Below are positions 1-64,000 of a DNA stretch of 64,000 bases, in pieces. The position numbers and the translations under genes are program-made. Source of the DNA: an uncultured Thermoanaerobaculia bacterium (GTDB lineage: Bacteria; Acidobacteriota; UBA4820; DSQY01); contig CAZDOY010000014.1 in assembly GCA_964507185.1 (NCBI GenBank), positions 3,298-67,297 on the forward strand, in the 5' to 3' direction. Numbering within the stretch: the first letter of the stretch is position 1; the number at the start of each line of letters is the position of its first letter. Under the pieces are notes generated by a model, which saw only the letters and a program-made list of their open reading frames with translations, was not told where the DNA came from and did no database searches.

Positions 1-83
1 CCGTGCCCAAGCACACCACGACGACCTTCCGCTTCGTGAATCCCGGCGGCGGCTGGGCCACCGTGGACTTCACCTGGCCGTGA
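1..83 (+). CDS. 3' end of a gene entering from the left edge (…VPKHTTTTFRFVNPGGGWATVDFTWP*), probably the beta-rich C-terminus of an exported protein
   Basis: Open frame 3..80 with GC3-biased codons, TGA at 81-83, immediately followed by a terminator-like hairpin. Confidence 0.7.
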   Translation, partial: VPKHTTTTFRFVNPGGGWATVDFTWP

Positions 84-91
84 TCGGTGAC

Positions 92-124
92 GGCAAACGG
101 GGCCCTTTTTGGGCCCCTGTTGCC
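92..124 (+). terminator. Hairpin terminator candidate
   Basis: GGCAAACGGGGCCC-TTTTT-GGGCCCCTGTTGCC inverted repeat 9 nt after the stop codon. It has no strong 3' U-tract. Confidence 0.5.
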
Positions 125-585
125 TATTCGCAACCGGGCGGGCCGCTTCCCGCCGGCCGAAACCCCAGGTCGAGGACTCAGACCGGCAGGGTCCGGGCCG
201 TCGCTACGCGCATGCTGTGAAGCGAAGGATGGCTGGTTCGGTGTGATCGGGCGACTACGCGCCATTCAGCACAGTGACCCAGTTATTGCGCTCCTTTCGA
301 CGCAGTGATCAAGTGATCGAGCCCTGGCGGCCGATACTCATCGGCCGAATCTACTTCGAAGACCTTACCCCCGCTTTCTTTCGAATTTAAAACCCAATTC
401 CTAAATCCGTCTCCTCCGCCTTCATCAGGTGTGTCGCCTTCCGAGGGGGACAGTATGCCCACTGCCTTCTCCACCTTTACCCTTTACCCCGAAAGCCGCT
501 TCGATGGGGTTCCCAAGACCCGGCAGTCGGGGCATGCGGCGAAATATATTCTGCAGACCGTCCGTTATTTCGGTGGGAGAAGCGG

Positions 586-1008
586 ATGGAGAGAGACCGG
601 GTGCAGAGGGCCCGTACATTCTTGCTGCTTTTGGCGCTGATCGCTTTCGCGCTGTCGAGCGCGGCGCGGTCCCGCGGCCCTTTCTCCTCCGGCCTGACGC
701 ACAGCGCGGATGGGCCGTCATGTTCTCATCTTCGGCCGGGGCGCAACGAGCCGATCGGGCCCGGCGCGGCGTGGGCCGAAGCGGGCGAAATGGGAGACGC
801 AAGCCGGTCGAAACTCGATGCCCGGTTGAATCCCCTCCCCTCGGGGACCTCTCTTCCAGCGTCGCTGAGGCTTTCGCCGACCTCCGAGACGGAGCCTGGA
901 TCACGTTTCGAACACACCTTCCGGCACCCGGCCAAATGGGTGCCCCGCTGCCTGCAAGGCCCATCATCAAATCCCCAAAAGTCCGACGATTCCCACCCCG
1001 CGGCCTGA
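586..1008 (+). CDS. Hypothetical 140-aa protein with an N-terminal hydrophobic or signal-like segment
   Basis: GGAGA RBS 5 nt before the ATG; hydrophobic stretch TFLLLLALIAFALSSAA; remainder low-complexity. Co-oriented with the large surface protein downstream. Confidence 0.4.
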   Translation: MERDRVQRARTFLLLLALIAFALSSAARSRGPFSSGLTHSADGPSCSHLRPGRNEPIGPGAAWAEAGEMGDASRSKLDARLNPLPSGTSLPASLRLSPTSETEPGSRFEHTFRHPAKWVPRCLQGPSSNPQKSDDSHPAA

Positions 1009-1185
1009 GCGCACCGGCGCCGGCAGGGCCGGGCCGCGCGGTTCCGCCTGCGCGCCCCCTTTCCATTTCCCTGCCTGGAACCGGTGCGCAAGGCGGCGGT
1101 GTGCTGGTTCATGGAACCTGCATTGAGGAGGGCCCGGCCAGGGACCGGGCGAACGATCACAGGATAGAAGAAGGAGAATGAATCG

Positions 1186-4100
1186 ATGACATCACCTACC
1201 TGGAGCAAACGGCTGCTCACAACAACGGCCGTAATTCTGACGGCCGTTGCGCTGGCGGTGGCGGGCTCCGCGGGCCGGGCCGCTGAGCCGAGGATACAAC
1301 AGGCGCAGATCATTCCTCCCCCAGTCAATCATCCCATAACTGGTCAGTCGTCACCGATTCGCTTCGCCGCGACAATTACCAAGGTCGTTACGACCACGGC
1401 GGACTCGGGCGCAGGTTCCCTGCGCGACGCCATCGACACGGCCAACGGCGACACGGCGAACGATTACGTAATCACCTTCAATCTCTCCAGCTATCCCGCC
1501 ACCATCACGCTCACCGGCGGGGCCCTCACCCTCTCCACCGGCATGACCATCCAGGGCCCCGGGGCCTCCAAGCTCACGATCTCGGGCAACAACGCGTCGC
1601 AGGTTTTCGTGGTCAACGGCGGCACTTCGACGATCTCGGGACTGACGGTTTCCGGAGCGAACGGCTCTTACGGAGGGGCGATCCAGCTCAATGGGGGCGC
1701 CACCCTGGATCTGAAGCTGTGCATCTTGAAGAATAATGTGGGGGCACAGGCGGGAGGAGGCGTCTTGTCGTATGGCACGCTCACGGCCGAGGAATGCACC
1801 TTTTCGGGCGACTCCGCCGGGAGCTGGGGAGGCGGTATAGCCATCGGGTTTTCAACTGGTTCCCAAGTGAGGAATTGCACCTTCGAGGGGAACTCCGCTT
1901 CCGGCGGCGCGGGGCTTTACGTCCAGGATTCCACGTCGACGACCGTGACCAACTGCACCTTCGTGAATAACGGGGCCTCCTCCAGTGAAGTGCTCTTTGT
2001 CATCGGCTTTACTTCGGCCGACGTCTCGAACGCCCTGATGAACTGCACGATCGTCGCCGGCCACGGCACAGGGACTTCAGGTCCCGGCGTCGGCACGTAT
2101 GTCACGCTCAGCAATACGTACCAGGACGCGGTGACCGTGCAGAACACGCTCGTGTGGGCCGACGGGGGCGACTTCGTCAAGTACGCGGGCGGCACCTTCG
2201 TAGACGGCGGCTACAACTTCGACAGCGACGGGACGAGCGGCTTTACCAACGGCGTGAACGGCGACATCGTGGGCACGGCGGGTTCGCCGCTGAATCCCGG
2301 GATCGGCCCGCTGGCGAACAACGGCGGCCCGGTCAAAACCATGGCCCTCCAGCCGGGCAGCGTGTGCATGGACGCGGGCGACCCGACCTTCTCCAATTCG
2401 GCGCCGACCGTGGACGCGCGCGGCGCGACCCGCTCGGGCCCCGACGCGGACGGCAACGGGGACGGCATCGCCTACCCGGACATCGGCGCCTACGAGTACC
2501 AGCGCTACGTGGTGGTCAACACGAACGACAGCGGCGCGGGTTCCCTCCGCGACGCCCTCCTCCACACCAACACCTACGGCGGCGAGGTGGCCTTCGCCAT
2601 CCTGCCCATGGGCAGCCAGCAGGTCATCAGCCCGGCGTCTCCACTGCCCGTCATCTCTCTGCCCACCTTCGTGGACGGCTGGAGCCAGGGCGGTACCGCC
2701 TACAAGGGTCCGCCGCTGGTGCGTGTAGACGGGACCTCCGCAGGGCACGGCGCCGTCTGTCTGAACGTTGCGGCGCCGTACACCACCGTGCGGGGCGTGG
2801 ACGCCACCGGGTTCGGTGTCGGCATCGAGATTTCCGGGAGCGCCCACGACGTCTGGATCTACGGGTGCTACGTCGGTGTTACGCTCGACGGAAATAGCGC
2901 GGCGGGCAACAGCGAGATCGGCATCTGGGAGGTCCCCGGCCCCTCGCAGGTCCTCATCGGGACCAACGCGGACGGCGTGGACGACGCGGCCGAGCGCAAC
3001 GTCATCGCGGGCAACGGCATCGGCACCGGCTTCGAAAACGTCCTGCTCAGGGGATCGAGCACGACCGTGGCCGGGAACTACATCGGCCTGGGCGCCGACG
3101 GGACCACGGCCCTCGGCGACGGCACCGGCGTCACCGTGCTGACTCCGGGGAACATCATCGGCGGGACCGCCCCCCACGCGGGAAACGTCATTTCGGGTAA
3201 CCACAACGAGGGCGTGGGCATCCTCACCGATCACACCACCGTTCAGGGCAACCTCATCGGGACTACGGCGGACGGCCTCTCGCCCCTGGGGAACGGGGGC
3301 GCCGGCGTCGTCATCTACAATTATCACGGGGGAGACACCGACAACCACATCGGCGGCTCATCCCCGTCCGCGCGCAACGTGATCTGCGACAACAGCAGCG
3401 ACGGCGTCTCGCTGTACAACGGCGCTTCGAATGAGACGATCCAGGGAAACTACATCGGCGTCGGCTCGGACGGCGCCACACTCATGGGCAACCATTACCA
3501 GGGCGTGTACGTGACTGGATCCGGTAACACCGTCTCCGGCAACGTGCTCTCCGGAAATGGCGACTCCGGCGTCACGCTCACAAGCACCGGTGCCACCGGC
3601 AACGTCGTGGCCGGGAATTTGATCGGCGTGGACGCCACGGGCCTCACGGACGTGGGCAACGTGGGACCCGGCGTGCGTATCAGCAACGGCGCCAACCACA
3701 ACCGGATCGGGACCGACTCCGGCGCAGCGAGCAACGCTGACCGCAACGTGATCGCATGCAACAACCGCGACGGCGGCGGCATCTACGCCGACAACGCCAA
3801 CGTCCTGCTCGAGAACTCCGGCACTGACTACAACACGATCAGCGGCAACTGGATCGGGCTCGACAAAACCGGCTCGGCGACCTTCTCGCCCAACGGCGGG
3901 CCGCGCGGGGTCATGCTGTTCGCCGGTCCCTCCAACAACACCATCGGAGGCACGTCGGCCTACACGCGCAACGTCATCTCGGGCAACCAGCACACGGGCA
4001 TCGAAGTGGTCGGCTCGGGCACGAACAGCAATGTGATCGTGGGCAACTTCCTGGGCACCGACTCCACGGGCACGAAAGCGATCGGCAACAACTATGGAAT

Positions 4101-5658
4101 CCAGACGTACTATACGGGCAATGCCGGCACCCGGATCGGCGGGACCGCCTCAGGCGAGGGCAATCTCATTTCCGGCAACCACTACAACGGCATCAACCTC
4201 GACGATAACACGACCCAGGGCACGCTCGTCGAAGGCAACCTCATCGGCACGGCCGCCGACGGCACCTCTCCCCTGGGCAACACCGGCGACGGTCTGGCCT
4301 TCTACGGGGCGTCCGGCTGCACCGTGGGCGGCTTCGATGCCTCCGAGGCGAACGTGATCGCCGCCAACGGCCAGGCGGGCATCGCGCTGTTCTACGGCTC
4401 CGGCGACACTTTTGAAGGCAACAGCATCTACGACAACGGCGGCCTGGGCATCGACCTGGGCGGCAACGGCGTCACGGCCAACGACGAGGGCGACACGGAC
4501 ACAGGGCCCGACAACTACCAGAACTACCCCGTGCTGACCGTCACCGCCACGAGCATCGACGGGACGCTCAACAGCCTGCCCAACGAGCACTACCGCATCG
4601 AGTTCTTCACAAGCCCGGCGCCCGATCCGTCGGGGTATGGCGAGGGCCAGACCTTTCTGGGCGCGATCCCCGTCACCACGGACGCCTCGGGCAACACAAC
4701 CTTCAGCTACCCCTACACCTCGGGCACGCCCGCGCCTGCCATCACCGCAACAGCCACCCTGCTCGACACCGGCGACACGTCCGAGTTCTCGGCGGCGTGC
4801 GGCGCAGTGAGCCTCGGTCCGTCGACCCTTCAGACCGCCACGGCCAGCCTGCCCTACAACCAGCAACTCACGGCCTCCATGGCCATACCCGGCGGCTCGG
4901 GCTTCACCTTCGCCCTGGCGCCGGGCAGCCAGTTGCCGGCGGACCTTTCGCTCTCGGCCGACGGCCTCATCTCCGGTACGCCCACCGTGGTCGGCGACTT
5001 CTCCTTCACGGTGGTGGCCACCGAGATCGCCGCCGGGCAGGACGCCTGCTCCGGCAGCCGGACCTTCTCGCTCAGCATCGTCTGCCCCACGATCCTCATC
5101 AATCCGGCCACTATCCCATCCGGCGTCAAGGGCCAGAACTACTCGGTCAATCTCACCCCCTCCGCCGGCGTGCCTCCCTTCAACTTTGAAGTCACGTCCG
5201 GAAGCCTGCCTGCGGGTCTGACACTGGCGTCCGACGGAACACTGAGCGGAACCTACACGAGCCTCGGCACCTCCACATTCACGATCAAGGTCACCGACAA
5301 AAACGGATGCACCGGACAGCAGACGTACACGACCAGTTCCTACAGCCTGGCTTTCTTCGACGATGGCGGAACGTCTTCCGTGTGCCTCGACAGTACCACG
5401 GGCGCCTTCCAGTGGACCGTCCTTAGCGGACCGAACACCGGCAAGGTGTACGCGGGAACCCTTACCATCTACAATGGCGGGACCATGTTCTGGAGCCAGC
5501 CGGGAGCCTCCCAGTATGTCTACGTTTACTACGACCCCAACGCACACACGGCCTGGGGCTACCTCTACGACTACACCACGGGCCTTTACACCAGCCTCCA
5601 TGACAGCAACACGCTGAACGACCCCGCCGGCTGCGGCACGCTGCCGCCGGCCACGTAA
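1186..5658 (+). CDS. Large exported or surface protein (1490 aa): signal peptide, two CSLREA-like units, choice-of-anchor-Q-like segment, parallel beta-helix repeats, two putative Ig (He_PIG-like) domains and a C-terminal module
   Basis: Signal peptide (LLTTTAVILTAVALAVAGSAGRAA); repeated (T/N)(A/N)DSGAGSLRDA; GPLANNGGPVKTMALQPGS…DIGAYE; many GN(Y/L)IG…/NVISGN repeats; LPAGLTL..DGTLSGT-type Ig motifs; AGGAGA RBS. Confidence 0.9.
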   Translation: MTSPTWSKRLLTTTAVILTAVALAVAGSAGRAAEPRIQQAQIIPPPVNHPITGQSSPIRFAATITKVVTTTADSGAGSLRDAIDTANGDTANDYVITFNLSSYPATITLTGGALTLSTGMTIQGPGASKLTISGNNASQVFVVNGGTSTISGLTVSGANGSYGGAIQLNGGATLDLKLCILKNNVGAQAGGGVLSYGTLTAEECTFSGDSAGSWGGGIAIGFSTGSQVRNCTFEGNSASGGAGLYVQDSTSTTVTNCTFVNNGASSSEVLFVIGFTSADVSNALMNCTIVAGHGTGTSGPGVGTYVTLSNTYQDAVTVQNTLVWADGGDFVKYAGGTFVDGGYNFDSDGTSGFTNGVNGDIVGTAGSPLNPGIGPLANNGGPVKTMALQPGSVCMDAGDPTFSNSAPTVDARGATRSGPDADGNGDGIAYPDIGAYEYQRYVVVNTNDSGAGSLRDALLHTNTYGGEVAFAILPMGSQQVISPASPLPVISLPTFVDGWSQGGTAYKGPPLVRVDGTSAGHGAVCLNVAAPYTTVRGVDATGFGVGIEISGSAHDVWIYGCYVGVTLDGNSAAGNSEIGIWEVPGPSQVLIGTNADGVDDAAERNVIAGNGIGTGFENVLLRGSSTTVAGNYIGLGADGTTALGDGTGVTVLTPGNIIGGTAPHAGNVISGNHNEGVGILTDHTTVQGNLIGTTADGLSPLGNGGAGVVIYNYHGGDTDNHIGGSSPSARNVICDNSSDGVSLYNGASNETIQGNYIGVGSDGATLMGNHYQGVYVTGSGNTVSGNVLSGNGDSGVTLTSTGATGNVVAGNLIGVDATGLTDVGNVGPGVRISNGANHNRIGTDSGAASNADRNVIACNNRDGGGIYADNANVLLENSGTDYNTISGNWIGLDKTGSATFSPNGGPRGVMLFAGPSNNTIGGTSAYTRNVISGNQHTGIEVVGSGTNSNVIVGNFLGTDSTGTKAIGNNYGIQTYYTGNAGTRIGGTASGEGNLISGNHYNGINLDDNTTQGTLVEGNLIGTAADGTSPLGNTGDGLAFYGASGCTVGGFDASEANVIAANGQAGIALFYGSGDTFEGNSIYDNGGLGIDLGGNGVTANDEGDTDTGPDNYQNYPVLTVTATSIDGTLNSLPNEHYRIEFFTSPAPDPSGYGEGQTFLGAIPVTTDASGNTTFSYPYTSGTPAPAITATATLLDTGDTSEFSAACGAVSLGPSTLQTATASLPYNQQLTASMAIPGGSGFTFALAPGSQLPADLSLSADGLISGTPTVVGDFSFTVVATEIAAGQDACSGSRTFSLSIVCPTILINPATIPSGVKGQNYSVNLTPSAGVPPFNFEVTSGSLPAGLTLASDGTLSGTYTSLGTSTFTIKVTDKNGCTGQQTYTTSSYSLAFFDDGGTSSVCLDSTTGAFQWTVLSGPNTGKVYAGTLTIYNGGTMFWSQPGASQYVYVYYDPNAHTAWGYLYDYTTGLYTSLHDSNTLNDPAGCGTLPPAT

Positions 5659-5687
5659 ACACGGGTTCATTGAGACAGACGTTTAGA

Positions 5688-5720
5688 AAGCGCGGGGCTT
5701 CGGCCCCGCGCTTCTTCTTT
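5688..5720 (+). terminator. Rho-independent terminator
   Basis: AAGCGCGGGGC-TTCG-GCCCCGCGCTT stem-loop followed by CTTCTTT, 30 nt after the stop. Confidence 0.85.
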
Positions 5721-5781
5721 CGACCGGTTCACGGTTCCGGGCACGCGTCCTGTCGCGCGGCGGGGGCAGCCGGATGCCGCC

Positions 5782-7077
5782 CTAGGGCCGGCTCTCGTGC
5801 GGCCCGTGGCCAGACAGGCCCCGGTTTGCACCGCGGCGGAGGACGTTGTACACGAAGTGCCGCGCACGGCTGGATGGCTGGTGCGCCGAACGCCTGGCGA
5901 TGGAGCCGAGCCGGTAGAACTCTCTTCGCGCCCAGAGGAACCCCTCCCACAACTGTTCGGGCGTCATGTGCGCCGGCCGGATGACCACCCTGTCCTGCGT
6001 GTACCGGTCCCAGTCGCGGGTGAGGATCCGGCCTTCGCCGGCCAGGCGCTCGTGCAGGCGCGTGCCGGGGTACGGCGTGAGGAGCTGGAAGGTGCCGCTG
6101 CTCAGGTTGACGGACTGGGCCCACGCGACGGTTTTCTCGAAAACATCGGGCGTATCTTCGTCGAGGCCAAAGATGAAAGAGCCCTCGACGGCGATCCCGT
6201 GGTCCTGCAGCCGGCGCACACCGTCCCCGGGCGGGCCCGCCGCGCCGAGCTTGCGGAAACGCTCCGGCCCGCTCCTGCCGATCGTCTCCAGACCCAACAG
6301 CAGGCCCATACAGCCGCTCTTCCGCGCAAGATCCATCAGCCCGGCGTCCCCGGCGATGCCGAGGGAGGCCTGGGAGACCCACCGCTTCCCCATGGGCGCC
6401 AGGCCTGCCAGCAGTTCGGCGCAGTAGGCCGGGCTCGCGTTGATGTTGTCGTCGAGGAAGAGCACGAACCGCCCGGGCATCGCCTCGACCTGCGCGAGCA
6501 CGTCGCGCAGCGGGCGGTGCCGGAACCGCCGCCCGAACACGGGCACGACGGAGCAGAAGTCGCAGTCCCAGGGACAACCCCGCGCCGTCTGCACGAGGTT
6601 CCGCGTGAGGTACCTCACGCCGTTCCCGGCGTCCGTCCTCGGCGGCGGCACGCCGTCGAGGGGGAAGCTCGCGGGGGCCGCATACCGGGGCTGGAGAGCC
6701 TTCTTCTCGAAGTCGGCCAGGAGCCGGGGCAGGGCCGGTTCGGCCTCCCCCACCACTACGGCGTCCGCGTGGGCGGCGGCCTCGTCCGGCAGCGTGGACG
6801 GGTGGATTCCGCCCATCACCACGGGAACTCCGGCCGCCCGGGCGCGGTCGGCGAGCGCGTATGCGCACCCCGCCTGGGCGGTCATGGCTGTGATGCCCAC
6901 GAGGTCGGCTTCGAAGGGGCCGGGGAATCCGCCCTGCACGTTTTCGTCCCAGAAGGCCACGTCCCAGTGGGCGGGGGCCAGCGCGGCCACCTGGAAGAGG
7001 CTGACCGGCGGCAATTGGAAGAACCTGATCCAGTTGGAGGTGTTTTTCCACGGGTTGATCAGCAACAGCTTCGGCAT
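5782..7077 (-). CDS. B12-binding-domain radical SAM protein (class B-like)
   Basis: N-terminal cobalamin-binding-type fold (DLVGITAMT…VVMGGIHP…VVVGEAE); CxxxCxxC motif RGCPWDCDFC; LTPYPGT motif. Confidence 0.9.
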   Translation of the reverse strand: MPKLLLINPWKNTSNWIRFFQLPPVSLFQVAALAPAHWDVAFWDENVQGGFPGPFEADLVGITAMTAQAGCAYALADRARAAGVPVVMGGIHPSTLPDEAAAHADAVVVGEAEPALPRLLADFEKKALQPRYAAPASFPLDGVPPPRTDAGNGVRYLTRNLVQTARGCPWDCDFCSVVPVFGRRFRHRPLRDVLAQVEAMPGRFVLFLDDNINASPAYCAELLAGLAPMGKRWVSQASLGIAGDAGLMDLARKSGCMGLLLGLETIGRSGPERFRKLGAAGPPGDGVRRLQDHGIAVEGSFIFGLDEDTPDVFEKTVAWAQSVNLSSGTFQLLTPYPGTRLHERLAGEGRILTRDWDRYTQDRVVIRPAHMTPEQLWEGFLWARREFYRLGSIARRSAHQPSSRARHFVYNVLRRGANRGLSGHGPHESRP

Positions 7078-7136
7078 TCGCGCCCTACCAGGTAGTCATG
7101 CTCCGCGGTCTTCGCGGCCCCCGCGCCCCCCGTCCG

Positions 7137-7391
7137 TCAGGAGCCGTCCCTCTGGTCCCTTTGTTCTTCCCGCTTTTGTAGGATGTCCTTGATATCGCGC
7201 AATTCCTTCGACAGGTCCTTGGCGGCCACGCTGTTTTTGTAGGCCATCACGATCAGTTTGACCGACACGAGAAGAACGCCGGCTTCCATAAGCAGATCGT
7301 GCGTCAGGCCCTTGGCGAACAGCGCCAATCCGAACAGGACAAAGGTGACGATGATGATCACGAGCGATCCGGCATCGAAATGCTCACGCAT
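7137..7391 (-). CDS. Small membrane protein (84 aa), two hydrophobic helices and a coiled-coil-like tail
   Basis: SLVIIIVTFVLFGLALFA and LLMEAGVLLVSVKLIVMAY; coding-like codon usage. Confidence 0.75.
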   Translation of the reverse strand: MREHFDAGSLVIIIVTFVLFGLALFAKGLTHDLLMEAGVLLVSVKLIVMAYKNSVAAKDLSKELRDIKDILQKREEQRDQRDGS

Positions 7392-7515
7392 CCCCGCTCC
7401 TGTCCTCGCCGTGCTTCGGACGCGCCGGCACGAGCACGAGGCACACGACGTCAGCGAGAAAGGCCTCGGCGACGGTTTCCCCGAACGCCTGCCCGGACAT
7501 AATGATCAAACCCAC
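7384..7515 (-). CDS. Candidate 43-aa small ORF (MGLIIMSGQAFGETVAEAFLADVVCLVLVPARPKHGEDRSGDA), below the ORF-track cutoff
   Basis: GGAGG 5 nt upstream of the GTG at 7515; its TGA (7386-7384) overlaps the start of the 84-aa gene. Confidence 0.4.
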   Translation of the reverse strand: MGLIIMSGQAFGETVAEAFLADVVCLVLVPARPKHGEDRSGDA

Positions 7516-7765
7516 ACGTACCTCCATTTGGCTGTCGCGGGCACGCCCGGCACCCTCCCGGGGTTCGCGGCGAGCCTTGACGGTCCGTTGCCAAGCCCGA
7601 TGATTTATTATCTGGATTCATTATACCGTATTTCGCCGCGGACCCCGTCATGCCCCCGGGCCTGAAATAGCCGGGGCGGCTCGCGGGTTTTGTAAGACGA
7701 CGCATGCGGACGAAGGCGCGGGCAGGGGATGGCCGCGCTTCCCGGCCCGACAGGAAGGAGACCCC

Positions 7766-8398
7766 GTGAGGCATTCGACACTCAGGCACATCGTACTCGC
7801 ACTCGGCATGACGGCCATGGCCGGCGCGGCGGCGCTCGCGGCCGGACCCGCGACACAGACCTACAAGATAGACCCTGCCAATTCGTCGGTCGGCTTCAGC
7901 ATCCGCCATCTCATTTCCAGGGTGCAGGGCCAGTTCGACGCCTTCTCGGGTGAGGTGCAGGTCGACGCCAAAGATCCCGCCGCCTCGTCCGTCTCGTTCA
8001 CCATCCGGACGGCCTCCATCGACACGCACGTGCCCATGCGCGACAAGGACCTGCGGTCGGCACACTTCTTCGACGCCGCCAGGTTTCCCACGATCACGTT
8101 CAAGAGCACGAAGATGGTCGGCAAGGGGAAGGGCCGCTACGACGTCTACGGCACGCTGACCATGCACGGCGTCGCGAAGGACGTTGTTCTGCCGGTCGTC
8201 TACACCGGAAAGATCAAGGATCCGTGGGGCAACGAGCGCCTGGGCTTCGCCATCGAGACGACGCTCGCCCGCAAGGCCTACGGGATAACCTGGAACAAGG
8301 TGCTCGACGACGGGAGCGTCCTGCTGGGCGACGACGTGGCCGTGACCATCCACATCGAGGCGGTCAGGCCGCTGCACCCCCGCAAGAAGACAAAGTAG
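7766..8398 (+). CDS. yceI: YceI family periplasmic lipid/polyisoprenoid-binding protein
   Basis: Signal peptide; YKIDPANSSVGFSIRHL; SIDT…RDKDLRSAHFFDA..FPTITF; LTMHGVAK; DPWGNERLGF. Confidence 0.92.
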   Translation: MRHSTLRHIVLALGMTAMAGAAALAAGPATQTYKIDPANSSVGFSIRHLISRVQGQFDAFSGEVQVDAKDPAASSVSFTIRTASIDTHVPMRDKDLRSAHFFDAARFPTITFKSTKMVGKGKGRYDVYGTLTMHGVAKDVVLPVVYTGKIKDPWGNERLGFAIETTLARKAYGITWNKVLDDGSVLLGDDVAVTIHIEAVRPLHPRKKTK

Positions 8399-8408
8399 GC
8401 AGACCGTT

Positions 8409-10862
8409 TCAGCGCTCGCCGGGGGCCGCCTCGAGGGCGGCTTCGGAGAAGCCCAGCCGTTCGCCGAGTTCCCTGAAGCGGGCGACCCACCTGCCGGCCT
8501 CGATGTCCTCCTGGCCTGCGCGGCGGGCGCGCGCCGACAGTTCGAGGCGTCTAAGCGCGTCGTAGTCGTTCTGCACGGTCCATAGCTTGACGGGGAAGGG
8601 CAGGCGTTCCACGACCTGCATGAGATTGAACATGCGCTCCATGTGTCCGACGTCGTCGGGCTTGGCCCGCAGCTTCGCCATGGACGACTCCAGCGTTCCG
8701 CGCAGGGCGAATTCGAGGAGTTCGGTTTCGAGCCCGACCTTCAGTTCGTCGACCTGGCGCATGATGGCCTCGACGCGGCCGGGGGACGGGTCCTCCGACA
8801 GGAATTCCCGCCTCAGGTCGAGGTTGATGATGTACTCCGCGGCGTTCTGGAAGGACCGCGGCAGGGACACGCCGATGTGAGGCAGGAACCGCATCATGGC
8901 GGCGTGCTCCTCGAAGATATGCCTGTAGGCATTCTCGATCCCCTGGAGCGTGGGCTCCATGATCCTGTGGACGATCTGGCGCTGTTCGCGCCTGAAGAGG
9001 TCCTTCAGGGAGTAGATCGATCTTCCGAAGTGCTTGTCGAGAAGGCGTATGACGTCGGCGAAGTCGCTGATGTGGAACGCCTCCCCCACCTCCCTGCGCA
9101 GATCCCTGAACTCCTGTTCCGAAATGAACGGCCGCACGCCGCAGTAGAGCACCTGGTCGCCTAGGTGGATGGCGCCGAAGCTGATCAGGCTCGTTTCGCC
9201 CGTGATGCGCGAGGTCAGCCGCACGCGGCCGACGGCCATGGATGTCTTTCCCGTCTGCGCCGTCTCGAAGGTGTCGAGATCGGCGTCGAAGCAGTAGATC
9301 TGCGTCTTCCTGTCGTAGGCCTGGAAGAGCGAGCTGACAGCGTAGTGCGCGCCGACCCGCACGAGGTCGAGGGCGGCCGGGCGGACGAAGCGCTCGTAGA
9401 GCCGCCGACCGTCGCCGTATTCGGGCAGGTTGGACGCGGCCCCTTCGAGCCTCTGCAGGAAGCCGGGTTCCAGGTTCTTTTCGAAAAGTTCGTCGACGAG
9501 CTGGATGACCCTGCCGGCGTACTGCAGGATCTGCACCGTGCTGATGTCCGACACGTCGTCGAAGAACCAGCCGCAGCTCGTGAACATGAGCATGGCGTGG
9601 CGCTGCATCTCCAGGAGCTTGAGAACGTGGACGCTCCGTCTCCCGCCCGTCTTTAGGTGCTTCTTGCAGAAGGCGTCGACCGCCACGGCGTTCCGGTTAA
9701 GGATGACCGAGATGTAGTCGTCGCGGGTCCGCCACGGATCCTCGAACAGCTCGGCCCCCTCCTTCTCGTAGAGCGTCGCCGCCTCGTCGCGGAGCCAGTC
9801 GAGCGCCTCCCTGAGCGGGGCGCGCCAGGCCTGGTTCCACCCGCCGTGCCCGCCCGTATTGCAGCCGCAGTCGGCCCGCCAGCGCTCGACGCCGTGGATG
9901 CAGCTCCAGGAGCTGTTCTCGACGATCCGGACCTCGTATTCGGGCGGGTGCTTCTCGAGGTACTCCCCGTAGTTGGTGAGGCGGGCGATCTTCTTCTCCT
10001 CGATGTAGCGGAGCGCGTACGCGAGCGCCATGTCCCCGAACCGGTGGTGGTGCCCGTAGGTCTCCCCGTCCGTGGCGACGTGGACGAGCTGCGGCCAGTG
10101 CCTGTCGTTCGAGAAGGCTCCGGCCAGGCGGCCCGCGAAGGCCTCGCCCGAGTCGAGGAGATTGTCGAAGGCCACGGACCTGGCGACGGGGCCGTCGTAG
10201 AAGAAGAGGTCGATGGCGGCCCCCGACGGCAGCCGGCACCTGTACGCCCTCGCCGGATCGATGCGAGTGCCGTTGACTTCCTGCCAGGCATCCTCGCCGA
10301 TCCGCCTCACGGCCGCGGCCTGGCGGGGCGCGAGAACGGTGAAGGCCACACCGTGCCGGGCGAGGGCTTCGAGGGTCTCTGTGTCCACGGCCGTCTCCGC
10401 CAGCCACATGCCCTCTGGCCTGCGGCCGAAGCGGTGCTCGAAGTCCCGGATCCCCCACAGGATCTGCGTCTCCTTGTCCCGCGCGTTGGCCAGCGGCATG
10501 ATGACGTGGTTGTAGACCTGCGCGAGGGCCGATCCGTGGCCCGAGAACCGCAACCTGCTCTCGCGGTCGCCGGCGAGGACGCCTTCGTACGTGTTCCGGG
10601 CATGTTCTTCCAGCCAGCTGAGGAGGGTCGGGCCGAAGTTGAAGCTCATCTGCGCGTAGTTGTTCGATATGCCGGCGATGCGCCCATTCTCGTCGAGGAT
10701 GCGCGACGTCGCGTTGGGCTGATAGCACTCGGCGGTGATCCGCTCGTTCCAGTCGTGGTATGGCTGGGCGGACTGCTGGTACTCGACCCGCTCCAGCCAC
10801 GGGTTCTCCCGCGGGGGCTGGTAGAAGTGTCCGTGGATGCAGATGTAGCGTTCGTCGCTCAT
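8409..10862 (-). CDS. GH57-family glycoside hydrolase with DUF3536 domain
   Basis: YICIHGHFYQPPRENPW; GMWLAETA (nucleophile Glu); ATDGETYGHH; AMLMFTSCGWFFDD. ATGA overlap with the upstream gene. Confidence 0.9.
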   Translation of the reverse strand: MSDERYICIHGHFYQPPRENPWLERVEYQQSAQPYHDWNERITAECYQPNATSRILDENGRIAGISNNYAQMSFNFGPTLLSWLEEHARNTYEGVLAGDRESRLRFSGHGSALAQVYNHVIMPLANARDKETQILWGIRDFEHRFGRRPEGMWLAETAVDTETLEALARHGVAFTVLAPRQAAAVRRIGEDAWQEVNGTRIDPARAYRCRLPSGAAIDLFFYDGPVARSVAFDNLLDSGEAFAGRLAGAFSNDRHWPQLVHVATDGETYGHHHRFGDMALAYALRYIEEKKIARLTNYGEYLEKHPPEYEVRIVENSSWSCIHGVERWRADCGCNTGGHGGWNQAWRAPLREALDWLRDEAATLYEKEGAELFEDPWRTRDDYISVILNRNAVAVDAFCKKHLKTGGRRSVHVLKLLEMQRHAMLMFTSCGWFFDDVSDISTVQILQYAGRVIQLVDELFEKNLEPGFLQRLEGAASNLPEYGDGRRLYERFVRPAALDLVRVGAHYAVSSLFQAYDRKTQIYCFDADLDTFETAQTGKTSMAVGRVRLTSRITGETSLISFGAIHLGDQVLYCGVRPFISEQEFRDLRREVGEAFHISDFADVIRLLDKHFGRSIYSLKDLFRREQRQIVHRIMEPTLQGIENAYRHIFEEHAAMMRFLPHIGVSLPRSFQNAAEYIINLDLRREFLSEDPSPGRVEAIMRQVDELKVGLETELLEFALRGTLESSMAKLRAKPDDVGHMERMFNLMQVVERLPFPVKLWTVQNDYDALRRLELSARARRAGQEDIEAGRWVARFRELGERLGFSEAALEAAPGER

Positions 10863-13800
10863 GACCCGCCCTCAGGCCTGAGGAAGACGGCCGCCAGGGG
10901 CGGGAGCGTCAGCTGGAGGGAGAAGGGCCGCCCGTGCCGCGATTCGGACGTGGCGGTCACGGCACCCAGGTTGCCCATGCCGCTCCCTCCGTATTCGGGC
11001 GCATCGCCGTTGAATACTTCGAGCCATCGCCCGTCCACGTCCACGCCCACCTTGTAGGCGAGCCGCGGGACGGGCGTGAAGTTGCAGGCCACCACCATCC
11101 GGTCCTCCCGCTTCTCGCCCCTTCTCTCGAAGACGAGAATGCTGTTTTCGGCGTCGTTGCAGTCGATCCACTCGAAGCCGCCATCCCCGCAGTCGCGCTC
11201 GTGCAGGGCCGGCTCGTTCCGGTAAAGCCAGTTGAGCCTCTGGACGGCGAGCCTGACGCCGCGATGCATGGGGCTGTCGAGCAGGTGCCAGTCGAGGCTC
11301 CGCTCGTGCGACCATTCCTGCCGCTGGCCGAACTCGCACCCCATGAACAGGAGCTTCTTGCCCGTCTGGGCGTACATGTACGCCAGGAGCAGCCTGAGGT
11401 TGGCGAACCGCTGCCACTCGTCGCCGGGCATCTTGTTCAAGAGGGAGCCCTTTCCGTAGACAACCTCGTCGTGCGACAGGGACAGCACGAAATTTTCGAA
11501 CCCCGCGTACATGGCGCGGAAGGTCAGCTGGTTCTGATGGAACCTGCGGTGCACGGGGTCGTGCCTGAAGTATTCGAGCGTGTCGTGCATCCAGCCCATG
11601 TCCCACTTGAGGCCGAAGCCGAGGCCGCCCACGTAGATCGGCCGGGAGACCATCGGCCAGGACGTGGACTCCTCGGCAATCGTCTGCACGTCGGGGTAGG
11701 CCTGGTAAACTTCGGCGTTCAGGCGCCGCACGAAGTCGACGGCCTCGAGGTTCTCCCGCCCGCCGAACCGGTTCGGAATCCACTGGCCGTCCTCCCGGGC
11801 GTAGTCCAGGTAGAGCATGGACGCCACGCCGTCCACCCGCAGGCCGTCGGCGTGGTAGGCGTCCAGCCAGAAGAGGGCACTGCTGACGAGGAAGCTCCTG
11901 ACCTCGTTGCGCCCGTAGTTGAAAATCGCGCTCTTCCACTCAGGATGGAGGCCCTGCCGGGGGTCCGCGTGCTCGTAGAGATGCGTTCCGTCGAAGTAGG
12001 CCAGGCCGTGCTCGTCCGTGGGGAAGTGGGACGGGACCCAGTCCAGGATCACCCCGACCCCGTTCCGGTGCAGGACGTCGACCATGGCCATGAAGTCGGC
12101 GGGGCTGCCGTACCGGCTGGTCGGCGCGAAGAAGCCCGTGCACTGGTAGCCCCACGATCCGTAGAAGGGATGTTCCATGACCGGAAGAAACTCGACGTGG
12201 GTGAACCCCATTTCCTTCGCGTAGGCGGCCAGCCGCCCGCCCAGTTCCCTGTAGCTGAGCATGCGGTTGCCGTCTTCCGGTACGCGCATCCAGGACCCCA
12301 TGTGGACCTCGTAGATGGACATCGGCGAGTCGAGGCCCTGCTTGCGCCCCCTTTCCGACATCCAGGCAGCGTCCTTCCACGCGTGGGCCAGGTCCCGGAT
12401 CACCGACGCCGTCTTGGGCGGCAGTTCGGCCGAGAAGGCGAACGGGTCGGCCTTTTCAACGGTGTACCCGTTGTCGCTGGAGGCGATCCTGTACTTGTAG
12501 CGGTGCCCCTCGTGCGCGTCCGGAACGAAGCCCGTCCATATGCCCGAACTCCCCTTTGCCTCCAGCGGGTCGGCCGTCCGATTCCAGCCGTTGAAGTCCC
12601 CGACCACGTGCACGGATCGCGCGTTGGGCGCCCATACCGCGAAGTGCGTCCCCTGCACGCCGTCCCTGGCGCAGCAATGCGCCCCGAGCTTTCGGTAGAG
12701 GCGGAAATGGGAGCCCTCGTTGAACAGAAAGAGGTCCTCCCCGGTCAGTTCGAGTTCGGAGGCGTCGGGCCGGTGGCCATGTTCCTCTTTCAAGGAAAAA
12801 CCCTTTTGCGGCTCGCGCCCGACGGGCGGCCCCGGATCGGGCGCGCCGTCCCCGGCCCGGCCCGTCAGGTGGCGCAGGGCGCGCTGCACGGCCGCGTTGG
12901 CGCCGGCCTCCCGGAGCCCCATGTGGAGCTTGCGCCGCCAGCTCGGCCTCGCCTCGCCCACGCCCGGCCAGTTTTGCTGCCTCGTCTCCCCCCAGAGGTC
13001 CTCGAGCGACGCGACGAGGTAACCCGCCCTGCTCGTGCGCAGGTCGTCGAAAAGCCTGCACAGCACCTCGTGCACCTCCCGGCCCGGGTCGCCCCCCGTC
13101 CCGATGTCCAGGCGTTCCCTTACGTTGTCCCTCATGGCTTTGCGTCCGGCCGTTCCGGCCTCGTAGTCCCCGTCCCTCAACAGGCCGAGTTCCTGACGTT
13201 CCGCAAGGTCAAGCCCCCGCCAGAAGGCGGCGAACGAGGGGAGGTCGTGCGTGCCGAGTTCGGCCAGGCTCCCCTGCGGAACCGATTCGGACGGGCGCCC
13301 GGTCGAGGAACCGGCTTCGAACTGCATGACCCACATCCGGCTCACGCCGTTGCTGTCCATGGCCCTCCGGACTGCGCGGGGAACGGTGCCGAGGTCCTCG
13401 CCCACCAGCGCGGTGCGGTGCCGGTGCGACTCGAGGCGGAGGACGGCGTACAGGGCGTCCGCCGGGTAGCCGACGTAGGCCCCCTCCGTGGGCTTGAGCC
13501 CGGAGGGCACCCAGAAGAGCCGGTGCAAACCCATGATGTGGTCGATCCTCAGGACGTCGGCGTACGCCATCGAGCTCGAGAGCGTGGCCCTGAAATGCTC
13601 GAGGCCGTCCGCCAGCATGCCTTCGGGCGACATGGGCGGGAAACCCCAGTCCTGTCCGGCGGCGAAAAATTCGTCGGGCGGCGCGCCGACCGAGACACCC
13701 TGGACGTAAAGGTCGGGGCGGCGCCACGTGTCGAAGCCGTCCGGATGGACCCCCAGCGGGTGGTCCAGGTTGAGGCGCACGTTCAGCTCTTCCGCCTTGC

Positions 13801-14956
13801 GCCGGACGTGGGCCAGCTGTTCGTGGGCGACGAATTGGGCGTACAGATGGTAGCGTGCGGCCTCCGGGTCATAGTCCGCCGGTGTCACCTCGCCGCCCCT
13901 CAGCGGCGCAGGCCATTGACGCCACCCCGCGCCCTGCCGCTCCGTCACGGCGCGGAATTCGGCGTACGCCTCCAGGTCCGGCGTGGCCCGCAGGAAGGTC
14001 TCCATGGCGTTCCTGCGGGCCTCCGGCCCGAGGCCGATTTCGCGGGCGAGCCTCTCCAGGACCTCTCGCTTGACGGCCATCGCGGTCCGGTAGTCCACGA
14101 ACTCCTCGGCGGCGAGCCTCTTCAGCGCCTCCCGGGTCTCCTCTCCGTCGAGAAAGGACCGTGCGTCCGTCGACCGGTCGAACTCGGGCAGGGCCTCCAC
14201 GGCCACGTAGAACTCGTTCAGGAACCGCCGGCTGACCGGCGAGTAGGGACTCGGCGAGTCGTTTTCCGCCAGGAACGCGGCGTGGAGGGGCAGGGTCGAG
14301 GCAATCCGGCCCCCGTTGTAAGCGACGAACTTCACAAAGGCCTCGAACGAGCCGAAATCTCCCGAGGGAAAGGCGCCGGAACCACCGAGACCGTAGAGGG
14401 GCGCGAACAACCCGACCTGGGGCCCGTCGCCCCCCGCGGGGTGGACGAAGGCCTTCTCGGGGGCGCCTATCAGCCTGCTTCGTCCCGTGCGCCCGGCCGC
14501 CTCGAGTTCGATGGTGTGATAGCCGGGCGGAACGTCCCCGGGAAGCGCCACCCGGACGCGGTGGAACGCCTCTTTTCCGAGACTTTCGGTTTCGCCGGGC
14601 GAGGCGGCGGACGTTTCGATCCAGCCCTTCCTGCCTTCGCCGGATTCCATGGCCAGTTCGTATCGAATCCGCCTGCCGGCGAGCTTCTCCGGCACAATGA
14701 GCCGCAGAAAGGCCCGCCTGCCGGACGTGACCACGGCGACCGGGTCGATGAGGCGGCTCAGGGCGTCCGCCCTTCGATCGCGCAGGCGTTTCTCGGCGCC
14801 TGACAGGCCGCCCTCCAGCGCCCCAAGGCTTTCGAGGATGGCCAGGACCGCGTCCGGCGAAGCCGTGTGCATCTTTCCGTCGAGGCCCTTGTAGCGCACC
14901 TGAACGCCGCAGGCCGCGGCCACCCTTTCGAGCACCTTCGGGAAGGGCTTCTTCAT
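10859..14956 (-). CDS. malQ-glgB: Fusion of 4-alpha-glucanotransferase (GH77, MalQ) and 1,4-alpha-glucan branching enzyme (GH13, GlgB)
   Basis: N-half has RIDHIMG, VGEDLG, GTHDLP and GQDWGFPP. C-half has WAPNA, YEVHMGSW, WGYQ, GLRVDGVASM, AEESTSW and LSHDEVVYGKGSL. One uninterrupted 1365-aa ORF. Confidence 0.93.
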   Translation of the reverse strand: MKKPFPKVLERVAAACGVQVRYKGLDGKMHTASPDAVLAILESLGALEGGLSGAEKRLRDRRADALSRLIDPVAVVTSGRRAFLRLIVPEKLAGRRIRYELAMESGEGRKGWIETSAASPGETESLGKEAFHRVRVALPGDVPPGYHTIELEAAGRTGRSRLIGAPEKAFVHPAGGDGPQVGLFAPLYGLGGSGAFPSGDFGSFEAFVKFVAYNGGRIASTLPLHAAFLAENDSPSPYSPVSRRFLNEFYVAVEALPEFDRSTDARSFLDGEETREALKRLAAEEFVDYRTAMAVKREVLERLAREIGLGPEARRNAMETFLRATPDLEAYAEFRAVTERQGAGWRQWPAPLRGGEVTPADYDPEAARYHLYAQFVAHEQLAHVRRKAEELNVRLNLDHPLGVHPDGFDTWRRPDLYVQGVSVGAPPDEFFAAGQDWGFPPMSPEGMLADGLEHFRATLSSSMAYADVLRIDHIMGLHRLFWVPSGLKPTEGAYVGYPADALYAVLRLESHRHRTALVGEDLGTVPRAVRRAMDSNGVSRMWVMQFEAGSSTGRPSESVPQGSLAELGTHDLPSFAAFWRGLDLAERQELGLLRDGDYEAGTAGRKAMRDNVRERLDIGTGGDPGREVHEVLCRLFDDLRTSRAGYLVASLEDLWGETRQQNWPGVGEARPSWRRKLHMGLREAGANAAVQRALRHLTGRAGDGAPDPGPPVGREPQKGFSLKEEHGHRPDASELELTGEDLFLFNEGSHFRLYRKLGAHCCARDGVQGTHFAVWAPNARSVHVVGDFNGWNRTADPLEAKGSSGIWTGFVPDAHEGHRYKYRIASSDNGYTVEKADPFAFSAELPPKTASVIRDLAHAWKDAAWMSERGRKQGLDSPMSIYEVHMGSWMRVPEDGNRMLSYRELGGRLAAYAKEMGFTHVEFLPVMEHPFYGSWGYQCTGFFAPTSRYGSPADFMAMVDVLHRNGVGVILDWVPSHFPTDEHGLAYFDGTHLYEHADPRQGLHPEWKSAIFNYGRNEVRSFLVSSALFWLDAYHADGLRVDGVASMLYLDYAREDGQWIPNRFGGRENLEAVDFVRRLNAEVYQAYPDVQTIAEESTSWPMVSRPIYVGGLGFGLKWDMGWMHDTLEYFRHDPVHRRFHQNQLTFRAMYAGFENFVLSLSHDEVVYGKGSLLNKMPGDEWQRFANLRLLLAYMYAQTGKKLLFMGCEFGQRQEWSHERSLDWHLLDSPMHRGVRLAVQRLNWLYRNEPALHERDCGDGGFEWIDCNDAENSILVFERRGEKREDRMVVACNFTPVPRLAYKVGVDVDGRWLEVFNGDAPEYGGSGMGNLGAVTATSESRHGRPFSLQLTLPPLAAVFLRPEGGS

Positions 14957-17900
14957 GGTTCCGTTTCCACGAGCCAGAGGATGCCGGTCAGCGGGATGTC
15001 CACCCAGGCCGGCCTGTTGTTGAGCTCATAGCCGAGTTCGTACACGGCCTTGTCGAGGAGATAGGCGCCCAGGAGCAGACCGGCGGTCGCTTCGCTGACC
15101 GCCAGCACGGGCGATTCGCCCGCCGTCTCCATGTAGCTCCGGAGGAATTCGCCGCTCACCGTGGTGTACCAGAAGTCCGCCCATGCTTTCGCGGGTTCCT
15201 CCTGGCCCCTCTTGATCATGCCGATCTCCACCTGGTGCTTGAAGGCCTGGTAGGCCGCGTAGTGAAAAGAGCGCAGCATGCCGGCCACGTCTCGGAAAGG
15301 CGACCTCTTGAGCTGGCGTTCCGCCAGGCTCCTCGCGGGCTCCCCCTCGAAGTCTATGACCGCGAAATCTTTGCCGGTATTGAGAACCTGCCCGAGATGA
15401 AAATCCCCGTGGCAGCGGATCCTGTTGGCGTCCAGCTTCCTGCCGAGGAGGCGCTTGAAGCGCTCGTTCACGGCCTTGTCGTTCGCCAGGACGCGCCGGA
15501 CTAAATCGGCCTTCGATTGCGGCACCGCGCCTCTCCTTTCGGAGAGCAGGTCCAGCGTCTGGCGCGCCAGGTTGCGCATGGACTGGTAGAGCGACCGCTG
15601 GTAAAGGGTGGTGAAGAGTTCGGGCGAAAACCGCGGGTCTTCGCTCCTGGACGCCAGCGCAATGTGCATCTCCGCCGTCCGGATGCCGAGCAGGCGGGCC
15701 GATTCCACGTAGGCGCCGACCAGGTCCACGCCTTCCTGGTTGATCTCTCCCGCGCTCCTCTCGAGGAGCGGCCTCCTGTCGAGGTACTCTTCCGGGGGTC
15801 CCGACGCAAAGGCAGCGTGCGTTAGGATTCTATCGAAGAAATGGGACAGCACGTTGAGCGTGTAGGTCCACGCGTCCCCGTGGTTCTCGACGTACCTGTG
15901 GAGAACGCCAAGGGTCATGGGCGCCTGCTTGCGCACCTCGTAACTGATGTGCCCGGCCAGCTGCGGCGCGTGGGGAAAACCGGCGCTCTCCGTCAGGAAC
16001 CGGCCTATTTCCAGCTCGGGGTTCTCCCCTCTCTCGAGCTTCCGGTAGAGCTTGAGAACGAATGCCTCGTCGTAGATGATGGACGTGTTGCTCTGCTCGG
16101 CCCCCACGACCTCGGCCTGGAGATCTTCGGCCGCCTTTCGGACGCCTCCGTTGATCTTTGCGTTCCTGTGTGTCGCCAGCACGCCGCGCCCGGCTTCGAC
16201 CTGCCGCCTCCGCGCGAACAGGTCGAGCAGGCGCCTGGGCAGCATCTGGCTGTACACGGCGTCGTAAAGCAGCCCTCTTCCGCCCCTCCCGGACAGATCC
16301 AGCCAGCATATCGCCGCCGCGGGGTGCGCCTCGAGCAGGGCCTGGCCTTCCTGGCCCTGCATGAAGGCGACGGGGAGCAGGTACGTTTCGGCATCGCCTT
16401 CCTGGTAGGCCACATCCAGGAGCACGAGCGCCGCCCTGTCGCCCCTGGCGCGCCCCTGCATCCAGATCACGTCCAGGACTTCGACGCCGGAGATGGTGCG
16501 GGACTTGCCTCCGAACCACCGGCTGCCCAGCAGGTAGCGGGGCAGCGCTCTTTCCAGCCTGCGAACGTTCCTGCCCTTCAAGATGGAATCCCACCCGTTC
16601 CTGGGAACGGAGAGCACGGGAAGTTCCCCTTCCGCCTGCCTGTGGGCGATGGCGTCCTCGTGGACCGGCGCCTCGAGCTCGAACCAGTAGAACCCGTAAG
16701 GGTTGAGCGCGAGGCAGTACGGGCAGTCGCGCACTTTTCCGAAACGCGTTCTACCAAAAAGCTCGACCGGCGTGTACCCCTCGAAGCCCTCGAGTTCTAT
16801 CTCAGCCTGCTGCGCGTGTCTCGACAGGTTGGCCACCACGAGGATAACCCCGCCCTCGTGGCGCCGCAGGTACGCCAGGACCTTGTTGTTCTGCGGATAG
16901 ACGAACTCGAACGACCCCCAGCCGAAGGCGCGGTGCTGGTTTCTCATGGCGATCAGTCTTTTCATCAGCCACCACAGGGAGTTCGGGTTGCCCTGCTGGG
17001 TCTCCACGTTGACCGCCGCGTAGTGGTAGCTCTGGTCGAGGATGAGCGGAAGGTAGAGCCGCTGGGGATTGGTGTTCGAGAAGCCCCCATTCCTGTCGGA
17101 GCTCCACTGCATGGGCGTGCGCACGCCGTCTCGATCCCCGAGGAAGATATTGTCGCCCATGCCTATCTCGTCGCCGTAATAGAGAACCGGCGTCCCCGGA
17201 AGCGACAGCAGCAGGGCGTTGAGCAGTTCGATTTTCCGGCGGTCGTTCCCGAGGAGCGGCGCGAGCCTGCGCCGTATGCCGATGTTGATCCGGGCCTGCG
17301 GGTCCGCCGCATAGGCCCTGTACATGTGGCTGCGCTCCTCGTCCGTGACCATTTCGAGCGTCAGCTCGTCGTGGTTCCGCAGGAAGATCGCCCACTGGCA
17401 CGACTCGGGAATCCGGGGCGTCTGCTGGAGTATGTCGACCAGGGGGAACCGGTCTTCCGCGCTCAGGGACATGAATAGCCTCGGCATGAGCGGGAAGTGG
17501 AAGTTCATGTGGCATTCGTCCCCCTCGCCGAAGTACGCCGCCGCATCCTCCGACCACTGGTTGGCCTCGGCGAGAAGCATCTTGTCCTTGAACCGGGCGT
17601 CGACGTGCGCCCTCAACTCCTTGAGGAAGACGTGCGTTTCAGGCAGATTCTCGCAGTTGGTCCCCTCGCGCTCGAAGAGGTAGGGCACGGCGTCGAGGCG
17701 CATGCCGTCCACGCCCATGCCGAACCAGAAATCGACGACCTTCAGAATCGCCCGGCGGACGTCCGGGTTGTCGAAATTGAGGTCGGGCTGATGGCTGTAG
17801 AACCTGTGCCAGTAGTAGGCCTTTGCCACAGGATCCCAGGCCCAGTTCGAGTTCTCGAAATCCGGAAAGATGATGCGGGTTCCCGCGTACCGATCCCGCG

Positions 17901-18348
17901 TTTCGCTCCACACGTAGAACCTGCGCGCCCGGCTGCCGGCGGGTGCCCTGCGCGCCCGCTGAAACCACGGGTGCTGGTCGGAGGTGTGGTTGATGACCAT
18001 TTCGGTGATCACCTTCAACCCCCGATTGTGCGCTTCATTGAGGAAGCGCTTGAAGTCCTTCACCGTCCCGTAGTCCGGGTTGACGCTGCAGTAATCGGCG
18101 ATGTCGTACCCGCCGTCCCTCAGCGGCGACGGGTAGAACGGCAGGAGCCACAGCGCCGTGACACCCAGGTCGCTCAGGTAATCGAGTTTCTCCGTCAGGC
18201 CGGCGAAATCTCCCGACCCGTCGCCATCCGAGTCCTTGAAGGCGCGGACGTGAAGCTCGTAGATGACGGCGTCCTTGTACCACCGGGGGTGTCCTTCCTG
18301 TCCCTGTGCACGCGATGTCTTCGGCTTCGTCATGGGTTCTTTCCGCAT
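14953..18348 (-). CDS. treS: Trehalose synthase (maltose alpha-D-glucosyltransferase) fused to maltokinase
   Basis: WYKDAVIYELHVRAF, GMRLDAVPYL, LLAEANQW, FLRNHDELTLE; C-terminal EQSNTSI, HGDFHLGQVL, VIDFEGEP. Start placed at the TGATG overlap with the glgE stop (alternative start 18333). The ORF-track extension to 19278 is spurious. Confidence 0.93.
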   Translation of the reverse strand: MRKEPMTKPKTSRAQGQEGHPRWYKDAVIYELHVRAFKDSDGDGSGDFAGLTEKLDYLSDLGVTALWLLPFYPSPLRDGGYDIADYCSVNPDYGTVKDFKRFLNEAHNRGLKVITEMVINHTSDQHPWFQRARRAPAGSRARRFYVWSETRDRYAGTRIIFPDFENSNWAWDPVAKAYYWHRFYSHQPDLNFDNPDVRRAILKVVDFWFGMGVDGMRLDAVPYLFEREGTNCENLPETHVFLKELRAHVDARFKDKMLLAEANQWSEDAAAYFGEGDECHMNFHFPLMPRLFMSLSAEDRFPLVDILQQTPRIPESCQWAIFLRNHDELTLEMVTDEERSHMYRAYAADPQARINIGIRRRLAPLLGNDRRKIELLNALLLSLPGTPVLYYGDEIGMGDNIFLGDRDGVRTPMQWSSDRNGGFSNTNPQRLYLPLILDQSYHYAAVNVETQQGNPNSLWWLMKRLIAMRNQHRAFGWGSFEFVYPQNNKVLAYLRRHEGGVILVVANLSRHAQQAEIELEGFEGYTPVELFGRTRFGKVRDCPYCLALNPYGFYWFELEAPVHEDAIAHRQAEGELPVLSVPRNGWDSILKGRNVRRLERALPRYLLGSRWFGGKSRTISGVEVLDVIWMQGRARGDRAALVLLDVAYQEGDAETYLLPVAFMQGQEGQALLEAHPAAAICWLDLSGRGGRGLLYDAVYSQMLPRRLLDLFARRRQVEAGRGVLATHRNAKINGGVRKAAEDLQAEVVGAEQSNTSIIYDEAFVLKLYRKLERGENPELEIGRFLTESAGFPHAPQLAGHISYEVRKQAPMTLGVLHRYVENHGDAWTYTLNVLSHFFDRILTHAAFASGPPEEYLDRRPLLERSAGEINQEGVDLVGAYVESARLLGIRTAEMHIALASRSEDPRFSPELFTTLYQRSLYQSMRNLARQTLDLLSERRGAVPQSKADLVRRVLANDKAVNERFKRLLGRKLDANRIRCHGDFHLGQVLNTGKDFAVIDFEGEPARSLAERQLKRSPFRDVAGMLRSFHYAAYQAFKHQVEIGMIKRGQEEPAKAWADFWYTTVSGEFLRSYMETAGESPVLAVSEATAGLLLGAYLLDKAVYELGYELNNRPAWVDIPLTGILWLVETEP

Positions 18349-20327
18349 CAGCGCCGCGAGGGTCGCACGCCCCGTCTCCCGCTGTTCTTGACCAGCAGAA
18401 TGTGGGCGGGCTGCTTCTGCGGGGCCAGTTCGACGAAGTTCCTCGCCCCGTTCCAGGCGTAGGTCTCCCCGCCCAGCAGGTCCTCCACGCTGAATGCCGC
18501 CCCGTCGACCGCCAGGTCCTCGAGCTTCAGGTTCGTCCATCCCGACTGTCGATTGCGCGGATCGAGGTTCACCACCGTCAGGATGACGTTCGTCCCGTTC
18601 TCGGTGCGCTTGCTGTAGGCGAGGAGCTGGGGATTGTCGGTGTCGTGAAAGACCAGGCCGTCGTTGGCCTGCAGGGCGGGGTTGTCCCGCCGGATGCCGT
18701 TCACCCTTGCGATCAGCTCCCGCAGGCTGTCCGGGCGGTCCCTGTCCCAGTGCCTGATCTCGTATTTTTCCGAGTTCCGGTATTCTTCGCTCCCCGGCCG
18801 CCGCGGCGTGCCGACGCAGAGCTCGAACGCGGGACCGTAAATGCCGTAACTGGCGCCCAGGGTGGCCGCGAGCACAAGCCTGACGGCGAACGCGGGCCGC
18901 CCGCCCGTCTGCAGGTATTCGTGGAGAATGTCCGGCGTGTTCGCGAAGAAGTTGGGCCTGAAGAAATCCCTGACCGGCGGGCGGGTCAGTTCGGTCAGGT
19001 ACTCCCTGAGTTCCCACCCCTGGTTTCGCCACGTGAAGTAGGAGTAGGACTGCGTGAATCCGATCATGGCCAGATGATACATCACCTTCGGACGCGTGAA
19101 GGCTTCCGACAGGAAGATCGTGCCCGGATGCGCGCGCTTGATGCCCCCGATGCACCATTCCCAGAATCGAAAGGCCTTCGTGTGCGGGTTGTCCACGCGG
19201 AAGATCCCTACCCCGTTGTCGATCCAGAACTCGAACACGCTCCTGAGTTCCTTCCAGAGCGCTTTCCAGTCCCGGCATTCCAGGTCCAGGGGATAGATGT
19301 CCTCGTACTTCTTAGGTGGGTTCTCGGCGAAGCGGATCGACCCGTCCGGCCGGCTCTTGAACCAGTCCGGATGATCCTTGACGTACGGGTGGTCCGGTGA
19401 GCACTGGAATGCCACGTCCAGGGCGATCTCCAATCCGTACCCGCGCGCCGCTTCCACCAGCGTCCTGAAATCTTCGAGCGTGCCCAGCTCCGGATGGATC
19501 GCCTTGAATCCGCCGAGTTCGCTCCCGATGGCCCACGGGCTGCCCGGGTCCCCGGGGCGGCACTCGAGGGCGTTGTTCGCCCCCTTCCTGTTCGTGACGC
19601 CTATGGGGTGAATGGGGGGCAGGTACAGCACGTCGAAGCCCATGGATGCGACGTAGGGAAGGACGTCCACGCAATCCATGAAGGTCCCGTGCCTGCCGGG
19701 TTTGGAGGAACACGACCGCGGAAACATTTCGTACCAGGAGCCGAAACGGGCCCGCGGCCTGTCGACGGTTGCGCGAAGAACGCGCGGATAAACGGACGCG
19801 TTTTTCCGCTCGTCGAGCGACAACATGAGGCCCGCCGTACGGGGCTCCGCCGCCCTCTCGAAGCGCTTTTCCGGGGCCGCATCGCCCGTCATGAAATCCG
19901 CGATCGTCTCCAGATATTTGCGGTCCGGTGCCGAGGCCCGTCCCGACGCTTCGCGCAGAAGGGAGGCGCCCTCGAGGAACTCCGGATCGACGTCCATGCC
20001 CGCCTCGATCTTCTTTGCCGTGTGGCCGCACCACGTCCGGAAGCGGTCGATCCAGGCGAGGACCGTGTATTCGTAGGGAGCCAGTTCCGTGACCTGAAAA
20101 CGTCCGGTCCACCGGTCGTTTACCATCGGCTCCATCCGAACCTCGGTCCACTTTCTCCGTCCCCTGCGCCTGTATCGGAGCAGGCAGGTGATGACGTCGT
20201 ATCCGTCGGCGAACGCATCCGCCTCCACGACCATCCACTCGCCCACCACGCGTTTGGCCGGATAGAGCCCTTCTTCGACCTCGGGGCTGACGTTCTTGAT
20301 GACGACCCTCTTCATAGCGTCTTCCAT
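18348..20327 (-). CDS. glgE: Alpha-1,4-glucan:maltose-1-phosphate maltosyltransferase
   Basis: SWYEMFPRS, YLPPIHPIG, PGSPWAIG, FAENPPKKYEDIYP, FRVDNPHTK, FLSEAFTRP, NTPDILH, SEKYEIR. Confidence 0.95.
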   Translation of the reverse strand: MEDAMKRVVIKNVSPEVEEGLYPAKRVVGEWMVVEADAFADGYDVITCLLRYRRRGRRKWTEVRMEPMVNDRWTGRFQVTELAPYEYTVLAWIDRFRTWCGHTAKKIEAGMDVDPEFLEGASLLREASGRASAPDRKYLETIADFMTGDAAPEKRFERAAEPRTAGLMLSLDERKNASVYPRVLRATVDRPRARFGSWYEMFPRSCSSKPGRHGTFMDCVDVLPYVASMGFDVLYLPPIHPIGVTNRKGANNALECRPGDPGSPWAIGSELGGFKAIHPELGTLEDFRTLVEAARGYGLEIALDVAFQCSPDHPYVKDHPDWFKSRPDGSIRFAENPPKKYEDIYPLDLECRDWKALWKELRSVFEFWIDNGVGIFRVDNPHTKAFRFWEWCIGGIKRAHPGTIFLSEAFTRPKVMYHLAMIGFTQSYSYFTWRNQGWELREYLTELTRPPVRDFFRPNFFANTPDILHEYLQTGGRPAFAVRLVLAATLGASYGIYGPAFELCVGTPRRPGSEEYRNSEKYEIRHWDRDRPDSLRELIARVNGIRRDNPALQANDGLVFHDTDNPQLLAYSKRTENGTNVILTVVNLDPRNRQSGWTNLKLEDLAVDGAAFSVEDLLGGETYAWNGARNFVELAPQKQPAHILLVKNSGRRGVRPSRR

Positions 20328-20517
20328 TGCCGGTTTCTCCGATGAGGTTTTCCCGGCCGGTCTTTTCCGGCCATCCGGTCGACCGCCGCCCTCCGACCAG
20401 TGAAAACGCCGCCTCCTGGGGGGAATTCCGCCGTTGCGGCTTCCGGGGAACAGCGGCTTTGGGCCTTGCCCCGCCGAATCTTCCGCCAGACGGGTGTTAG
20501 GGCTTGTCTACCGTTGG

Positions 20518-20547
20518 AGTCTAACCGCGCGCTTCGTTTCCTGTCAA
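20518..20547 (-). promoter_or_regulatory. sigma70-type promoter candidate for the glgE operon
   Basis: TTGACA-N18-TAGACT on the minus strand, about 190 nt upstream of glgE. Confidence 0.5.
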
Positions 20548-20617
20548 TCGCGAGCCGCGGAATCCAGGACTGTTCCGTTCGTGGACGGCGCCGGAGCCCA
20601 GGGGCTTCCGCAACAGC

Positions 20618-22381
20618 CTATTCGCCGTGAGCCGGCGGCTCGAGCTTGCCCTCCGCGACGTAGGCCAGGGTCATTTTTCTGACCACGCCGGTGAGCAGCA
20701 GGATCGCGATGAGGTTTGGAACGGCCATGAAAGCGAGCGCGATGTCGCTGAAGGTCCACACCAGCTCGAGCGAATAGACCGCGCCGATGAACTGCATGGC
20801 GCAGAAGAGAATTCTGTAGGGCAGTATCCAGCGGTCGCCGAAGAGATACTGCGTGGCCCTGTCGCCGTAGTAGGAGGCGCTGATAGCCGTCGACAGGGCG
20901 AAGAGAAAGACCGCGATGGTCACCAGGAAATTGCCGTGATTGCCCGCCAGGCGACCGAGCCCCTTCTGGAAGGCCCAGGAGGTCAGCGGGGACCCGTTCT
21001 GCAGGGCCTTGCCCTCGATCCAAACCCGGGACGCATCCACGCGACGGCCCTTTTCGTTCCGGAAGGCGGCCAGGGCGAAATCCCCTTGGGCGCCCGCCGG
21101 TATTCTGACCGTCCCCGAGAACGGCGCCGCACCCGAGGTATCGAGCGCATGCGCTCCGACGAGGATCTCCATGTCGTCGACGGTGCCGTTCTCCCTGACG
21201 ATGCCGAAGCCAGCCGGCCGCCCGGCCGCCACCCTGAAGGTGCCCGATGCTATGTCTCCCCGCCTGACGACGCCGTCCCTGTGCACGGTGGCCCCGGCGA
21301 CGACGGCCGTGAGAGAGGATTGTTCGGTCACGGCCAGTTTCTGCGCCTGCTTCTGGGTCCAGACGCCCGTCGTCAGTATGACCAGGCCCGTAATGGTGCA
21401 CACCACCAATGTATCGACGAAGGGACCGAGCATCGCCACAACGCCTTCCCGCACGGGCTCATCCGTCCTGGCCGCGGCGTGGACGATGGGCGCCGACCCG
21501 AGGCCGGACTCGTTGGAAAACAGTCCCCGCTTGACGCCCCAGGTCAGCAGAAAGACGAAACCTCCGCCGGCGAACCCTCCGACCTCTGCGGCCGGCCGGA
21601 AGGCCGACACAACGATCAGCCTGAGGGTGGGCAGGATCTGGCCGGCGTTGAGCACGAGGACGGCCAGCCCTGCGACGATGTAGAGGAGGCACATGAAAGG
21701 GACGAGCTTCGAGGTGACCTTACCTATGCGGCGTATCCCGCCGAGAATGACCGCCGCAACCAGGACCGCCATGATCAAACCGGTGAGAATGGTGGGAATC
21801 CTGAGATCCTGGCGGAACTGGTCGGCGACCGTGAAGGATTGGACCGCATCCCCCATACCCAGGGGCGTGATGGCCGTGGCCACGGCGAAGGCGACGGCCA
21901 TGGGCTTCCAGCTCTTACCCAGGCCTCTCTCGATGTAGTACATGGGACCGCCCGAGGCTTCCCCCTTGGGGGATATCTTCCTGAAGCGCTGGGCGAGGGT
22001 GCACTCCGTGAACTTCAGCGCCATGCCGAGAACGGCCGTCACCCACATCCAGAAGAGCGTGCCGGGACCGCCGTAGTGAATCGCGGTCGCCACACCCGCG
22101 ATATTGGCAATGCCGATGGTCGCGGACAGAGCCGTGGAGAGAGCCTGGAAGTGCGTCAGGTCGCCCTCGTGGTGAGGGTCGTCGTAGTCGCCCTTCAGAA
22201 CCCGGATCCCGTGCCAGAAGCGCCTGACCTGGATGCCGCGCAGCCTTATGGTCGTGACGATGCCCGTGCCGACGAGCAGCAGAACCATGAGGGGCATGGC
22301 CGAGGGCCAATCCCACACGTAGCGGTTCAGGCCGAAAAGAATCGTCTTAAGAGCGTCGATCAGACCAGCAAATAAGGGCAC
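20618..22381 (-). CDS. agcS: Alanine/glycine:cation symporter (AGCS family) with a large extramembrane insertion
   Basis: FQALSTALSATIGIANIAGVATAI..GGPGTLFWMW; GGPMYYI; RGLFSNESGLGSAPI; GPFVDTLVVCTITGLVI. Confidence 0.92.
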   Translation of the reverse strand: MPLFAGLIDALKTILFGLNRYVWDWPSAMPLMVLLLVGTGIVTTIRLRGIQVRRFWHGIRVLKGDYDDPHHEGDLTHFQALSTALSATIGIANIAGVATAIHYGGPGTLFWMWVTAVLGMALKFTECTLAQRFRKISPKGEASGGPMYYIERGLGKSWKPMAVAFAVATAITPLGMGDAVQSFTVADQFRQDLRIPTILTGLIMAVLVAAVILGGIRRIGKVTSKLVPFMCLLYIVAGLAVLVLNAGQILPTLRLIVVSAFRPAAEVGGFAGGGFVFLLTWGVKRGLFSNESGLGSAPIVHAAARTDEPVREGVVAMLGPFVDTLVVCTITGLVILTTGVWTQKQAQKLAVTEQSSLTAVVAGATVHRDGVVRRGDIASGTFRVAAGRPAGFGIVRENGTVDDMEILVGAHALDTSGAAPFSGTVRIPAGAQGDFALAAFRNEKGRRVDASRVWIEGKALQNGSPLTSWAFQKGLGRLAGNHGNFLVTIAVFLFALSTAISASYYGDRATQYLFGDRWILPYRILFCAMQFIGAVYSLELVWTFSDIALAFMAVPNLIAILLLTGVVRKMTLAYVAEGKLEPPAHGE

Positions 22382-22447
22382 GGCACCTCGCGGCGTTGCT
22401 TAGTTGACGGGGCGACTCCGTGGAGCCGTTGTGAACGTTGAATTGTA

Positions 22448-22477
22448 ATTATGAGCCGGATCGGGAGTGCCTGTCAA
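22448..22477 (-). promoter_or_regulatory. sigma70-type promoter candidate for agcS
   Basis: TTGACA-N18-CATAAT on the minus strand, about 65 nt upstream of the start. Confidence 0.6.
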
Positions 22478-22526
22478 ATATGCTTTTCAAAGGCGTTCTA
22501 CATCTGGGATTGAACCGGAGCGAGCC

Positions 22527-23291
22527 TTACGAGCGGTCGGACTTCTTGAAGACCGTCACGATACCGAGCGGCTCGCCCTTTTCGTTCCGGATCGCGCCGA
22601 TGCTGCACCCGATCGTCAGGATCCGCCTGTTTCGCCTCAGCTTGTACCACTGGAAGCCGAATCCGATGGCCTCTTCCTTGAGATAACGCGCCCAATAGTT
22701 CTCGACCGGTTCGCCCGTCTCGCTGTCCAGCAGGGGTATGACTTCCTGTATGTCCTGGCCCACGGCCTGTTCGTGGCGCCACCCCGTGAGAGCTTCCGCC
22801 ATCGCGCTCATGAACTTCACCCGCCCCCGCGTATCGGTCGCGATGACGGCCTCTGAGATGCTCCGCAGCGTGGCCATGAGCCACTGCTGGCTTTCGATCA
22901 GCTTCCTCGCGAAGGCGTGCCTGTCGAGGGCCACCTCGATGGCAGCCTGCAGGTCCCTGTCTCTTATGGGTTTGTACACATAGCCGTAAAGGGCCGCGCC
23001 CTTGCTCTTCTTGAGGATCTTCTCGTCCGTGTGCGCCGTCATGTAGATGACGGGGATGTCGTTGCGGGACATGATCTGCTCGGCGGCGGTGATGCCGTCC
23101 ATGAGGCCCGCGAGGACGATGTCCATGATCACCAGGGCGGGGCCGAGTTCGCCCGCTCTCCTGACGGCCTCCTCACCCGTGGTCACGTGCCCGGCCACCG
23201 TGTAGCCCAGCCTGTTAAGCGTCTCCACGATCAGCTTGGCGCTGAGTTTGTCGTCTTCCACGACGAGAATGGAACAAGGCGTCATGATCAT
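22527..23291 (-). CDS. Response regulator receiver plus PAS domain, with no output domain
   Basis: ILVVEDD, VIMDIVL (phospho-Asp), PVIYMTA, YVYKP; then SISEAVIATDTRGRVKFMSAMAEALTGW (PAS). Confidence 0.85.
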   Translation of the reverse strand: MIMTPCSILVVEDDKLSAKLIVETLNRLGYTVAGHVTTGEEAVRRAGELGPALVIMDIVLAGLMDGITAAEQIMSRNDIPVIYMTAHTDEKILKKSKGAALYGYVYKPIRDRDLQAAIEVALDRHAFARKLIESQQWLMATLRSISEAVIATDTRGRVKFMSAMAEALTGWRHEQAVGQDIQEVIPLLDSETGEPVENYWARYLKEEAIGFGFQWYKLRRNRRILTIGCSIGAIRNEKGEPLGIVTVFKKSDRS

Positions 23292-23486
23292 TCTCCTTGT
23301 TTCTGCCAGGGAAGGCAGAACAATAGGGTGATCGACCTGACGGCATACTCTAAAATCTATTATAACCCCTTCTTAGAAAAACACGAAACGCAGTTCGACA
23401 CCCTCCTGTCAGGACGGGGACCGGCGCGGCCGCCCCCCGGACAAACCGTCTGTGCGTGGCGCGGAATGGTCCGGATGCGGGGGGGC

Positions 23487-26294
23487 TCAGCTGCCGCGGA
23501 TCCGGGCCACGAGAAGGGTCATGTCGTCGGTCTGTGGGGCGTCCTCCATGAACGCCTGCACGTCCTGGAACACGGCTCGCCGGAGCGCCTCAGCCGTCCC
23601 ACCGCTCATGGCCGTCAGGACACCCGTAAGCCGACCTTCTCCGTATTCCTCCCCGCTGGGACTCTGTGCCTCCGTGATCCCGTCGGTAAAGACGACCAGG
23701 GTATCTCCGGGCCGCAGGGGCAGGACCGCCTTCGAGTATTTGGCCTGCGGCGACACGCCGAGTACCATCCCGGTAGGCTTGAGCCGGTGCACTTCGTACG
23801 TGGTTTCAGCCTCGCCGTCGACTTTCAGCGCCTCGCCTCCCAGGCTCCTGGCCTCGACGGGCCTGAGCAACATGGGGGGATTGTGGCCCGCGTTGACGTA
23901 GGTGAGCGTCCTCGCTAGCCCGTCGTACAGTCCGAAGAAGAAGGTGGCGAAACGGTTGGTGTCCGTGATCTCGCACAGCAGGCGGTTGATGTCCTGCGCC
24001 AGCAGGTCCACGTTGTCCCCGTGCACGTCGGCGTGGATTCGGAGCATGGTCTGCAGGCTCGCCATGAGGAGCGCAGCCGGCACGCCTTTTCCGCATACGT
24101 CGCCCACCGCCATGCCCAGGCGTTCCGGCCCGACCCGGATGAAGTCGTAGCTGTCTCCTCCGACGCCCCGGGCCGGCATGCAGGCGCCGACATAGTCCAG
24201 GCCGGCTATCTCCGGCGGATTCTGCGGCAAGAGTCTCGTTTGCACGTTCCTCGCGATGGAGATGTCGTGCCGGAGCTTGAGCTGTTCGGCCTCCTGCTGG
24301 ATCGAGGCCGCATAGGCCAGGGTCGATGCCAGTTGCCGTCCGACGCCGAGAAGCAGGTCCTTGTCTTCCCGGGTGTACGGTTCCTCGGATCTCTTTTCGC
24401 CCAGCGTCAGAAAGCCTATCAAGCGCCTGTGCGCGACGAGAGGGACAAGCAGGCTGGTGTTGTAGCGTCTGAACAGCTCTCTTTCGGTCGAGGGCCCGGG
24501 GTGGTAGCTCCGGTCCTTTCTCGTCCCGTCCGGGTCGTGGGGATCGACGCCCAGTACGCAGGGCGTGGAGTCGGCCATGGCCTCCAGGCGGCGGCCCGTC
24601 TGCGATTCCGCCGGCAGGATTTCGGGCGCGCATTCTCCGGCGACACCGTCCACAGCTTCATCTTCCGACCTCAGGTGCCGCCAGAAGCAGACGAAGTCGT
24701 CCGTGGGACCTTCCAGCCGGCCCAGAACCCGGCGCTCGTGCTCGCTTTTGCCGGGCAGTCTGACGATTTCCGTGCCGCGGACAAAGACACCTATCTGGTC
24801 CGGGTGCAAAGAGTCCATGATTTTGCTCGCCGCCATCTGGACGACCCATCCGGGACGCGTGGCGAAGCGTTCGAGATTCTGCCCCAGGTCCGTGAGTATG
24901 AGACGGGCGTCGTAAGCCTCTCTGAAAAAGCGCCTGTCGAGGGCCTGCATGACAGCCTTGTTCATCCGCCGCAGGATGAGCACGAAGACCATCGTGACCA
25001 GGGCCGTGGCCAGGGCCAGCGCCCCGGTGTGCTCGGAAGCGTGAAGTTCGCCGAGAAGGGGGTCCGCCAGATAGAAGATCGCCAGAAAGAGCCCCGCCCC
25101 TTCAAGAAACAGGAACCCCCTGGAGAGAAAGGCGTACTGGAGTCCCCTTCTCAGGATCAGACGAACGCCTAACACTCTGTGCCGGACGACGGCGTATGCG
25201 AAACACATGGGGAAGAGCGCCACGCTCGTTCCGGCCACGAGGTAGGCCCACTCGGGAATCGCACCGGCCCTGACTACGACCCGGCAGAAATAGAGGACGA
25301 GAGCGGGCAGGATGCCGAGCGACCCCGCCAGGAGTATGGCCAGCCTTCTCCTTTCGTCCTGCGCGGCCGCCTTGCGGACATTGAGGATAAGCGAAACGAA
25401 GCCGAGGGCAAACAGGGCGATGAAGAAAACGTCGAGTATTATGTCCAGCCAGCCGAGCGAGGCATCGAGCGCGTGAGAGGCGGTGAAGGATAGCCCCTGG
25501 CTGTAGGCCCACATGATGTTCCAGACGGCGAAGACAAAGGGGAAAACCACAAGGCGGCTCTTGAGTCGCGGAAATCGGCGGTCTATGGGGGAGGGCGAAG
25601 GGTAGACCAGGAAGAAACGCATGAAAAGGTACGACCAGAAGGAAAACAGCGTGGCAGCGACTACCAGGTTTACCTCTCTCAGCCCAGCCGGAAATGAAGC
25701 GTAAGCTCCGGCCGGTGAAGCGTTTGCGAACGCGAAGAACAGGAGGGCCGCGAGAAAGGCCTTCTCGTCCTCGAGTTTCGCCAGGCCGATAAACACTCCG
25801 GTCAGGAGGCACAGAAGGGGCAGTCCGACGCGGAGGGCGAGCGATCCGAGAGGCACGCCCCGGGGTTGTTCGAGGCGGCAGGGCGGGATCTCGACCCTCA
25901 GGGCCTGGGTCCGCCCATCCTCGGCATCACGCTCTATCAGCGCCTGCCAGGGCTTGGCAAAATCAAGTTCTCTCCGTGCCGCGAACAGATCGAAGAGGCC
26001 TTGAACCTGGAATATCCTCCCGTCGCCGTCCCAGACGGCCACAATTCGATCCCCTTTTCGAAGACCCGCTTCAAAGGCCGGCGAGGGCCCCCCCCGCGCG
26101 CCGGCATCCCTCACGGACGACACCGTCAGGGCGTCTCCCGACGTATTCAGAGCCATGCCGACATCCACGAAGGAAGGCGACGACCGGCTCTTGAGGACAA
26201 AGTTGAATTCGAGACCTTGAAAAAGGAGGATGAATCCGGAGAGTACAGCTATACACCAGAACCTTCGACTTCGGGCATAGTCAGAAAGGCGCAT
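23487..26294 (-). CDS. Membrane PP2C/SpoIIE-family Ser/Thr phosphatase with PDZ-like, multi-TM and GAF-like domains
   Basis: AGLRKGDRIVAV (PDZ-like); many TM helices; LLVPL..IGFLTLGEKRSEEPYTRED (GAF-like); VGGDSYD, VGDVCGKG, NAGHNPP, VFTDGITEA, DDMTL (PP2C). Confidence 0.9.
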   Translation of the reverse strand: MRLSDYARSRRFWCIAVLSGFILLFQGLEFNFVLKSRSSPSFVDVGMALNTSGDALTVSSVRDAGARGGPSPAFEAGLRKGDRIVAVWDGDGRIFQVQGLFDLFAARRELDFAKPWQALIERDAEDGRTQALRVEIPPCRLEQPRGVPLGSLALRVGLPLLCLLTGVFIGLAKLEDEKAFLAALLFFAFANASPAGAYASFPAGLREVNLVVAATLFSFWSYLFMRFFLVYPSPSPIDRRFPRLKSRLVVFPFVFAVWNIMWAYSQGLSFTASHALDASLGWLDIILDVFFIALFALGFVSLILNVRKAAAQDERRRLAILLAGSLGILPALVLYFCRVVVRAGAIPEWAYLVAGTSVALFPMCFAYAVVRHRVLGVRLILRRGLQYAFLSRGFLFLEGAGLFLAIFYLADPLLGELHASEHTGALALATALVTMVFVLILRRMNKAVMQALDRRFFREAYDARLILTDLGQNLERFATRPGWVVQMAASKIMDSLHPDQIGVFVRGTEIVRLPGKSEHERRVLGRLEGPTDDFVCFWRHLRSEDEAVDGVAGECAPEILPAESQTGRRLEAMADSTPCVLGVDPHDPDGTRKDRSYHPGPSTERELFRRYNTSLLVPLVAHRRLIGFLTLGEKRSEEPYTREDKDLLLGVGRQLASTLAYAASIQQEAEQLKLRHDISIARNVQTRLLPQNPPEIAGLDYVGACMPARGVGGDSYDFIRVGPERLGMAVGDVCGKGVPAALLMASLQTMLRIHADVHGDNVDLLAQDINRLLCEITDTNRFATFFFGLYDGLARTLTYVNAGHNPPMLLRPVEARSLGGEALKVDGEAETTYEVHRLKPTGMVLGVSPQAKYSKAVLPLRPGDTLVVFTDGITEAQSPSGEEYGEGRLTGVLTAMSGGTAEALRRAVFQDVQAFMEDAPQTDDMTLLVARIRGS

Positions 26295-26585
26295 CCGTAC
26301 CCAGCCTTCCCCCGGCGGGCAGGCCGCGGATCCCCTTGAACATTACTCTTAGGTGGTCCTCCCGAGCTGTCCGAGACGGCCCCCGGGAAGGGACGACGCA
26401 CATCAGGTTGCAAATGACGACCACGCTCTATCAAACGCAGGCGGATCGCCTTTTGTTTCATTCTTTTACTTTTACTTCAGGTTACGCCGAGGCGCCGGAG
26501 GAAGCCGAACGAAGTGCGCCCGCCCGGACCCGCGTCCTTCTTGCGGCGGGGTCCCGGCCCAGGGGAGAACGGCGCCATTCGGGCG

Positions 26586-27026
26586 TCACCGGTCCAGATC
26601 CTCCAGGATTTCGATCGCGGAGGCGACGAAATGAGGGCACACGGAGCCGAAGATCCCATGCTCCCTGGCGGCCCGGTAGTCCACCGGGTCCTTCAGGTCG
26701 TATCCGATCAGTTTTCGGCATACCACCGAACCGTGGCGCGCCTTGAATCTCTCCTGGAAAATCCGTGCCGCCTCGTAGGTTTTGTCGCGCGAGACCTCCT
26801 GCCCTTCGGAAGGGTCCGCGTGGCGAAGTCCCGTCACCATGAGCGCGCCGCTCACGGCCCCGCACGTCTCTCCCAGCCGGCAGATTCCGGCTCCGAATGC
26901 GCAGGCCACGCGGAGGGCGTCGTCGCGTTCGAGGCCCAACCCCGGCGCAAAGGCCGCCAGGACGGCCTGCGCGCAGTTGCAACCGTTTTCGAAGTCCCGC
27001 ACCGCTCTTTCGGACAGCGTACTCAT
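26586..27026 (-). CDS. C-GCAxxG-C-C family putative redox-active protein
   Basis: NCAQAVL, FGAG…TCGAVSG, VCRKL, CPHFV. Confidence 0.88.
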   Translation of the reverse strand: MSTLSERAVRDFENGCNCAQAVLAAFAPGLGLERDDALRVACAFGAGICRLGETCGAVSGALMVTGLRHADPSEGQEVSRDKTYEAARIFQERFKARHGSVVCRKLIGYDLKDPVDYRAAREHGIFGSVCPHFVASAIEILEDLDR

Positions 27027-27155
27027 GGGATGTGTCCCTCCCGGGACAGTCTAACGCAGGCCGCCGTCCGGGCGCACGGCCGAATACATTCGGGACGGAC
27101 GATGTTACTCTTAGGGACAGAGAAATGGTGTTCCGTTACCCGGAGAGGGAGTCGA

Positions 27156-27581
27156 ATGATGGCGTCGAACATGGACGATCCGCTCGAGAAGAGCGACGAG
27201 GAGTGGAGGCGGATACTCGGCCCGGAGGCCTTCGAGGTCTGCCGCAGGAAGGGCACCGAGCGGCCCTTCACCGGGCGGTACTGGAATTTCTGGGAACCGG
27301 GCGCCTACAGATGCGCCTGCTGCGGCAACGAACTCTTTTCCTCGGAGACCAAGTTCGATGCGGGGTGCGGATGGCCGAGCTTCCGGGAGGCCCTTTCGCC
27401 GGGCGCGGTCACGCTCACCCCGGATCTCAGTCACGGCATGCGGCGGACGGAGGTAACGTGCTCCCGGTGCGGCGCGCACCTCGGGCACGTTTTCGACGAT
27501 GGCCCCGGGCCATCCGGAACCCGCTACTGCATAAACTCCCTGTCCGTGCGTCACGAATCCGAGGAGGAAGGCGGGTCATGA
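27156..27581 (+). CDS. msrB: Peptide-methionine (R)-S-oxide reductase
   Basis: GTERPFTG, CACC and CSRC zinc motifs, GCGWPSF, HLGHVFDDGP, RYCINS. Start moved from the ORF-track 26514 to the ATG after GAGAGGGAG. Confidence 0.95.
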   Translation: MMASNMDDPLEKSDEEWRRILGPEAFEVCRRKGTERPFTGRYWNFWEPGAYRCACCGNELFSSETKFDAGCGWPSFREALSPGAVTLTPDLSHGMRRTEVTCSRCGAHLGHVFDDGPGPSGTRYCINSLSVRHESEEEGGS

Positions 27582-27639
27582 GCCGGCGGGACTTTGATCC
27601 ACCTCGATCACCGGCCGGACGTAATCGTTAGGAGCAAGC

Positions 27640-28707
27640 ATGAAGTTTCGAATGAAGCCCTTCAACGTGTTTCTGATTGTCCTGTTCGCTTCCATGGCGG
27701 GGCTGTTGCTCTGGAGCGGGGGGGCGGTCGGCGTCGGAAAGTCCGCGCCCGAGTTCCCAAAGGCCCGGTGGCTGAACAGTAAGCCCCTGACCATGAAGGA
27801 ACTCAAGGGAAAGGTCGTACTGGTGGATTTCTGGGAATACACGTGCATCAACTGCATCCGGACGCTTCCGTACCTCAAGGAATGGAATAAGCGGTACGCT
27901 CCATACGGATTGGTCATAATCGGCGTTCACACCCCCGAATTCGATTCTTCCGCCAAGCCCGCCAACGTGGCGGCAGCCGTCAAGCGCTTCGGCATAACCT
28001 ACCCCGTCCTGCTCGATGACCAGTACAAGACATGGAACGCCTATGCGAACCTCTACTGGCCACGCGAGTACATGATCGACCGGAAGGGCATCATCCGGTA
28101 CGACCACGTGGGCGAGGGCGAGTACGGCAGGACCGAGGCCGAAATCCAGAAACTGCTCCGCGAGGGGGGGACCTGCCCGGACATTCCCCTCATGAAACCC
28201 GTCCGGGCGATGGACAGCCCGGGCGCCGTCTGCTATCGCACGACCGCCGAGACCTACATCGGCTCGAAACGCGGACATCTGGCGAATACGGGCGGATACG
28301 GCGGTGCGAGGACCAACCACTACATCGCTCCCGCAGTGCGCGCACTCGGCGACGGCCTCCCTGCCCTCTCGGGATCATGGTCCACCTACGCGGAGTACTG
28401 CGAATCGAGAAGCCCCTATTCTGCGCTTTACCTCCGCTACCATGCCGCAGGGTGCTACGTGGTCGCAGACGCCGGCGAGAAGAGGTCGGAAAGCACGATG
28501 GTCGTTCTGCTCGACGGAAAGCCCGTTCCGCAGGCCCTCAGAGGCGAAGACGTCGTCGAGAGAGACGGCAAGACCGTGGTCCGGCTTAAAAGGACCCGCC
28601 TCTACCGCCTCGTGGACGGGAACGTCTTCGGACGGCACGTCGTCGAACTCCAGCCCGAGCCGGGCGCCAGGTTCTACTCCTTCACATTCGGGACTTGCAC
28701 GCATTGA
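27640..28707 (+). CDS. Exported thioredoxin-like protein resembling the soluble part of DipZ (Trx plus C-terminal beta domain)
   Basis: N-terminal signal or anchor; VVLVDFWEYTCINCIRTLP (CxxC); IIGVHTPEF; YWPREY..D..G.IRY.HVGEGEY; YSFTFG C-terminus. Confidence 0.85.
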   Translation: MKFRMKPFNVFLIVLFASMAGLLLWSGGAVGVGKSAPEFPKARWLNSKPLTMKELKGKVVLVDFWEYTCINCIRTLPYLKEWNKRYAPYGLVIIGVHTPEFDSSAKPANVAAAVKRFGITYPVLLDDQYKTWNAYANLYWPREYMIDRKGIIRYDHVGEGEYGRTEAEIQKLLREGGTCPDIPLMKPVRAMDSPGAVCYRTTAETYIGSKRGHLANTGGYGGARTNHYIAPAVRALGDGLPALSGSWSTYAEYCESRSPYSALYLRYHAAGCYVVADAGEKRSESTMVVLLDGKPVPQALRGEDVVERDGKTVVRLKRTRLYRLVDGNVFGRHVVELQPEPGARFYSFTFGTCTH

Positions 28708-28996
28708 CGGCCTGGCGCGAAGGCGTCGCCCCCGGCCGGCGCGACCACGCAATTCCCGGCTGCGGTCCGGCAACCTTGTCTGTCATCGAAGATGGGTGTA
28801 CCATAACGTCCGAGGTGTGGATGATGCTGCATGGTCCCCTTAAGACGCCTCGCCCTTATGAACCGGGCGCCCTTTCAGTAGCTTTCCCGTCAGATATCAT
28901 GACATATCCTAACTTAACATGACACAACCGCAATAATCCTCCCGGCGGGTCACTTGCACCCTGGAGAGATCGAACACTTTATACTGGAGGAGTACA

Positions 28997-31750
28997 GTGA
29001 GAACAGACATCCAATCGGAGACGGCATCCAGCCAGCACATGGACTGCGAACGGCAGAAACGGCGTCCATTGATGGCCGCTTTCGCCGTACTGGCCTTTAT
29101 GGCGGCGGCAAGCCTGTTTTTCGGCCTGCCGGGCGGCATCCTCAATGCCGCTACCCCGGCAAAGTCGGGCGCCGTCCTGAAAACCACGCTGAAGAACGGC
29201 CTGCGGGTGGTCATCGTGCGCAACCCGCTCGCCCCGGTCGTAACGACCGAAGTCAATTACCTCGTAGGTTCGAACGAGGCTCCCGACGGTTTCCCTGGAA
29301 TGGCCCACGCCCAGGAACACATGATGTTCCGGGGGAGCCCGGGCCTCAGCGCCGATCAGCTTGCGGACATCACCGCGGCCATGGGCGGCGACATGAACGC
29401 CGACACCCAGCAGACCGTTACGCAGTACTTCTTCACCGTTCCCGCGGAGGACCTGGATGTCGCTCTGCACGTGCAGTCGATCCGCATGAGCGGGGTCATG
29501 GACAGCGACAAGCTCTGGGGTGAAGAACGGGGCGCCATCGAGCAGGAGGTGGCGCAGGACCTGTCAAATCCCCAGTACGTTTTCTTTACCAAGTTGCTCA
29601 AGGCCATGTTCAAAGGCACGCCATACGCTCACGACGCGCTCGGAACGCGCCCGTCCTTTGACAAGACCACCGGCGCCATGCTGAAGAAGTTCTACGACAC
29701 CTGGTATGCGCCCAACAACGCCATCCTCGTTATCGTGGGCGACGTCCAGCCGCAGAAGACCCTCGCGGAGGTGAAGACGCTGTTCGGCTCAATCCCCTCC
29801 AAGAAGATTCCCGAGCGGCCGGAGATCAAACTCCAGCCCGTCACACCCGACACGCTCCACCTCAAGACCGATCTGCCCTACGGGCTCGCCCTCGTCACGT
29901 TCCGGATGCCCGGCTCGGACAGCCCGGACTACGCGGCGGCCGAGGTACTCAGCGACGTGTTGAGCAGCCAGCGGGGATCGCTCTTCGGACTCGTTCCCCA
30001 GGGTAAGGCCCTCTACGCAGGCTTCTCCACCCAGGCCATGCCAAAGGCCGGTCTCGGCTTCGCCTTTGCAGTGTTTCCAAAGGGCGGCGACTCCGCAGGC
30101 CTCGTCAAGGAGGTCAATGGAATCCTCGCGGCGGACCTCAAGAACGGCCTCCCCGCCGATCTCGTCGAAGCCACCAAGCGCCGCGTGCTTACACAGGCCG
30201 AACTCCAGAAGAATTCGGTGTCCGGTTTGGCCCAGGCCTGGTCCCAGGCCCTGGCCGTGCAGGGCAGGCAGTCGCCCGAGGACAACGTTGCTGCCATCCA
30301 GAAGGTCACCGTCGAGGACGTCAACCGCGTGGCCAGAAAATATCTTGACCAGAAACACGCCATCGTGGCAATTCTCACGCCGCAACCTTCGGGCAAGCCC
30401 ATCTCGTCTAAAGGCTTCGGAGGCAGCGAATCCTTCGCTCCCAAGAACCCCAAGCCGGTCAAACTGCCATCCTGGGCGGAGTCGGCCCTGCGACGCCTGT
30501 CGGTTCCCGCATCTGCGGTCAACCCGGTCGTAACCAAGCTTCCCAACGGCATCACCCTCATCGTACAGCCCGAGGCCGCGAGCGACACGGTGAGCGTCTA
30601 TGGCCGGATCCGCAACAACTCAGACATGGAAACACCAAAGGGGCAGGAGGGCGTAGACCAGGTACTGAACAGGCTCTTCTCATTCGGAACCACATCGCTC
30701 AATCGCATCGCTTTCCAGAAAGCCCTCGACGACATAGGCGCGTCCGAATCTGCGGGCACACATTTCAACGTTCACGCGCTGTCCGGCCATTTCGAGCAGG
30801 CCGTCAAGCTCCTCGCCGACAACGAACTGCATCCCGCTCTTCCCGCGCAGGCCTTCAAGATCATGCAGATGCAGACGGCCCGCTCCGTTGCTGGGCTGCT
30901 TCAGAGTCCCGACTACCTGTCAGGCCTCGCTCTGGACAAAGCTCTCTATCCGAAAGACGATCCCACGCTTCGCCAGGCGACTCCCAAATCGGTGTCCGCA
31001 CTGACGCTGAAGGACGTAAAAGCCTACTACGAGAAGGTGTTCCGTCCGGACTTGACGACCATAGTGGTCATCGGCAACATCAAACCGGCCCAGGCCCGAT
31101 CGGCCATCGAGAAGTACTTCGGAGCCTGGAAGGCCGAAGGCCCCAAACCCGTGACCCTCTATCCGGAAGTGCCGCCGAACAAACCGTCAAGCACGGCCGT
31201 TCCGGACTCCAGTCGCGTTCAGGACCTGGTCACCCTTTCGGAGACCCTCGGGCTCAAGCGGTCCAATCCGGATTATTACGCCCTCGAACTGGGCAACCAC
31301 GTGCTCGGCGGCGCGTTCTACGCCACCCGCTACTACCGCGACCTCCGCGAAAAAGCGGGCCTCGTCTACTACGTGAGTTCCTCGTTTGATGTGGGCCGCA
31401 CGCGATCGACCTACACGGTTCGCTACGCCTGCGATCCGCCCAACGTGACCAAGGCCCAGAACATGGTGGTGAAGGAACTCACGGCCATGACCTCGGCTCC
31501 GGTTACCCCCGACGAGCTTCAGAAGGCCAAGGCCATTCTCCTGCGGGAAATTCCCCTCCGCGAATCCAGTGAGGGGAGCATTGCCGGAGGCCTGCTCTCA
31601 AGGTCCATCCACGACCTTCCGCTGAACGAGCCGACGCTTGCCGCCCGCAAGTACGTCGCGCTGACCGCAGCCCAGGTCAAGACCGCGTTCAAGAAATGGA
31701 TGCGCCCCGATGCCCTCGTAAGGGTCACCCAGGGACCGAGCCCCAAATAG
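28997..31750 (+). CDS. Exported M16 (pitrilysin/PqqL-like) zinc peptidase, two fused halves
   Basis: Signal peptide; inverted zinc motif HAQEH..F.GS; NADT; LREKAGLVY in the C-half; GGAGG RBS 6 nt before the GTG. Confidence 0.92.
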   Translation: MRTDIQSETASSQHMDCERQKRRPLMAAFAVLAFMAAASLFFGLPGGILNAATPAKSGAVLKTTLKNGLRVVIVRNPLAPVVTTEVNYLVGSNEAPDGFPGMAHAQEHMMFRGSPGLSADQLADITAAMGGDMNADTQQTVTQYFFTVPAEDLDVALHVQSIRMSGVMDSDKLWGEERGAIEQEVAQDLSNPQYVFFTKLLKAMFKGTPYAHDALGTRPSFDKTTGAMLKKFYDTWYAPNNAILVIVGDVQPQKTLAEVKTLFGSIPSKKIPERPEIKLQPVTPDTLHLKTDLPYGLALVTFRMPGSDSPDYAAAEVLSDVLSSQRGSLFGLVPQGKALYAGFSTQAMPKAGLGFAFAVFPKGGDSAGLVKEVNGILAADLKNGLPADLVEATKRRVLTQAELQKNSVSGLAQAWSQALAVQGRQSPEDNVAAIQKVTVEDVNRVARKYLDQKHAIVAILTPQPSGKPISSKGFGGSESFAPKNPKPVKLPSWAESALRRLSVPASAVNPVVTKLPNGITLIVQPEAASDTVSVYGRIRNNSDMETPKGQEGVDQVLNRLFSFGTTSLNRIAFQKALDDIGASESAGTHFNVHALSGHFEQAVKLLADNELHPALPAQAFKIMQMQTARSVAGLLQSPDYLSGLALDKALYPKDDPTLRQATPKSVSALTLKDVKAYYEKVFRPDLTTIVVIGNIKPAQARSAIEKYFGAWKAEGPKPVTLYPEVPPNKPSSTAVPDSSRVQDLVTLSETLGLKRSNPDYYALELGNHVLGGAFYATRYYRDLREKAGLVYYVSSSFDVGRTRSTYTVRYACDPPNVTKAQNMVVKELTAMTSAPVTPDELQKAKAILLREIPLRESSEGSIAGGLLSRSIHDLPLNEPTLAARKYVALTAAQVKTAFKKWMRPDALVRVTQGPSPK

Positions 31751-31792
31751 CGCACCGGAATACAGCTTTCCCGGCGCCGTGAATGGCGCCAG

Positions 31793-31828
31793 AAAGGCCC
31801 GGGGGGCGGCAATGCCCCCGGGCCTTTT
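31793..31828 (+). terminator. Rho-independent terminator
   Basis: AAAGGCCCGGGGGGC…GCCCCCGGGCCTTTT. Confidence 0.8.
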
Positions 31829-31911
31829 GAAGAGAAAAAGGCTACAATGGCCTATCGAGTTCCCCGGCCGTCCGGCCGCGACGTCCGGAATCTGCGCGTA
31901 TAGAGGACCGC

Positions 31912-34684
<2,773 letters not shown>

Positions 34685-34712
34685 TCTTCAGCGGGACGGA
34701 CCGCGCGAAGAC

Positions 34713-36194
34713 TCAGCGCGAGCGGAGTGTCTCTATGCGGCGGATGAACTCTTCGAGGATGAGCCTGTAGAGCCCGTCGCCCAGGGTCCCATCTTCCACG
34801 CCCGCGTCGATGTTGGGGTTGTCGTTGACCTCTATCACGAAAGCCCCCTTGTCCGTCATCTTGACGTCCACACCGTAGAGGCCGTCTCCGATCAGGTTGG
34901 CCGACTTGAGGGCCGCCTCCAGCACCTTTGCAGGCACCTCGTCCACGGGAAGGGTCTTGAACCCCCCTTCCGTGAATCGGCCCGAAGCGCTGTGTTTGAC
35001 GATCTGCCAGTGGTACTTCGACATGAAGTACTGGCAGGCATAGAGGGGTTGGCGCCTCAGGATGCCGATGCGCCAGTCGTATTCGGTGTACATGAACTCC
35101 TGGGCCAGGATAAGGTCCGAATCCGTGAACAGCTTCTTGCAGATGGCCTTCAGTTCGCTGAAGTTGTTTACCTTGTATATCCCTCTGGAGAACGAGCTGT
35201 CCGGGATCTTCAGGACCATCGGATAGGGAATGGAGGCCTCGAGCTTCTGCAGCGCCTTCGTTCCAACTTCCTGCAGAATAACCGTCTTGGGGGTGGGGAC
35301 CTTGTGGGCCGCGAGCAACTCGGCCAGGTAGACCTTGTTGGTGCACTTGACAATGGAATCGGGATCGTCGATGACGGCCATGCCCTCGTTCTCGGCCTTC
35401 TTCGCGAAACGGTAGGTGTAGTGTTCGATTTCGGTCGTCTCTCTAATGAAGAGCGCGTCATACTCGGCCAGCTTCGAGTAGTCCCGCCGCTCGATCAGGT
35501 CCACGCTGATACCGAGTTTCTCCCCTACTTTGACGAACTTCTGAAGGGCCCGCTTGTTGGACGGGGGCAGGCGCTCCGCCGGGTTGTACAGAACGGCCAG
35601 GTCGAAACGCTTGTGGTTCTTCGCTCTTGGACGGTGCCATGGCTTACTGCGGTGATATTCGAACGCTTCGATGAACTTTTCTTCCTGCTCCGGTGTCAGT
35701 CCGTGCAGGTGGGCGGCTTTGATGGCCGAGATGTGCCAATTGCCCTGCAGGCGGAATTCTACCTTGAGGAGCGGGCACTGGAAAAGGTCGAATATCTGGC
35801 GGGCCAGCTCAGGGAACTGCCCCTGTCTGCATCGCCCGAAAAAAATGTCCATCTCGAAGGCGTTGCGTTGATCGAGGCCCAGACTTTTCTTCAGGCCCTT
35901 CTGAACGGTCTCGTCCAGATCTTCGACGTTGAGACTGTAAATGGCTTTGCTGCTCAGATCGTTGATCGTCCTGACGGTCGGAATGACCTTGTGGCGACGC
36001 GCCTGCGCCAGCAGAGAACAGTAGTACCCGATGGTGAGATAGCCGTAGCTGCGGCACAGGTTGACGATCTTCGCATCCCGGAGTTTGAAATACTGCGACT
36101 GGTCCAGGTAATCCTTCGCCAGGACCACTCTGACATCGGGATAGGAGGTCTTCCAGTCCTTCAGGTTTTCGATTAAGACGATCTGCTGAGACAT
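34713..36194 (-). CDS. RimK-family ATP-grasp ligase with an extended N-terminal (RLAN-type) domain
   Basis: IVNLCRSYGYLTIGYYCSLLAQAR; YDALFIRETT; CTNKVYLAELL; VLKIPDSSFSRG; QEF; YGVDVK; VIEVNDNPNID. Confidence 0.9.
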   Translation of the reverse strand: MSQQIVLIENLKDWKTSYPDVRVVLAKDYLDQSQYFKLRDAKIVNLCRSYGYLTIGYYCSLLAQARRHKVIPTVRTINDLSSKAIYSLNVEDLDETVQKGLKKSLGLDQRNAFEMDIFFGRCRQGQFPELARQIFDLFQCPLLKVEFRLQGNWHISAIKAAHLHGLTPEQEEKFIEAFEYHRSKPWHRPRAKNHKRFDLAVLYNPAERLPPSNKRALQKFVKVGEKLGISVDLIERRDYSKLAEYDALFIRETTEIEHYTYRFAKKAENEGMAVIDDPDSIVKCTNKVYLAELLAAHKVPTPKTVILQEVGTKALQKLEASIPYPMVLKIPDSSFSRGIYKVNNFSELKAICKKLFTDSDLILAQEFMYTEYDWRIGILRRQPLYACQYFMSKYHWQIVKHSASGRFTEGGFKTLPVDEVPAKVLEAALKSANLIGDGLYGVDVKMTDKGAFVIEVNDNPNIDAGVEDGTLGDGLYRLILEEFIRRIETLRSR

Positions 36195-36238
36195 CTTGAC
36201 TCCTCACCACTCAGCAATGTGCGCTGCGCCGCCGACCT

Positions 36239-37399
36239 TTAGGCCCGACGCTTCGTCCGCCGCCTGCCACCACCGGGACCGCGTTTTGGGGCCGGTCCTC
36301 CTGCGGGAGACCTTCCGATAAACAATGCGGCCTTCAGCCCGGCTTTGCCATACCTCGCCATGCGTTCGAAGTCCTTCTTCAGGATGGGCATGTTCATGCT
36401 GTCGGTGGCCGACTTGTGCGCCTCCAGGTCCACAAAGGAATCGTGGACGTAGATGAAGCGATCGTCGAGACCGGTCACCACGACCCAGTGAGGGGAGTTC
36501 TCGTGGTAGATCCTTCGGGAGCTGATAAGAACAAGCGGGATGAGCTTCGCCTCGACGCGGTCTTGTATGTCGGACATTCCAGGCGTCCCGTAGTGCAGGG
36601 TGATGGGATAGTTCCGGATCTCTTCGAGCATGTCTTCCTGGACCAGGCGAATGACTTCCTTCTTTTCCTCGCTGCGGACGCTCCTGGTGAACAGTGCGCC
36701 GTCATCGTTAACGAAGATCTCCACGCAGAAACCGCGATGGAGAGCCGACAGCGCAAGACCGTACGGACCGCATCCGCCATGGCCCGCGGTCATGAAGATG
36801 CTGGTGGACTCGCGCCATATTCTGAGTTCGAGTTTCCTGTTCAGGTCCAGGTTGGGATCGAGCGCCTTCATGGCCATCATCAAGGCTGAAGGCCCGCACG
36901 TGAAATCCAACGTCTGCATATAGAAAGGCACGCTCACGAGGTTCGGTTTGAGGTGGGGAATGAGGAACTTCTCGAATCGCAGGGCCGCCTGATGGTCCTC
37001 GTAGTAATCCTCGATTACGCCGAAACGACGGTAGCCGCTCTTGTCGTAGAGCCGGATGGCGGCCTCGTTATCGTTCCTCACCTCGAGCCTCATGCTGACG
37101 CAATCGTGCTCTCTCGCGGCCTCTTCCGAAGCGCCAAGCAGCATGGCACCGATCCCGAGGCCGCGGCTCGCCGGATCAACCGCCACCGAGTACAGGCGTG
37201 CCAGGGACGTTCCGGTGTTGAACAGGAGCATGGCGTAGCCGCACATCCTGCCGCCTTCTAAGGCAACGAGCGTGAGTGCGTTTGCCCGGCTGAGAAGATA
37301 TCGAAAATTCCGCCGCGATAAACGGTCCAGATCGAAACAGCGCGCTTCCAGAGCGACCAGTCCTTCCAGATCATCGAGTCCGCCCAGCCGTATGTCCAT
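36239..37399 (-). CDS. GNAT acetyltransferase fused to a peptidase C39-like (DUF3335-type) domain
   Basis: LYSVAVDP..RGLGIG..LL; LEVRNDN..AIRLYDKSGY; then YMQTLDFTCGPSAL (Cys), SPHWVVVTG (His), YVHD (Asp). Confidence 0.88.
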   Translation of the reverse strand: MDIRLGGLDDLEGLVALEARCFDLDRLSRRNFRYLLSRANALTLVALEGGRMCGYAMLLFNTGTSLARLYSVAVDPASRGLGIGAMLLGASEEAAREHDCVSMRLEVRNDNEAAIRLYDKSGYRRFGVIEDYYEDHQAALRFEKFLIPHLKPNLVSVPFYMQTLDFTCGPSALMMAMKALDPNLDLNRKLELRIWRESTSIFMTAGHGGCGPYGLALSALHRGFCVEIFVNDDGALFTRSVRSEEKKEVIRLVQEDMLEEIRNYPITLHYGTPGMSDIQDRVEAKLIPLVLISSRRIYHENSPHWVVVTGLDDRFIYVHDSFVDLEAHKSATDSMNMPILKKDFERMARYGKAGLKAALFIGRSPAGGPAPKRGPGGGRRRTKRRA

Positions 37400-37622
37400 T
37401 GCCGCGCTCCAGCGGCGCCGCACGATGCTTGAAGCCGGCGGCGCCTTTGCGGTCTATTATGAGCGCATGGAGCGAAAAATAAAGCCCCGGGAAGGGCCCG
37501 CATATCCCGCCCGGGCTCACCCGTAAGTCGGTTAGAGACGAATCTCGGTCAAAGCACTATAATGGGAGCTCATCAGTTTCCGGGCCGTCGAACGGCATCC
37601 GCAAACGTGGATACATTCATGA

Positions 37623-38102
37623 ATGGGTGAGGGCATGGTAAAGAGAGCAAGAGTCTCCCCGGGGCACTTGGTGACGATCGAATACACGCTCTACGACGAA
37701 GACGGAAAGATCATCGATTCCACGGAAGGCGACGAGCCTTACACCTACATCCAGGGATACGGGCAGGTCCTACCCGGACTGGAGAAGGCGCTCGCCGGCC
37801 TGAAGCCCGGCGACCGGCGGAAGGTCACGGTGAATCCGGAAGAGGGATTCGGCCTTCACGATCCGGCAAAGGTGTTCAAGGAGCCTCGTGAGAAGTTGGA
37901 TGCGGAGGTAGAGGTCGGCCACGTGCTCGAGGTGGAGGTGGACGAGGACCACAGTTCCGAACTGCTGGTGATTTCTGTCGACGACGATTCCGTCATTCTC
38001 GACGGAAACCACCCCCTTGCAGGCAGAAGGCTCGTATTCGACGTCAGGGTGGTCGGCGTGAGGCCGGCCACGCTCAAGGAACTGAACAAGATCGGCCAGT
38101 AA
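37623..38102 (+). CDS. slyD: FKBP-type peptidyl-prolyl isomerase, SlyD-like, without the His-rich tail
   Basis: VTIEYTLYDEDGKIIDST, YIQGYGQVLPGLEKAL, LDGNHPLAGRRLVFDV. Start may be 37635. Confidence 0.88.
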   Translation: MGEGMVKRARVSPGHLVTIEYTLYDEDGKIIDSTEGDEPYTYIQGYGQVLPGLEKALAGLKPGDRRKVTVNPEEGFGLHDPAKVFKEPREKLDAEVEVGHVLEVEVDEDHSSELLVISVDDDSVILDGNHPLAGRRLVFDVRVVGVRPATLKELNKIGQ

Positions 38103-38183
38103 GATGGAGAGAACGGTCCTCCGTGCTCGGATGACTCGCCAGGAAGCATCTCCGGAAGGAATGGCCCGGTCCGGCCCAAACGC

Positions 38184-38199
38184 GTTACCTTCTGGTAAC
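38184..38199. promoter_or_regulatory. Perfect palindrome GTTACC-N4-GGTAAC, candidate enhancer-protein site
   Basis: Lies about 120 bp upstream of a sigma54-type promoter, with an AT-rich tract between them. Confidence 0.45.
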
Positions 38200-38320
38200 A
38201 CCCCTGTTCGTAAAGGGAAACATCAGAGGCTTTACAATCTGTGCAAGAAGGTGAACTCTTCTCCTATTTATTCTTATTTATTATAGCTCTTATCCCATCC
38301 GTTCCGAGTGTTCTCCCGAG

Positions 38321-38336
38321 TGGCAGGCTTCTTGCT
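38321..38336 (+). promoter_or_regulatory. sigma54 (-24/-12) promoter candidate
   Basis: TGGCAGGCTTCTTGCT against the consensus TGGCACG-N4-TTGC(A/T); 67 nt upstream of the GGDEF-EAL gene. Confidence 0.7.
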
Positions 38337-38402
38337 ATTAACAACGTTCACAAGAGACTGACGATCTCGTATGGGGCACTCCAGATAGAGCTCGACTGAC
38401 TC

Positions 38403-40904
38403 GTGAAGCATCGGGTGGAGGCAAAGTTGGCTGGAAAGGTCACAAAGAAACTGCTCGAAGTCGTTCTGAGGCACTCGCCCAACGCGGTATGCGTGCTGGC
38501 CGAGGACGGGCGGTTCTGCTACGCGAACGATGCGGCCATTTCCGCGCTCGGCTACGAGCAGGCCGACATGGCCGGCCTGAATTTCTTCGAGCGGGTGCAT
38601 CCGGACGACATGTCCCGCCTGAAGGACCGCCTTGAACGGGCGGAAGACGGGGAGTACGCGTCGGCTTCGGTCATCATCCGGGTCCTCAAGGGCGGCGACC
38701 GCTGGACCACCATGGAGGCCTTCGTCACACGTGAGGGCGACGAAGCCGATTCTCCTCTCCTCCTGGTCTATTTGAGCGATACGTCCCGGAGACTTGAAAC
38801 GGAGGGGCGCCTTAAGAAGCTCTCGAGCGCCGTCGAGCACATAGATGAATCCGTCGTGATCACCAACAGGAACGGTGTCGTCGAATACGTGAACAACGCC
38901 TTCGAGAGAACGACCGGCTACACCAAGGAGGAGGTCATCGGAAAGACCCCCGCCATCCTGAAATCCGGCAAACACGACCAGGCCTTCTACAAGTGGATGT
39001 GGGACACGATCCTTGCCGGCGAGTCCTTCCACGGCACCGTCATCAACAAGAGGAAAGACGGCACGCTCTACTATGAACAAAAGACAATTTCGCCCCTCAT
39101 AGATGCGGATGGAATCGTGACCCACCACGTTGCGACCGGCATGGACGTCACCCACAACAAGCTCGCCGAAGAGCGTCTCAGGGCGGGAGTCGAACGCTAT
39201 GCGCTGTCCGTGAGGGGCGCGAACGACGGGCTCTGGGACTGGGACTTCCGGACGGGGCACCTCCATCTCTCCGAGCGCTGGAAAACCATGCTGGGCTTAT
39301 CGAGGGACGAACTCGGCAATACCATCGACGATTGGTTCCGTCTCGTCCATCCCGACGACCTCGCCGAATTGAAAACGCTCATGAAGGCCCATATCGAAGG
39401 CACGACCTCCCACTTCGAGCACGAACACCGGATGCGCCACAAAGACGGAGGGTACTGCTGGGTCCTGACCCGCGGGCTGGTCGTGCGGGACAGCGACGCC
39501 AAGGCCTACAGAATGGCGGGCTCTCAGACGGACATCACGGACAGAAAGATGGCCGAGGAGCAGCTTCAGCACGACGCCCTCCACGACGCCCTGACGGGGC
39601 TTCCCAACCGGACGCTTTTCATGGACAGGCTCGGTCTGGCCATCGCCAGGGCCAAGAGGAGCGAGACGTGCCACTTTGCGGTGATGTTCATGGATCTCGA
39701 CCGGTTCAAGATCATCAACGACAGCCTCGGTCACCTGGCCGGGGACCAACTGCTCATCGAGCTGGCCAACAGGGTCAAGGGGTGTCTTCGAGCGTCGGAT
39801 ACGGTCGCCCGCCTGGGCGGAGACGAATTCGCCATGCTTCTTGAAAACACCCAGAGTGACAAAGAGATCACGCTTTTCGCCGAGAGGGTTCAGACTTGTA
39901 TCGCCGAGCCCTTCCGGATCGGATCGCGCGACGTCTTCACCTCTGCGAGTATCGGAATCGCGCAATATGACGACGCGTACAGCCGGCCGGATGACATGGT
40001 CCGGGACGCCGACACCGCCATGTACCACGCCAAGAATCACGGAAAGGCCCACTATACGGTCTTCTCACCCAGCATGCGATCGAGGGCGCTTCAGATCCTC
40101 GACCTGGAAACGGGTCTGAGGCGGGCGATCGAATCCCAGCAACTGACGGTCCACTACCAGCCCATCGTGTCGCTGAAGTCCGGGCGAATATTCGGATTCG
40201 AGGCCCTTTCCCGGTGGCCGCATCCCGAACGCGGCTTTATCTCGCCCGAGGAATTCATCCCGCTCGCGGAAGAGACAGGCCTCATAAACACCATCGGCCT
40301 GCTCGTTCTGCGAAAGGCCTGTCTCTACCTCAAGTCCATCCAGGGGCGGTTCCGGACCCACCCGCCGCTTACCATGAGCGTGAACCTCTCGGGCATCCAG
40401 TTCATGCGCCCGGAACTCCTCGGCCAGGTGGACCTCATGCTGAGGGAGTACGGGTTGGACCCCCGGACCCTCAAGCTGGAAATCACCGAAAGCGTCATCA
40501 TCGACCACGCCGAGTACGCGCGCGAAATGATCGACCAGATGAAGGCCCAGAATATTCGCCTCAGCATCGACGACTTCGGAACGGGGTATTCTTCCCTCCG
40601 CAGCCTCAGGCAGTACCCCATCGACACGGTCAAGATAGATCAGTCCTTCGTCGCCACCATGTGCGAGAACGAAGAGAGCCTCGAGATCGTTCGGACCACC
40701 GTATCCATGGCCCACAAGCTCCGAATGGAGGTGATTGCGGAGGGCGTGGAAGCGAAGAAGCAGATGGACCTCCTTGCATCCATGGACTGCGACTTCGGAC
40801 AAGGCTTTTACTTCGCCCGGCCGATGGAACAGGATGCCGCCGACGCCATACTGGCGCGCCAGAGCCATTGGTGGCAGGGGGAAGCGATCGACGCCGAAGC
40901 CTGA
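38403..40904 (+). CDS. Cytoplasmic PAS-PAS-PAS-GGDEF-EAL c-di-GMP enzyme
   Basis: Three PAS/PAC units; HDALTGLPNR, RLGGDEF with an RxxD I-site (RASD); FEALSRW, IDDFGTGYSSL, KIDQSF, IAEGVE are all intact. Confidence 0.95.
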   Translation: MKHRVEAKLAGKVTKKLLEVVLRHSPNAVCVLAEDGRFCYANDAAISALGYEQADMAGLNFFERVHPDDMSRLKDRLERAEDGEYASASVIIRVLKGGDRWTTMEAFVTREGDEADSPLLLVYLSDTSRRLETEGRLKKLSSAVEHIDESVVITNRNGVVEYVNNAFERTTGYTKEEVIGKTPAILKSGKHDQAFYKWMWDTILAGESFHGTVINKRKDGTLYYEQKTISPLIDADGIVTHHVATGMDVTHNKLAEERLRAGVERYALSVRGANDGLWDWDFRTGHLHLSERWKTMLGLSRDELGNTIDDWFRLVHPDDLAELKTLMKAHIEGTTSHFEHEHRMRHKDGGYCWVLTRGLVVRDSDAKAYRMAGSQTDITDRKMAEEQLQHDALHDALTGLPNRTLFMDRLGLAIARAKRSETCHFAVMFMDLDRFKIINDSLGHLAGDQLLIELANRVKGCLRASDTVARLGGDEFAMLLENTQSDKEITLFAERVQTCIAEPFRIGSRDVFTSASIGIAQYDDAYSRPDDMVRDADTAMYHAKNHGKAHYTVFSPSMRSRALQILDLETGLRRAIESQQLTVHYQPIVSLKSGRIFGFEALSRWPHPERGFISPEEFIPLAEETGLINTIGLLVLRKACLYLKSIQGRFRTHPPLTMSVNLSGIQFMRPELLGQVDLMLREYGLDPRTLKLEITESVIIDHAEYAREMIDQMKAQNIRLSIDDFGTGYSSLRSLRQYPIDTVKIDQSFVATMCENEESLEIVRTTVSMAHKLRMEVIAEGVEAKKQMDLLASMDCDFGQGFYFARPMEQDAADAILARQSHWWQGEAIDAEA

Positions 40905-41183
40905 GTATCGGCGGTCGGCGCGGCGCGGACCACGCCGGGCAGGCAGCACCCGTCCCGGGCACGCCCCGCGGCCGCCTCTGGGTCAAATACCCTGAATCAA
41001 TACGCGAACAACAGGGAAAGCAACTTTCTCGCCGGTCCTGCGTATGGGCACAATGAGTACCATGAGCAGCCGGTCTGTGGGGACAGAGCCGGTGTGTCTC
41101 TTTCACTGGGTTGGGCAGGGGAAACGCTGTGCCAGCGGCTCTCCAAGGGTATTTGTATCCTCACTGAAAAGGAGGAAAAAGGA

Positions 41184-43067
41184 ATGAGGGAATTGACTCG
41201 GAAGTGCTGTACGGTTCTCGCGGCCAGCGTCATGGCGGCCGCATCCGTTCTGGCGGCAGACAGGGCAGATATTCCGGAGAAATACACCTGGAACCTCGCC
41301 GACATCTATCCGTCCGTCACGGCATGGTCCCAGGCCAGGGCCGACGTCGAAAAGAGGATCGGCGACCTCGCTCCCTTCAGGGGGCACCTGGGTGACTCCG
41401 GCCAGACGCTCCTCAAGGCCCTCCGGACGCAGGAAAGCCTCGAAAAGGAACTCTACCGCGTCTACGCCTACGCCAGCATGCTCAGCGATCAGGACACGAG
41501 GAATTCCGAGCACATGGCCATGAGACAGAGCGTGCAGGAACTCGCGACGACCTACGGTGCGGCCGCCTCGTTCATCGAGCCGGAGATCCTCTCGCTGGAC
41601 GCCGACACCGTCCGGGGGTTCATGGCGGCAGAGCCGGGCCTGTCCACCTATAAAGCTTACCTGGACAATATCCTCCGCATGAAAGCGCACACGCTGACCC
41701 CGGACGAGGAACAGATCGTAGCGCGGGCGGGCGCCGTGGCCGTCTCCCCCGGTTCGATTTACGGGATCTTCACGGCCGCCGACATGCCCCGTCCCGAAAT
41801 CACCCTCTCGAATGGAGAGAAGGTCCGCCTCGACGCCGCGGGCTACGCCAAGTTCCGTTCTTCTAGCAACCGTGAGGACCGCGACGCCGTCTTCAAGGCC
41901 TTCTGGAAGAGCTACGACGAATTCAAGCGCACCCTGGGCATGACCCTCTACTCGCACGTGAAGGCCCACATCTTCAACAAGGACGTCCGTCACTACGACA
42001 GTTCCCTGGCCGCATCCCTGGATGCCAACAACATCCCGACGGCGGTCTACACCCAGCTCATCGCCGACGTGCACCAGAACCTGCCCACCCTGCAACGCTA
42101 TCTCAAACTCCGCAAGCGCATGATGGGCGTCGACCGCCTGAGGTACGAGGATCTCTACGCGCCCATCGTGAAGGAAGTCGACATTTCCTACACGCCTGAC
42201 CAGGCCATGGCCCTCGTCCTCGAGGCCGTATCCCCTCTCGGCCCGGCCTACGGGAAGGAACTCAAGACGGGTTTCGAGAGCCGGTGGATCGACTTCTACC
42301 CGAGCACCGGCAAGAGATCCGGCGCCTACAGCAGCGGCGCGGTCTACGACGTCCATCCCTATCAACTCCTGAACTTCAACGGCCGCTACGACGACGTTTC
42401 CACGCTGGCCCACGAGTCCGGCCACTCCATGCACAGCTACCTTTCCAACAAGAACCAGACCTTCGCCAACGCGCACTATGCGACCTTCGTGGCCGAGGTG
42501 GCATCGACGCTCAACGAAAACCTCCTGTTCCATTACACCATGGACCACACGAAGGACGACGCCACCAGGCTCTACATCCTGGGAGAACACCTCGAGGGCT
42601 ACAGGCAGACGCTCTTCCGCCAGACCCTGTTCGCCGAGTTCGAGATGCGTATCCACGAGATGGCCGAGAAGGGACAGCCGCTCACGGGCGATTCCATGAG
42701 CGGGCTCTATCTGGACCTGCTCAGGAAGTACTACGGCCACGACGAGGGCGTCTGCACGATCGACGAGCTGTACGGCAACGAATGGGCCTACATACCCCAT
42801 TTCTACCGGAACTTCTACGTCTACCAGTACGCCACCAGCCTCACGGCCTCCACCGCGCTGGCCAACCGGATTCGTTCCGAAATGCCTGCCACCGCAGCCC
42901 GCGACGCTTACCTGAAGATGCTCTCCTCTGGATCGACAAGCTATCCGGTGGACCTGCTCAAGGACGCAGGGGTCGACATGACCACGAGCGCGCCGTTCGA
43001 CGAGGCCATCAAGGACATGAACGAGACCATGGATCAAATCGAGGCGATTCTGGACAAGAAGGCCTGA
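41184..43067 (+). CDS. pepF: Oligoendopeptidase F (M3B) with an N-terminal signal peptide
   Basis: EKYTWNLADIY, GKRSGAYS, LAHESGHSMH (HEXXH), FVAEVAST, IPHFY..FYVYQYAT; signal-like VLAASVMAAASVLAA; AGGAGG RBS. Confidence 0.93.
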   Translation: MRELTRKCCTVLAASVMAAASVLAADRADIPEKYTWNLADIYPSVTAWSQARADVEKRIGDLAPFRGHLGDSGQTLLKALRTQESLEKELYRVYAYASMLSDQDTRNSEHMAMRQSVQELATTYGAAASFIEPEILSLDADTVRGFMAAEPGLSTYKAYLDNILRMKAHTLTPDEEQIVARAGAVAVSPGSIYGIFTAADMPRPEITLSNGEKVRLDAAGYAKFRSSSNREDRDAVFKAFWKSYDEFKRTLGMTLYSHVKAHIFNKDVRHYDSSLAASLDANNIPTAVYTQLIADVHQNLPTLQRYLKLRKRMMGVDRLRYEDLYAPIVKEVDISYTPDQAMALVLEAVSPLGPAYGKELKTGFESRWIDFYPSTGKRSGAYSSGAVYDVHPYQLLNFNGRYDDVSTLAHESGHSMHSYLSNKNQTFANAHYATFVAEVASTLNENLLFHYTMDHTKDDATRLYILGEHLEGYRQTLFRQTLFAEFEMRIHEMAEKGQPLTGDSMSGLYLDLLRKYYGHDEGVCTIDELYGNEWAYIPHFYRNFYVYQYATSLTASTALANRIRSEMPATAARDAYLKMLSSGSTSYPVDLLKDAGVDMTTSAPFDEAIKDMNETMDQIEAILDKKA

Positions 43068-43091
43068 TTCTCCAGGTTGCAAAGCAAATGC

Positions 43092-43117
43092 AAGGGGCCC
43101 CACGGGGCCCCTTTTTT
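43092..43117 (+). terminator. Rho-independent terminator
   Basis: AAGGGGCCCC-AC-GGGGCCCCTT followed by TTTT. Confidence 0.85.
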
Positions 43118-43417
43118 CAATCCCGGCCCGCGGCACCCGGGCCTTGACCTCTCACGCCGCCACGGTCGTGCGCCTCTCAGAGAAACGCACCTGCACTTCG
43201 GGCCGCGCCAGTTTTGAATCCGCTCACAGAGTAAAGATCGGCCCTTCGTTCCTCCCTCTTATAATCTCTTCCCCAACCCGAACTCCAATGACCATATCCT
43301 TCTCTTTCCGCTTTCCTTCGCATGAAGACGCATCGCATAAGGCCCCTCCGACGCCAGGGCTTCCTTGCCGGACGGACTTGCAGGGGCTACCATGGACGCT
43401 CGAGATTGGCAGGTACG

Positions 43418-43912
43418 ATGAACGAGCGACTGCGCCGCTTCCTCTTTCCTTCGATCACACCCGCCTTCCTGATCCGGGTGGTCTTGGTGGCTGTCTGTGC
43501 CTACGTCTTCTTCGGATTCGTCTGCACCCCTTTCGTGGTCAGGGGACGAAGCATGGTGCCGACTTACCACGACGGGGCTTTTGACTTTCTCTGGAAACCG
43601 AGGTTCCTGTTTTCCGGCCCGGAGCGTGGAGACGTAGTCGCCATAAGCCTTGCGGGTGACAGCGTGGTCTACCTGAAGCGCGTGGTTGCCCTGGGCGGCG
43701 ATACAGTTTCCTTCAAGGAAGGCGTCCTTTACGTGGACGGCAAGGCGGTCGATGAACCCTACGTCAGGGGCCCGTGTCACTGGAACCTCCGCCCACGCAA
43801 AGTGGAACCCGGCAGGGTCTACGTCGTGGGCGACAACAGGAGCATGCCGATGGAACAGCACGATTTCGGACAGGTCTCGGTCAGGCGCATCGTCGGGAGC
43901 CCGGTATGGTGA
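43418..43912 (+). CDS. lepB: Signal peptidase I (short, Gram-positive-like type)
   Basis: One TM helix; GRSMVPT (Ser), YLKRVVALGGD (Lys), VVGDNR, FG.V…IVG. Confidence 0.9.
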   Translation: MNERLRRFLFPSITPAFLIRVVLVAVCAYVFFGFVCTPFVVRGRSMVPTYHDGAFDFLWKPRFLFSGPERGDVVAISLAGDSVVYLKRVVALGGDTVSFKEGVLYVDGKAVDEPYVRGPCHWNLRPRKVEPGRVYVVGDNRSMPMEQHDFGQVSVRRIVGSPVW

Positions 43913-44403
43913 CCTGGAAACGCCTCGGCGCCTTTCTGGCCGTGATTCTTGCGGCCTGGGCGATCTACTACTTCTTCCCTTCACGCACGCGCCAGGTCAA
44001 GCGCCGTTTCAAGGCCATCTCGGAATGGGTGGACAAAACCGGCCCGGAGGGCAACCTGGCGATGGCCAGGGAGGCCTCGGAGGCGGCCGATTTCTTCGCG
44101 CCCCAGTGCACGTGGGATGCGCAGTCCTACGACCTCAACGGCTCCTTCACGCCCCGCGACGCCGCGCGCTATTACTTCGCGGGCCGCGAGCGTTTTTCAA
44201 GCCTTTCGCTCAAGTTCTACGATGTGGGGGTCGGCTTTCCCGAGAAATACAAGGCGGACGTCACGGCGACGGCCCGGATTACGGGTACGACGAGGGAAGG
44301 CGAGAAGGTGAGCGAAACGCACGAAGTCCAATGCTCCCTCAGGAAGACCGACGGCACGTGGCGACTGACCCACGTAACCGTCGTGCAGGTGCTCCAGAGA
44401 TAA
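43906..44403 (+). CDS. Membrane-anchored hypothetical protein, possibly NTF2/SnoaL-like fold
   Basis: Start overlaps the lepB end; N-terminal TM (LGAFLAVILAAWAIYYFF); helix-then-strand pattern ending KTDGTWRLTHVTV. The fold call is an inference. Confidence 0.7.
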   Translation: MVTWKRLGAFLAVILAAWAIYYFFPSRTRQVKRRFKAISEWVDKTGPEGNLAMAREASEAADFFAPQCTWDAQSYDLNGSFTPRDAARYYFAGRERFSSLSLKFYDVGVGFPEKYKADVTATARITGTTREGEKVSETHEVQCSLRKTDGTWRLTHVTVVQVLQR

Positions 44404-44494
44404 TGAAATCTGATTTCGTGATGAGGCTGCCTATCCCCGGGGATGAGGTGTGCTACGCCGATGGTGCGCGAACCGCCCAATCCTCTCCAGCCCG

Positions 44495-44920
44495 TCAGTA
44501 AGCGATGGGCGGATCCTTCGAAGCGCTCTGAAAGGAAAGCCCCAGGACGACGTTGTCGTCCTTGATCGTGCTGTACGTGACGACGGCGTCAACATACCCG
44601 TTCGCAAAGGTGCACACGACGTGTATGTGCCACTCGATGCCGTCCACTTCCGTGGCCTTCACCTCGCGGTCCTGGAAGGGACCGAATTCGTCGAGAAGGG
44701 ACTGCCACTTCTTCTGGAGCCGTTCCGCCGTCAGGGTCTTGGCCAGCTCCGGCGAAAACTGCCCCACGGCCTGCTCGAAGTTGCCGGCGCTGATCAGGTC
44801 CACGACGTAGCTCGCCTCGTCCGCAGGCGCGGCACCCAGCGCGTCGCCCGAACCGAGGTACTGCGCGCGCGCCACCAGGCAGACGGACAAGAGAAGGGGC
44901 AGGACCAGGAGCTTCTTCAT
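44495..44920 (-). CDS. Exported DUF3887-like protein
   Basis: Signal peptide MKKLLVLPLLLSVCLVARA; L.AG.FEQAVGQF..ELAK.LT.E.LQKKWQ.L..EFGPF pattern; AAGGAG RBS. Confidence 0.7.
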   Translation of the reverse strand: MKKLLVLPLLLSVCLVARAQYLGSGDALGAAPADEASYVVDLISAGNFEQAVGQFSPELAKTLTAERLQKKWQSLLDEFGPFQDREVKATEVDGIEWHIHVVCTFANGYVDAVVTYSTIKDDNVVLGLSFQSASKDPPIAY

Positions 44921-44974
44921 GACGGGCGTCTCCTTGATGCGGCCCGGCCCGCACATGGGCCGGATACCGGAATG

Positions 44975-45601
44975 CTATCGCCTGTGCCTTCCCGCGTGCC
45001 CGCCCGCGTGCCCGCCCCTGGAGGGCATCGGGGACGGCATGGGCATGGGCATCGGCCTGGGGCTGAAGCGGGGGCGGCCGCGCGGCACACGCACGGGAGG
45101 CGCCGTGTTCACCGGCGGGCGCCTTCGGTGACGGACGCGGTCGGCCGAGGCACCGCCCCTGCGAGGATTCTCGTTCTGGATGACGACGGGTTTCGGAGCC
45201 GGATGCGCGTGAGGGTGCCCATGCCGGGAACGATGCCGGTATATCCAGGGATCAGGCAGAAAACCCCGGTAGAGGTTATTCCAACCCGTCCAGAGGTACA
45301 TGCCGCCGTAGTAGCCGTGCCAGTCGTACCAGCCGCCACCCAACATCCAGTTCATGTACCACTGCGGCCCCCATCCCGGCCAGTCCCAGGGCGCCCACTC
45401 CGCGCTGAAATAGTCGGGCGTCCAGTCGTATCCGTACCAGCTCCCGCAGTTCCATGCCCAAACCGGGCCGCCCGCGGATACGGTCATGACCGAGAAAGGT
45501 CGAACCGGGAAGACGGGGCTGGCCGCCGAGTGCGAGACCGGCACGGCAAGGCACACGATTGCGAGGGTCGCGGCGACCAGGATTGCCTTGTGCTTCATCA
45601 T
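44975..45601 (-). CDS. Secreted Trp/Tyr-rich protein with an Arg/Pro-rich tail, paralog 1
   Basis: GGAGG RBS 6 nt before the ATG at 45601; signal peptide MMKHKAILVAATLAIVCLAVPVSHSA; two blocks of clear homology to 46082..46666. Confidence 0.8.
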   Translation of the reverse strand: MMKHKAILVAATLAIVCLAVPVSHSAASPVFPVRPFSVMTVSAGGPVWAWNCGSWYGYDWTPDYFSAEWAPWDWPGWGPQWYMNWMLGGGWYDWHGYYGGMYLWTGWNNLYRGFLPDPWIYRHRSRHGHPHAHPAPKPVVIQNENPRRGGASADRVRHRRRPPVNTAPPVRVPRGRPRFSPRPMPMPMPSPMPSRGGHAGGHAGRHRR

Positions 45602-45710
45602 TTCAAACCTCCCAAGCGCGGGTTTCATGGCATATCCCCTTCTCTCCGCGGCCTGGAGGCCGCATGATCCGAGCGGCCCTGGACTCGATCCAATGACGAT
45701 ACGACAAATC

Positions 45711-45733
45711 AAGCTAGCCCGCTGCCAATGACA
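45711..45733 (-). promoter_or_regulatory. sigma54-type promoter candidate for paralog 1
   Basis: GTCAT-TGGCAGCGGGCTAGCT; GG and GC at canonical -24/-12 spacing; matched by the paralog 2 promoter. Confidence 0.6.
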
Positions 45734-45809
45734 ATATAGGGTGCAAACCCGCCGCGTGCACAGGTTGCGCCCGGCTGTCAGGTCCCGGCCTGTTCTCGAC
45801 CTCGAATTT

Positions 45810-45827
45810 AGTCCGAAAAACCGGACA
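45810..45827. promoter_or_regulatory. Near-palindrome AGTCCG-N6-CGGACA, candidate enhancer (UAS) for paralog 1
   Basis: 83 bp from the -24 box; the same motif recurs at 46877. Confidence 0.6.
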
Positions 45828-45846
45828 CTCTTGCGGCGGCCGGTGC

Positions 45847-45996
45847 GATGCCCCGGCGATCTTCGGCAACAACGTCTTTCTGGCCAACGGCTGGTACGAG
45901 ATCACCGTCAGTGTCGACGGCGGCCCGCCCGCCAGATTCCGGTTCGGCGTAGGGGCTCACAACGATGCCGAAACGCCCCTCAACATGAACGACTGA
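45847..45996 (+). pseudogene. Orphan 3' gene fragment (DAPAIFGNNVFLANGWYEITVSVDGGPPARFRFGVGAHNDAETPLNMND*)
   Basis: Strong GC3 codon bias and a protein-like sequence. No in-frame ATG, GTG or TTG occurs between the upstream stop (45715-45717) and this block. Confidence 0.45.
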
Positions 45997-46081
45997 GCGC
46001 CTCGGGGGCCTTCCTCCCGGCTTGCAGGGTCCATCTCCACCACACCGATCGGGTCTTCCTGCGATAACAGACAGGGCATGT

Positions 46082-46666
46082 TCAGCGCCCGTGCCGGCCG
46101 CCGCCGCCCGCGGCAACCACCGGTGCTCTCGGCATCATCACCGGCGCGGAGGGCATGGGGCGCGGGCGCACGCGGGGACGGCCACGGGGAACCCTGGCCG
46201 GAGCAGCGCTGGTTTCGGATGGCCGCCTTCGGCCTTTCACGCTTTTGCTGGAAGCGCCGCCGTGTCGCGGGTGCGCGTTTTGTATTTCGACCGGCCCCGG
46301 AGCATTATGCCGGTCCTGATCGCCGCGGCGGTGGGGTCTCCAGTACTTCCACGCAAAGGGCACGTAACCCTTGTAGAAATAGTAGTTCCCGCCGGTCCAC
46401 CACAGGTGCGGCACGTACGACAGGCTTTGGAGACCCAGCCCGGAACCGTTCCAGGGCGCCCACTCCGCGCTGAAGTAGTCGGGCGACCACTCCACTCCCG
46501 ACCACGCCCCGCAGGACCAGGCCCAGACGGGGCCGCTGCCGGAGATCATCGTTATCCTGAAGGAGCTGACGGGAAAAAGCCCTCTCGCCGAGAGACCGGT
46601 CACCGGAATGGCGGTGAGCAATAGGACGAATGCCGCCCATACGATGAATCTCTTCTTTTTACTCAT
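46082..46666 (-). CDS. Secreted Trp/Tyr-rich protein with an Arg/Pro-rich tail, paralog 2
   Basis: Signal peptide MSKKKRFIVWAAFVLLLTAIPVTGLSA; homology blocks shared with paralog 1. Confidence 0.8.
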   Translation of the reverse strand: MSKKKRFIVWAAFVLLLTAIPVTGLSARGLFPVSSFRITMISGSGPVWAWSCGAWSGVEWSPDYFSAEWAPWNGSGLGLQSLSYVPHLWWTGGNYYFYKGYVPFAWKYWRPHRRGDQDRHNAPGPVEIQNAHPRHGGASSKSVKGRRRPSETSAAPARVPRGRPRVRPRPMPSAPVMMPRAPVVAAGGGGRHGR

Positions 46667-46777
46667 TTCGCCGACCCCCTTATCGAAGCTCTAATATCAC
46701 CGCTTCTGTTCAAAAAGCCTCTGGCCCCATGTCCTATTTGTCCTGGCAGTCGTACTCACGGGTTCCATTTTGTCACG

Positions 46778-46799
46778 AGCAAGCCGTATGCCGATGACG
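46778..46799 (-). promoter_or_regulatory. sigma54-type promoter candidate for paralog 2
   Basis: GTCAT-CGGCATACGGCTTGCT; GGCA…TTGCT at canonical spacing. Confidence 0.65.
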
Positions 46800-46876
46800 T
46801 TCCTGCGACCAAATGCGAGCCCCGCAAAGTCCTACGGCAATGACGGGGCAGCCTTTCCGTCCAGGATGACGGAGCC

Positions 46877-46894
46877 TGTCCGGAATTGCGGACA
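46877..46894. promoter_or_regulatory. Perfect palindrome TGTCCG-N6-CGGACA, candidate enhancer (UAS) for paralog 2
   Basis: 84 bp from the -24 box, just past the hflC stop. Confidence 0.65.
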
Positions 46895-46904
46895 CAGGCG
46901 GCCG

Positions 46905-47870
46905 CTAGCGCATGCGCTTCAGGTACCGGTACAGCTCCGAATCCGTGGAGAGGATCATGACGCCCCGGTCGTCCATCGTCGTGCGGTAGGTCTTGAGCGT
47001 TTCCACGAAGCGGTACAGGTCGGGGTCCCGACTGTAGGCCTCTGCGTAGATCTTCGTGGACTGGGCCTCGCCGTCGCCGAGTATCTCCTGCGCTTTCCGG
47101 TAGGCCTCGGACTGGATCCGCTTGGACTCCTCCGTGACCTGCCCGGCAATCTCGGCCTTCTTGCCCTGCCCGAGCGCCCTGTATTTTTCCGCGATCCTCA
47201 GCTGCTGGCTGATCATCCGGTCGTAGACCTTGCGAAGCACCTTCTGGGTGTAGTCGAGGCGCTTGATCTCCAGATCCACGAGGTCTATCCCGAGGTTGAG
47301 CTCCTTAAGGCGCTTCTTTGCCGCCTTCGTGATTTCCGTTGTCAGTTCTTCCCGCAGGCCCCTCACGGGCTCCTGGGCATCCTTGGAGTCCGAGCCGCCC
47401 GACATGCCGCCCTCCGATGCCTCGATGGCCTCCTCCCCCAGGTCCATGTGCCTGTTCGAGGATCGAACGACTTCGAGAAGCGTATGCGCCGATAGAGTGT
47501 CTCTCACGAGTCCGTCGAGAATGTCGTCGAGCCGACCCTGGCCGCCCTCCTGGTTGGTCACTTTCTTGTAAAAAGTCAGGGCGTTCGAAATGCGCCACCT
47601 GGCAAAGGAGTCCACGAAAATGAACTTGGAGTCCTTGGTCGGGATCACCTCGGGATCGCCGTCCCACTCCAATATCCGCTTGTCAAAATAATGGACATCC
47701 TGTACGAGCGGGATCTTCCAGTGCAGACCGGCTTGCGTGACCGGCTGCCCCACAGGGGAGCCGAGCTGGACGACGACCGCCTGCTCGTACTCGGGGACGG
47801 TGAAGAGGAACATCTTGCCCAGGATTATGAGGACGACCAGGAGAACGACGCCCGCGATGACCTTTCTCAT
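46905..47870 (-). CDS. hflC: Protease modulator HflC (SPFH domain)
   Basis: N-terminal TM; GLHWKIPLVQDV..FDKRIL, VDSFARWRI, VYDRMISQ, IYAEAYSRDPDLYRFVETLKTY. Confidence 0.92.
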   Translation of the reverse strand: MRKVIAGVVLLVVLIILGKMFLFTVPEYEQAVVVQLGSPVGQPVTQAGLHWKIPLVQDVHYFDKRILEWDGDPEVIPTKDSKFIFVDSFARWRISNALTFYKKVTNQEGGQGRLDDILDGLVRDTLSAHTLLEVVRSSNRHMDLGEEAIEASEGGMSGGSDSKDAQEPVRGLREELTTEITKAAKKRLKELNLGIDLVDLEIKRLDYTQKVLRKVYDRMISQQLRIAEKYRALGQGKKAEIAGQVTEESKRIQSEAYRKAQEILGDGEAQSTKIYAEAYSRDPDLYRFVETLKTYRTTMDDRGVMILSTDSELYRYLKRMR

Positions 47871-48877
47871 TGGGCACCTCCTTTCTTCCCGGTCGTCCCC
47901 GCCGACCGGAAATCGAGGAGAGGCATCATGTTCTTAAGCGATTCATCCACCACGTAGACCTGACGGAGGCGCGGCAGGACCTGTCGCATGGTCTCCAGGA
48001 AGAGACGGCGGCGTGTCACCTCCGGCGCCTTTCGATACTCCCGAAGGAGCTTCGTAAAGCGCGCCGCGTCACCTTTCGAGCGGTTGATCCTCTCCACCCG
48101 GGTGCCTTCGGCCTCCTTGACGGTCTGTTCGGCCTCGCCCTTGACCCTGTAAATGACCTTGTTGTACTCCTGGTAGGCCTGGTTGATGGCCTGGTCCATT
48201 TCCTGGCGCGCCCGGTTGACCTCGTCGAACGAGTCCTTGACCGGGGCCGGGGGATGGACGTCCTGGAGCTGGACCAGCTTGATATCCACACCGCAGTTAT
48301 ACAGATCGAGCATCTTCTGCATCCTGTCCTTGACGGCCAGTTCGATGGCCTGCCGCTTCAGGCGGATGACCTCGTTGAAGGACTCGTCCCCGACCACGGC
48401 CCGCATGGTGGCTTCGGAAACGTCCCTGATTGTGCCCGGAACGTCCCTGACGGCGAAGAGATACTTTCTGGGATCGCGGATGCGATATTGAACCACCCAC
48501 GTCACCGTGGCGATATTCTGGTCCCCGGTTAGCATGTCCGATTCTTTCGTGTAGTCCTCTTCGGAGTAGTGCGACCGCACTCCGGCTCTATCGGTTCTGA
48601 AGCCGAATTCTTCCTTGAACTGGTAGTCGGTCTTAACCAGGTAGACCTTGTCCACGCCGAATGCGATCTTGAGGTGCGGCCCCGGTTTTGCCGATTTAAT
48701 GTAGCGCCCGAAGCGCAGGACCACCCCCCTCTCGTTGGGCTCCACCTGGTAGTAGGACGTCGCCACCAGGACGATCAGCACGATGAGCGCCAAGCCTCCG
48801 GTTATCGCCCTCGCCGTGCCCTTAGGGGACAGCCCTCGTTTCAGGTTGTCCACCGCGTCTTTGAACCTGTCGTCCAT
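47867..48877 (-). CDS. hflK: Protease modulator HflK (SPFH domain)
   Basis: VVLRFGRY, MLTGDQNIA, VQYRIRDP, VQLQDVHPP, FDEVNRARQ, A.GD..RF, TRRRLFLETM; ATGA overlap with hflC. Confidence 0.92.
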   Translation of the reverse strand: MDDRFKDAVDNLKRGLSPKGTARAITGGLALIVLIVLVATSYYQVEPNERGVVLRFGRYIKSAKPGPHLKIAFGVDKVYLVKTDYQFKEEFGFRTDRAGVRSHYSEEDYTKESDMLTGDQNIATVTWVVQYRIRDPRKYLFAVRDVPGTIRDVSEATMRAVVGDESFNEVIRLKRQAIELAVKDRMQKMLDLYNCGVDIKLVQLQDVHPPAPVKDSFDEVNRARQEMDQAINQAYQEYNKVIYRVKGEAEQTVKEAEGTRVERINRSKGDAARFTKLLREYRKAPEVTRRRLFLETMRQVLPRLRQVYVVDESLKNMMPLLDFRSAGTTGKKGGAQ

Positions 48878-49124
48878 TCTCTCTCCCTCCCCGATGCGTA
48901 CACTGAGCACGAGATCACGTGGCCGCGACTGCGTCCGGCGGTTCCTCCTCGGTCGATCGTCGCGTCGGCCTTACCTGGCGATCCTCCTGTTGCGTCTTTT
49001 CAATGTTACCAGCCGATGCGCATCGGGACAAATGCCCCGACAACCGTCACGACCGCCGCGCCTGTCGTTGAGTCAGGTCCCCGTGACGGCCGTCACGCTT
49101 GCCGCTACGCCTCCCCCGAGGCTA

Positions 49125-49153
49125 TTGCAAAAAAAATTGAAAGGGTGTATCAG
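49125..49153 (+). promoter_or_regulatory. sigma70-type promoter candidate for the RRM gene
   Basis: TTGCAA-N17-TATCAG with an A-tract; implies a leader of about 135 nt. Confidence 0.45.
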
Positions 49154-49294
49154 GTCTTATGGCCCTCGGCTCCAAGAGGTATGACGATCCGTGTTGGCCT
49201 GATACCAGAGGGGCATGGTCGTTTTGCCGGTGGGCGGCCTGCCGTTCCCCACGCCGGCAGATGGGCCGGTTCGGCCGGCCGGAAGGAAGCACGG

Positions 49295-49648
49295 ATGAAG
49301 TTATACGTCGGGAACCTGTCGTACGAGACCAGTGAAGACGACCTGAAAGACCTCTTCGCCGCCTACGGCGAACCAAGTTCGATCAGGATTATCACGGACC
49401 GTGTCACCAGGCGTTCGAAGGGCTTTGGATTCGTCGAGTTTGATGATGACGACCAGGCCCGCGCCGCGATGAGCGCCCTGAACGGCAAGGAAGTCGCCGG
49501 CAGGGCCTTGACGGTCAACGAAGCCCGCCCACAGACGCAGAGTGGTGGACCGGGTGGCGGCCGCGGTCCCGGCCGCGGCGGGCGCGGTCCCGGCCGCGGC
49601 GGTTTCGGTGGCGGCCGCGGATTTGGAGGCGGAGGCGACCGCTACTGA
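49295..49648 (+). CDS. RRM RNA-binding protein with an RGG/Gly-rich tail
   Basis: KLYVGNLSY (RNP2), SKGFGFVEF (RNP1), LTVNEARP; GGGRGPGRGG repeats. Confidence 0.95.
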   Translation: MKLYVGNLSYETSEDDLKDLFAAYGEPSSIRIITDRVTRRSKGFGFVEFDDDDQARAAMSALNGKEVAGRALTVNEARPQTQSGGPGGGRGPGRGGRGPGRGGFGGGRGFGGGGDRY

Positions 49649-49695
49649 AGTTCCTTCGGTTCCGCCCACCGGGGGCGGATTCCCGAACACGAGAG

Positions 49696-49728
49696 AGGGA
49701 GGGGCACCTCTGGGCCCCTCCCTTTTTT
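49696..49728 (+). terminator. Rho-independent terminator
   Basis: AGGGAGGGGC-N8-GCCCCTCCCT followed by TTTTT. Confidence 0.8.
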
Positions 49729-49784
49729 ATTGACCCGGTCCGGAGCGGTCCTCCGTATGTCGTCCCTTTCCGCGACCTCCCTCC

Positions 49785-51599
49785 TCATGCGCCTCCGTTT
49801 TCCTTCGGCTGCGCGTAAAGCTCCTCGATGTCCCGTGCATAGAGTTCGTTGATGACGCGCCTCTTGACCTTCATGGTCGGCGTGAGTTCTCCCGCTTCCT
49901 GCGTGAGTTCCCGGATCAGAATCCTGCAGCGCTTGACCTGCTCGTATCTCGATAACCTGCTGTTGACCCTCTCCAGCACTCCGGCGAACAGGTGCATGAC
50001 CACCGGGTGGTCTCTCAGGACCGCGGGATCCTTCTCGGCCATGCCCTGGCTCTTGGCGTAGTCCAGGACATTTGCCCAGTTGGGAACTATGAGCGCGGCT
50101 ATGTACGGCCGCTTGTCGCCGATGAGGACGGTCTGGCTCACGTACTTGTTCGTTTTGAACGCATTCTCGATGGGTTGAGGCGCCACGTTCTTTCCGCCGG
50201 CCGTGACGATGAGTTCCTTCTTCCTGTCCGTAATGTAGACAAAACCTTCCTCGTCGATCCGAGCGATGTCGCCCGTCGCGAACCAGCCGTCGTCCGACAG
50301 AACCTCTGCGGTTTCTTCGGGCATCTTGTAGTAGCCCTTCATGACGTTCGGCCCGCGGACGAAAAGCTCCCCATCCTCGGCGGTCCTTACTTCCACCTTA
50401 GAAATGACCTTGCCGACGGACCCGTATCGCATTGCGCCGGGTTTGTTCACGGTGACCACGGGCGTCGTCTCGCTCAGGCCGTAACCTTCCAGGATGTTGA
50501 GCCCCGCACCGAAAAAGAAAAGGCCCAGGTCCCTTGCCAGCGGCGCCCCACCCGATACCATGAGACGCAGGCGCCCGCCTGTCTTCTCACGCAGCTTCTT
50601 GTAAACGAGCCTATCGGCGATACCGTGCTTGAATGAGAGCGCCGCTCCAACCCTGCCTTCCTCGAGCGTCGCGTGTGCCCACTCCTGCGCCACCTTCACG
50701 CTCCAGTGGATGAGTTTCTTCTTCAATCCCGAGGCGTGCGCCGCCTGTTCCATGAGACGGGCGTAGACCTTCTCATAGAGGCGCGGGACGGAGACCATGA
50801 GCGTGGGGCGCACTTCCTGGAGGTTCTCTCCCACCTTCTCGACGCTTTCGGCGTAGGCCATGCTGCAGCCCCGCCAGAAGAAGCAGTAGTCCGCCATCCG
50901 CTCCAGGCTGTGGCTGAGGGGCAGAAAGACGAGCACCCGGTCCGAGGGACCCGCATCCACCTCTTCCAACGTGGCCTTGCAGTTCTCGATGAAGTTGGAA
51001 TGCGTGAGCATGACCCCCTTCGGAACACCCGTCGTCCCGGACGTGTATATGATGGTCGCGAGGTCGTCCGGCTTCACCGTGGCAGCCGTCTTCCGGTGAA
51101 TTCCGGGGTTTTCCGCGCTGTAGGCCCTTCCCTTCTCGAGCGTTCCCTCCCACGTGGCGAGGTCTCCCCTGCCTTCCGGCGGCGGGTCCATGATGATGAT
51201 CCGCTTGATGCTAGGCAGGGCGGAACGCTGTGAAAGAAGTTTGTTGGCCTGGTCCTGGTCGGATACGATAGCAATGGCTGCATCGCTGTTGTTTGCGATG
51301 TAGGCGGTCTCTTCCGCGTTCAGGGTCGGATAGATGGGAACCGTCACGGCCGCCGCCGTCAGAATCGCAAAATCCGCCATGGCCCATTCCGGTCTGTCTT
51401 CAGAGAGCAGCACGACTTTCTCACCGGGTTTGATCCCCAGCGCCATCAGGCCGCACGCCAGGGCCTCCACGTTCTCGGCGGCGGACTGTGTCGACCGTTC
51501 CCACCATTGCCCACCCTGTTTCCAGAGAAACATGTCGGGCCTTTTCAGCGTGTCCACGTTATGGAAATAGAGATCACAAAGAGTACGAACCTCTCCCAT
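49785..51599 (-). CDS. Long-chain fatty acid-CoA ligase (AMP-dependent synthetase)
   Basis: TIIYTSGTTGVPKGVML, LPLSHSLER, EGYGLSET, GWFATGDI, ITDRKKELIVTAGGKNVAPQ. Confidence 0.93.
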   Translation of the reverse strand: MGEVRTLCDLYFHNVDTLKRPDMFLWKQGGQWWERSTQSAAENVEALACGLMALGIKPGEKVVLLSEDRPEWAMADFAILTAAAVTVPIYPTLNAEETAYIANNSDAAIAIVSDQDQANKLLSQRSALPSIKRIIIMDPPPEGRGDLATWEGTLEKGRAYSAENPGIHRKTAATVKPDDLATIIYTSGTTGVPKGVMLTHSNFIENCKATLEEVDAGPSDRVLVFLPLSHSLERMADYCFFWRGCSMAYAESVEKVGENLQEVRPTLMVSVPRLYEKVYARLMEQAAHASGLKKKLIHWSVKVAQEWAHATLEEGRVGAALSFKHGIADRLVYKKLREKTGGRLRLMVSGGAPLARDLGLFFFGAGLNILEGYGLSETTPVVTVNKPGAMRYGSVGKVISKVEVRTAEDGELFVRGPNVMKGYYKMPEETAEVLSDDGWFATGDIARIDEEGFVYITDRKKELIVTAGGKNVAPQPIENAFKTNKYVSQTVLIGDKRPYIAALIVPNWANVLDYAKSQGMAEKDPAVLRDHPVVMHLFAGVLERVNSRLSRYEQVKRCRILIRELTQEAGELTPTMKVKRRVINELYARDIEELYAQPKENGGA

Positions 51600-51660
51600 C
51601 TTCCCCTCCTCCGCTCGCAGTGCCTGCCGTCAAATATAATTCTAATGTCCCAGAGTGCAA

Positions 51661-51690
51661 AGAAAAAGGGCGGGGAGACCGTCCCCGCCC
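51661..51690 (-). terminator. Rho-independent terminator after the S46 gene
   Basis: GGGCGGGGA-CGGTC-TCCCCGCCC followed by TTTTTCT on the minus strand. Confidence 0.85.
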
Positions 51691-51737
51691 GATTCAACTG
51701 CAACAAGCCTGCAGCCGGCCGACTGCCGGAGGCTCTG

Positions 51738-53834
51738 CTACCTGGCCGCCGCCGTGAGTTCCCCGGCGACCCGGCTTGCGCCGTACAGCTTGTTCAACGC
51801 TTGGAGAATGGCGGGCGTATCCACCGCCACGCATCGCGCGACCTTTTCTGAGTACACGAAGGTGTTGGGATTGCTCTGTGGGTTTCCGTCGAAAACCAGT
51901 CCCACCAGTTTGCCTTCCCTATCGACGATCGGGCTACCCGAATTGCCGCCCGTGATATCTCCCGTGCACACGAAGTCCATGGGCGTCTTGAGGTCGAGCT
52001 GGTCCCGCCGCAGTTCTTCCATCTTGCTGAGCTGGAAGTCTCCCTTGTTGTCGAAGGAATACGCGCGGTTATAAAGGCCGTAGAAGGTCGTTTTGTACGG
52101 CACTTCACTCGTGTCGAAGGCGTAGCCTTTCACGACGCCGAAGGCCAGCCGGAGCGTACCCGTCGCGTCGGGATACACGTCATCGCCGTACACTGCGAAC
52201 TGCGCATTGGCGATCTGCGTCAAAGCCGGTTGAACAACGGCCTCCACATGGTCTTTCACAGCCCTGTCCACGCGCCTGAGAGTCGGATCCATCAGCCGGA
52301 CAAAAGCGATGAGCGGATCCTTGCACGATTTTACGGCGGAACCCTTGTTCACGAGAAGGGAAGCGCGGTAGGATGCGTCGTCCAGCCGCGTTCCTCCCAT
52401 CACTTCCTCGGCCCGCCGGGCCGGCGTCTTCCCGTCCAGAAGCGCTTTCACAAATGCGTTCCCGGCGCCGAGCTTGTCCCGCAATACCGTCAGGTCGTGG
52501 GCGAGAAGGGCCGCATCCATCCCCTTGTAATAGGGTCGGGCGGCCTTGAGGCGCCGCATGAAACCGGGAATCTGGGCGTCGTGGTAACCATTCAGCCGCT
52601 GTCCGTCGGGCTTGTTCACTTCCTCTGAATACCGGAGGATTCTCAGCGCGACCCCGCTCAGTCCATACGCACCGGGGGCCCTTCCTTCGTAGGTTATCTC
52701 CTTGAAATGATCCCGCTCCCAGGCCACGGATTTCTCGATCTGCTTCCAGGCATTCTCGTAGTGAGCCAGCTTCGGATTCCCGGCGACGGCGGCCCGGAGA
52801 TTCTTCTCCTGCCGTGCTTTTTCCGCCGTCAATGCGGGATCCCTGAGGCCCTCGTACTCCCCGGTGAGAGCCTTTATGCTGTTGTGCACGAAGAAGATGT
52901 AGGATTGCGCCTCCTGGGCTTCTCTTGCCCCCTTGTGGCTATAGGCGGTCAGCACGGAATCCATGCCTTTCAGCCGGTCGAGAAGGGCCGGATAGCTCAC
53001 GTCTCTGAGAAATTCGAGCTGGGCCAGGGTGTCGAGACGATCGGTCCTGCCTGGATGCCCCGAGACGAAAATCGGCATGCCGTCCGTCACGCCGGCCGGA
53101 TCCACCTTCAGGTACTCCGGCGTGTGCGCCGGCTTCCCGTTTTCGTAGACGCGTAGAAAGCTGAAATCAAGGTCGTAACGGGGGTAATAGAAATTATCGG
53201 CGTCGCCGCCAAAGTAGGCCGCCTTTTCTTCGGGCGCCATCACGATGCGGACGTCCGTGTACTCCTTATAGCGGTAGAGCATGTAGCGCGCGCCGCCGTA
53301 AAGCTTGACAACGTCGCCCCGCAGACCGGTTCCTTCCCTGCAGGCCTTCTCGAGCTCGGCGATCTTCGCCTCTCTTGCCTGTTGCGCCTGCGCCGCCGTG
53401 TCTCCGGTCTTTACGGCCGAATCCACGTCGCCGGTGACGTCCTTCATGGATGTGAGTACTTCGATCATGGCACCCGGCACCCTGAGTTCCTGGGCCTCTG
53501 TTTTTGCGTAGAACCCGTCGTCCACGTAGTTGTGCTCGGGGGTGGAAAGCTGCTGGAGATACATGCGTGCCACGTGATGGTTCGTCAGGATCAGGCCTTC
53601 GGGGGATACGAACGACCCACTCCCGCCGCCGATCCTGACGGACGACAGGCGAAGGTGGTCGAGCCATGCCTGCGAAGGCGTAAACCCATAGCGTTTCTGG
53701 ATGAGTTTTGTGGGCGGGTGGCTGTAGGTCCACATGCCCTCGTCGGCGCGCGACGCAGTCGACAGGCCGAACGCGCACGCAGCGGCCACCGCAAGTGCTG
53801 CAAGACTCCTTAGGACATTTCTCTGATGGGTCAT
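51738..53834 (-). CDS. Exported S46 dipeptidyl peptidase, DPP7-like
   Basis: Signal peptide then ADEGMW; LTNHHVA, TGGNSGSP; FDGN (Gly at the position that is Arg in DPP11); GGAGG RBS. Confidence 0.93.
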   Translation of the reverse strand: MTHQRNVLRSLAALAVAAACAFGLSTASRADEGMWTYSHPPTKLIQKRYGFTPSQAWLDHLRLSSVRIGGGSGSFVSPEGLILTNHHVARMYLQQLSTPEHNYVDDGFYAKTEAQELRVPGAMIEVLTSMKDVTGDVDSAVKTGDTAAQAQQAREAKIAELEKACREGTGLRGDVVKLYGGARYMLYRYKEYTDVRIVMAPEEKAAYFGGDADNFYYPRYDLDFSFLRVYENGKPAHTPEYLKVDPAGVTDGMPIFVSGHPGRTDRLDTLAQLEFLRDVSYPALLDRLKGMDSVLTAYSHKGAREAQEAQSYIFFVHNSIKALTGEYEGLRDPALTAEKARQEKNLRAAVAGNPKLAHYENAWKQIEKSVAWERDHFKEITYEGRAPGAYGLSGVALRILRYSEEVNKPDGQRLNGYHDAQIPGFMRRLKAARPYYKGMDAALLAHDLTVLRDKLGAGNAFVKALLDGKTPARRAEEVMGGTRLDDASYRASLLVNKGSAVKSCKDPLIAFVRLMDPTLRRVDRAVKDHVEAVVQPALTQIANAQFAVYGDDVYPDATGTLRLAFGVVKGYAFDTSEVPYKTTFYGLYNRAYSFDNKGDFQLSKMEELRRDQLDLKTPMDFVCTGDITGGNSGSPIVDREGKLVGLVFDGNPQSNPNTFVYSEKVARCVAVDTPAILQALNKLYGASRVAGELTAAAR

Positions 53835-53980
53835 GATTCCTCCTGAATGTATGCTGGACACAAAAAATACGAAGAGAGACATACGCGGGTGACGCGGACT
53901 TTGTTTCAACCGTCTTTCCGATCACCCCGGGGTTTGAGCAAAGGTCATGCTGCCCCATCGTGAATCGACGGACCGGGTGC

Positions 53981-54745
53981 TCAATCCGCCGACCTCGCCA
54001 GGGTTTGCGGGTCCCTGTTCCCCGCGAGAATCAACCGCCAGAGGTCGGCCAGTGTCCCCTGGCCGAAAACGCTCCCGGATTCCGCCGGCCTGGGTTCGTC
54101 CTCCGGCGCGACCCACCACCCTCTGATCCCGAGCTTTGAAGCGTTTTCCATATCCCAGACCCAGTCGTCACCCACCATGAGACATGCCTCCGGAGAGCAC
54201 CCGATGCGATCGAGAATCTCACGGTAGTAGGCCGGATTCTCCTTGGATGCGTGCATGTTCTCGTAGGTCGTGACCAGCGCGTAGGGATGGGCGTCGACAC
54301 CGACACCCGCCCAGTCCAGGCGCTGTTCAATTGCCGTCCTCGGAAACAGCGGATTCGTCGCGACGACCACCTTAAGGCCGCATTCAAAGGCCCAGCGGAC
54401 GAGTTTCGGCGCCTCGGGCACCGCCTGCGTGAACCGGCGCAACCCGGGGAATTCCTCCGAGTAGAACCGCATGAACAGCGGTTCGAGCTCGGCGCGGTCA
54501 ACGCCCACCGCCGGATAGAACGTCGCCGCGAACACCTCCTCGTTCGTGGCGCCGTCTCCGCGATTCGCGGCCATGATTCTGGTTGCGCGCAGAAGCTCCC
54601 TTATGAGTCTTTCGGGCGCGATGCGGTTTCCAAGAAAACGCCCCGCGGCCTCCAGGTAGGCTGGAACGAACTGTTCCATGTCGTTCCGGAGGAGAGTGCC
54701 GTCCAGATCCAGAAGGAGGGCTTTGATCGCTGCCTGCGGTTTCAC
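53981..54745 (-). CDS. HAD-superfamily hydrolase
   Basis: LLLDLDGTLL (motif I), VATNP, SKENP, MVGDD…D. Confidence 0.88.
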   Translation of the reverse strand: MKPQAAIKALLLDLDGTLLRNDMEQFVPAYLEAAGRFLGNRIAPERLIRELLRATRIMAANRGDGATNEEVFAATFYPAVGVDRAELEPLFMRFYSEEFPGLRRFTQAVPEAPKLVRWAFECGLKVVVATNPLFPRTAIEQRLDWAGVGVDAHPYALVTTYENMHASKENPAYYREILDRIGCSPEACLMVGDDWVWDMENASKLGIRGWWVAPEDEPRPAESGSVFGQGTLADLWRLILAGNRDPQTLARSAD

Positions 54746-54866
54746 GCATCCCCCATGGGCTCGCCCCGGACCCTCGCACGGGATGGCGGCCCGGACATCA
54801 GATTATACCCCAGGAAGGCCTCGGGACCTTTGCCGGCACCTCAGAGCCGCCCGTATGTCCCTCCTA

Positions 54867-56174
54867 TCAGCTTTCTTCCGGCGCGTACCAGTCCCTGCGG
54901 GTGAGCGGAAGTCCGCTTCGGCCGTTCTCTCCGGTCTTGATGAGAAGGCTCTGGTAGACGTTCAGCCGCCCACGCGTGAATCCGTAGGCTGATCCGGCCA
55001 TGAAGAGCCGCCAGACGCGGTAGGTCGATTCGTCCACGCATTGGAGCGCCTTTTCCCGTCGACTCTCCAGCCTGCGAACCCACCGGCGGAGGGTCAGCGC
55101 ATAATGTTCGCGGAGGCTCTCCACGTCCCTCACCTCAAAGCCGACCTCCTCGGCGGCGCGAAGCGTGACGTGGATGGGCACCAGTTCGCCGTCCGGGAAC
55201 ACGTAGACGTCGCTGAATGAGGGTCCGCGCGTCGGTTCGTCCGTGGCGCGGCTCGCGATGCCGTGGTTCAGGAAAACCCCGCCGGGATTGAGCAGGCGCA
55301 GTGCCTGGTCGAAGTAAGTCGCCAGCAGCTTCTCACCCACGTGTTCGAACATTCCTATGCTGGCGATGGCGTCGTATCCGCGATCGTCTTCCACCTCGCG
55401 GTAGTCCCTGACCTCGACGCGGCATCGGTCGGAGAGTCCGGCGGCTGCGATTCGCTCGTTCGCCAACTCGGCCTGCGGCTCGCTCAGGGTTATACCGGTC
55501 GCGTCGACGCCGTAGCGCTTCGCCGCATAAATAGCCAGCCCGCCCCATCCGCAGCCCAGGTCCAGAAGTCTTTGGCCCGGGTTGAGGCGAAGTTTGCGGC
55601 ATACCAGGTTCAGTTTGCGCTCCTGGGCCTCGTCCAGCGTCTCCTCCGGCGAATGAAAGTACGCACAGGAATACACCATGTGCCGGTCGAGCCACAGGGC
55701 GTAGAACTCGTTGGAGACGTCGTAATGGTAGCTGATGGCTTGCCGATCGCGTTCCACCGAATGGCGCTTGCCGGAGAGCCTGGCCGGCCCTCGGGCACCA
55801 ACTGGGTGGTCCTTTCCTGCCGGAAGACGCAAGAGGTCCTTCGCCGCGAGCAGCTTGGTGCGCCAGCCGCCCGTCTTTTCGCCCAGAAAGTCCGCAAGCG
55901 CGAACACCGATTCGACGTCGCCTTCGATGTCCACCTCGCCGTACAGGAAGGCCTCGGCCAGCCCCACTTCGCTGCCGGCGAGCAACATGGCCCGAAGCGA
56001 CCCCGGATGCTTCAGGATGATCGTGGTGCGGGAGACCGGATCCTCGGGCCACACGCTCCCGTCCCACAGGCGAAAGCCTGCCCCGATGGCCGGCGCGCCT
56101 CCGAAGAGATCCTGCAGAATCTTCAATGTCAGGCGCCTTGCTTGTCCGGATGAGGAATGAGCCTTTTCCGACAT
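54867..56174 (-). CDS. cfa: Cyclopropane-fatty-acyl-phospholipid synthase family methyltransferase
   Basis: ISYHYDVSNEFY, MVYSCAYF, LLDLGCGWGG, SIGMFEHVG, YVFPDGEL; AAGGAGG RBS. Confidence 0.92.
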   Translation of the reverse strand: MSEKAHSSSGQARRLTLKILQDLFGGAPAIGAGFRLWDGSVWPEDPVSRTTIILKHPGSLRAMLLAGSEVGLAEAFLYGEVDIEGDVESVFALADFLGEKTGGWRTKLLAAKDLLRLPAGKDHPVGARGPARLSGKRHSVERDRQAISYHYDVSNEFYALWLDRHMVYSCAYFHSPEETLDEAQERKLNLVCRKLRLNPGQRLLDLGCGWGGLAIYAAKRYGVDATGITLSEPQAELANERIAAAGLSDRCRVEVRDYREVEDDRGYDAIASIGMFEHVGEKLLATYFDQALRLLNPGGVFLNHGIASRATDEPTRGPSFSDVYVFPDGELVPIHVTLRAAEEVGFEVRDVESLREHYALTLRRWVRRLESRREKALQCVDESTYRVWRLFMAGSAYGFTRGRLNVYQSLLIKTGENGRSGLPLTRRDWYAPEES

Positions 56175-56292
56175 GCCGTCCTCCTTGTGGTGCGGTGCTT
56201 TTCCCTGTTCGAATCCTCCTTCCTTGTCCACATCGATACTAACGTCTCACCCAGAGATTGCAAGTCAGTCAATTGCCCTCAACGCCATGTAC

Positions 56293-56322
56293 AAAAAAAA
56301 GGGCGGCCCGGCCGGCCGCCCT
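56293..56322 (-). terminator. Rho-independent terminator after serC
   Basis: AGGGCGGCC-N5-GGCCGCCC followed by T8 on the minus strand. Confidence 0.85.
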
Positions 56323-56347
56323 CCTTCTCACGACGTTTCACGGCGCT

Positions 56348-57445
56348 TCAGCCGTTTTTCTTCACGAACTCCTCCATGAAACCGCAGAGGGTTTCGACCT
56401 GGTCCACGGTCACGGCGTTGTACATCGACACACGGATGCCTCCCATGGTCCTGTAGCCCTTGAGACCGACCATTCCCGCGGCCCTGGCTTCCGCCACGAA
56501 CCGCGCGTCCAGGTCTTCGCTCGGAAGGTTGAAATCCACGTTCATGAAGGAACGGTCGTCTTTCACCTTCACGTAACCCTTATAGAATTCGGGGTAGGTG
56601 TCGATGACGCCGTAGAGCAGTTCGCCCTTTTTCAGGTTGTTCCTGTAGATTGCGTCCAGGCCGCCGATGGACTTGTTGTGGGCGAGGACGTTCCTCAGGA
56701 TGTAAACCGAGAAGCAGGGCGGCGTGTTGAAGAGGCTGTTCTTCGCGGCCTGCACTTTGTACTGCAGCATGTTGGGCAGGTTTTCGGCGCACATCTCGAG
56801 GAAGTCGTCGCGGATCAGCGCCACCACCAGCCCCGACGGGCCGAGGTTCTTCTGGGCCCCGGCGTAGATAAAGCCGAAGGGCTTCACGTCGAAGGGCCGC
56901 CACATCATATCGGACGACATGTCGGCCACCAGCGGAACGCCGCCGGTCTGCGGGAAGTCTTTCCACTGCGTGCCGTAGATCGTATTGTTGGAGCAGAAGT
57001 GCACGTAGGCCGAGTCGGGATTGACATGGATCTCTTCGGGACGCGGCAGGCGGTTGAACTTGTCTTCCTCCGTGGACACGATGGCCCTTGCGGCGTCTCC
57101 CGCGACTGTCTTCGCCTCCTTGAAGGCCTTCTTCGCCCAGTTTCCAGTCACGATGTAATCGGCCTTGCGCCCCGAATGGAGAATGTTCATGGGAAGCATG
57201 GCGAACTGGAGATTTCCGCCGCCCTGCAGCAGGAGTACCTTGTAGTTGTCGGGGACGTTCAGGAGCTCCTTCACGAGTGCGATGGCCTCGTTGTGAACCG
57301 CATCGTATTCCTTGGACCGGTGGGAGATCTCCATGACGGACATTCCCGTTCCTTCGAAATCCAGCAGCTCCGCCTTCGCCCGCTCGAGAGCCTGAACCGG
57401 AAGCCCGGCTGGGCCGGCGTAGAAATTGATAACCCGATTAGCCAT
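56348..57445 (-). CDS. serC: Phosphoserine aminotransferase
   Basis: NFYAGPA.LP, SVMEISHRS, LQGGG, FCSNNTIYG, DMSSD, YAGAQKNLGPSG, NTPP, GGIRVSMYNA. Confidence 0.95.
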   Translation of the reverse strand: MANRVINFYAGPAGLPVQALERAKAELLDFEGTGMSVMEISHRSKEYDAVHNEAIALVKELLNVPDNYKVLLLQGGGNLQFAMLPMNILHSGRKADYIVTGNWAKKAFKEAKTVAGDAARAIVSTEEDKFNRLPRPEEIHVNPDSAYVHFCSNNTIYGTQWKDFPQTGGVPLVADMSSDMMWRPFDVKPFGFIYAGAQKNLGPSGLVVALIRDDFLEMCAENLPNMLQYKVQAAKNSLFNTPPCFSVYILRNVLAHNKSIGGLDAIYRNNLKKGELLYGVIDTYPEFYKGYVKVKDDRSFMNVDFNLPSEDLDARFVAEARAAGMVGLKGYRTMGGIRVSMYNAVTVDQVETLCGFMEEFVKKNG

Positions 57446-57462
57446 GACCTTCTCCTCTTTTT

Positions 57463-58335
57463 CTATTTTCCGAAGCCGGAAATGATATCCACGATGATGT
57501 CCCCGATTCGCAAGAGGTTCTCCTTGCTGGACGCGCCGATGTGGGGCGTCATCAGGACATTCGACGCACGCAGGAGCGGGCTCGACGGATCGGGCGGATC
57601 GGAGTACCACACGTCCGTCGCGTAGGCCCTCACCTTCCCGGACTCAAGCGCCTCCGCCAGGTCCGCCTCGACCACGACCTTGCCGCGGCCCGTGTTCACC
57701 AGGATCACGCCGTCCTTCATCTTGGCGATCATGGTCCGGTTCACCATGCCCTTCGTCTCGTCGGTGAGCGGCGTGTGCATGCTGATGTAGTCCGCCGACG
57801 CGAGCACGTCGTCGAGGCCCTTGATCTCGGCCACCGGATGGTTCTGGACGAAGGGGTCGTAAGCCACCACCTTCATGCCGAAGGCGGCGGCACGTTTGGC
57901 CACTTCCGTGCCGATGAGACCCACGCCCAGGAGGCCGAGCGTCTTCTGATAGAGCTCGGTGCGCTTGAGTTCCTTCTTGATCCACTTGCCTTCCTTCATG
58001 CTGTTGTGACCTTCGACGATGCGGTTCGGCACGGCCAGCATGAGCGCCATGGTCAGTTCGGCCACGGCGACAGACGAAGCCTGGGGGGTGTTTCTAACCT
58101 CTATCCCCCTGGCCTTGCAGGTTTCCCGATCCACGTTGTCCAGGCCCACACCGCCGCGAATGACCAGCTTGAGGTTCGGGGCGCCTTCCAGGAACTCCTT
58201 CGTTACCTTGGTTTTGGATCGGATGAGCAGGACATCCGCCTCGGAGAGCCTGCCCATGTCCTCGTAAACGTCGCCGAAGGTCTTCAGGCGGCCCGGAAGC
58301 GTCGCGTCGAATGCATCCGCGATCAGGATCTTCAT
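57463..58335 (-). CDS. serA: D-3-phosphoglycerate dehydrogenase, short form without ACT domain
   Basis: IRSKTKV, RGGVGLDNVD, LGVGLIG, HTPLTDET, NTGRG, TPHIGAS; located between DUF1015 and serC. Confidence 0.85.
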   Translation of the reverse strand: MKILIADAFDATLPGRLKTFGDVYEDMGRLSEADVLLIRSKTKVTKEFLEGAPNLKLVIRGGVGLDNVDRETCKARGIEVRNTPQASSVAVAELTMALMLAVPNRIVEGHNSMKEGKWIKKELKRTELYQKTLGLLGVGLIGTEVAKRAAAFGMKVVAYDPFVQNHPVAEIKGLDDVLASADYISMHTPLTDETKGMVNRTMIAKMKDGVILVNTGRGKVVVEADLAEALESGKVRAYATDVWYSDPPDPSSPLLRASNVLMTPHIGASSKENLLRIGDIIVDIISGFGK

Positions 58336-58420
58336 CTTCATCCTCCAGTTCATCCAAGAGGCGGGAAGGGGGCGGCAACCCCGGCAGGGCCGGCCGCCCG
58401 TACCCCGCAGCTCGTGCAAA

Positions 58421-59659
58421 TCACTCTTCTATCAGCCTCACGATCAGCCCCGATCGAAGTTTCGGTTCGAACCAGGTGGACTTGGGCGGCATGACATGGC
58501 CGGAGTCCGCCACGGACATGAGCTGTTCCAGCGACGTCGGGTACAGGGAAAAGGCGACGGCCCATCCCTCCCCGACCCGCTTTTCAAGCTCCCCGGTGCC
58601 CCGGATTCCGCCTACAAAATCGATGCGCTCGTCGGTCCGCGGATCCTCGATGCCCAGGATCGGTGTCAGCAGGTTCTCCTGAAGGATGGAGACGTCCAGG
58701 CTCTTTACGGGATCGTCCGCCGCGAACGTCCCCTCCTTTGCGCGAAGGCTGTACCATCGGCCGCCGAGGAACATGCCGAACCGCCTGGGCGCACCGGGCC
58801 TCGGATCCGTAGACGGCGACACGTCGAAACGTTCCTTGACCTTGTCCGCGAAGAGCTCCGGCGACAGGCTGTTCAGGTCCTTGACCACGCGGTTGTAGTC
58901 CAGGATCTGCAGCTGATCGTGAGGAAAGACCACGGCCATGAAGTATTCGAAGGGCTCCTCGCCGGTGTGGGTCGCGCTCTTCGCGCGGAGAGCCTGACCG
59001 GTTCTCACGGCGGCGGCCGTCCGGTGATGGCCGTCGGCGACGTAGAGCGCGGGCACCGCGGCGAAGTGGCGCTCGAGGGCCGCGATGTCTTTGTCGTCCG
59101 CCACGACCCAGACCGTGTGTCCGATGCCGTCCTCCGTCACCAGGTCGTAGACCGGGTCGCAGCTCCTGGCCCTGTCGACGATCTCGTCGATGGCGGACCT
59201 GGACCGGTAGGTGAGAAACACGGGTTCCGCGTTGGCGTTCTGTTCGGTCACGTGGCGCGTGCGGTCGTCTTCTTTGTTCTTTCGGGTGAACTCGTGTTTC
59301 TTGATCAGGCCGTCTTCGTACTCTTTCACGGAGCAGAGACAGACGATCCCCGCCTGAACGTGTTCTCCCATCTTCTGCTGGTAGACGTACAGGCAGGGCT
59401 GCGACTCCTTGACGAGGGCCCCCTCGGAGATGAAGCGCCTCAGGTTTTCGACGCCTTTGGCATAGACCCTGTCGTCGTAGAGGGAAACGGAGGGATCGAG
59501 ATCGATTTCGGGCTTGCCCACGTGAAGGAAGCTGTACGGATTACCCTGCGCGAGGGCCCTGGCTTCATCCGAGTTGATCACGTCGTACGGGAAGCTGGCG
59601 ATTTTGTCGGCGAGTTCAGGCTTCGGCCTGTACCCTCGAAAAGGCTTGATGCGAGACAT
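58421..59659 (-). CDS. DUF1015 family protein with a ParB/sulfiredoxin-like motif
   Basis: IKPFRGYRP, PYDVI, NPYSFLH, IKKHEFTR..KEDDR, YVADGHHRTAAA, MPPKSTWFEPKLRSGL. Confidence 0.9.
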   Translation of the reverse strand: MSRIKPFRGYRPKPELADKIASFPYDVINSDEARALAQGNPYSFLHVGKPEIDLDPSVSLYDDRVYAKGVENLRRFISEGALVKESQPCLYVYQQKMGEHVQAGIVCLCSVKEYEDGLIKKHEFTRKNKEDDRTRHVTEQNANAEPVFLTYRSRSAIDEIVDRARSCDPVYDLVTEDGIGHTVWVVADDKDIAALERHFAAVPALYVADGHHRTAAAVRTGQALRAKSATHTGEEPFEYFMAVVFPHDQLQILDYNRVVKDLNSLSPELFADKVKERFDVSPSTDPRPGAPRRFGMFLGGRWYSLRAKEGTFAADDPVKSLDVSILQENLLTPILGIEDPRTDERIDFVGGIRGTGELEKRVGEGWAVAFSLYPTSLEQLMSVADSGHVMPPKSTWFEPKLRSGLIVRLIEE

Positions 59660-60013
59660 AGTAACCCCCTGGCGGGCTGATTTCCTCTGAAGTGAGATTT
59701 CGCCAAAAACGCGCGCCGGCTACGCCCGCGACCTGGTGCCGGGTTGCGAGACGTCAGCATAGAACAGGCCCGCGGTACGTTCAAGATGGGGCCTGGGCGC
59801 CCGCGCGCCAAGCGCGCCACCTCGCCCACGGCCGCGAAGGTCTTTCGTGCTCCGGCTGAGGCTCGAAGCCTTATCCTCTAGAGTTTGATGGACGAGTCCA
59901 ATACAAAATCGCGTCTTCTGATGTCCGCGCCCCGGCATCGACGGCGGCGCGACGTCGTGCATTCGGAGCCTTGGCGCCGGCAACGCTACCTGCGAGGGTT
60001 TCTCAGCAGGCTG

Positions 60014-62131
60014 CTATTGCCCGTAGGTGATCACCACCTTGCCGAGGTCTTTCGACACCCTCAAGCCGTTTCCGCTGTAACCGTACAACTCGTAAAAGAT
60101 CAGCGGACTCGCGTCGGCCGACAGGTCGCTCGTATCGTGGTCGAACGGAACGCCGGAGGAGAAATCCGGGTGTTCCACGTCATCGGCCAGGTCCAGGGCG
60201 GGCCTTGCAGGATACTGCGCCACAAAGATCTGGTCCGAAGGCGGAGCCTGGGGGCTGAGCTGGTAGACATCGGCGTTTCTGAGGAGGGTCAGCGCGTAGA
60301 TCCTGAAGGTATCGTCTGCGATGATCGGATTGGTGGAACCGTCGTAGACGCCGTCGTATTCTCCGGGCGGAGCATGGCCCGCAGGATAGACCACGGAATG
60401 GTAGAGCCCGTACGGCGTCGATGGGCTGGCGATCAGGGATCCGGCTAGGTTCCCGAAGCTGTCGCTCACCGGCGTCACCGTCCCTACCTGCGCCCCCATC
60501 CCGAAGTAGAAGGCCACATTGTAGTGCACGAGCGGCGCAAAGATGCCGTGCATGTAGACGGTGGAACCCGGCGCGACGTTCAGGAAGCGGTCGCTGGGTA
60601 CGGCGTGAGAAGTATCCGCATAGGAGGCCCACGTAGGCTCCGGCCCCTGCCTGCACTCGCTGCCAGAGGCATCGACGATATAGGCGCCGACGATCTTCGA
60701 GGCCTCATATCCCGTGTCGTCGACGGCCGTGACCTTGACGAGATACTGACCGCCCGCCAGGGACGAGGTGTCCCAGACTACTCCCCAGTCGTTGAACGAC
60801 GAGCCTATGCCGTCCGGTGCGAGGTGCCCGTTCGTGTCGGGATTCATACTGCCCCCCACCACGGCCATGTTGGACCATATCCCCCCGTCGTCCTCAATCC
60901 CGTTGCCATTCGAGTCGGGATAGTAGGCAAAGGACACGTGCGCTATGGTATCGTCGACCATGTCTCCCGTCACGGTCAGGGTATCCGCCAGGGCAACACG
61001 CACCGTGACTGACGCATGGCAGTCGATTTCCGACAGGGTCATGTCGCCGATCTTGGGCGCCCGCGCCAGACCATCCCGCAGCGTAATGAAGTCCATGTAC
61101 GGGAAGCGTTCGCCGCAGGACGCGGTGTAGCAAAGGTTCGACGCGTAGTCTTTTTGAAGCGGGTCCGTGTTGCTGTTTGACGTACTGTAGCCAAACGCCA
61201 TGGGGGTGTCGGGCCCGACGAGACGCGCGCCTCCGGCACCGCCGTTGTAGGCATCCGTCAAGGCATCCACTGGAAACTGGAAATCAACGAAGTAACCCCG
61301 TCCCCACGTCGCATTGGAAGCACCGTGAACGACCAGACGGCTCCGTCCGAAGTCCCACGCAGCGCCATCGGCCGTTGGATCTTGGGGCACCACGGCATCC
61401 TTCGTTCCGGCGTTTCCCCACCACACGAGGTCACCGGGCGCAGACAACGTGTTGTTGGAAACGATTTCCGGGGCGACGCACTGGCTTTGCAGGTCGTTGA
61501 AGTAGATCTTCAGGTCGTCACCGTCGTTCACGGCAGGCGGAACGCTGAGGTCCTTGTTCTTTCCGCCTCCGCTGTCCCCGTCCAGCACGACGGTGAATTC
61601 CTTGTACCCGTCCCCGTCGCACTCGATGAGCAGGTTGTACGTCACGTTGCCCCAGGGATCGCCGCCCGTCCTGGTCCCCGCCGTTTCCGCGCTCGCGGTC
61701 AGCGGCATGGCGTCCAGCCGGATCCTGTAATAGAAGACTCCGGCATCGGTGTTGTAGGCGAAGTAGGCACTGGGTAAGTAAGGCGCATCCCCACTCGCTA
61801 TCTCGACCGCCCCCGCCGGCCTCGAACCGCCCGTGGAACAGTCCTCTTTGCCCGTCTGATCCCTTATTGGCGCTCCGGCCTGCGTGTATGCCACCCAGCC
61901 TCCGGCCCCGAGATCTTCTGCGGGCCAGTCGGCAGGCGCCTGGTTGAGAGCGGCCTTCGAGTTCCTGCCTTCTGCCGGTTGGCCCGCCGAACCGGTGCCG
62001 GGCAGCACGCCGGCTCCGTAAGCCGTGCCGCCCGCGAGGGAAATAATCAGGAGAACGGCCACAACGCACCGCTTCGCCGCGCCGGAACTCGCTCCCATCC
62101 CGTGATGGTCCTGCACTCTGCTTATGAACAT
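60014..62131 (-). CDS. Exported hypothetical protein (about 706 aa): N-terminal beta-sandwich-like domain, Ig-like domain and C-terminal module
   Basis: Signal-like VVAVLLIISLAGGTAYG; YYRIRLD; D-rich loops (DGDSGGG, DSNGNGIEDDGG); WDTSSLAGGQYLVKVTAVD Ig-like motif. Confidence 0.8.
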   Translation of the reverse strand: MFISRVQDHHGMGASSGAAKRCVVAVLLIISLAGGTAYGAGVLPGTGSAGQPAEGRNSKAALNQAPADWPAEDLGAGGWVAYTQAGAPIRDQTGKEDCSTGGSRPAGAVEIASGDAPYLPSAYFAYNTDAGVFYYRIRLDAMPLTASAETAGTRTGGDPWGNVTYNLLIECDGDGYKEFTVVLDGDSGGGKNKDLSVPPAVNDGDDLKIYFNDLQSQCVAPEIVSNNTLSAPGDLVWWGNAGTKDAVVPQDPTADGAAWDFGRSRLVVHGASNATWGRGYFVDFQFPVDALTDAYNGGAGGARLVGPDTPMAFGYSTSNSNTDPLQKDYASNLCYTASCGERFPYMDFITLRDGLARAPKIGDMTLSEIDCHASVTVRVALADTLTVTGDMVDDTIAHVSFAYYPDSNGNGIEDDGGIWSNMAVVGGSMNPDTNGHLAPDGIGSSFNDWGVVWDTSSLAGGQYLVKVTAVDDTGYEASKIVGAYIVDASGSECRQGPEPTWASYADTSHAVPSDRFLNVAPGSTVYMHGIFAPLVHYNVAFYFGMGAQVGTVTPVSDSFGNLAGSLIASPSTPYGLYHSVVYPAGHAPPGEYDGVYDGSTNPIIADDTFRIYALTLLRNADVYQLSPQAPPSDQIFVAQYPARPALDLADDVEHPDFSSGVPFDHDTSDLSADASPLIFYELYGYSGNGLRVSKDLGKVVITYGQ

Positions 62132-62466
62132 GGCCTGCACCCCTCTCCCAAGGAAGGATCCGCAAGGGTGAATCGCTATCCCCGCAACCCCTTTTTTCTG
62201 TCACTTTACCGATATAATGGGTCGATCTTTGAGCAAAAACAAGCGGCGCGGCCCGTATTGCCCGGCCGTTTTGATATTGGGCGCCCTCGCGCAGGGTGGC
62301 CATTCCGGGGGGCTTACACCGCCGATTGGAGCGTGTCCTTCGTGCGCCAAAAGGCCCGTTAGGACCTCGGTCGCCGACCGTTTCTGATGCGGAATACCCG
62401 TTCTGCGGTGTATACTCCCGTTCTTGGGTTTCACCGGGTCCGTATCTTCATGGGAGGAATGAGATC

Positions 62467-63375
62467 ATGTCCATGCTCGCGGTGAGAAAAACCGTCGCCA
62501 ATTCGATCCCTGGCAGGCTCGTGAGGGTATTCGCTTCACCTTACGTCTCGGGGGACTCGCTCGAAAAGGGACTCGCTTTCGCCGACGCCCTGTACAAGGA
62601 AAAGGGCATCGAGGCGACCATGGACGTGCTGGGCGAGGCCGAGACGACCCGGGAAAAGGTACGCGGCGCGGTCGAACTCTACCTGAGGACCCTCGATGCG
62701 ATCAAGGAGCGCCAGTACTGCTCCATTTCGGTCAAACCGGGCCATTTCGGCTACTACGTCGACCCCGACTTCTGCAGGAAGAACCTCGAAGAACTGGCAT
62801 CCGCCTGCCAATCGGCCGGACGCGGTCTCACCATCGACATGGAGGACACGGATCTCACGGATTTCACGTTGCAGCTCTACAAAGAATTGAAGCCGAAGTA
62901 CCCCGTGCTGGGCACCGTTCTCCAGTCCCGCCTCTACCGGACCGAAGCCGACATCGATATGCTGGACGGCCTCAACGCCCACGTGCGAGCCTGCATAGGT
63001 ATTTACAACGTACCGGCGGACAAGGCCTACCAGAACAAGCGCGACATGAAGGAAAACCTCCTCAAGATCATCGAGAAGCTCTTCGACAGAGGTCACTACG
63101 TCTGCGTCGCCACGCACGACCTCGGATATCTCGAAAAAGCGCGAGCACTCATCGCCCGCAAGAAAATCCCCAAGGACCGCTACGAATTCCAGATGCTCGT
63201 CGGTGTCCCCCGGGACCGCGTGCAGAGGGAACTCGTGGAGGCCGGCGAGAAGGTGAGGCTCTACGTGCCCTTCGCGGTTAATTGGGACGACGCGATCGCC
63301 TACCTGCGGCGGCGCATGATCGAGAGCCCCTCCATGACGGGCCTCGTGCTCAAGAACCTGGTCAAGCGGAGCTGA
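62467..63375 (+). CDS. Monofunctional proline dehydrogenase-like flavoprotein
   Basis: DVLGE, SVKP, IDMED, VLQSRL, ATHD, EFQML, LYVPF, YLRRRMIE; GGGAGG RBS. Confidence 0.85.
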   Translation: MSMLAVRKTVANSIPGRLVRVFASPYVSGDSLEKGLAFADALYKEKGIEATMDVLGEAETTREKVRGAVELYLRTLDAIKERQYCSISVKPGHFGYYVDPDFCRKNLEELASACQSAGRGLTIDMEDTDLTDFTLQLYKELKPKYPVLGTVLQSRLYRTEADIDMLDGLNAHVRACIGIYNVPADKAYQNKRDMKENLLKIIEKLFDRGHYVCVATHDLGYLEKARALIARKKIPKDRYEFQMLVGVPRDRVQRELVEAGEKVRLYVPFAVNWDDAIAYLRRRMIESPSMTGLVLKNLVKRS

Positions 63376-63826
63376 ATCCCTCCGCCTTCACTGCCGCTCC
63401 TACCGTTTCATAAGCGCGTGCTCCGATCCCGCCGCAACACACTTTCTCTTTCCCCCGACCGGTCTTCGTCCCGTAACTCCTCCCGCCTCCCGCAGCTTGA
63501 CCCCGCCATGCCGGGAATTTATGTTGTGAAAGAGAGATCATCACATTTCGTGAGATCGCAGGGAGTCCTGATACCCGGGGAGGCGGCCCTACTTATTATC
63601 TGCGAAGCGCAGGCCTGAGGACCGGGAGGCGCCGCGGTGCCCTCTCGATTGAAACGGCGTCAGGAAGACCATCATTTCAATCCAGATCGCGGCATTATCC
63701 CGAGACAACCATGGCGTCTATCCGCGGGCGAACACCTGCAGCCACGGCGGGCGGTGTGCCCCGACAGCGACGCCGTTCTCGTTCCCGACTTTTCTACCCG
63801 GGTACCATAGTGGGGAGAAAGAAGTG

Positions 63827-64000
63827 ATGAGCAAAAAATTCTTCATTGCGGTATGTGCACTCGCGGCCTTCCTTCTTGCCGTCGACGCCCGTGCCTTCAC
63901 ACCCGAGCCGGTACTCCTGCTCGAACGCCCTCCCGGCATGACTTTTACCGACTGGACGGCAAACATGGCGAACCGGGGGATTCACCTCAGCCACGCCTTT
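63827..64000 (+). CDS. 5' end of an exported protein running off the right edge
   Basis: MSKKFFIAVCALAAFLLAVDARA signal peptide; frame open to the end of the window; GGGGAG RBS. Confidence 0.75.
   Translation, partial: MSKKFFIAVCALAAFLLAVDARAFTPEPVLLLERPPGMTFTDWTANMANRGIHLSHAF

Follow-up and report, generated by a model that had tools for sequence, protein, structure and literature searches.

Tandem tryptophan-rich paralogs with predicted signal peptides and conserved sigma-54-type upstream elements: an orphan family of uncultured Acidobacteriota

Introduction

What are the two tryptophan-rich, exported-looking paralogs that lie side by side in the genome of an uncultured acidobacterium, and do they form an extracellular system? 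Acidobacteriota are abundant in soils and sediments, and their secreted proteins are almost unexplored. The pair, here called par1 and par2, lies in a 64-kb stretch of DNA (the window, meaning the whole stretch analysed), where an earlier reading had described tandem secreted proteins of constant-variable-constant layout and a candidate extracellular system. We examined coding status, family distribution, architecture, upstream DNA, evolution and gene neighbourhood of the pair.

Results

Coding status and relationship of par1 and par2

44975..45601, minus strand: par1 (type 1) coding sequence, 208 aa, beginning MMKHK (ORF listing)
46082..46666, minus strand: par2 (type 2) coding sequence, 194 aa (ORF listing)

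Both open reading frames were recovered on the minus strand exactly where the original prediction had placed them. They are true paralogs, with 41% identity over 171 columns (BLASTP, E 3e-40), and the counts given for them were reproduced: 22 of 28 residues identical in the block GPVWAW..APW, 32 of 50 in the best ungapped 50-aa window of the tails, 15 Trp and 10 Tyr in the richest 77-aa window of par1, and 34 of 35 nucleotides identical between 45386..45420 and 46451..46485. Against a background of 1.36% Trp in the 34 other genes of the window, at least 15 Trp in 77 residues has a probability of about 1.6e-13, and par1 and par2 hold the highest Trp counts among the stop-free 77-aa windows of all six frames.

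The par1 ATG at 45601 is preceded by GGGAGG; a TTG at 45712 was rejected as its start codon because it lies upstream of the predicted transcription start. Third-position GC (0.82 in par1, 0.78 in par2, with GC1 and GC2 near 0.6) is raised in the coding frame of the two genes only. Differences among homologs fall mostly at third codon positions, and dN/dS is 0.26-0.48 with dS up to 1.7; the value is 0.32 for par1 against its 90% identical homolog P0001 and 0.40 for par2 against P0005 and P0006, its orthologs showing 64-68% identity. Both genes are under purifying selection and the reading frames are real.

Family membership and distribution

The statement that no described family can be assigned held in Pfam, NCBIfam, PADLOC, PHROGs and the PDB. 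Pfam-A hmmscan of all 10 members at E <= 1 gave no family, and the NCBIfam, PADLOC and PHROG profile searches gave none; the sole hit, phrog_4216 (E 0.021), covers the signal-peptide helix and was taken as noise. The best match of the sequence-profile search of the PDB was a cytochrome c at E 0.28, which assigns no fold. The PF12779 WXXGXW/YXWGXW proteins resemble par1 and par2 in having a signal peptide followed by Trp/Gly/Tyr-rich sequence, but the 10 members gave no match to that HMM at E <= 1 and have no regular repeat unit, and they carry in addition a unique conserved Cys block and a polycationic Arg/Pro tail.

The family is very small: when 1.84 billion representative proteins were searched exhaustively, a small Acidobacteriota clade alone came up, in 3 clusters (50% identity), and 5.8 billion proteins yielded 8 clusters (90% identity). 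Our alignment comprises 10 sequences from seven source lineages, so that the conserved block does occur beyond the source genome, in Acidobacteriota wherever the source is named. No further members were found by a peptide-pattern scan of metagenome contigs or by a scan of viral contigs. Two contigs from a DNA-pattern scan for the conserved block were discarded as coincidental DYFSAEW strings in a metallophosphoesterase-like and an ABC-ATPase-like ORF (judged by eye from ORF translations). par1 and par2 are best explained as members of a rapidly evolving family confined to a single clade of uncultured Acidobacteriota.

Predicted export and bipartite architecture

45521..45601 (approximate), minus strand: par1 predicted signal peptide
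45386..45469, minus strand: par1 conserved N-block
45239..45385, minus strand: par1 Trp/Tyr/Gly core
44978..45238, minus strand: par1 Arg/Pro/His tail, net charge +18
46586..46666 (approximate), minus strand: par2 predicted signal peptide
46451..46534, minus strand: par2 conserved N-block
46343..46450, minus strand: par2 aromatic core
46085..46342, minus strand: par2 Arg/Pro-rich tail, net charge +15

Both proteins begin with what appear to be cleavable Sec-type signal peptides and are thus predicted to be exported. The n-region is rich in Lys and Arg, the h-region has 14-15 residues, and the 19-residue Kyte-Doolittle window averages 2.2-2.3; an invariant Ala27 stands at the likely -1 position, with Leu or Phe at -3 in the par2 type, which is atypical. 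Kyte-Doolittle windows revealed no second hydrophobic segment in either protein. The description of the pair as exported-looking, Trp-rich paralogs is supported.

An aromatic head followed by a charged tail is kept in all nine tabulated members. Across the family, the head has 80-100 aa, contains 23-34% Trp, Tyr and Phe, is neutral to acidic, and includes AW-CG-W-G--W-PD(Y/F)FSAEW-PW, a motif that scarcely varies and contains one Cys; the par1 head has 15 Trp, 10 Tyr and a net charge of -4, and that of par2 is 26% aromatic. The tail, Arg/Pro-rich and 80-90 residues long, has a net charge of +15 to +21 and the conserved core RRR...VPR-RP-V-PRP...GGRHRR; it is Arg and Pro that are conserved in the tail, and His and Met are not. 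Histidine varies by type: par1-type tails hold HGHPHAHP, PMPMPMPSPMPS and GGHAGGHAGRH, P0008 holds HHHHRHH, and par2-type tails have 3-5 His and 1-3 Met. The AT hook is an R-G-R-P core with basic flanks; the similar PRGRP occurs in par1, par2, P0001, P0002 and P0003; its Gly is replaced by Arg, Ser or Ala in P0005-P0007 and the motif is missing from the P0008 group. The Pfam AT_hook model matched no family member.

A charge-hydropathy plot places the tails among disordered sequences (+0.31, +0.41) and the head among compact ones, which suggests that the tail is disordered. AlphaFold2, one of the checks put forward with the original prediction, gave no confident model from the 8-sequence family alignment; mean pLDDT was 40-41 (41.3 with pTM 0.16 when par1 stood first, 40.1 with pTM 0.15 when par2 did), too low for a meaningful fold comparison, and these values may stem from the 8-row alignment and not from disorder.

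Conserved elements upstream of each gene

46779..46793, minus strand: sigma-54-type -24/-12 element of par2, CGGCATACGGCTTGC (by conservation)
45713..45727, minus strand: sigma-54-type -24/-12 element of par1, TGGCAGCGGGCTAGC (by conservation)
46877..46894, minus strand: inverted repeat TGTCCG-N6-CGGACA (equivalent to TGTC-N10-GACA), some 100 nt above the promoter of par2
45811..45826, minus strand: inverted repeat GTCCG-N6-CGGAC of par1, at promoter and start-codon distances that match those of the par2 copy

Each gene has its own putative sigma-54-type promoter. Transcription is predicted to start near 46767 for par2, with a 5' UTR of about 100 nt, and near 45701 for par1. All eight par1-type and par2-type genes carry GG-N10-GC at -119..-129 from the start codon and score 9-11 of the 12 positions of the consensus TGGCAC-N5-TTGCW. 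In the 8-sequence upstream alignment the GGCA and GC columns are invariant, and the par1 orthologs on contigs L011 and L014 show TGGCAG-N5-TTGCA at equal distance. The inverted repeat is likewise found about 100 bp above the promoter in 8/8 genes, with invariant arms and a variable loop, in one copy per par1-type or par2-type gene and nowhere else in 16 loci. Of 28 invariant columns, 18 fall within the 34 motif columns (P 9e-8), and the remaining upstream DNA has diverged; the distant P0008 subgroup (L013, L015) has neither motif. Since 13 sigma-54-like matches occur in the window against 11.4 expected, a single match is no rarer than chance and the case is made wholly by conservation. A sigma-70 promoter scan of 44000..47200 found none, and no gene for rpoN or an activator (bEBP, Sigma54_activat) was found in the 64-kb window. 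This footprint suggests that par1 and par2 depend on sigma-54 in vivo.

The inverted repeat is a candidate enhancer, that is, an activator-binding site, which for a sigma-54 promoter is expected at a distance of about 80-150 bp. With a promoter and a palindromic site at each gene, the two paralogs are probably switched on together by one activator. A -24/-12 promoter with a palindrome about 100 bp upstream is also seen in ZraP/PspA-type genes and in glmY, which is activated by GlrR (QseF). The par2 repeat has the form of the GlrR consensus, TGTCN10GACA, to which GlrR binds at a distance of over 100 bp from a sigma-54 promoter, on its upstream side (PMC3045617). As the host is an acidobacterium, GlrR cannot be named as the protein that binds the par2 site. 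Regulators unrelated to GlrR also have sites of the shape TGT-N12-ACA, as in PpsR/CrtJ binding.

Alternatively, the repeat could be a terminator-like RNA hairpin: in most genomes it follows directly on the hflC stop, and as RNA the par2 copy folds together with a second adjacent hairpin (z -2.4). The predicted 5' UTRs fold ordinarily (z -0.6 and -0.15), and Rfam at gathering thresholds had no match in the whole window. Seven listed "terminators", mostly inside coding sequences and unconserved, were treated as chance.

Paralogs, orthologs and the origin of the tandem pair

45862..45996, plus strand: pseudogene remnant, the last 44 codons and stop of a gene for a 170-aa exported protein (tblastn)

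The proposed constant-variable-constant layout is found between the two paralogs and breaks down among orthologs. Across par2-type orthologs, conservation is highest in the aromatic middle (pN 0.03-0.08) and lowest in the basic tail (pN about 0.3). The "variable" middle is thus paralog-specific yet conserved in orthologs, and is therefore not a diversification cassette. Every segment in all close pairs is under purifying, not diversifying, selection, and the proteins change 3-10 times faster than the products of neighbouring genes at equal dS. Such fast evolution is typical of surface-exposed proteins.

The adjacency of the tandem pair is real, but it is a secondary product of deletion, the two types lying on separate contigs in other genomes. 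The remnant between them is 73% identical to residues 127-170, and to those only, of an intact gene (tblastn, E 2e-19) that is present on L002, L004 and L006, where it is convergent with a par2-type gene. Homology breakpoints at 45861-45871 agree in three comparisons, and the sequence marks the remnant as the scar of the deletion that joined par2 and par1. The 170-aa convergent gene was also considered as a SnoaL-like paralog partner and rejected, as tblastn found no similarity.

The closest relative has no par2, so that par2 is dispensable there. A further member, P0003, is a par2/par1 mosaic with its breakpoint inside the conserved block. The identity of 34 of 35 nucleotides is weakened as proof of recent gene conversion because TTC AGC GCG GAG TGG is identical in 8/10 members and consists of preferred GC-rich codons. 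This same block coincides with the recombination breakpoint of the mosaic.

The DUF3887 gene and the neighbourhood

44495..44920, minus strand: exported DUF3887 (NTF2-like) protein, 141 aa (PF13026 match)

The neighbours of par1 and par2 are hflKC and genes for a DUF3887 protein, a SnoaL-like protein, LepB and PepF. As originally described, an exported DUF3887-like gene follows par1 in the same direction. It begins 54 nt past the par1 stop. It is a bona fide member (PF13026, 42.2 bits against a cutoff of 31.8, E 1.3e-10, profile positions 1-82 of 91) whose likely start is the ATG at 44920 (MKKLLVL...), with AAGGAGA as ribosome-binding site. The gene lies downstream of the par1-type gene in 5/5 contigs (the window, L011, L013, L014 and L015) and is probably co-transcribed with par1; par2-type genes have no adjoining copy. 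A search with the DUF3887 protein for wider synteny returned the same clade only. The family has an NTF2-like fold and an extracytoplasmic location (PMC3924330), and the signal peptide here agrees with this; the protein differs in standing alone with 141 aa, not as the N-terminal domain of a hydrolase, and a Trp-rich partner is absent from that family description (PMC3924330).

Past the DUF3887 gene comes the SnoaL-like gene and then, at a distance of 583 nt from the former, a gene for signal peptidase I. This recalls tapA-sipW-tasA loci, in which matrix fibre genes are accompanied by a signal peptidase of their own. In contrast to those loci, the enzyme is a LepB (TIGR02227, 87.5 bits, cutoff 47) encoded on the opposite strand, and homologs of TasA or TapA are absent. 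A dedicated SipW-like role was rejected because this bacterial-type LepB is under very strong constraint (99% conserved against the nearest relative); it is probably a housekeeping enzyme. No conserved transporter, modifying enzyme or sortase was found around par1 and par2. With no dedicated machinery conserved around the genes, the claim of an extracellular "system" is not supported; par1 and par2 represent an orphan family that is of interest but falls short of a demonstrated system.

Discussion

We tentatively read par1 and par2 as conditionally expressed envelope or matrix proteins, whose tails would bind polyanions and whose aromatic heads would self-associate; this is possible, short of probable. 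A signal-responsive activator of the bEBP type would probably induce par1 and par2 jointly, each through its own enhancer-dependent sigma-54 promoter and the single palindrome some 100 bp above it. Once outside the cell, the cationic tail might bind LPS, acidic exopolysaccharide, extracellular DNA or other polyanions of the envelope or matrix. Aromatic and cation-pi contacts might let the head self-associate or settle at the interface with a membrane or polymer, and the protein would be an envelope or matrix "sticker" made under particular conditions. A role of DUF3887 may be to hold the sticky par1-type head or to modulate it. Sigma-54 regulons are enriched for cell-exterior functions (PMC3162934).

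A bolder version of this, which we consider unlikely, is a secreted "cation-pi glue" switched by sigma-54 and a bEBP, in which heads would bind tails of other molecules as well as matrix polyanions to build an extracellular coacervate or adhesive scaffold. The family would then possibly have arisen de novo in one acidobacterial clade, DUF3887 would keep the glue soluble during export, and the whole would be a bacterial analogue of marine-invertebrate adhesives. Mussel foot proteins and the 57-aa loop of Vibrio cholerae Bap1 may be compared with par1 and par2 by analogy, as secreted, largely unstructured sequences dense in aromatic and basic residues, in which cation-pi chemistry is expected. 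They differ in using Tyr (DOPA) and Lys, where par1 and par2 use Trp and Arg split between head and tail, and they share no homology.

Could the pair instead be weapons? A secreted, bacteriocin-like antimicrobial pro-protein, whose Trp/Pro-rich head and Arg/Pro-rich tail would attack the membranes or ribosomes of competitors, perhaps once freed by proteolysis, with DUF3887 as the producer's immunity or neutralising partner, seems improbable. The composition recalls the Trp/Arg or Pro/Arg host-defence peptides indolicidin, tritrpticin and Bac7/PR-39, with W-P-W alternation (EWAPWDWPGWGPQW), RPRPRP-type stretches, and similar predicted membrane-interface behaviour and polyanion binding. However, the likeness is compositional only: those peptides are animal products of 13-60 aa cut from cathelin-type precursors, and the mature bacterial proteins, at about 170-180 aa, are far larger and non-homologous. 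The order of toxin and small exported partner in 5/5 par1-type loci fits this reading, as do the raised pN/pS values of par1 (0.33) and DUF3887 (0.35) against the nearest relative (neighbours 0.03-0.17), the presence/absence polymorphism of par2 among close relatives and the mosaic recombination in P0003; yet DUF3887 is not beside par2-type genes, transporter, lysis and processing genes are unlinked, PADLOC and Pfam gave no toxin or immunity match, and selection in all segments of close pairs is purifying, not diversifying.

Distinctly unlikely is a periplasmic stress-response or metal-buffering protein comparable to ZraP, Spy or PcoE/SilE, induced through a sigma-54 activator when the envelope or metals cause stress, whose low-complexity His/Met/Trp segments would bind metal or unfolded envelope proteins. 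Sigma-54 with an upstream palindrome is the architecture of zraP and psp-type envelope stress genes, and like ZraP the products are predicted to be exported and contain low-complexity segments; par1 and par2 nonetheless have one palindrome, not three, and no homology to ZraP, Spy, CpxP or PspA, nor did LTXXQ/CpxP-Spy-ZraP or any other metal-resistance Pfam model match. The His-rich stretches of par1-type tails and P0008 would suit metal binding, but His and Met are unconserved family-wide, the invariant tail residues being Arg and Pro, and metal cations should be repelled by tails whose net charge is +15 to +21. The genes also adjoin hflKC, which modulates the membrane protease FtsH; this adjacency occurs within a narrow clade only, and par1 and par2 have a putative promoter of their own at a distance of 240 nt, which makes the synteny weak evidence.

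Very improbable is a precursor from which a peptide of RiPP type, or one processed in some other way, would be made, a conserved leader and a conserved follower enclosing its variable core. The pattern between paralogs and the nearby peptidase genes (pepF, signal peptidase I, S46) bring it to mind, but the "variable" core is conserved in orthologs, the proteins have Sec signal peptides and about 200 aa, no YcaO, lanthipeptide, radical-SAM or other maturase gene is adjacent (the sole radical-SAM gene is about 38 kb away), and the peptidases are housekeeping types of 94-99% identity. Spurious or decaying frames, suggested by the many long ORFs of GC-rich DNA, the tiny family and the loss of par2 in the closest relative, deserve hardly any credence and are already contradicted by the selection data, the GC3 confined to the coding frame, the third-position excess with its dN/dS, intact genes in 7 lineages, and conserved ribosome-binding sites and promoter footprint.

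Our preferred reading, an envelope or matrix sticker, would if true describe a simple material-forming or polyanion-binding protein that needs no more than one or two genes with a promoter and a single candidate enhancer. To our knowledge, such Trp/Arg head-and-tail chemistry is undescribed in bacteria. Should the function prove mundane, the first reading would still have been corrected to an orphan gene pair. Whatever the function, the locus shows how a lineage-restricted family evolves: a gene was duplicated, a deletion brought the copies side by side, a sister strain lost one of them, and a mosaic gene arose. It also offers a clean phylogenetic footprint of a putative enhancer-dependent promoter in an uncultured organism, which could help to trace the activator together with its regulon.

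Results

A Trp-rich gene pair and its family

par1 and par2, the two Trp-rich genes of the window, encode paralogous proteins (41% identity, E 3e-40) and lie in a minus-strand block that runs from hflK to a gene for an exported DUF3887 protein.

Genes at the par2-par1 locus, in minus-strand order
47867..48910 (-): hflK, first in order
46905..47870 (-): hflC, between hflK and par2
46082..46666 (-): par2, 194 aa
45862..45996 (+): remnant (last 44 codons) of a 170-aa exported-protein gene; 73% identity, E 2e-19
44975..45601 (-): par1, 208 aa
44495..44920 (-): exported DUF3887 protein, last of the block, after par1
43906..44403 (+): membrane-anchored SnoaL_4-like protein, convergent with the hflK-DUF3887 block
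43418..43912 (+): signal peptidase I, likewise convergent
(+): oligoendopeptidase F, likewise convergent

Both par1 and par2 are genuine genes. GC at third codon positions is 0.82 in par1 and 0.78 in par2, versus about 0.6 at positions 1 and 2; differences are concentrated at third positions in every homolog comparison; and dN/dS ranges from 0.26 to 0.48 (dS up to 1.7, for the paralog pair). The long opposite-strand ORFs that overlap them are therefore artefacts of GC-rich DNA. Ribosome-binding-type sequences, GGGAGG for par1 and AAGGGGG for par2, precede the ATG codons.

The measurements behind the original prediction were all reproduced: a common 28-aa block (22/28 identical), an ungapped 50-aa tail block (32/50), a near-identical 35-nt stretch (34/35), and 15 Trp plus 10 Tyr in the richest 77-aa window of par1. 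Against the 1.36% Trp background of the window's 34 remaining genes, 15 Trp in 77 residues would arise with a probability of about 1.6e-13, and the pair has the highest Trp counts among all stop-free 77-aa windows in the six frames. As had been suspected, the pair has no assignable family: searches of Pfam, NCBIfam, PADLOC, PHROGs and PDB sequences gave no match for either protein or for any of 10 family members. Word-seeded searches of 5.8 billion clusters yielded eight proteins of the family, and when a full HMMER profile was searched against 1.84 billion representatives, only three clusters (50% identity) were returned, among them P0008, a distant member that was new; neither metagenome nor viral contigs, scanned as well, contributed further members. 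Every source genome with a name is an Acidobacteriota MAG. The family comprises two orthologous groups, type 2 (par2 and P0005-7) and type 1 (par1, P0001 and P0002), with the P0008 group a distant subgroup of the latter.

The anatomy of the proteins was drawn from an alignment of 10 members, a composition table of nine of them and a hydropathy analysis of the par1 and par2 proteins. The N-terminus resembles a signal peptide and has an invariant Ala27, after which cleavage would be expected; it is followed by a head of 80-102 aa, 23-34% aromatic and with a net charge of -6 to +3, which carries the near-invariant block S..GP..AW.CG.W.G..W.PD(Y/F)FSAEW.PW with one conserved Cys. The tail (79-91 aa) holds 16-20 Arg and 12-18 Pro at a net charge of +15 to +21, with a conserved core, RRR...VPR.RP.V.PRP, and a terminal GGRHRR or variant. 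Hydropathy analysis revealed no second hydrophobic segment, and in a charge-hydropathy plot the tails of par1 and par2 lie well within the disordered region and the heads within the compact one. Judged by sequence, the proteins are probably exported and their tails disordered. AlphaFold2, run on the shallow family alignment, gave pLDDT values of 41 and 40.

An upstream footprint common to both types

Aligned across the eight genes of the two types, the upstream DNA has diverged except at two islands of invariant columns.

Invariant islands upstream of par2 and par1
46779..46793 (-): island 1, par2, sigma-54-type element TGGCA-N6-TTGC(A/T)
45713..45727 (-): island 1, par1, sigma-54-type element TGGCA-N6-TTGC(A/T)
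46878..46893 (-): island 2, par2, palindrome GTCCG-N6-CGGAC
45811..45826 (-): island 2, par1, palindrome GTCCG-N6-CGGAC

The sigma-54-type element, 119-129 nt ahead of the start codon, shows GG-N10-GC, a spacing that is diagnostic for sigma-54 promoters; single sigma-54-like matches are no rarer than chance in the window. The palindrome, at -219 to -230 relative to the start codon, is present in a single copy at each type 1 or type 2 gene and is absent from the rest of the 16 loci, and the 34 motif columns hold 18 of the 28 invariant columns (P 9e-8). Such an arrangement, a palindrome some 100 bp ahead of a -24/-12 element, is classical for enhancer-dependent promoters. That of par2, read as TGTC-N10-GACA, has the same form as the GlrR sites upstream of glmY (PMC3045617). 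In most genomes the palindrome lies just after hflC, and it can fold as RNA. Transcription starts are predicted near 46767 (par2) and 45701 (par1), giving 5' UTRs of about 100 nt each; the latter excludes the TTG at 45712, which lies upstream, as start codon of par1. No rpoN or sigma-54 activator (bEBP) gene lies within the 64-kb window, and both motifs are absent from the P0008 subgroup.

A second conserved palindrome, TCCGTC-N6-GACGGA (46845..46876, -), is centred 21 bp downstream of the first; it is confined to par2-type upstream regions, where its right arm GGACGGAA is invariant (5/5). Elsewhere, an exact sigma-54 -24/-12 match, TGGCAGGCTTCTTGC (38321..38335, +), stands 68 nt before a PAS-GGDEF-EAL gene (38403..40904), which hints that sigma-54 control is in use elsewhere in this genome. 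An AT-rich tract at about 38260-38295 precedes the match and could be an IHF site.

Evolution of the locus

Type 2 genes always follow hflKC, and DUF3887 always comes next after type 1 genes, as it does after the P0008 group. The two types are on separate contigs in MAG Bin_51 and in sequencing run SRR33785072. In both of these a convergent gene for a 170-aa exported protein, with no Pfam or NCBIfam match, follows the gene in type 2 position (P0006 and the mosaic gene P0003); it is intact and 88-89% conserved in loci L002, L004 and L006. Its 44-codon remnant between par2 and par1, together with homology breakpoints at 45861-45871 that coincide across three comparisons, suggests that the tandem layout arose by deletion. 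The tandem arrangement of the window is real all the same, as it recurs with identical proteins on four independent metagenome contigs.

The nearest relative, locus L011, is 95% identical to the window in DNA and lacks window 45872..46910 (par2 and remnant), with 136 unrelated nt there instead. L014 likewise has a type 1 gene directly after hflC, with DUF3887 behind it. By eye in the alignment row, these 136 nt (L011 7593..7728) contain an apparent long inverted repeat, GGGCGGAAACTTTT ... AAAACTTTTCCCGCC. hflC of this MAG is alignable over only 212/321 aa, which suggests a frameshift or assembly error.

Compared with this relative at equal synonymous divergence (pS about 0.09-0.10), pN/pS is 0.33 for par1 and 0.35 for DUF3887; it is 0.03-0.17 for seven neighbouring genes. 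The difference is still there at larger distances: par2 orthologs are 64% identical versus 81-92% for neighbours, and par1 is 41-48% identical to the P0008 group, with neighbours at 74-79%. The predicted constant-variable-constant layout holds between the paralogs but not among type 2 orthologs, where the aromatic middle is the best-conserved part (pN 0.03-0.08) and the tail the most variable (pN about 0.3, pN/pS 0.5-0.7). On this pattern, the layout reflects a pair of specialised paralogs rather than a hypervariable cassette.

P0003 (L002 6001..6657) is a mosaic with a par2-like 5' part and a par1/P0002-like 3' part. Up to ...SAEW it is identical to par2 at 54/69 positions versus 32/69 for par1; after SAEW it matches P0002 at 101/145 and par1 at 81/138, versus 58/123 for par2. 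Its breakpoint falls at the conserved PDYFSAEW block, the one with 34/35 identity between the two copies of the window. Synonymous sites there are nearly fixed in 8/10 members and preferred codons are used, so strict amino-acid conservation and codon bias explain much of the identity; gene conversion may have contributed.

Other features of the window

An alpha-glucan gene cluster (8409..19278, -) encodes unusual fusions: GH57+DUF3536, GH77 (MalQ)+CBM48/alpha-amylase (1365 aa) and alpha-amylase+maltokinase N-cap (1441 aa). At the P0008-group locus L013, the distant W-rich gene is directly preceded by a C-terminal ORF fragment that resembles, by eye, the end of a GH57/DUF3536 protein; if so, the genome has been rearranged. 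Its counterpart in L015 is a 388-aa ORF. A RimK-like ATP-grasp (RLAN domain) gene adjoins a GNAT+DUF3335 (peptidase C39-like) gene (34713..37423, -), a 708-aa ORF (60014..62140, -) has coding-like GC3 and no Pfam match, and a 1490-aa beta-helix/He_PIG protein is encoded at 1186..5658 (+).

Discussion

The observation on the pair is confirmed and its interpretation partly supported. We consider two conclusions solid: that the pair belongs to a fast-evolving orphan family whose exported-looking members combine an aromatic head with a polycationic tail, and that a promoter and palindrome footprint is common to both copies. A functional conclusion on par1 and par2 is not solid. The reading that we tentatively favour is an envelope or matrix protein, expressed conditionally, that would bind polyanions and self-associate, because the tail conserves Arg and Pro, head and tail are chemically complementary, the proteins evolve like surface components, and sigma-54 regulons are skewed to cell-exterior functions (PMC3162934).

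The original prediction also spoke of a system; nothing is evident beyond a two-gene operon. The second gene lies 18-57 nt behind the type 1 gene in all cases and encodes a stand-alone DUF3887 protein that is predicted to be exported. The DUF3887 domain is NTF2-like and extracytoplasmic and has been proposed to bind small ligands (PMC3924330). By sequence inspection, the DUF3887 protein and the W-rich proteins each have a single conserved Cys in the mature region, and one may speculate about a complex or a disulfide between them. An unlikely alternative would make the W-rich protein a bacteriocin-like pro-protein and DUF3887 its immunity partner. That these are stress or metal-buffering proteins akin to ZraP, Spy or PcoE is rather doubtful, and a processed-peptide precursor or non-functional ORFs are both highly improbable.

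The Trp-rich family is new at the sequence level. Its composition and clean regulatory footprint are striking, and its clade is tiny. As a kind, and pending a demonstrated function, it is best classed as an unusual variant among low-complexity exported envelope proteins.

What the first reader, a model, noticed from the sequence alone, without database searches (positions are those of the whole stretch)
45711..46894. Duplicated sigma54 promoter plus identical palindromic enhancer upstream of both Trp-rich genes
Seen directly: both genes carry GTCAT[T/C]GGCA[G/T]NNGGCT[A/T]GCT, with GG and GC at -24/-12 spacing, 112 and 113 nt before their start codons. Both also carry a TGTCCG-N6-CGGAC[A/T] palindrome 83 and 84 bp further upstream, while the sequence between these elements is not recognisably conserved. 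Established: sigma54 promoters need a bacterial enhancer-binding protein (bEBP) that binds inverted repeats roughly 80-150 bp upstream. Inference: purifying selection has kept a shared regulon architecture, so both genes are live and co-induced by one bEBP encoded outside the window. The motif gives a handle on the rest of the regulon.
Basis: partly seen in the sequence, partly recalled or inferred. Interest (0 to 1): 0.75.

Follow-up and report, generated by a model that had tools for sequence, protein, structure and literature searches.

The report
Conserved sigma-54 promoters with shared enhancer
Two neighbouring genes for secreted, tryptophan-rich proteins in an uncultured Acidobacteriota genome each carry a sigma-54-type promoter and the same 18-bp palindrome about 100 bp upstream, and relatives keep both at the same spacing, so this is very probably a real but ordinary kind of activator-dependent switch.

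Summary
Both minus-strand genes, A (44975-45601) and B (46082-46666), carry a -24/-12 box: TGGCAG-N5-TAGC at 45712-45727 and CGGCAT-N5-TTGC at 46778-46793. Each also has TGTCCG-N6-CGGAC[T/A] starting 100 or 101 bp upstream of its box.

A box alone is no better than chance in this window. The support comes from the combination and from comparison:
- Six further distinct loci from related Acidobacteriota carry both elements, 100-102 bp apart.
- Between the A and B lineages the palindrome arms are 92% identical, while loop, spacer and 5'UTR are 32-37% identical.
- The duplication is old (dS about 1.5), and both genes are under purifying selection (dN/dS 0.2-0.4).
- In unrelated metagenome contigs the same palindrome lies between enhancer-binding-protein (bEBP) genes and canonical sigma-54 promoters.

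The window contains no rpoN gene and no bEBP gene, and I had no transcript data.

The proteins are an orphan family: three clusters among 1.84 billion representatives, no Pfam or NCBIfam match, and no usable structure model.

Verdict: a new member of a known kind of regulatory system, of moderate to low interest.

The parts
44975..45601 (-). Gene A: 208-aa secreted Trp/aromatic-rich protein with an Arg/Pro/His-rich C-terminal tail. An alternative in-frame start lies at 45628.
   Evidence: ORF with a GGGAGG Shine-Dalgarno sequence. It is 41% identical to B. The orthologue P0001 is 90% identical, with dN/dS 0.31. No Pfam or NCBIfam match.
46082..46666 (-). Gene B: 194-aa paralogue with the same architecture (signal peptide, Trp-rich core, basic Pro-rich tail).
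   Evidence: P0002 is the same protein. It occurs unchanged in 5 other samples. dN/dS against orthologues is 0.35-0.41.
45712..45727 (-). Sigma-54-type -24/-12 box of gene A: TGGCAG-CGGGC-TAGCT. The predicted TSS is near 45701, giving a 5'UTR of about 100 nt.
   Evidence: The orthologue L001 has TGGCAGCGGGCTTGCA and L008 has TGGCAGAGGACTTGCA. The TSS is inferred from the rule that the C of GC lies at -12.
46778..46793 (-). Sigma-54-type -24/-12 box of gene B: CGGCAT-ACGGC-TTGCT. The predicted TSS is near 46767, giving a 5'UTR of about 101 nt.
   Evidence: Orthologues L002, L006, L004 and L007 have TGGCAT or TGGCAA, then N5, then TTGC.
45810..45827 (.). Putative upstream activating sequence of gene A: TGTCCG-GTTTTT-CGGACT (minus-strand reading). 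Its centre lies about 117 bp upstream of the predicted TSS.
   Evidence: It is identical in L001. Its start lies 100 bp upstream of the box start.
46877..46894 (.). Putative upstream activating sequence of gene B: the perfect palindrome TGTCCG-N6-CGGACA. Its centre lies about 118 bp upstream of the predicted TSS and it starts 10 nt after the hflC stop codon.
   Evidence: The arms are invariant in L002, L004, L006 and L007 while the 6-nt loop varies.
46856..46873 (.). Possible second, weaker site in the B lineage: TCCGTC-N6-GACGGA, 21 bp centre to centre from the main palindrome. Only the right arm, GGACGGAA, is well conserved.
   Evidence: Read from the alignment and the spacers. GGACGGAA is present in winB, L002, L006, L004 and L007. 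The left arm is degenerate and there is no clear equivalent upstream of gene A.
46905..48910 (-). hflK (47867-48910) and hflC (46905-47870), both Band_7 family. They are the conserved upstream neighbours of this gene family.
   Evidence: ORFs. Band_7 genes lie immediately upstream in L001-L005 and L109-L110.

Best explanation
Genes A and B are old paralogues in an uncultured Acidobacteriota genome. They encode exported proteins with a Trp-rich core and an Arg/Pro-rich tail. Each is transcribed from its own sigma-54 (RpoN) promoter.

By the established mechanism, RNA polymerase carrying sigma-54 binds the GG (-24) and GC (-12) elements as a closed complex that cannot open DNA on its own. A hexameric AAA+ enhancer-binding protein (NtrC family) bound to the 18-bp inverted repeat TGTCCG-N6-CGGACA would reach the polymerase by DNA looping and use ATP hydrolysis to open the promoter. 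The repeat is centred about 117-118 bp upstream of the predicted start site.

Both genes carry the same repeat arms at the same helical phase. They are therefore expected to be switched on together by one activator, which is encoded elsewhere in the genome and responds to an unknown signal.

What is shown: the elements, their fixed spacing, their selective conservation, and the recurrence of this exact palindrome next to bEBP genes elsewhere. What is inferred: sigma-54 dependence, the start sites (about 45701 and 46767), activator binding and co-induction.
For: - Both elements are present at both genes.
- Eight distinct loci (window A and B, L001, L002/L003, L004/L005, L006, L007, L008) all carry TGTCCG-N6-CGGAC followed by YGGCA-N6-T[T/A]GC. 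The palindrome-to-box offset is 100-102 bp and the box lies 104-114 nt from the ATG.
- A-versus-B identity is 92% in the palindrome arms and 70% in the box, with GGCA......T.GC invariant. It is 32% in the loop, 37% in the spacer and 36% in the 5'UTR.
- dS between A and B is 1.54, so recent duplication cannot explain the shared motifs. dN/dS of 0.2-0.4 shows both genes are functional.
- The palindrome occurs nowhere else in the window plus about 60 kb of distinct related loci, apart from one 1-mismatch hit inside a coding region.
- No sigma-70-like promoter, no Rfam family and no conserved RNA fold offers an alternative reading.
- The palindrome hairpin lacks a U-tract.
- A metagenome scan for the composite pattern found 8 loci (6 independent) where the same palindrome lies between a Sigma54_activat + HTH_8 gene and a canonical YTGGCAC-N5-TTGC promoter.
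- The palindrome fits the published GlrR/QseF site consensus TGTC-N10-GACA (PMC3045617).
- In Desulfovibrio vulgaris most sigma-54 promoters lie within 100 nt of their EBP site (PMC4641369).
- RpoN was found in all 3 Acidobacteria genomes surveyed in PMC3372290.
Against: - Neither rpoN nor any bEBP gene is visible in the window or within 10 kb of any orthologous locus. Their presence in this genome rests on what is known of the phylum.
- Each window copy departs from consensus at a usually conserved position: A has TAGC instead of TTGC, and B has CGGCA instead of TGGCA. Both deviations are fixed in 5 other samples of the same species.
- Only one clear palindrome is present per promoter, whereas many bEBPs use two or more sites. 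The second site is weak and specific to the B lineage.
- The spacer has no IHF-like site; the best match has at least 3 mismatches.
- In the metagenome scan the gap lengths were not enriched at 82-84 nt, and no other target from this lineage was recovered.
- A third paralogue clade (L011, L108) lacks both elements, so the architecture is not universal in the family.
- No expression data were available.
Confidence: 0.8

Rival explanations
1. The palindrome is an operator for an ordinary (non-AAA+) transcription factor, or a 3' RNA hairpin or terminator of the upstream hflKC operon. On this reading it has no link to the -24/-12-like box.
For: In B-type loci the palindrome starts about 10 nt after the hflC stop codon. 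With its flanks it folds better than shuffled sequence (dG -16.7 kcal/mol, z = -2.6).
Against: - No U-tract follows it, and the terminator scan does not call it.
- The A-type palindrome folds no better than shuffles (z = -0.46). It lies about 175-250 nt from the preceding stop codon.
- Its distance to the box is fixed at 100-102 bp in all loci.
- The loop varies freely while the arms are invariant, which fits a dimeric DNA-binding protein.
- The same palindrome lies beside bEBP genes elsewhere.
Confidence: 0.08
2. The -24/-12-like box is not used by sigma-54. On this reading transcription starts from another promoter type, such as an ECF or housekeeping sigma factor of Acidobacteriota whose consensus is not covered by the tools. 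The GG/GC conservation would then reflect that promoter or another protein site.
For: - Generic sigma-54 consensus matches are at chance level in the window.
- Both window boxes deviate from consensus.
- The simple sigma-70 scan may not suit Acidobacteriota.
- A paralogue clade uses a different, sigma-70-like upstream region.
Against: - GG-N10-GC spacing is invariant, and the flanks match TGGCA...TTGC[A/T] in 8 loci.
- The box is tied to a distal palindrome at enhancer distance.
- That palindrome is paired with canonical sigma-54 promoters and bEBP genes in other bacteria.
Confidence: 0.07
3. The shared motifs are leftovers of the tandem duplication that produced A and B. They have no present function, or one copy is decaying.
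For: The two genes are adjacent paralogues. Each window box carries one deviation from the orthologue consensus.
Against: - dS between A and B is about 1.5, and spacer identity is 37%, so neutral sequence has been randomised while the arms stayed 92-100% identical.
- Single-copy orthologues in other genomes keep the same elements.
- Both ORFs are intact, under purifying selection and unchanged in 5 samples.
Confidence: 0.03

Closest known systems
GlrR (QseF)-dependent sigma-54 promoters of glmY/glmZ in Enterobacteriaceae
   Same: An NtrC-family activator binds inverted repeats with the consensus TGTC-N10-GACA upstream of a sigma-54 promoter (PMC3045617). TGTCCG-N6-CGGACA fits that consensus exactly.
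   Different: GlrR uses three sites and needs IHF; here there is one clear site and no IHF-like sequence. GlrR targets are small RNAs, not secreted proteins. The phylum is different. No glrK/glrR-like genes lie nearby. The resemblance may only reflect a common half-site preference of Fis-type HTH domains.
Metagenomic bEBP loci carrying the identical palindrome
   Same: The exact TGTCCG-N6-CGGACA lies 72-87 nt (palindrome end to box start) upstream of a YTGGCAC-N5-TTGC promoter. This is the same logic of one palindrome plus a sigma-54 box.
   Different: In those loci the activator gene (PAS or REC, then AAA+, mostly with HTH_8) sits next to its presumed target. The targets are metabolic or transport genes, read from their first residues as CoA-transferase, acyl-CoA dehydrogenase, AMP-ligase, FAD oxidase and transporters; these readings were not tested. 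Most have a gap about 10 bp shorter, at 73-76 nt. Here the activator is remote and the targets are orphan secreted proteins.
NtrC/glnAp2 and NifA/nif paradigms of enhancer-dependent sigma-54 transcription (my own knowledge)
   Same: GG/GC promoter elements with 10-nt spacing, a palindromic upstream activating sequence about 100-150 bp upstream, and a requirement for DNA looping. The NifA site TGT-N10-ACA and the TyrR box TGTAAA-N6-TTTACA share the TGT...ACA outer bases. The TyrR box also shares the 6-N6-6 geometry.
   Different: The half-site sequence differs. Tandem sites are not evident here, and the regulated genes have no link to nitrogen or aromatic amino-acid metabolism.
PspF/psp and other sigma-54 control of cell-envelope functions (my own knowledge; compare the remark in PMC4641369 that many sigma-54 operons concern the bacterial exterior)
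   Same: The sigma-54-controlled genes encode exported or envelope proteins and sit next to the membrane-quality-control genes hflK and hflC.
   Different: There is no homology to Psp proteins, and the link to envelope stress is only positional.

Membership tests
Sigma-54 (RpoN)-dependent promoter | Invariant GG (-24) and GC (-12) dinucleotides separated by exactly 10 nt | tested here: met
   Both window boxes and all 6 other distinct loci meet it. GGCA......T.GC is invariant in the 8-locus alignment.
Sigma-54 (RpoN)-dependent promoter | Good fit to the extended consensus YTGGCACG-N4-TTGCW | tested here: inconclusive
   Each window copy has 2 mismatches to TGGCAC-N5-TTGCW, a level found 20 times in the window by chance. 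Orthologues fit better, for example TGGCAGCGGGCTTGCA and TGGCAAGGCGCTTGCA.
Sigma-54 (RpoN)-dependent promoter | rpoN present in the genome; the TSS lies about 12 nt after the GC; expression is lost without RpoN | not testable with these tools
   Only 64 kb of the genome is available and it has no rpoN. The literature reports RpoN in all 3 Acidobacteria genomes surveyed (PMC3372290).
bEBP upstream activating sequence (enhancer) | Inverted repeat roughly 80-150 bp upstream of the sigma-54 promoter, with its position locked to the promoter rather than to neighbouring genes | tested here: met
   The offset is 100-102 bp in 8 loci, while the distance to the upstream stop codon ranges from about 10 to 250 nt. 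The arms are conserved and the loop and spacer are not.
bEBP upstream activating sequence (enhancer) | The same motif is associated with bEBP genes and sigma-54 promoters elsewhere | tested here: met
   Six independent metagenome loci have the palindrome between a Sigma54_activat gene and a canonical promoter.
bEBP upstream activating sequence (enhancer) | Two or more sites to nucleate the hexamer, and/or an IHF bend | tested here: inconclusive
   A second imperfect repeat lies 21 bp away in the B lineage only. No IHF consensus has fewer than 3 mismatches.
bEBP upstream activating sequence (enhancer) | Physical binding by a cognate bEBP and activation at a distance | not testable with these tools
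   This needs EMSA or DAP-seq and reporter assays. The cognate activator has not been identified.
GlrR/QseF regulon | TGTC-N10-GACA sites | tested here: met
   TGTCCG-N6-CGGACA fits the consensus quoted in PMC3045617.
GlrR/QseF regulon | Three activator sites plus IHF sites, glmY/glmZ-type targets, and a glrK-glrR two-component system | tested here: not met
   There is one clear site and no IHF-like site. The targets are protein-coding orphans. No such genes lie in the window. It is therefore not filed as a member.
Rho-independent terminator (for the palindrome) | GC-rich stem followed by a U-run | tested here: not met
   The terminator scan does not call it and no T-run follows either palindrome.

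The most novel reading that the evidence does not exclude
The two genes would belong to a previously unseen class of sigma-54-switched secreted effectors restricted to one small Acidobacteriota lineage. Each has an aromatic, Trp-rich core fused to a strongly cationic Pro/Arg-rich tail (for example RVPRGRPRVRPRP). From my own knowledge, that tail resembles proline/arginine-rich and Trp-rich antimicrobial peptides. On this reading the proteins are envelope-active or antimicrobial-like factors released on demand, and the palindrome is the operator of an uncharacterised, widespread bEBP clade that this lineage has recruited for them.
Probability: 0.1. Interest if true: 0.6.

Novelty: new member of a known kind. 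Interest (0 to 1): 0.33.

Why it matters
Sigma-54 regulation in Acidobacteriota has hardly been studied experimentally, and most members of the phylum are uncultured. A promoter-plus-enhancer pair with this much comparative support gives a testable regulatory unit: two defined start sites, a defined 18-bp operator, and a prediction of co-induction. It controls an orphan family of exported Trp-rich, highly basic proteins that always lies beside hflKC.

The scan also shows that TGTCCG-N6-CGGACA recurs as an operator type next to bEBP genes in diverse bacteria. That could help assign binding motifs to uncharacterised activators.

It does not reveal a new mechanism. It is a good annotation and a lead for finding the activator and the function of the proteins.

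Tried and rejected
- **Pfam and NCBIfam on genes A and B:** no match.
- **Homologue searches:** the word-indexed search of 5.8 billion proteins gave 7 clusters. The exhaustive HMMER profile search of 1.84 billion representatives gave 3. No remote relatives give a clue to function.
- **AlphaFold2 on the 8-sequence alignment:** mean pLDDT 40 and pTM 0.15, which is unusable, so no fold search was run.
- **Rfam on 44800-47100 at E up to 1:** nothing.
- **RNAalifold on the eight 5'UTRs:** no consensus pairs. Single-sequence folds are no better than shuffles (z about -0.4). A riboswitch or leader structure is rejected.
- **Sigma-70 scan:** none found.
- **IHF consensus in the spacers:** no convincing site.
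- **Search for the activator or rpoN:** nothing in the window or within 10 kb of the orthologues.
- **Metagenome scan for further regulon members:**
  - It returned 96 stretches, with no excess at the 82-84 nt gap.
  - None of the downstream ORFs I listed begins like the Trp-rich family, judged by eye without an HMM search.
  - It shows the motif class is widespread but did not extend this regulon.
- **Literature search for the exact motif:** no paper. A search for TGTCCG together with sigma-54 terms returned only primer sequences in the one hit I opened. A 2025 sigma-54 regulon survey does not mention Acidobacteria.
- **Hypotheses rejected:** the palindrome as the hflKC terminator, and the motifs as a residue of recent duplication. 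See the rival explanations.
Full report
**1. What is in the sequence**

The region 44975-46894 holds two minus-strand genes.
- Gene A (44975-45601) encodes 208 aa. It has a GGGAGG ribosome-binding site, and an alternative in-frame ATG lies at 45628.
- Gene B (46082-46666) encodes 194 aa.
- The two proteins are 41% identical over 173 aligned residues.

Each protein has an N-terminal signal peptide. Each also has a conserved core, GPVxAWxCGxWxGxxWxPDYFSAEWAPW, followed by more aromatic residues. In total 23-31% of the core is W, Y or F. The C-terminal tail is 25-33% Arg/Lys/His and about 20% Pro. The mature proteins have a pI of about 11.

hflK and hflC lie immediately upstream on the same strand. 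A DUF3887 gene, a SnoaL-like gene and a signal peptidase gene lie downstream.

**2. Check of the observation**

- Box A: GTCATTGGCAGCGGGCTAGCT, with the 16-mer at 45712-45727.
- Box B: GTCATCGGCATACGGCTTGCT, with the 16-mer at 46778-46793.
- Palindrome A: TGTCCGGTTTTTCGGACT at 45810-45827.
- Palindrome B: TGTCCGCAATTCCGGACA at 46877-46894.

GG and GC are 10 nt apart in both boxes. The boxes end 111 and 112 positions before the ATG. The palindromes start 100 and 101 bp before the boxes.

Tested for chance:
- The palindrome is clearly unusual: 8 strand-hits at up to 1 mismatch against 1.08 expected, and no shuffle of 100 reached 8.
- The box alone is not unusual. Matches to TGGCAC-N5-TTGCW with up to 2 mismatches occur 20 times against 20.7 expected.
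- The shared 15-mer box pattern is only mildly enriched: 2 against 0.49 expected, with 9 of 100 shuffles reaching 2.

From this window alone, then, only the combination of the two elements is significant.

**3. Comparative evidence**

*The family is tiny.*
- The word-indexed search of 5.8 billion proteins found seven clusters.
- The exhaustive HMMER profile search of 1.84 billion representatives found three.
- There is no Pfam or NCBIfam match.
- The GTDB-representative scan names the carriers as uncultured Acidobacteriota MAGs.

*The elements are conserved across loci.* I fetched the encoding contigs. They give eight distinct loci: window A, window B, L001, L002/L003, L004/L005, L006, L007 and L008.
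- Every locus has TGTCCG-N6-CGGAC[A/T/G] and YGGCA-N6-T[T/A]GC.
- The offset between the two elements is 100-102 bp in every case.
- The box lies 104-114 nt from the start codon.
- Most orthologue boxes are closer to the sigma-54 consensus than the window copies, for example TGGCAGCGGGCTTGCA in L001 and TGGCAAGGCGCTTGCA in L004.

*Only the elements are conserved.* In the eight-locus alignment the invariant columns spell TGTCCG......CGGAC and GGCA......T.GC. Identity between the A and B lineages is:

| Region | Identity |
|---|---|
| Palindrome arms | 92% |
| Box | 70% |
| Palindrome loop | 32% |
| Spacer | 37% |
| 5'UTR | 36% |

Between the two B sub-lineages the arms are 100% identical and the spacer 49%.

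*The duplication is old and both genes are functional.* Synonymous divergence between A and B is saturated (dS 1.54). dN/dS is 0.20-0.41 in all comparisons. Recent duplication therefore cannot explain the shared motifs, and both genes are under purifying selection. Five other samples contain the same species at 99.95% identity or more, and four of those five contigs show the same tandem arrangement. The same box sequences are present wherever the contigs reach.

*Position follows the promoter, not the neighbouring gene.* The palindrome starts about 10 nt after the hflC stop in B-type loci. It lies about 175 nt after that stop in L001 and about 250 nt after the stop of B for window gene A. It occurs nowhere else in the window plus about 60 kb of distinct related loci, apart from one 1-mismatch hit inside a coding region at 23960.

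**4. Alternatives examined**

- The simple scan finds no sigma-70-like promoter in 44900-47000.
- There is no Rfam family.
- The 5'UTRs have no conserved RNA structure, and single-sequence folds are no better than shuffles.
- The B palindrome with its flanks does fold better than shuffles (z = -2.6). The A palindrome does not (z = -0.46). Neither is followed by a U-run, so a terminator reading fails.
- The spacers have no IHF-like site.

**5. Independent support that this palindrome is a bEBP operator**

I scanned the metagenome collection for TGTCCG-N6-CGGACW-N{72,94}-TGGCA-N6-TTGC. This returned 96 stretches.

What the scan did not show:
- None of the downstream ORFs I listed begins like the Trp-rich family. 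I judged this by eye and did not run an HMM search.
- Gap lengths show no peak at 82-84 nt. There is only an excess at 72-76 nt.
- The scan therefore did not extend this regulon, and many hits must be chance.

What it did show:
- In eight loci (six independent) the exact palindrome lies directly between a gene with Sigma54_activat and AAA_lid_14 domains and a canonical YTGGCAC-N5-TTGC promoter.
- Five of the six scanned activators also have an HTH_8 domain.
- Those promoters face metabolic or transport genes.
- The six independent loci are L018/L042, L048/L063, L022, L086, L094 and L096. Their contigs range from 50% to 69% GC.

bEBP genes are a very small fraction of genes, so adjacency in 6 of about 90 independent hits is far above expectation. 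This is my own estimate, with no formal control run.

From the literature:
- The palindrome fits the published GlrR/QseF consensus TGTC-N10-GACA (PMC3045617).
- In Desulfovibrio vulgaris most sigma-54 promoters lie within 100 nt of their EBP site (PMC4641369).
- RpoN was present in all three Acidobacteria genomes surveyed in PMC3372290.

**6. Mechanism proposed**

Sigma-54 polymerase would sit on the boxes in a closed complex. The predicted start sites are about 45701 for A and 46767 for B, giving 5'UTRs of about 100 nt. An NtrC-family AAA+ activator bound at the palindrome, centred near -117 or -118, would loop over and open the promoter using ATP. Because both genes carry the same arms at the same phase, one activator should induce both.

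A conserved GGACGGAA lies 21 bp (centre to centre) from the main site in the B lineage (window 46856-46873). It may be a second, weaker site.

The activator and rpoN are not in the window or within 10 kb of any orthologue. That part remains inference.

**7. Weak points**

- Each window box has one departure from a usually conserved base: TAGC in A and CGGCA in B.
- Only one strong site is present per promoter.
- There are no transcript data.
- A third paralogue clade (L011, L108/P0008) lacks both elements. It has a different conserved upstream region, so the architecture belongs to the copies linked to hflKC and not to the whole family.

**8. What the proteins are**

This remains unknown. Structure prediction failed, with a mean pLDDT of 40. 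What can be said is that they are exported, very basic, rich in aromatic residues, confined to one Acidobacteriota lineage and always next to hflKC. The Pro/Arg-rich tail recalls cationic antimicrobial peptides. That is my own recollection and was not tested.

**9. Verdict**

I put about 0.8 on a sigma-54 promoter plus bEBP enhancer.

This is a new member of a well-known kind of system. It is interesting mainly as a clean, testable regulatory unit in a poorly studied phylum and as a lead to an orphan secreted protein family. Interest is about 0.33.

Noticed in passing
window 38184-38336 (+), upstream of ORF 38403-40904: A second sigma-54-like box, TGGCAGGCTTCTTGCT (38321-38336, 1 mismatch to consensus), lies 67 nt before a PAS-GGDEF-EAL gene. 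A different palindrome, GTTACC-TTCT-GGTAAC (38184-38199), lies about 130 bp upstream of it. In L001 the box is identical and the repeat reads GTAACC-TTCT-GGTTAC, so both arms changed and the palindrome was kept. This is probably another enhancer-dependent promoter, with a different activator.
   Followed up: partly
window 45841-45990 (+), between genes B and A: An open frame ending ...IFGNNVFLANGWYEITVSVDGGPPARFRFGVGAHNDAETPLNMND* looks like the C-terminal remnant of a gene on the opposite strand. It may be debris from the rearrangement that put A behind B. It has no NCBIfam match.
   Followed up: partly
L011 1120-1755; L108 1310-1954 (P0008): A third, divergent paralogue clade (211-214 aa) precedes the same DUF3887, SnoaL-like and signal peptidase genes as window gene A. 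It has neither the palindrome nor the -24/-12 box. Its short upstream region conserves CTTGCGCG...CCATATTAG, which looks like a sigma-70-type promoter.
   Followed up: partly
window 45658-45666 and 46723-46731 (5'UTRs, minus strand CATGCGGCC / CATGGGGCC): A short motif, CRTGSGGCC, is conserved in the 5'UTR of all eight loci about 40-60 nt before the start codon. It has no conserved RNA fold and no Rfam match, and it remains unexplained.
   Followed up: partly
window 45628 (-): Gene A has an in-frame ATG 9 codons upstream (MKPALGRFEMMKHK...) with its own purine-rich ribosome-binding site. The same extension is open in L001 and L008, so the true start and the 5'UTR length (about 73 or 100 nt) are uncertain.
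   Followed up: no
L043, L044, L069, L070, L071, L073 (soil metagenome contigs): A family of about 110-aa exported proteins (MTRVAVLMVA...GKTHD[MVL]KGT...) carries TGTCCGC[CG]GGAGCGGACA 73-74 nt before a GTGGCAT-N5-TTGCT box. It is another small secreted protein under this palindrome plus a sigma-54 box.
   Followed up: no
L002/L003 (P0004): P0004 has a signal peptide and upstream region nearly identical to window gene B, but a core and tail like the A type. This suggests recombination between the two paralogue lineages.
   Followed up: no
window 10859-19278 (-): Two very large fused alpha-glucan genes. One is 1365 aa (Glyco_hydro_77/MalQ plus CBM_48 and alpha-amylase domains). The other is 1441 aa (alpha-amylase with a maltokinase N-cap, TreS-Mak-like). 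A GH57/DUF3536 gene lies next to them.
   Followed up: no
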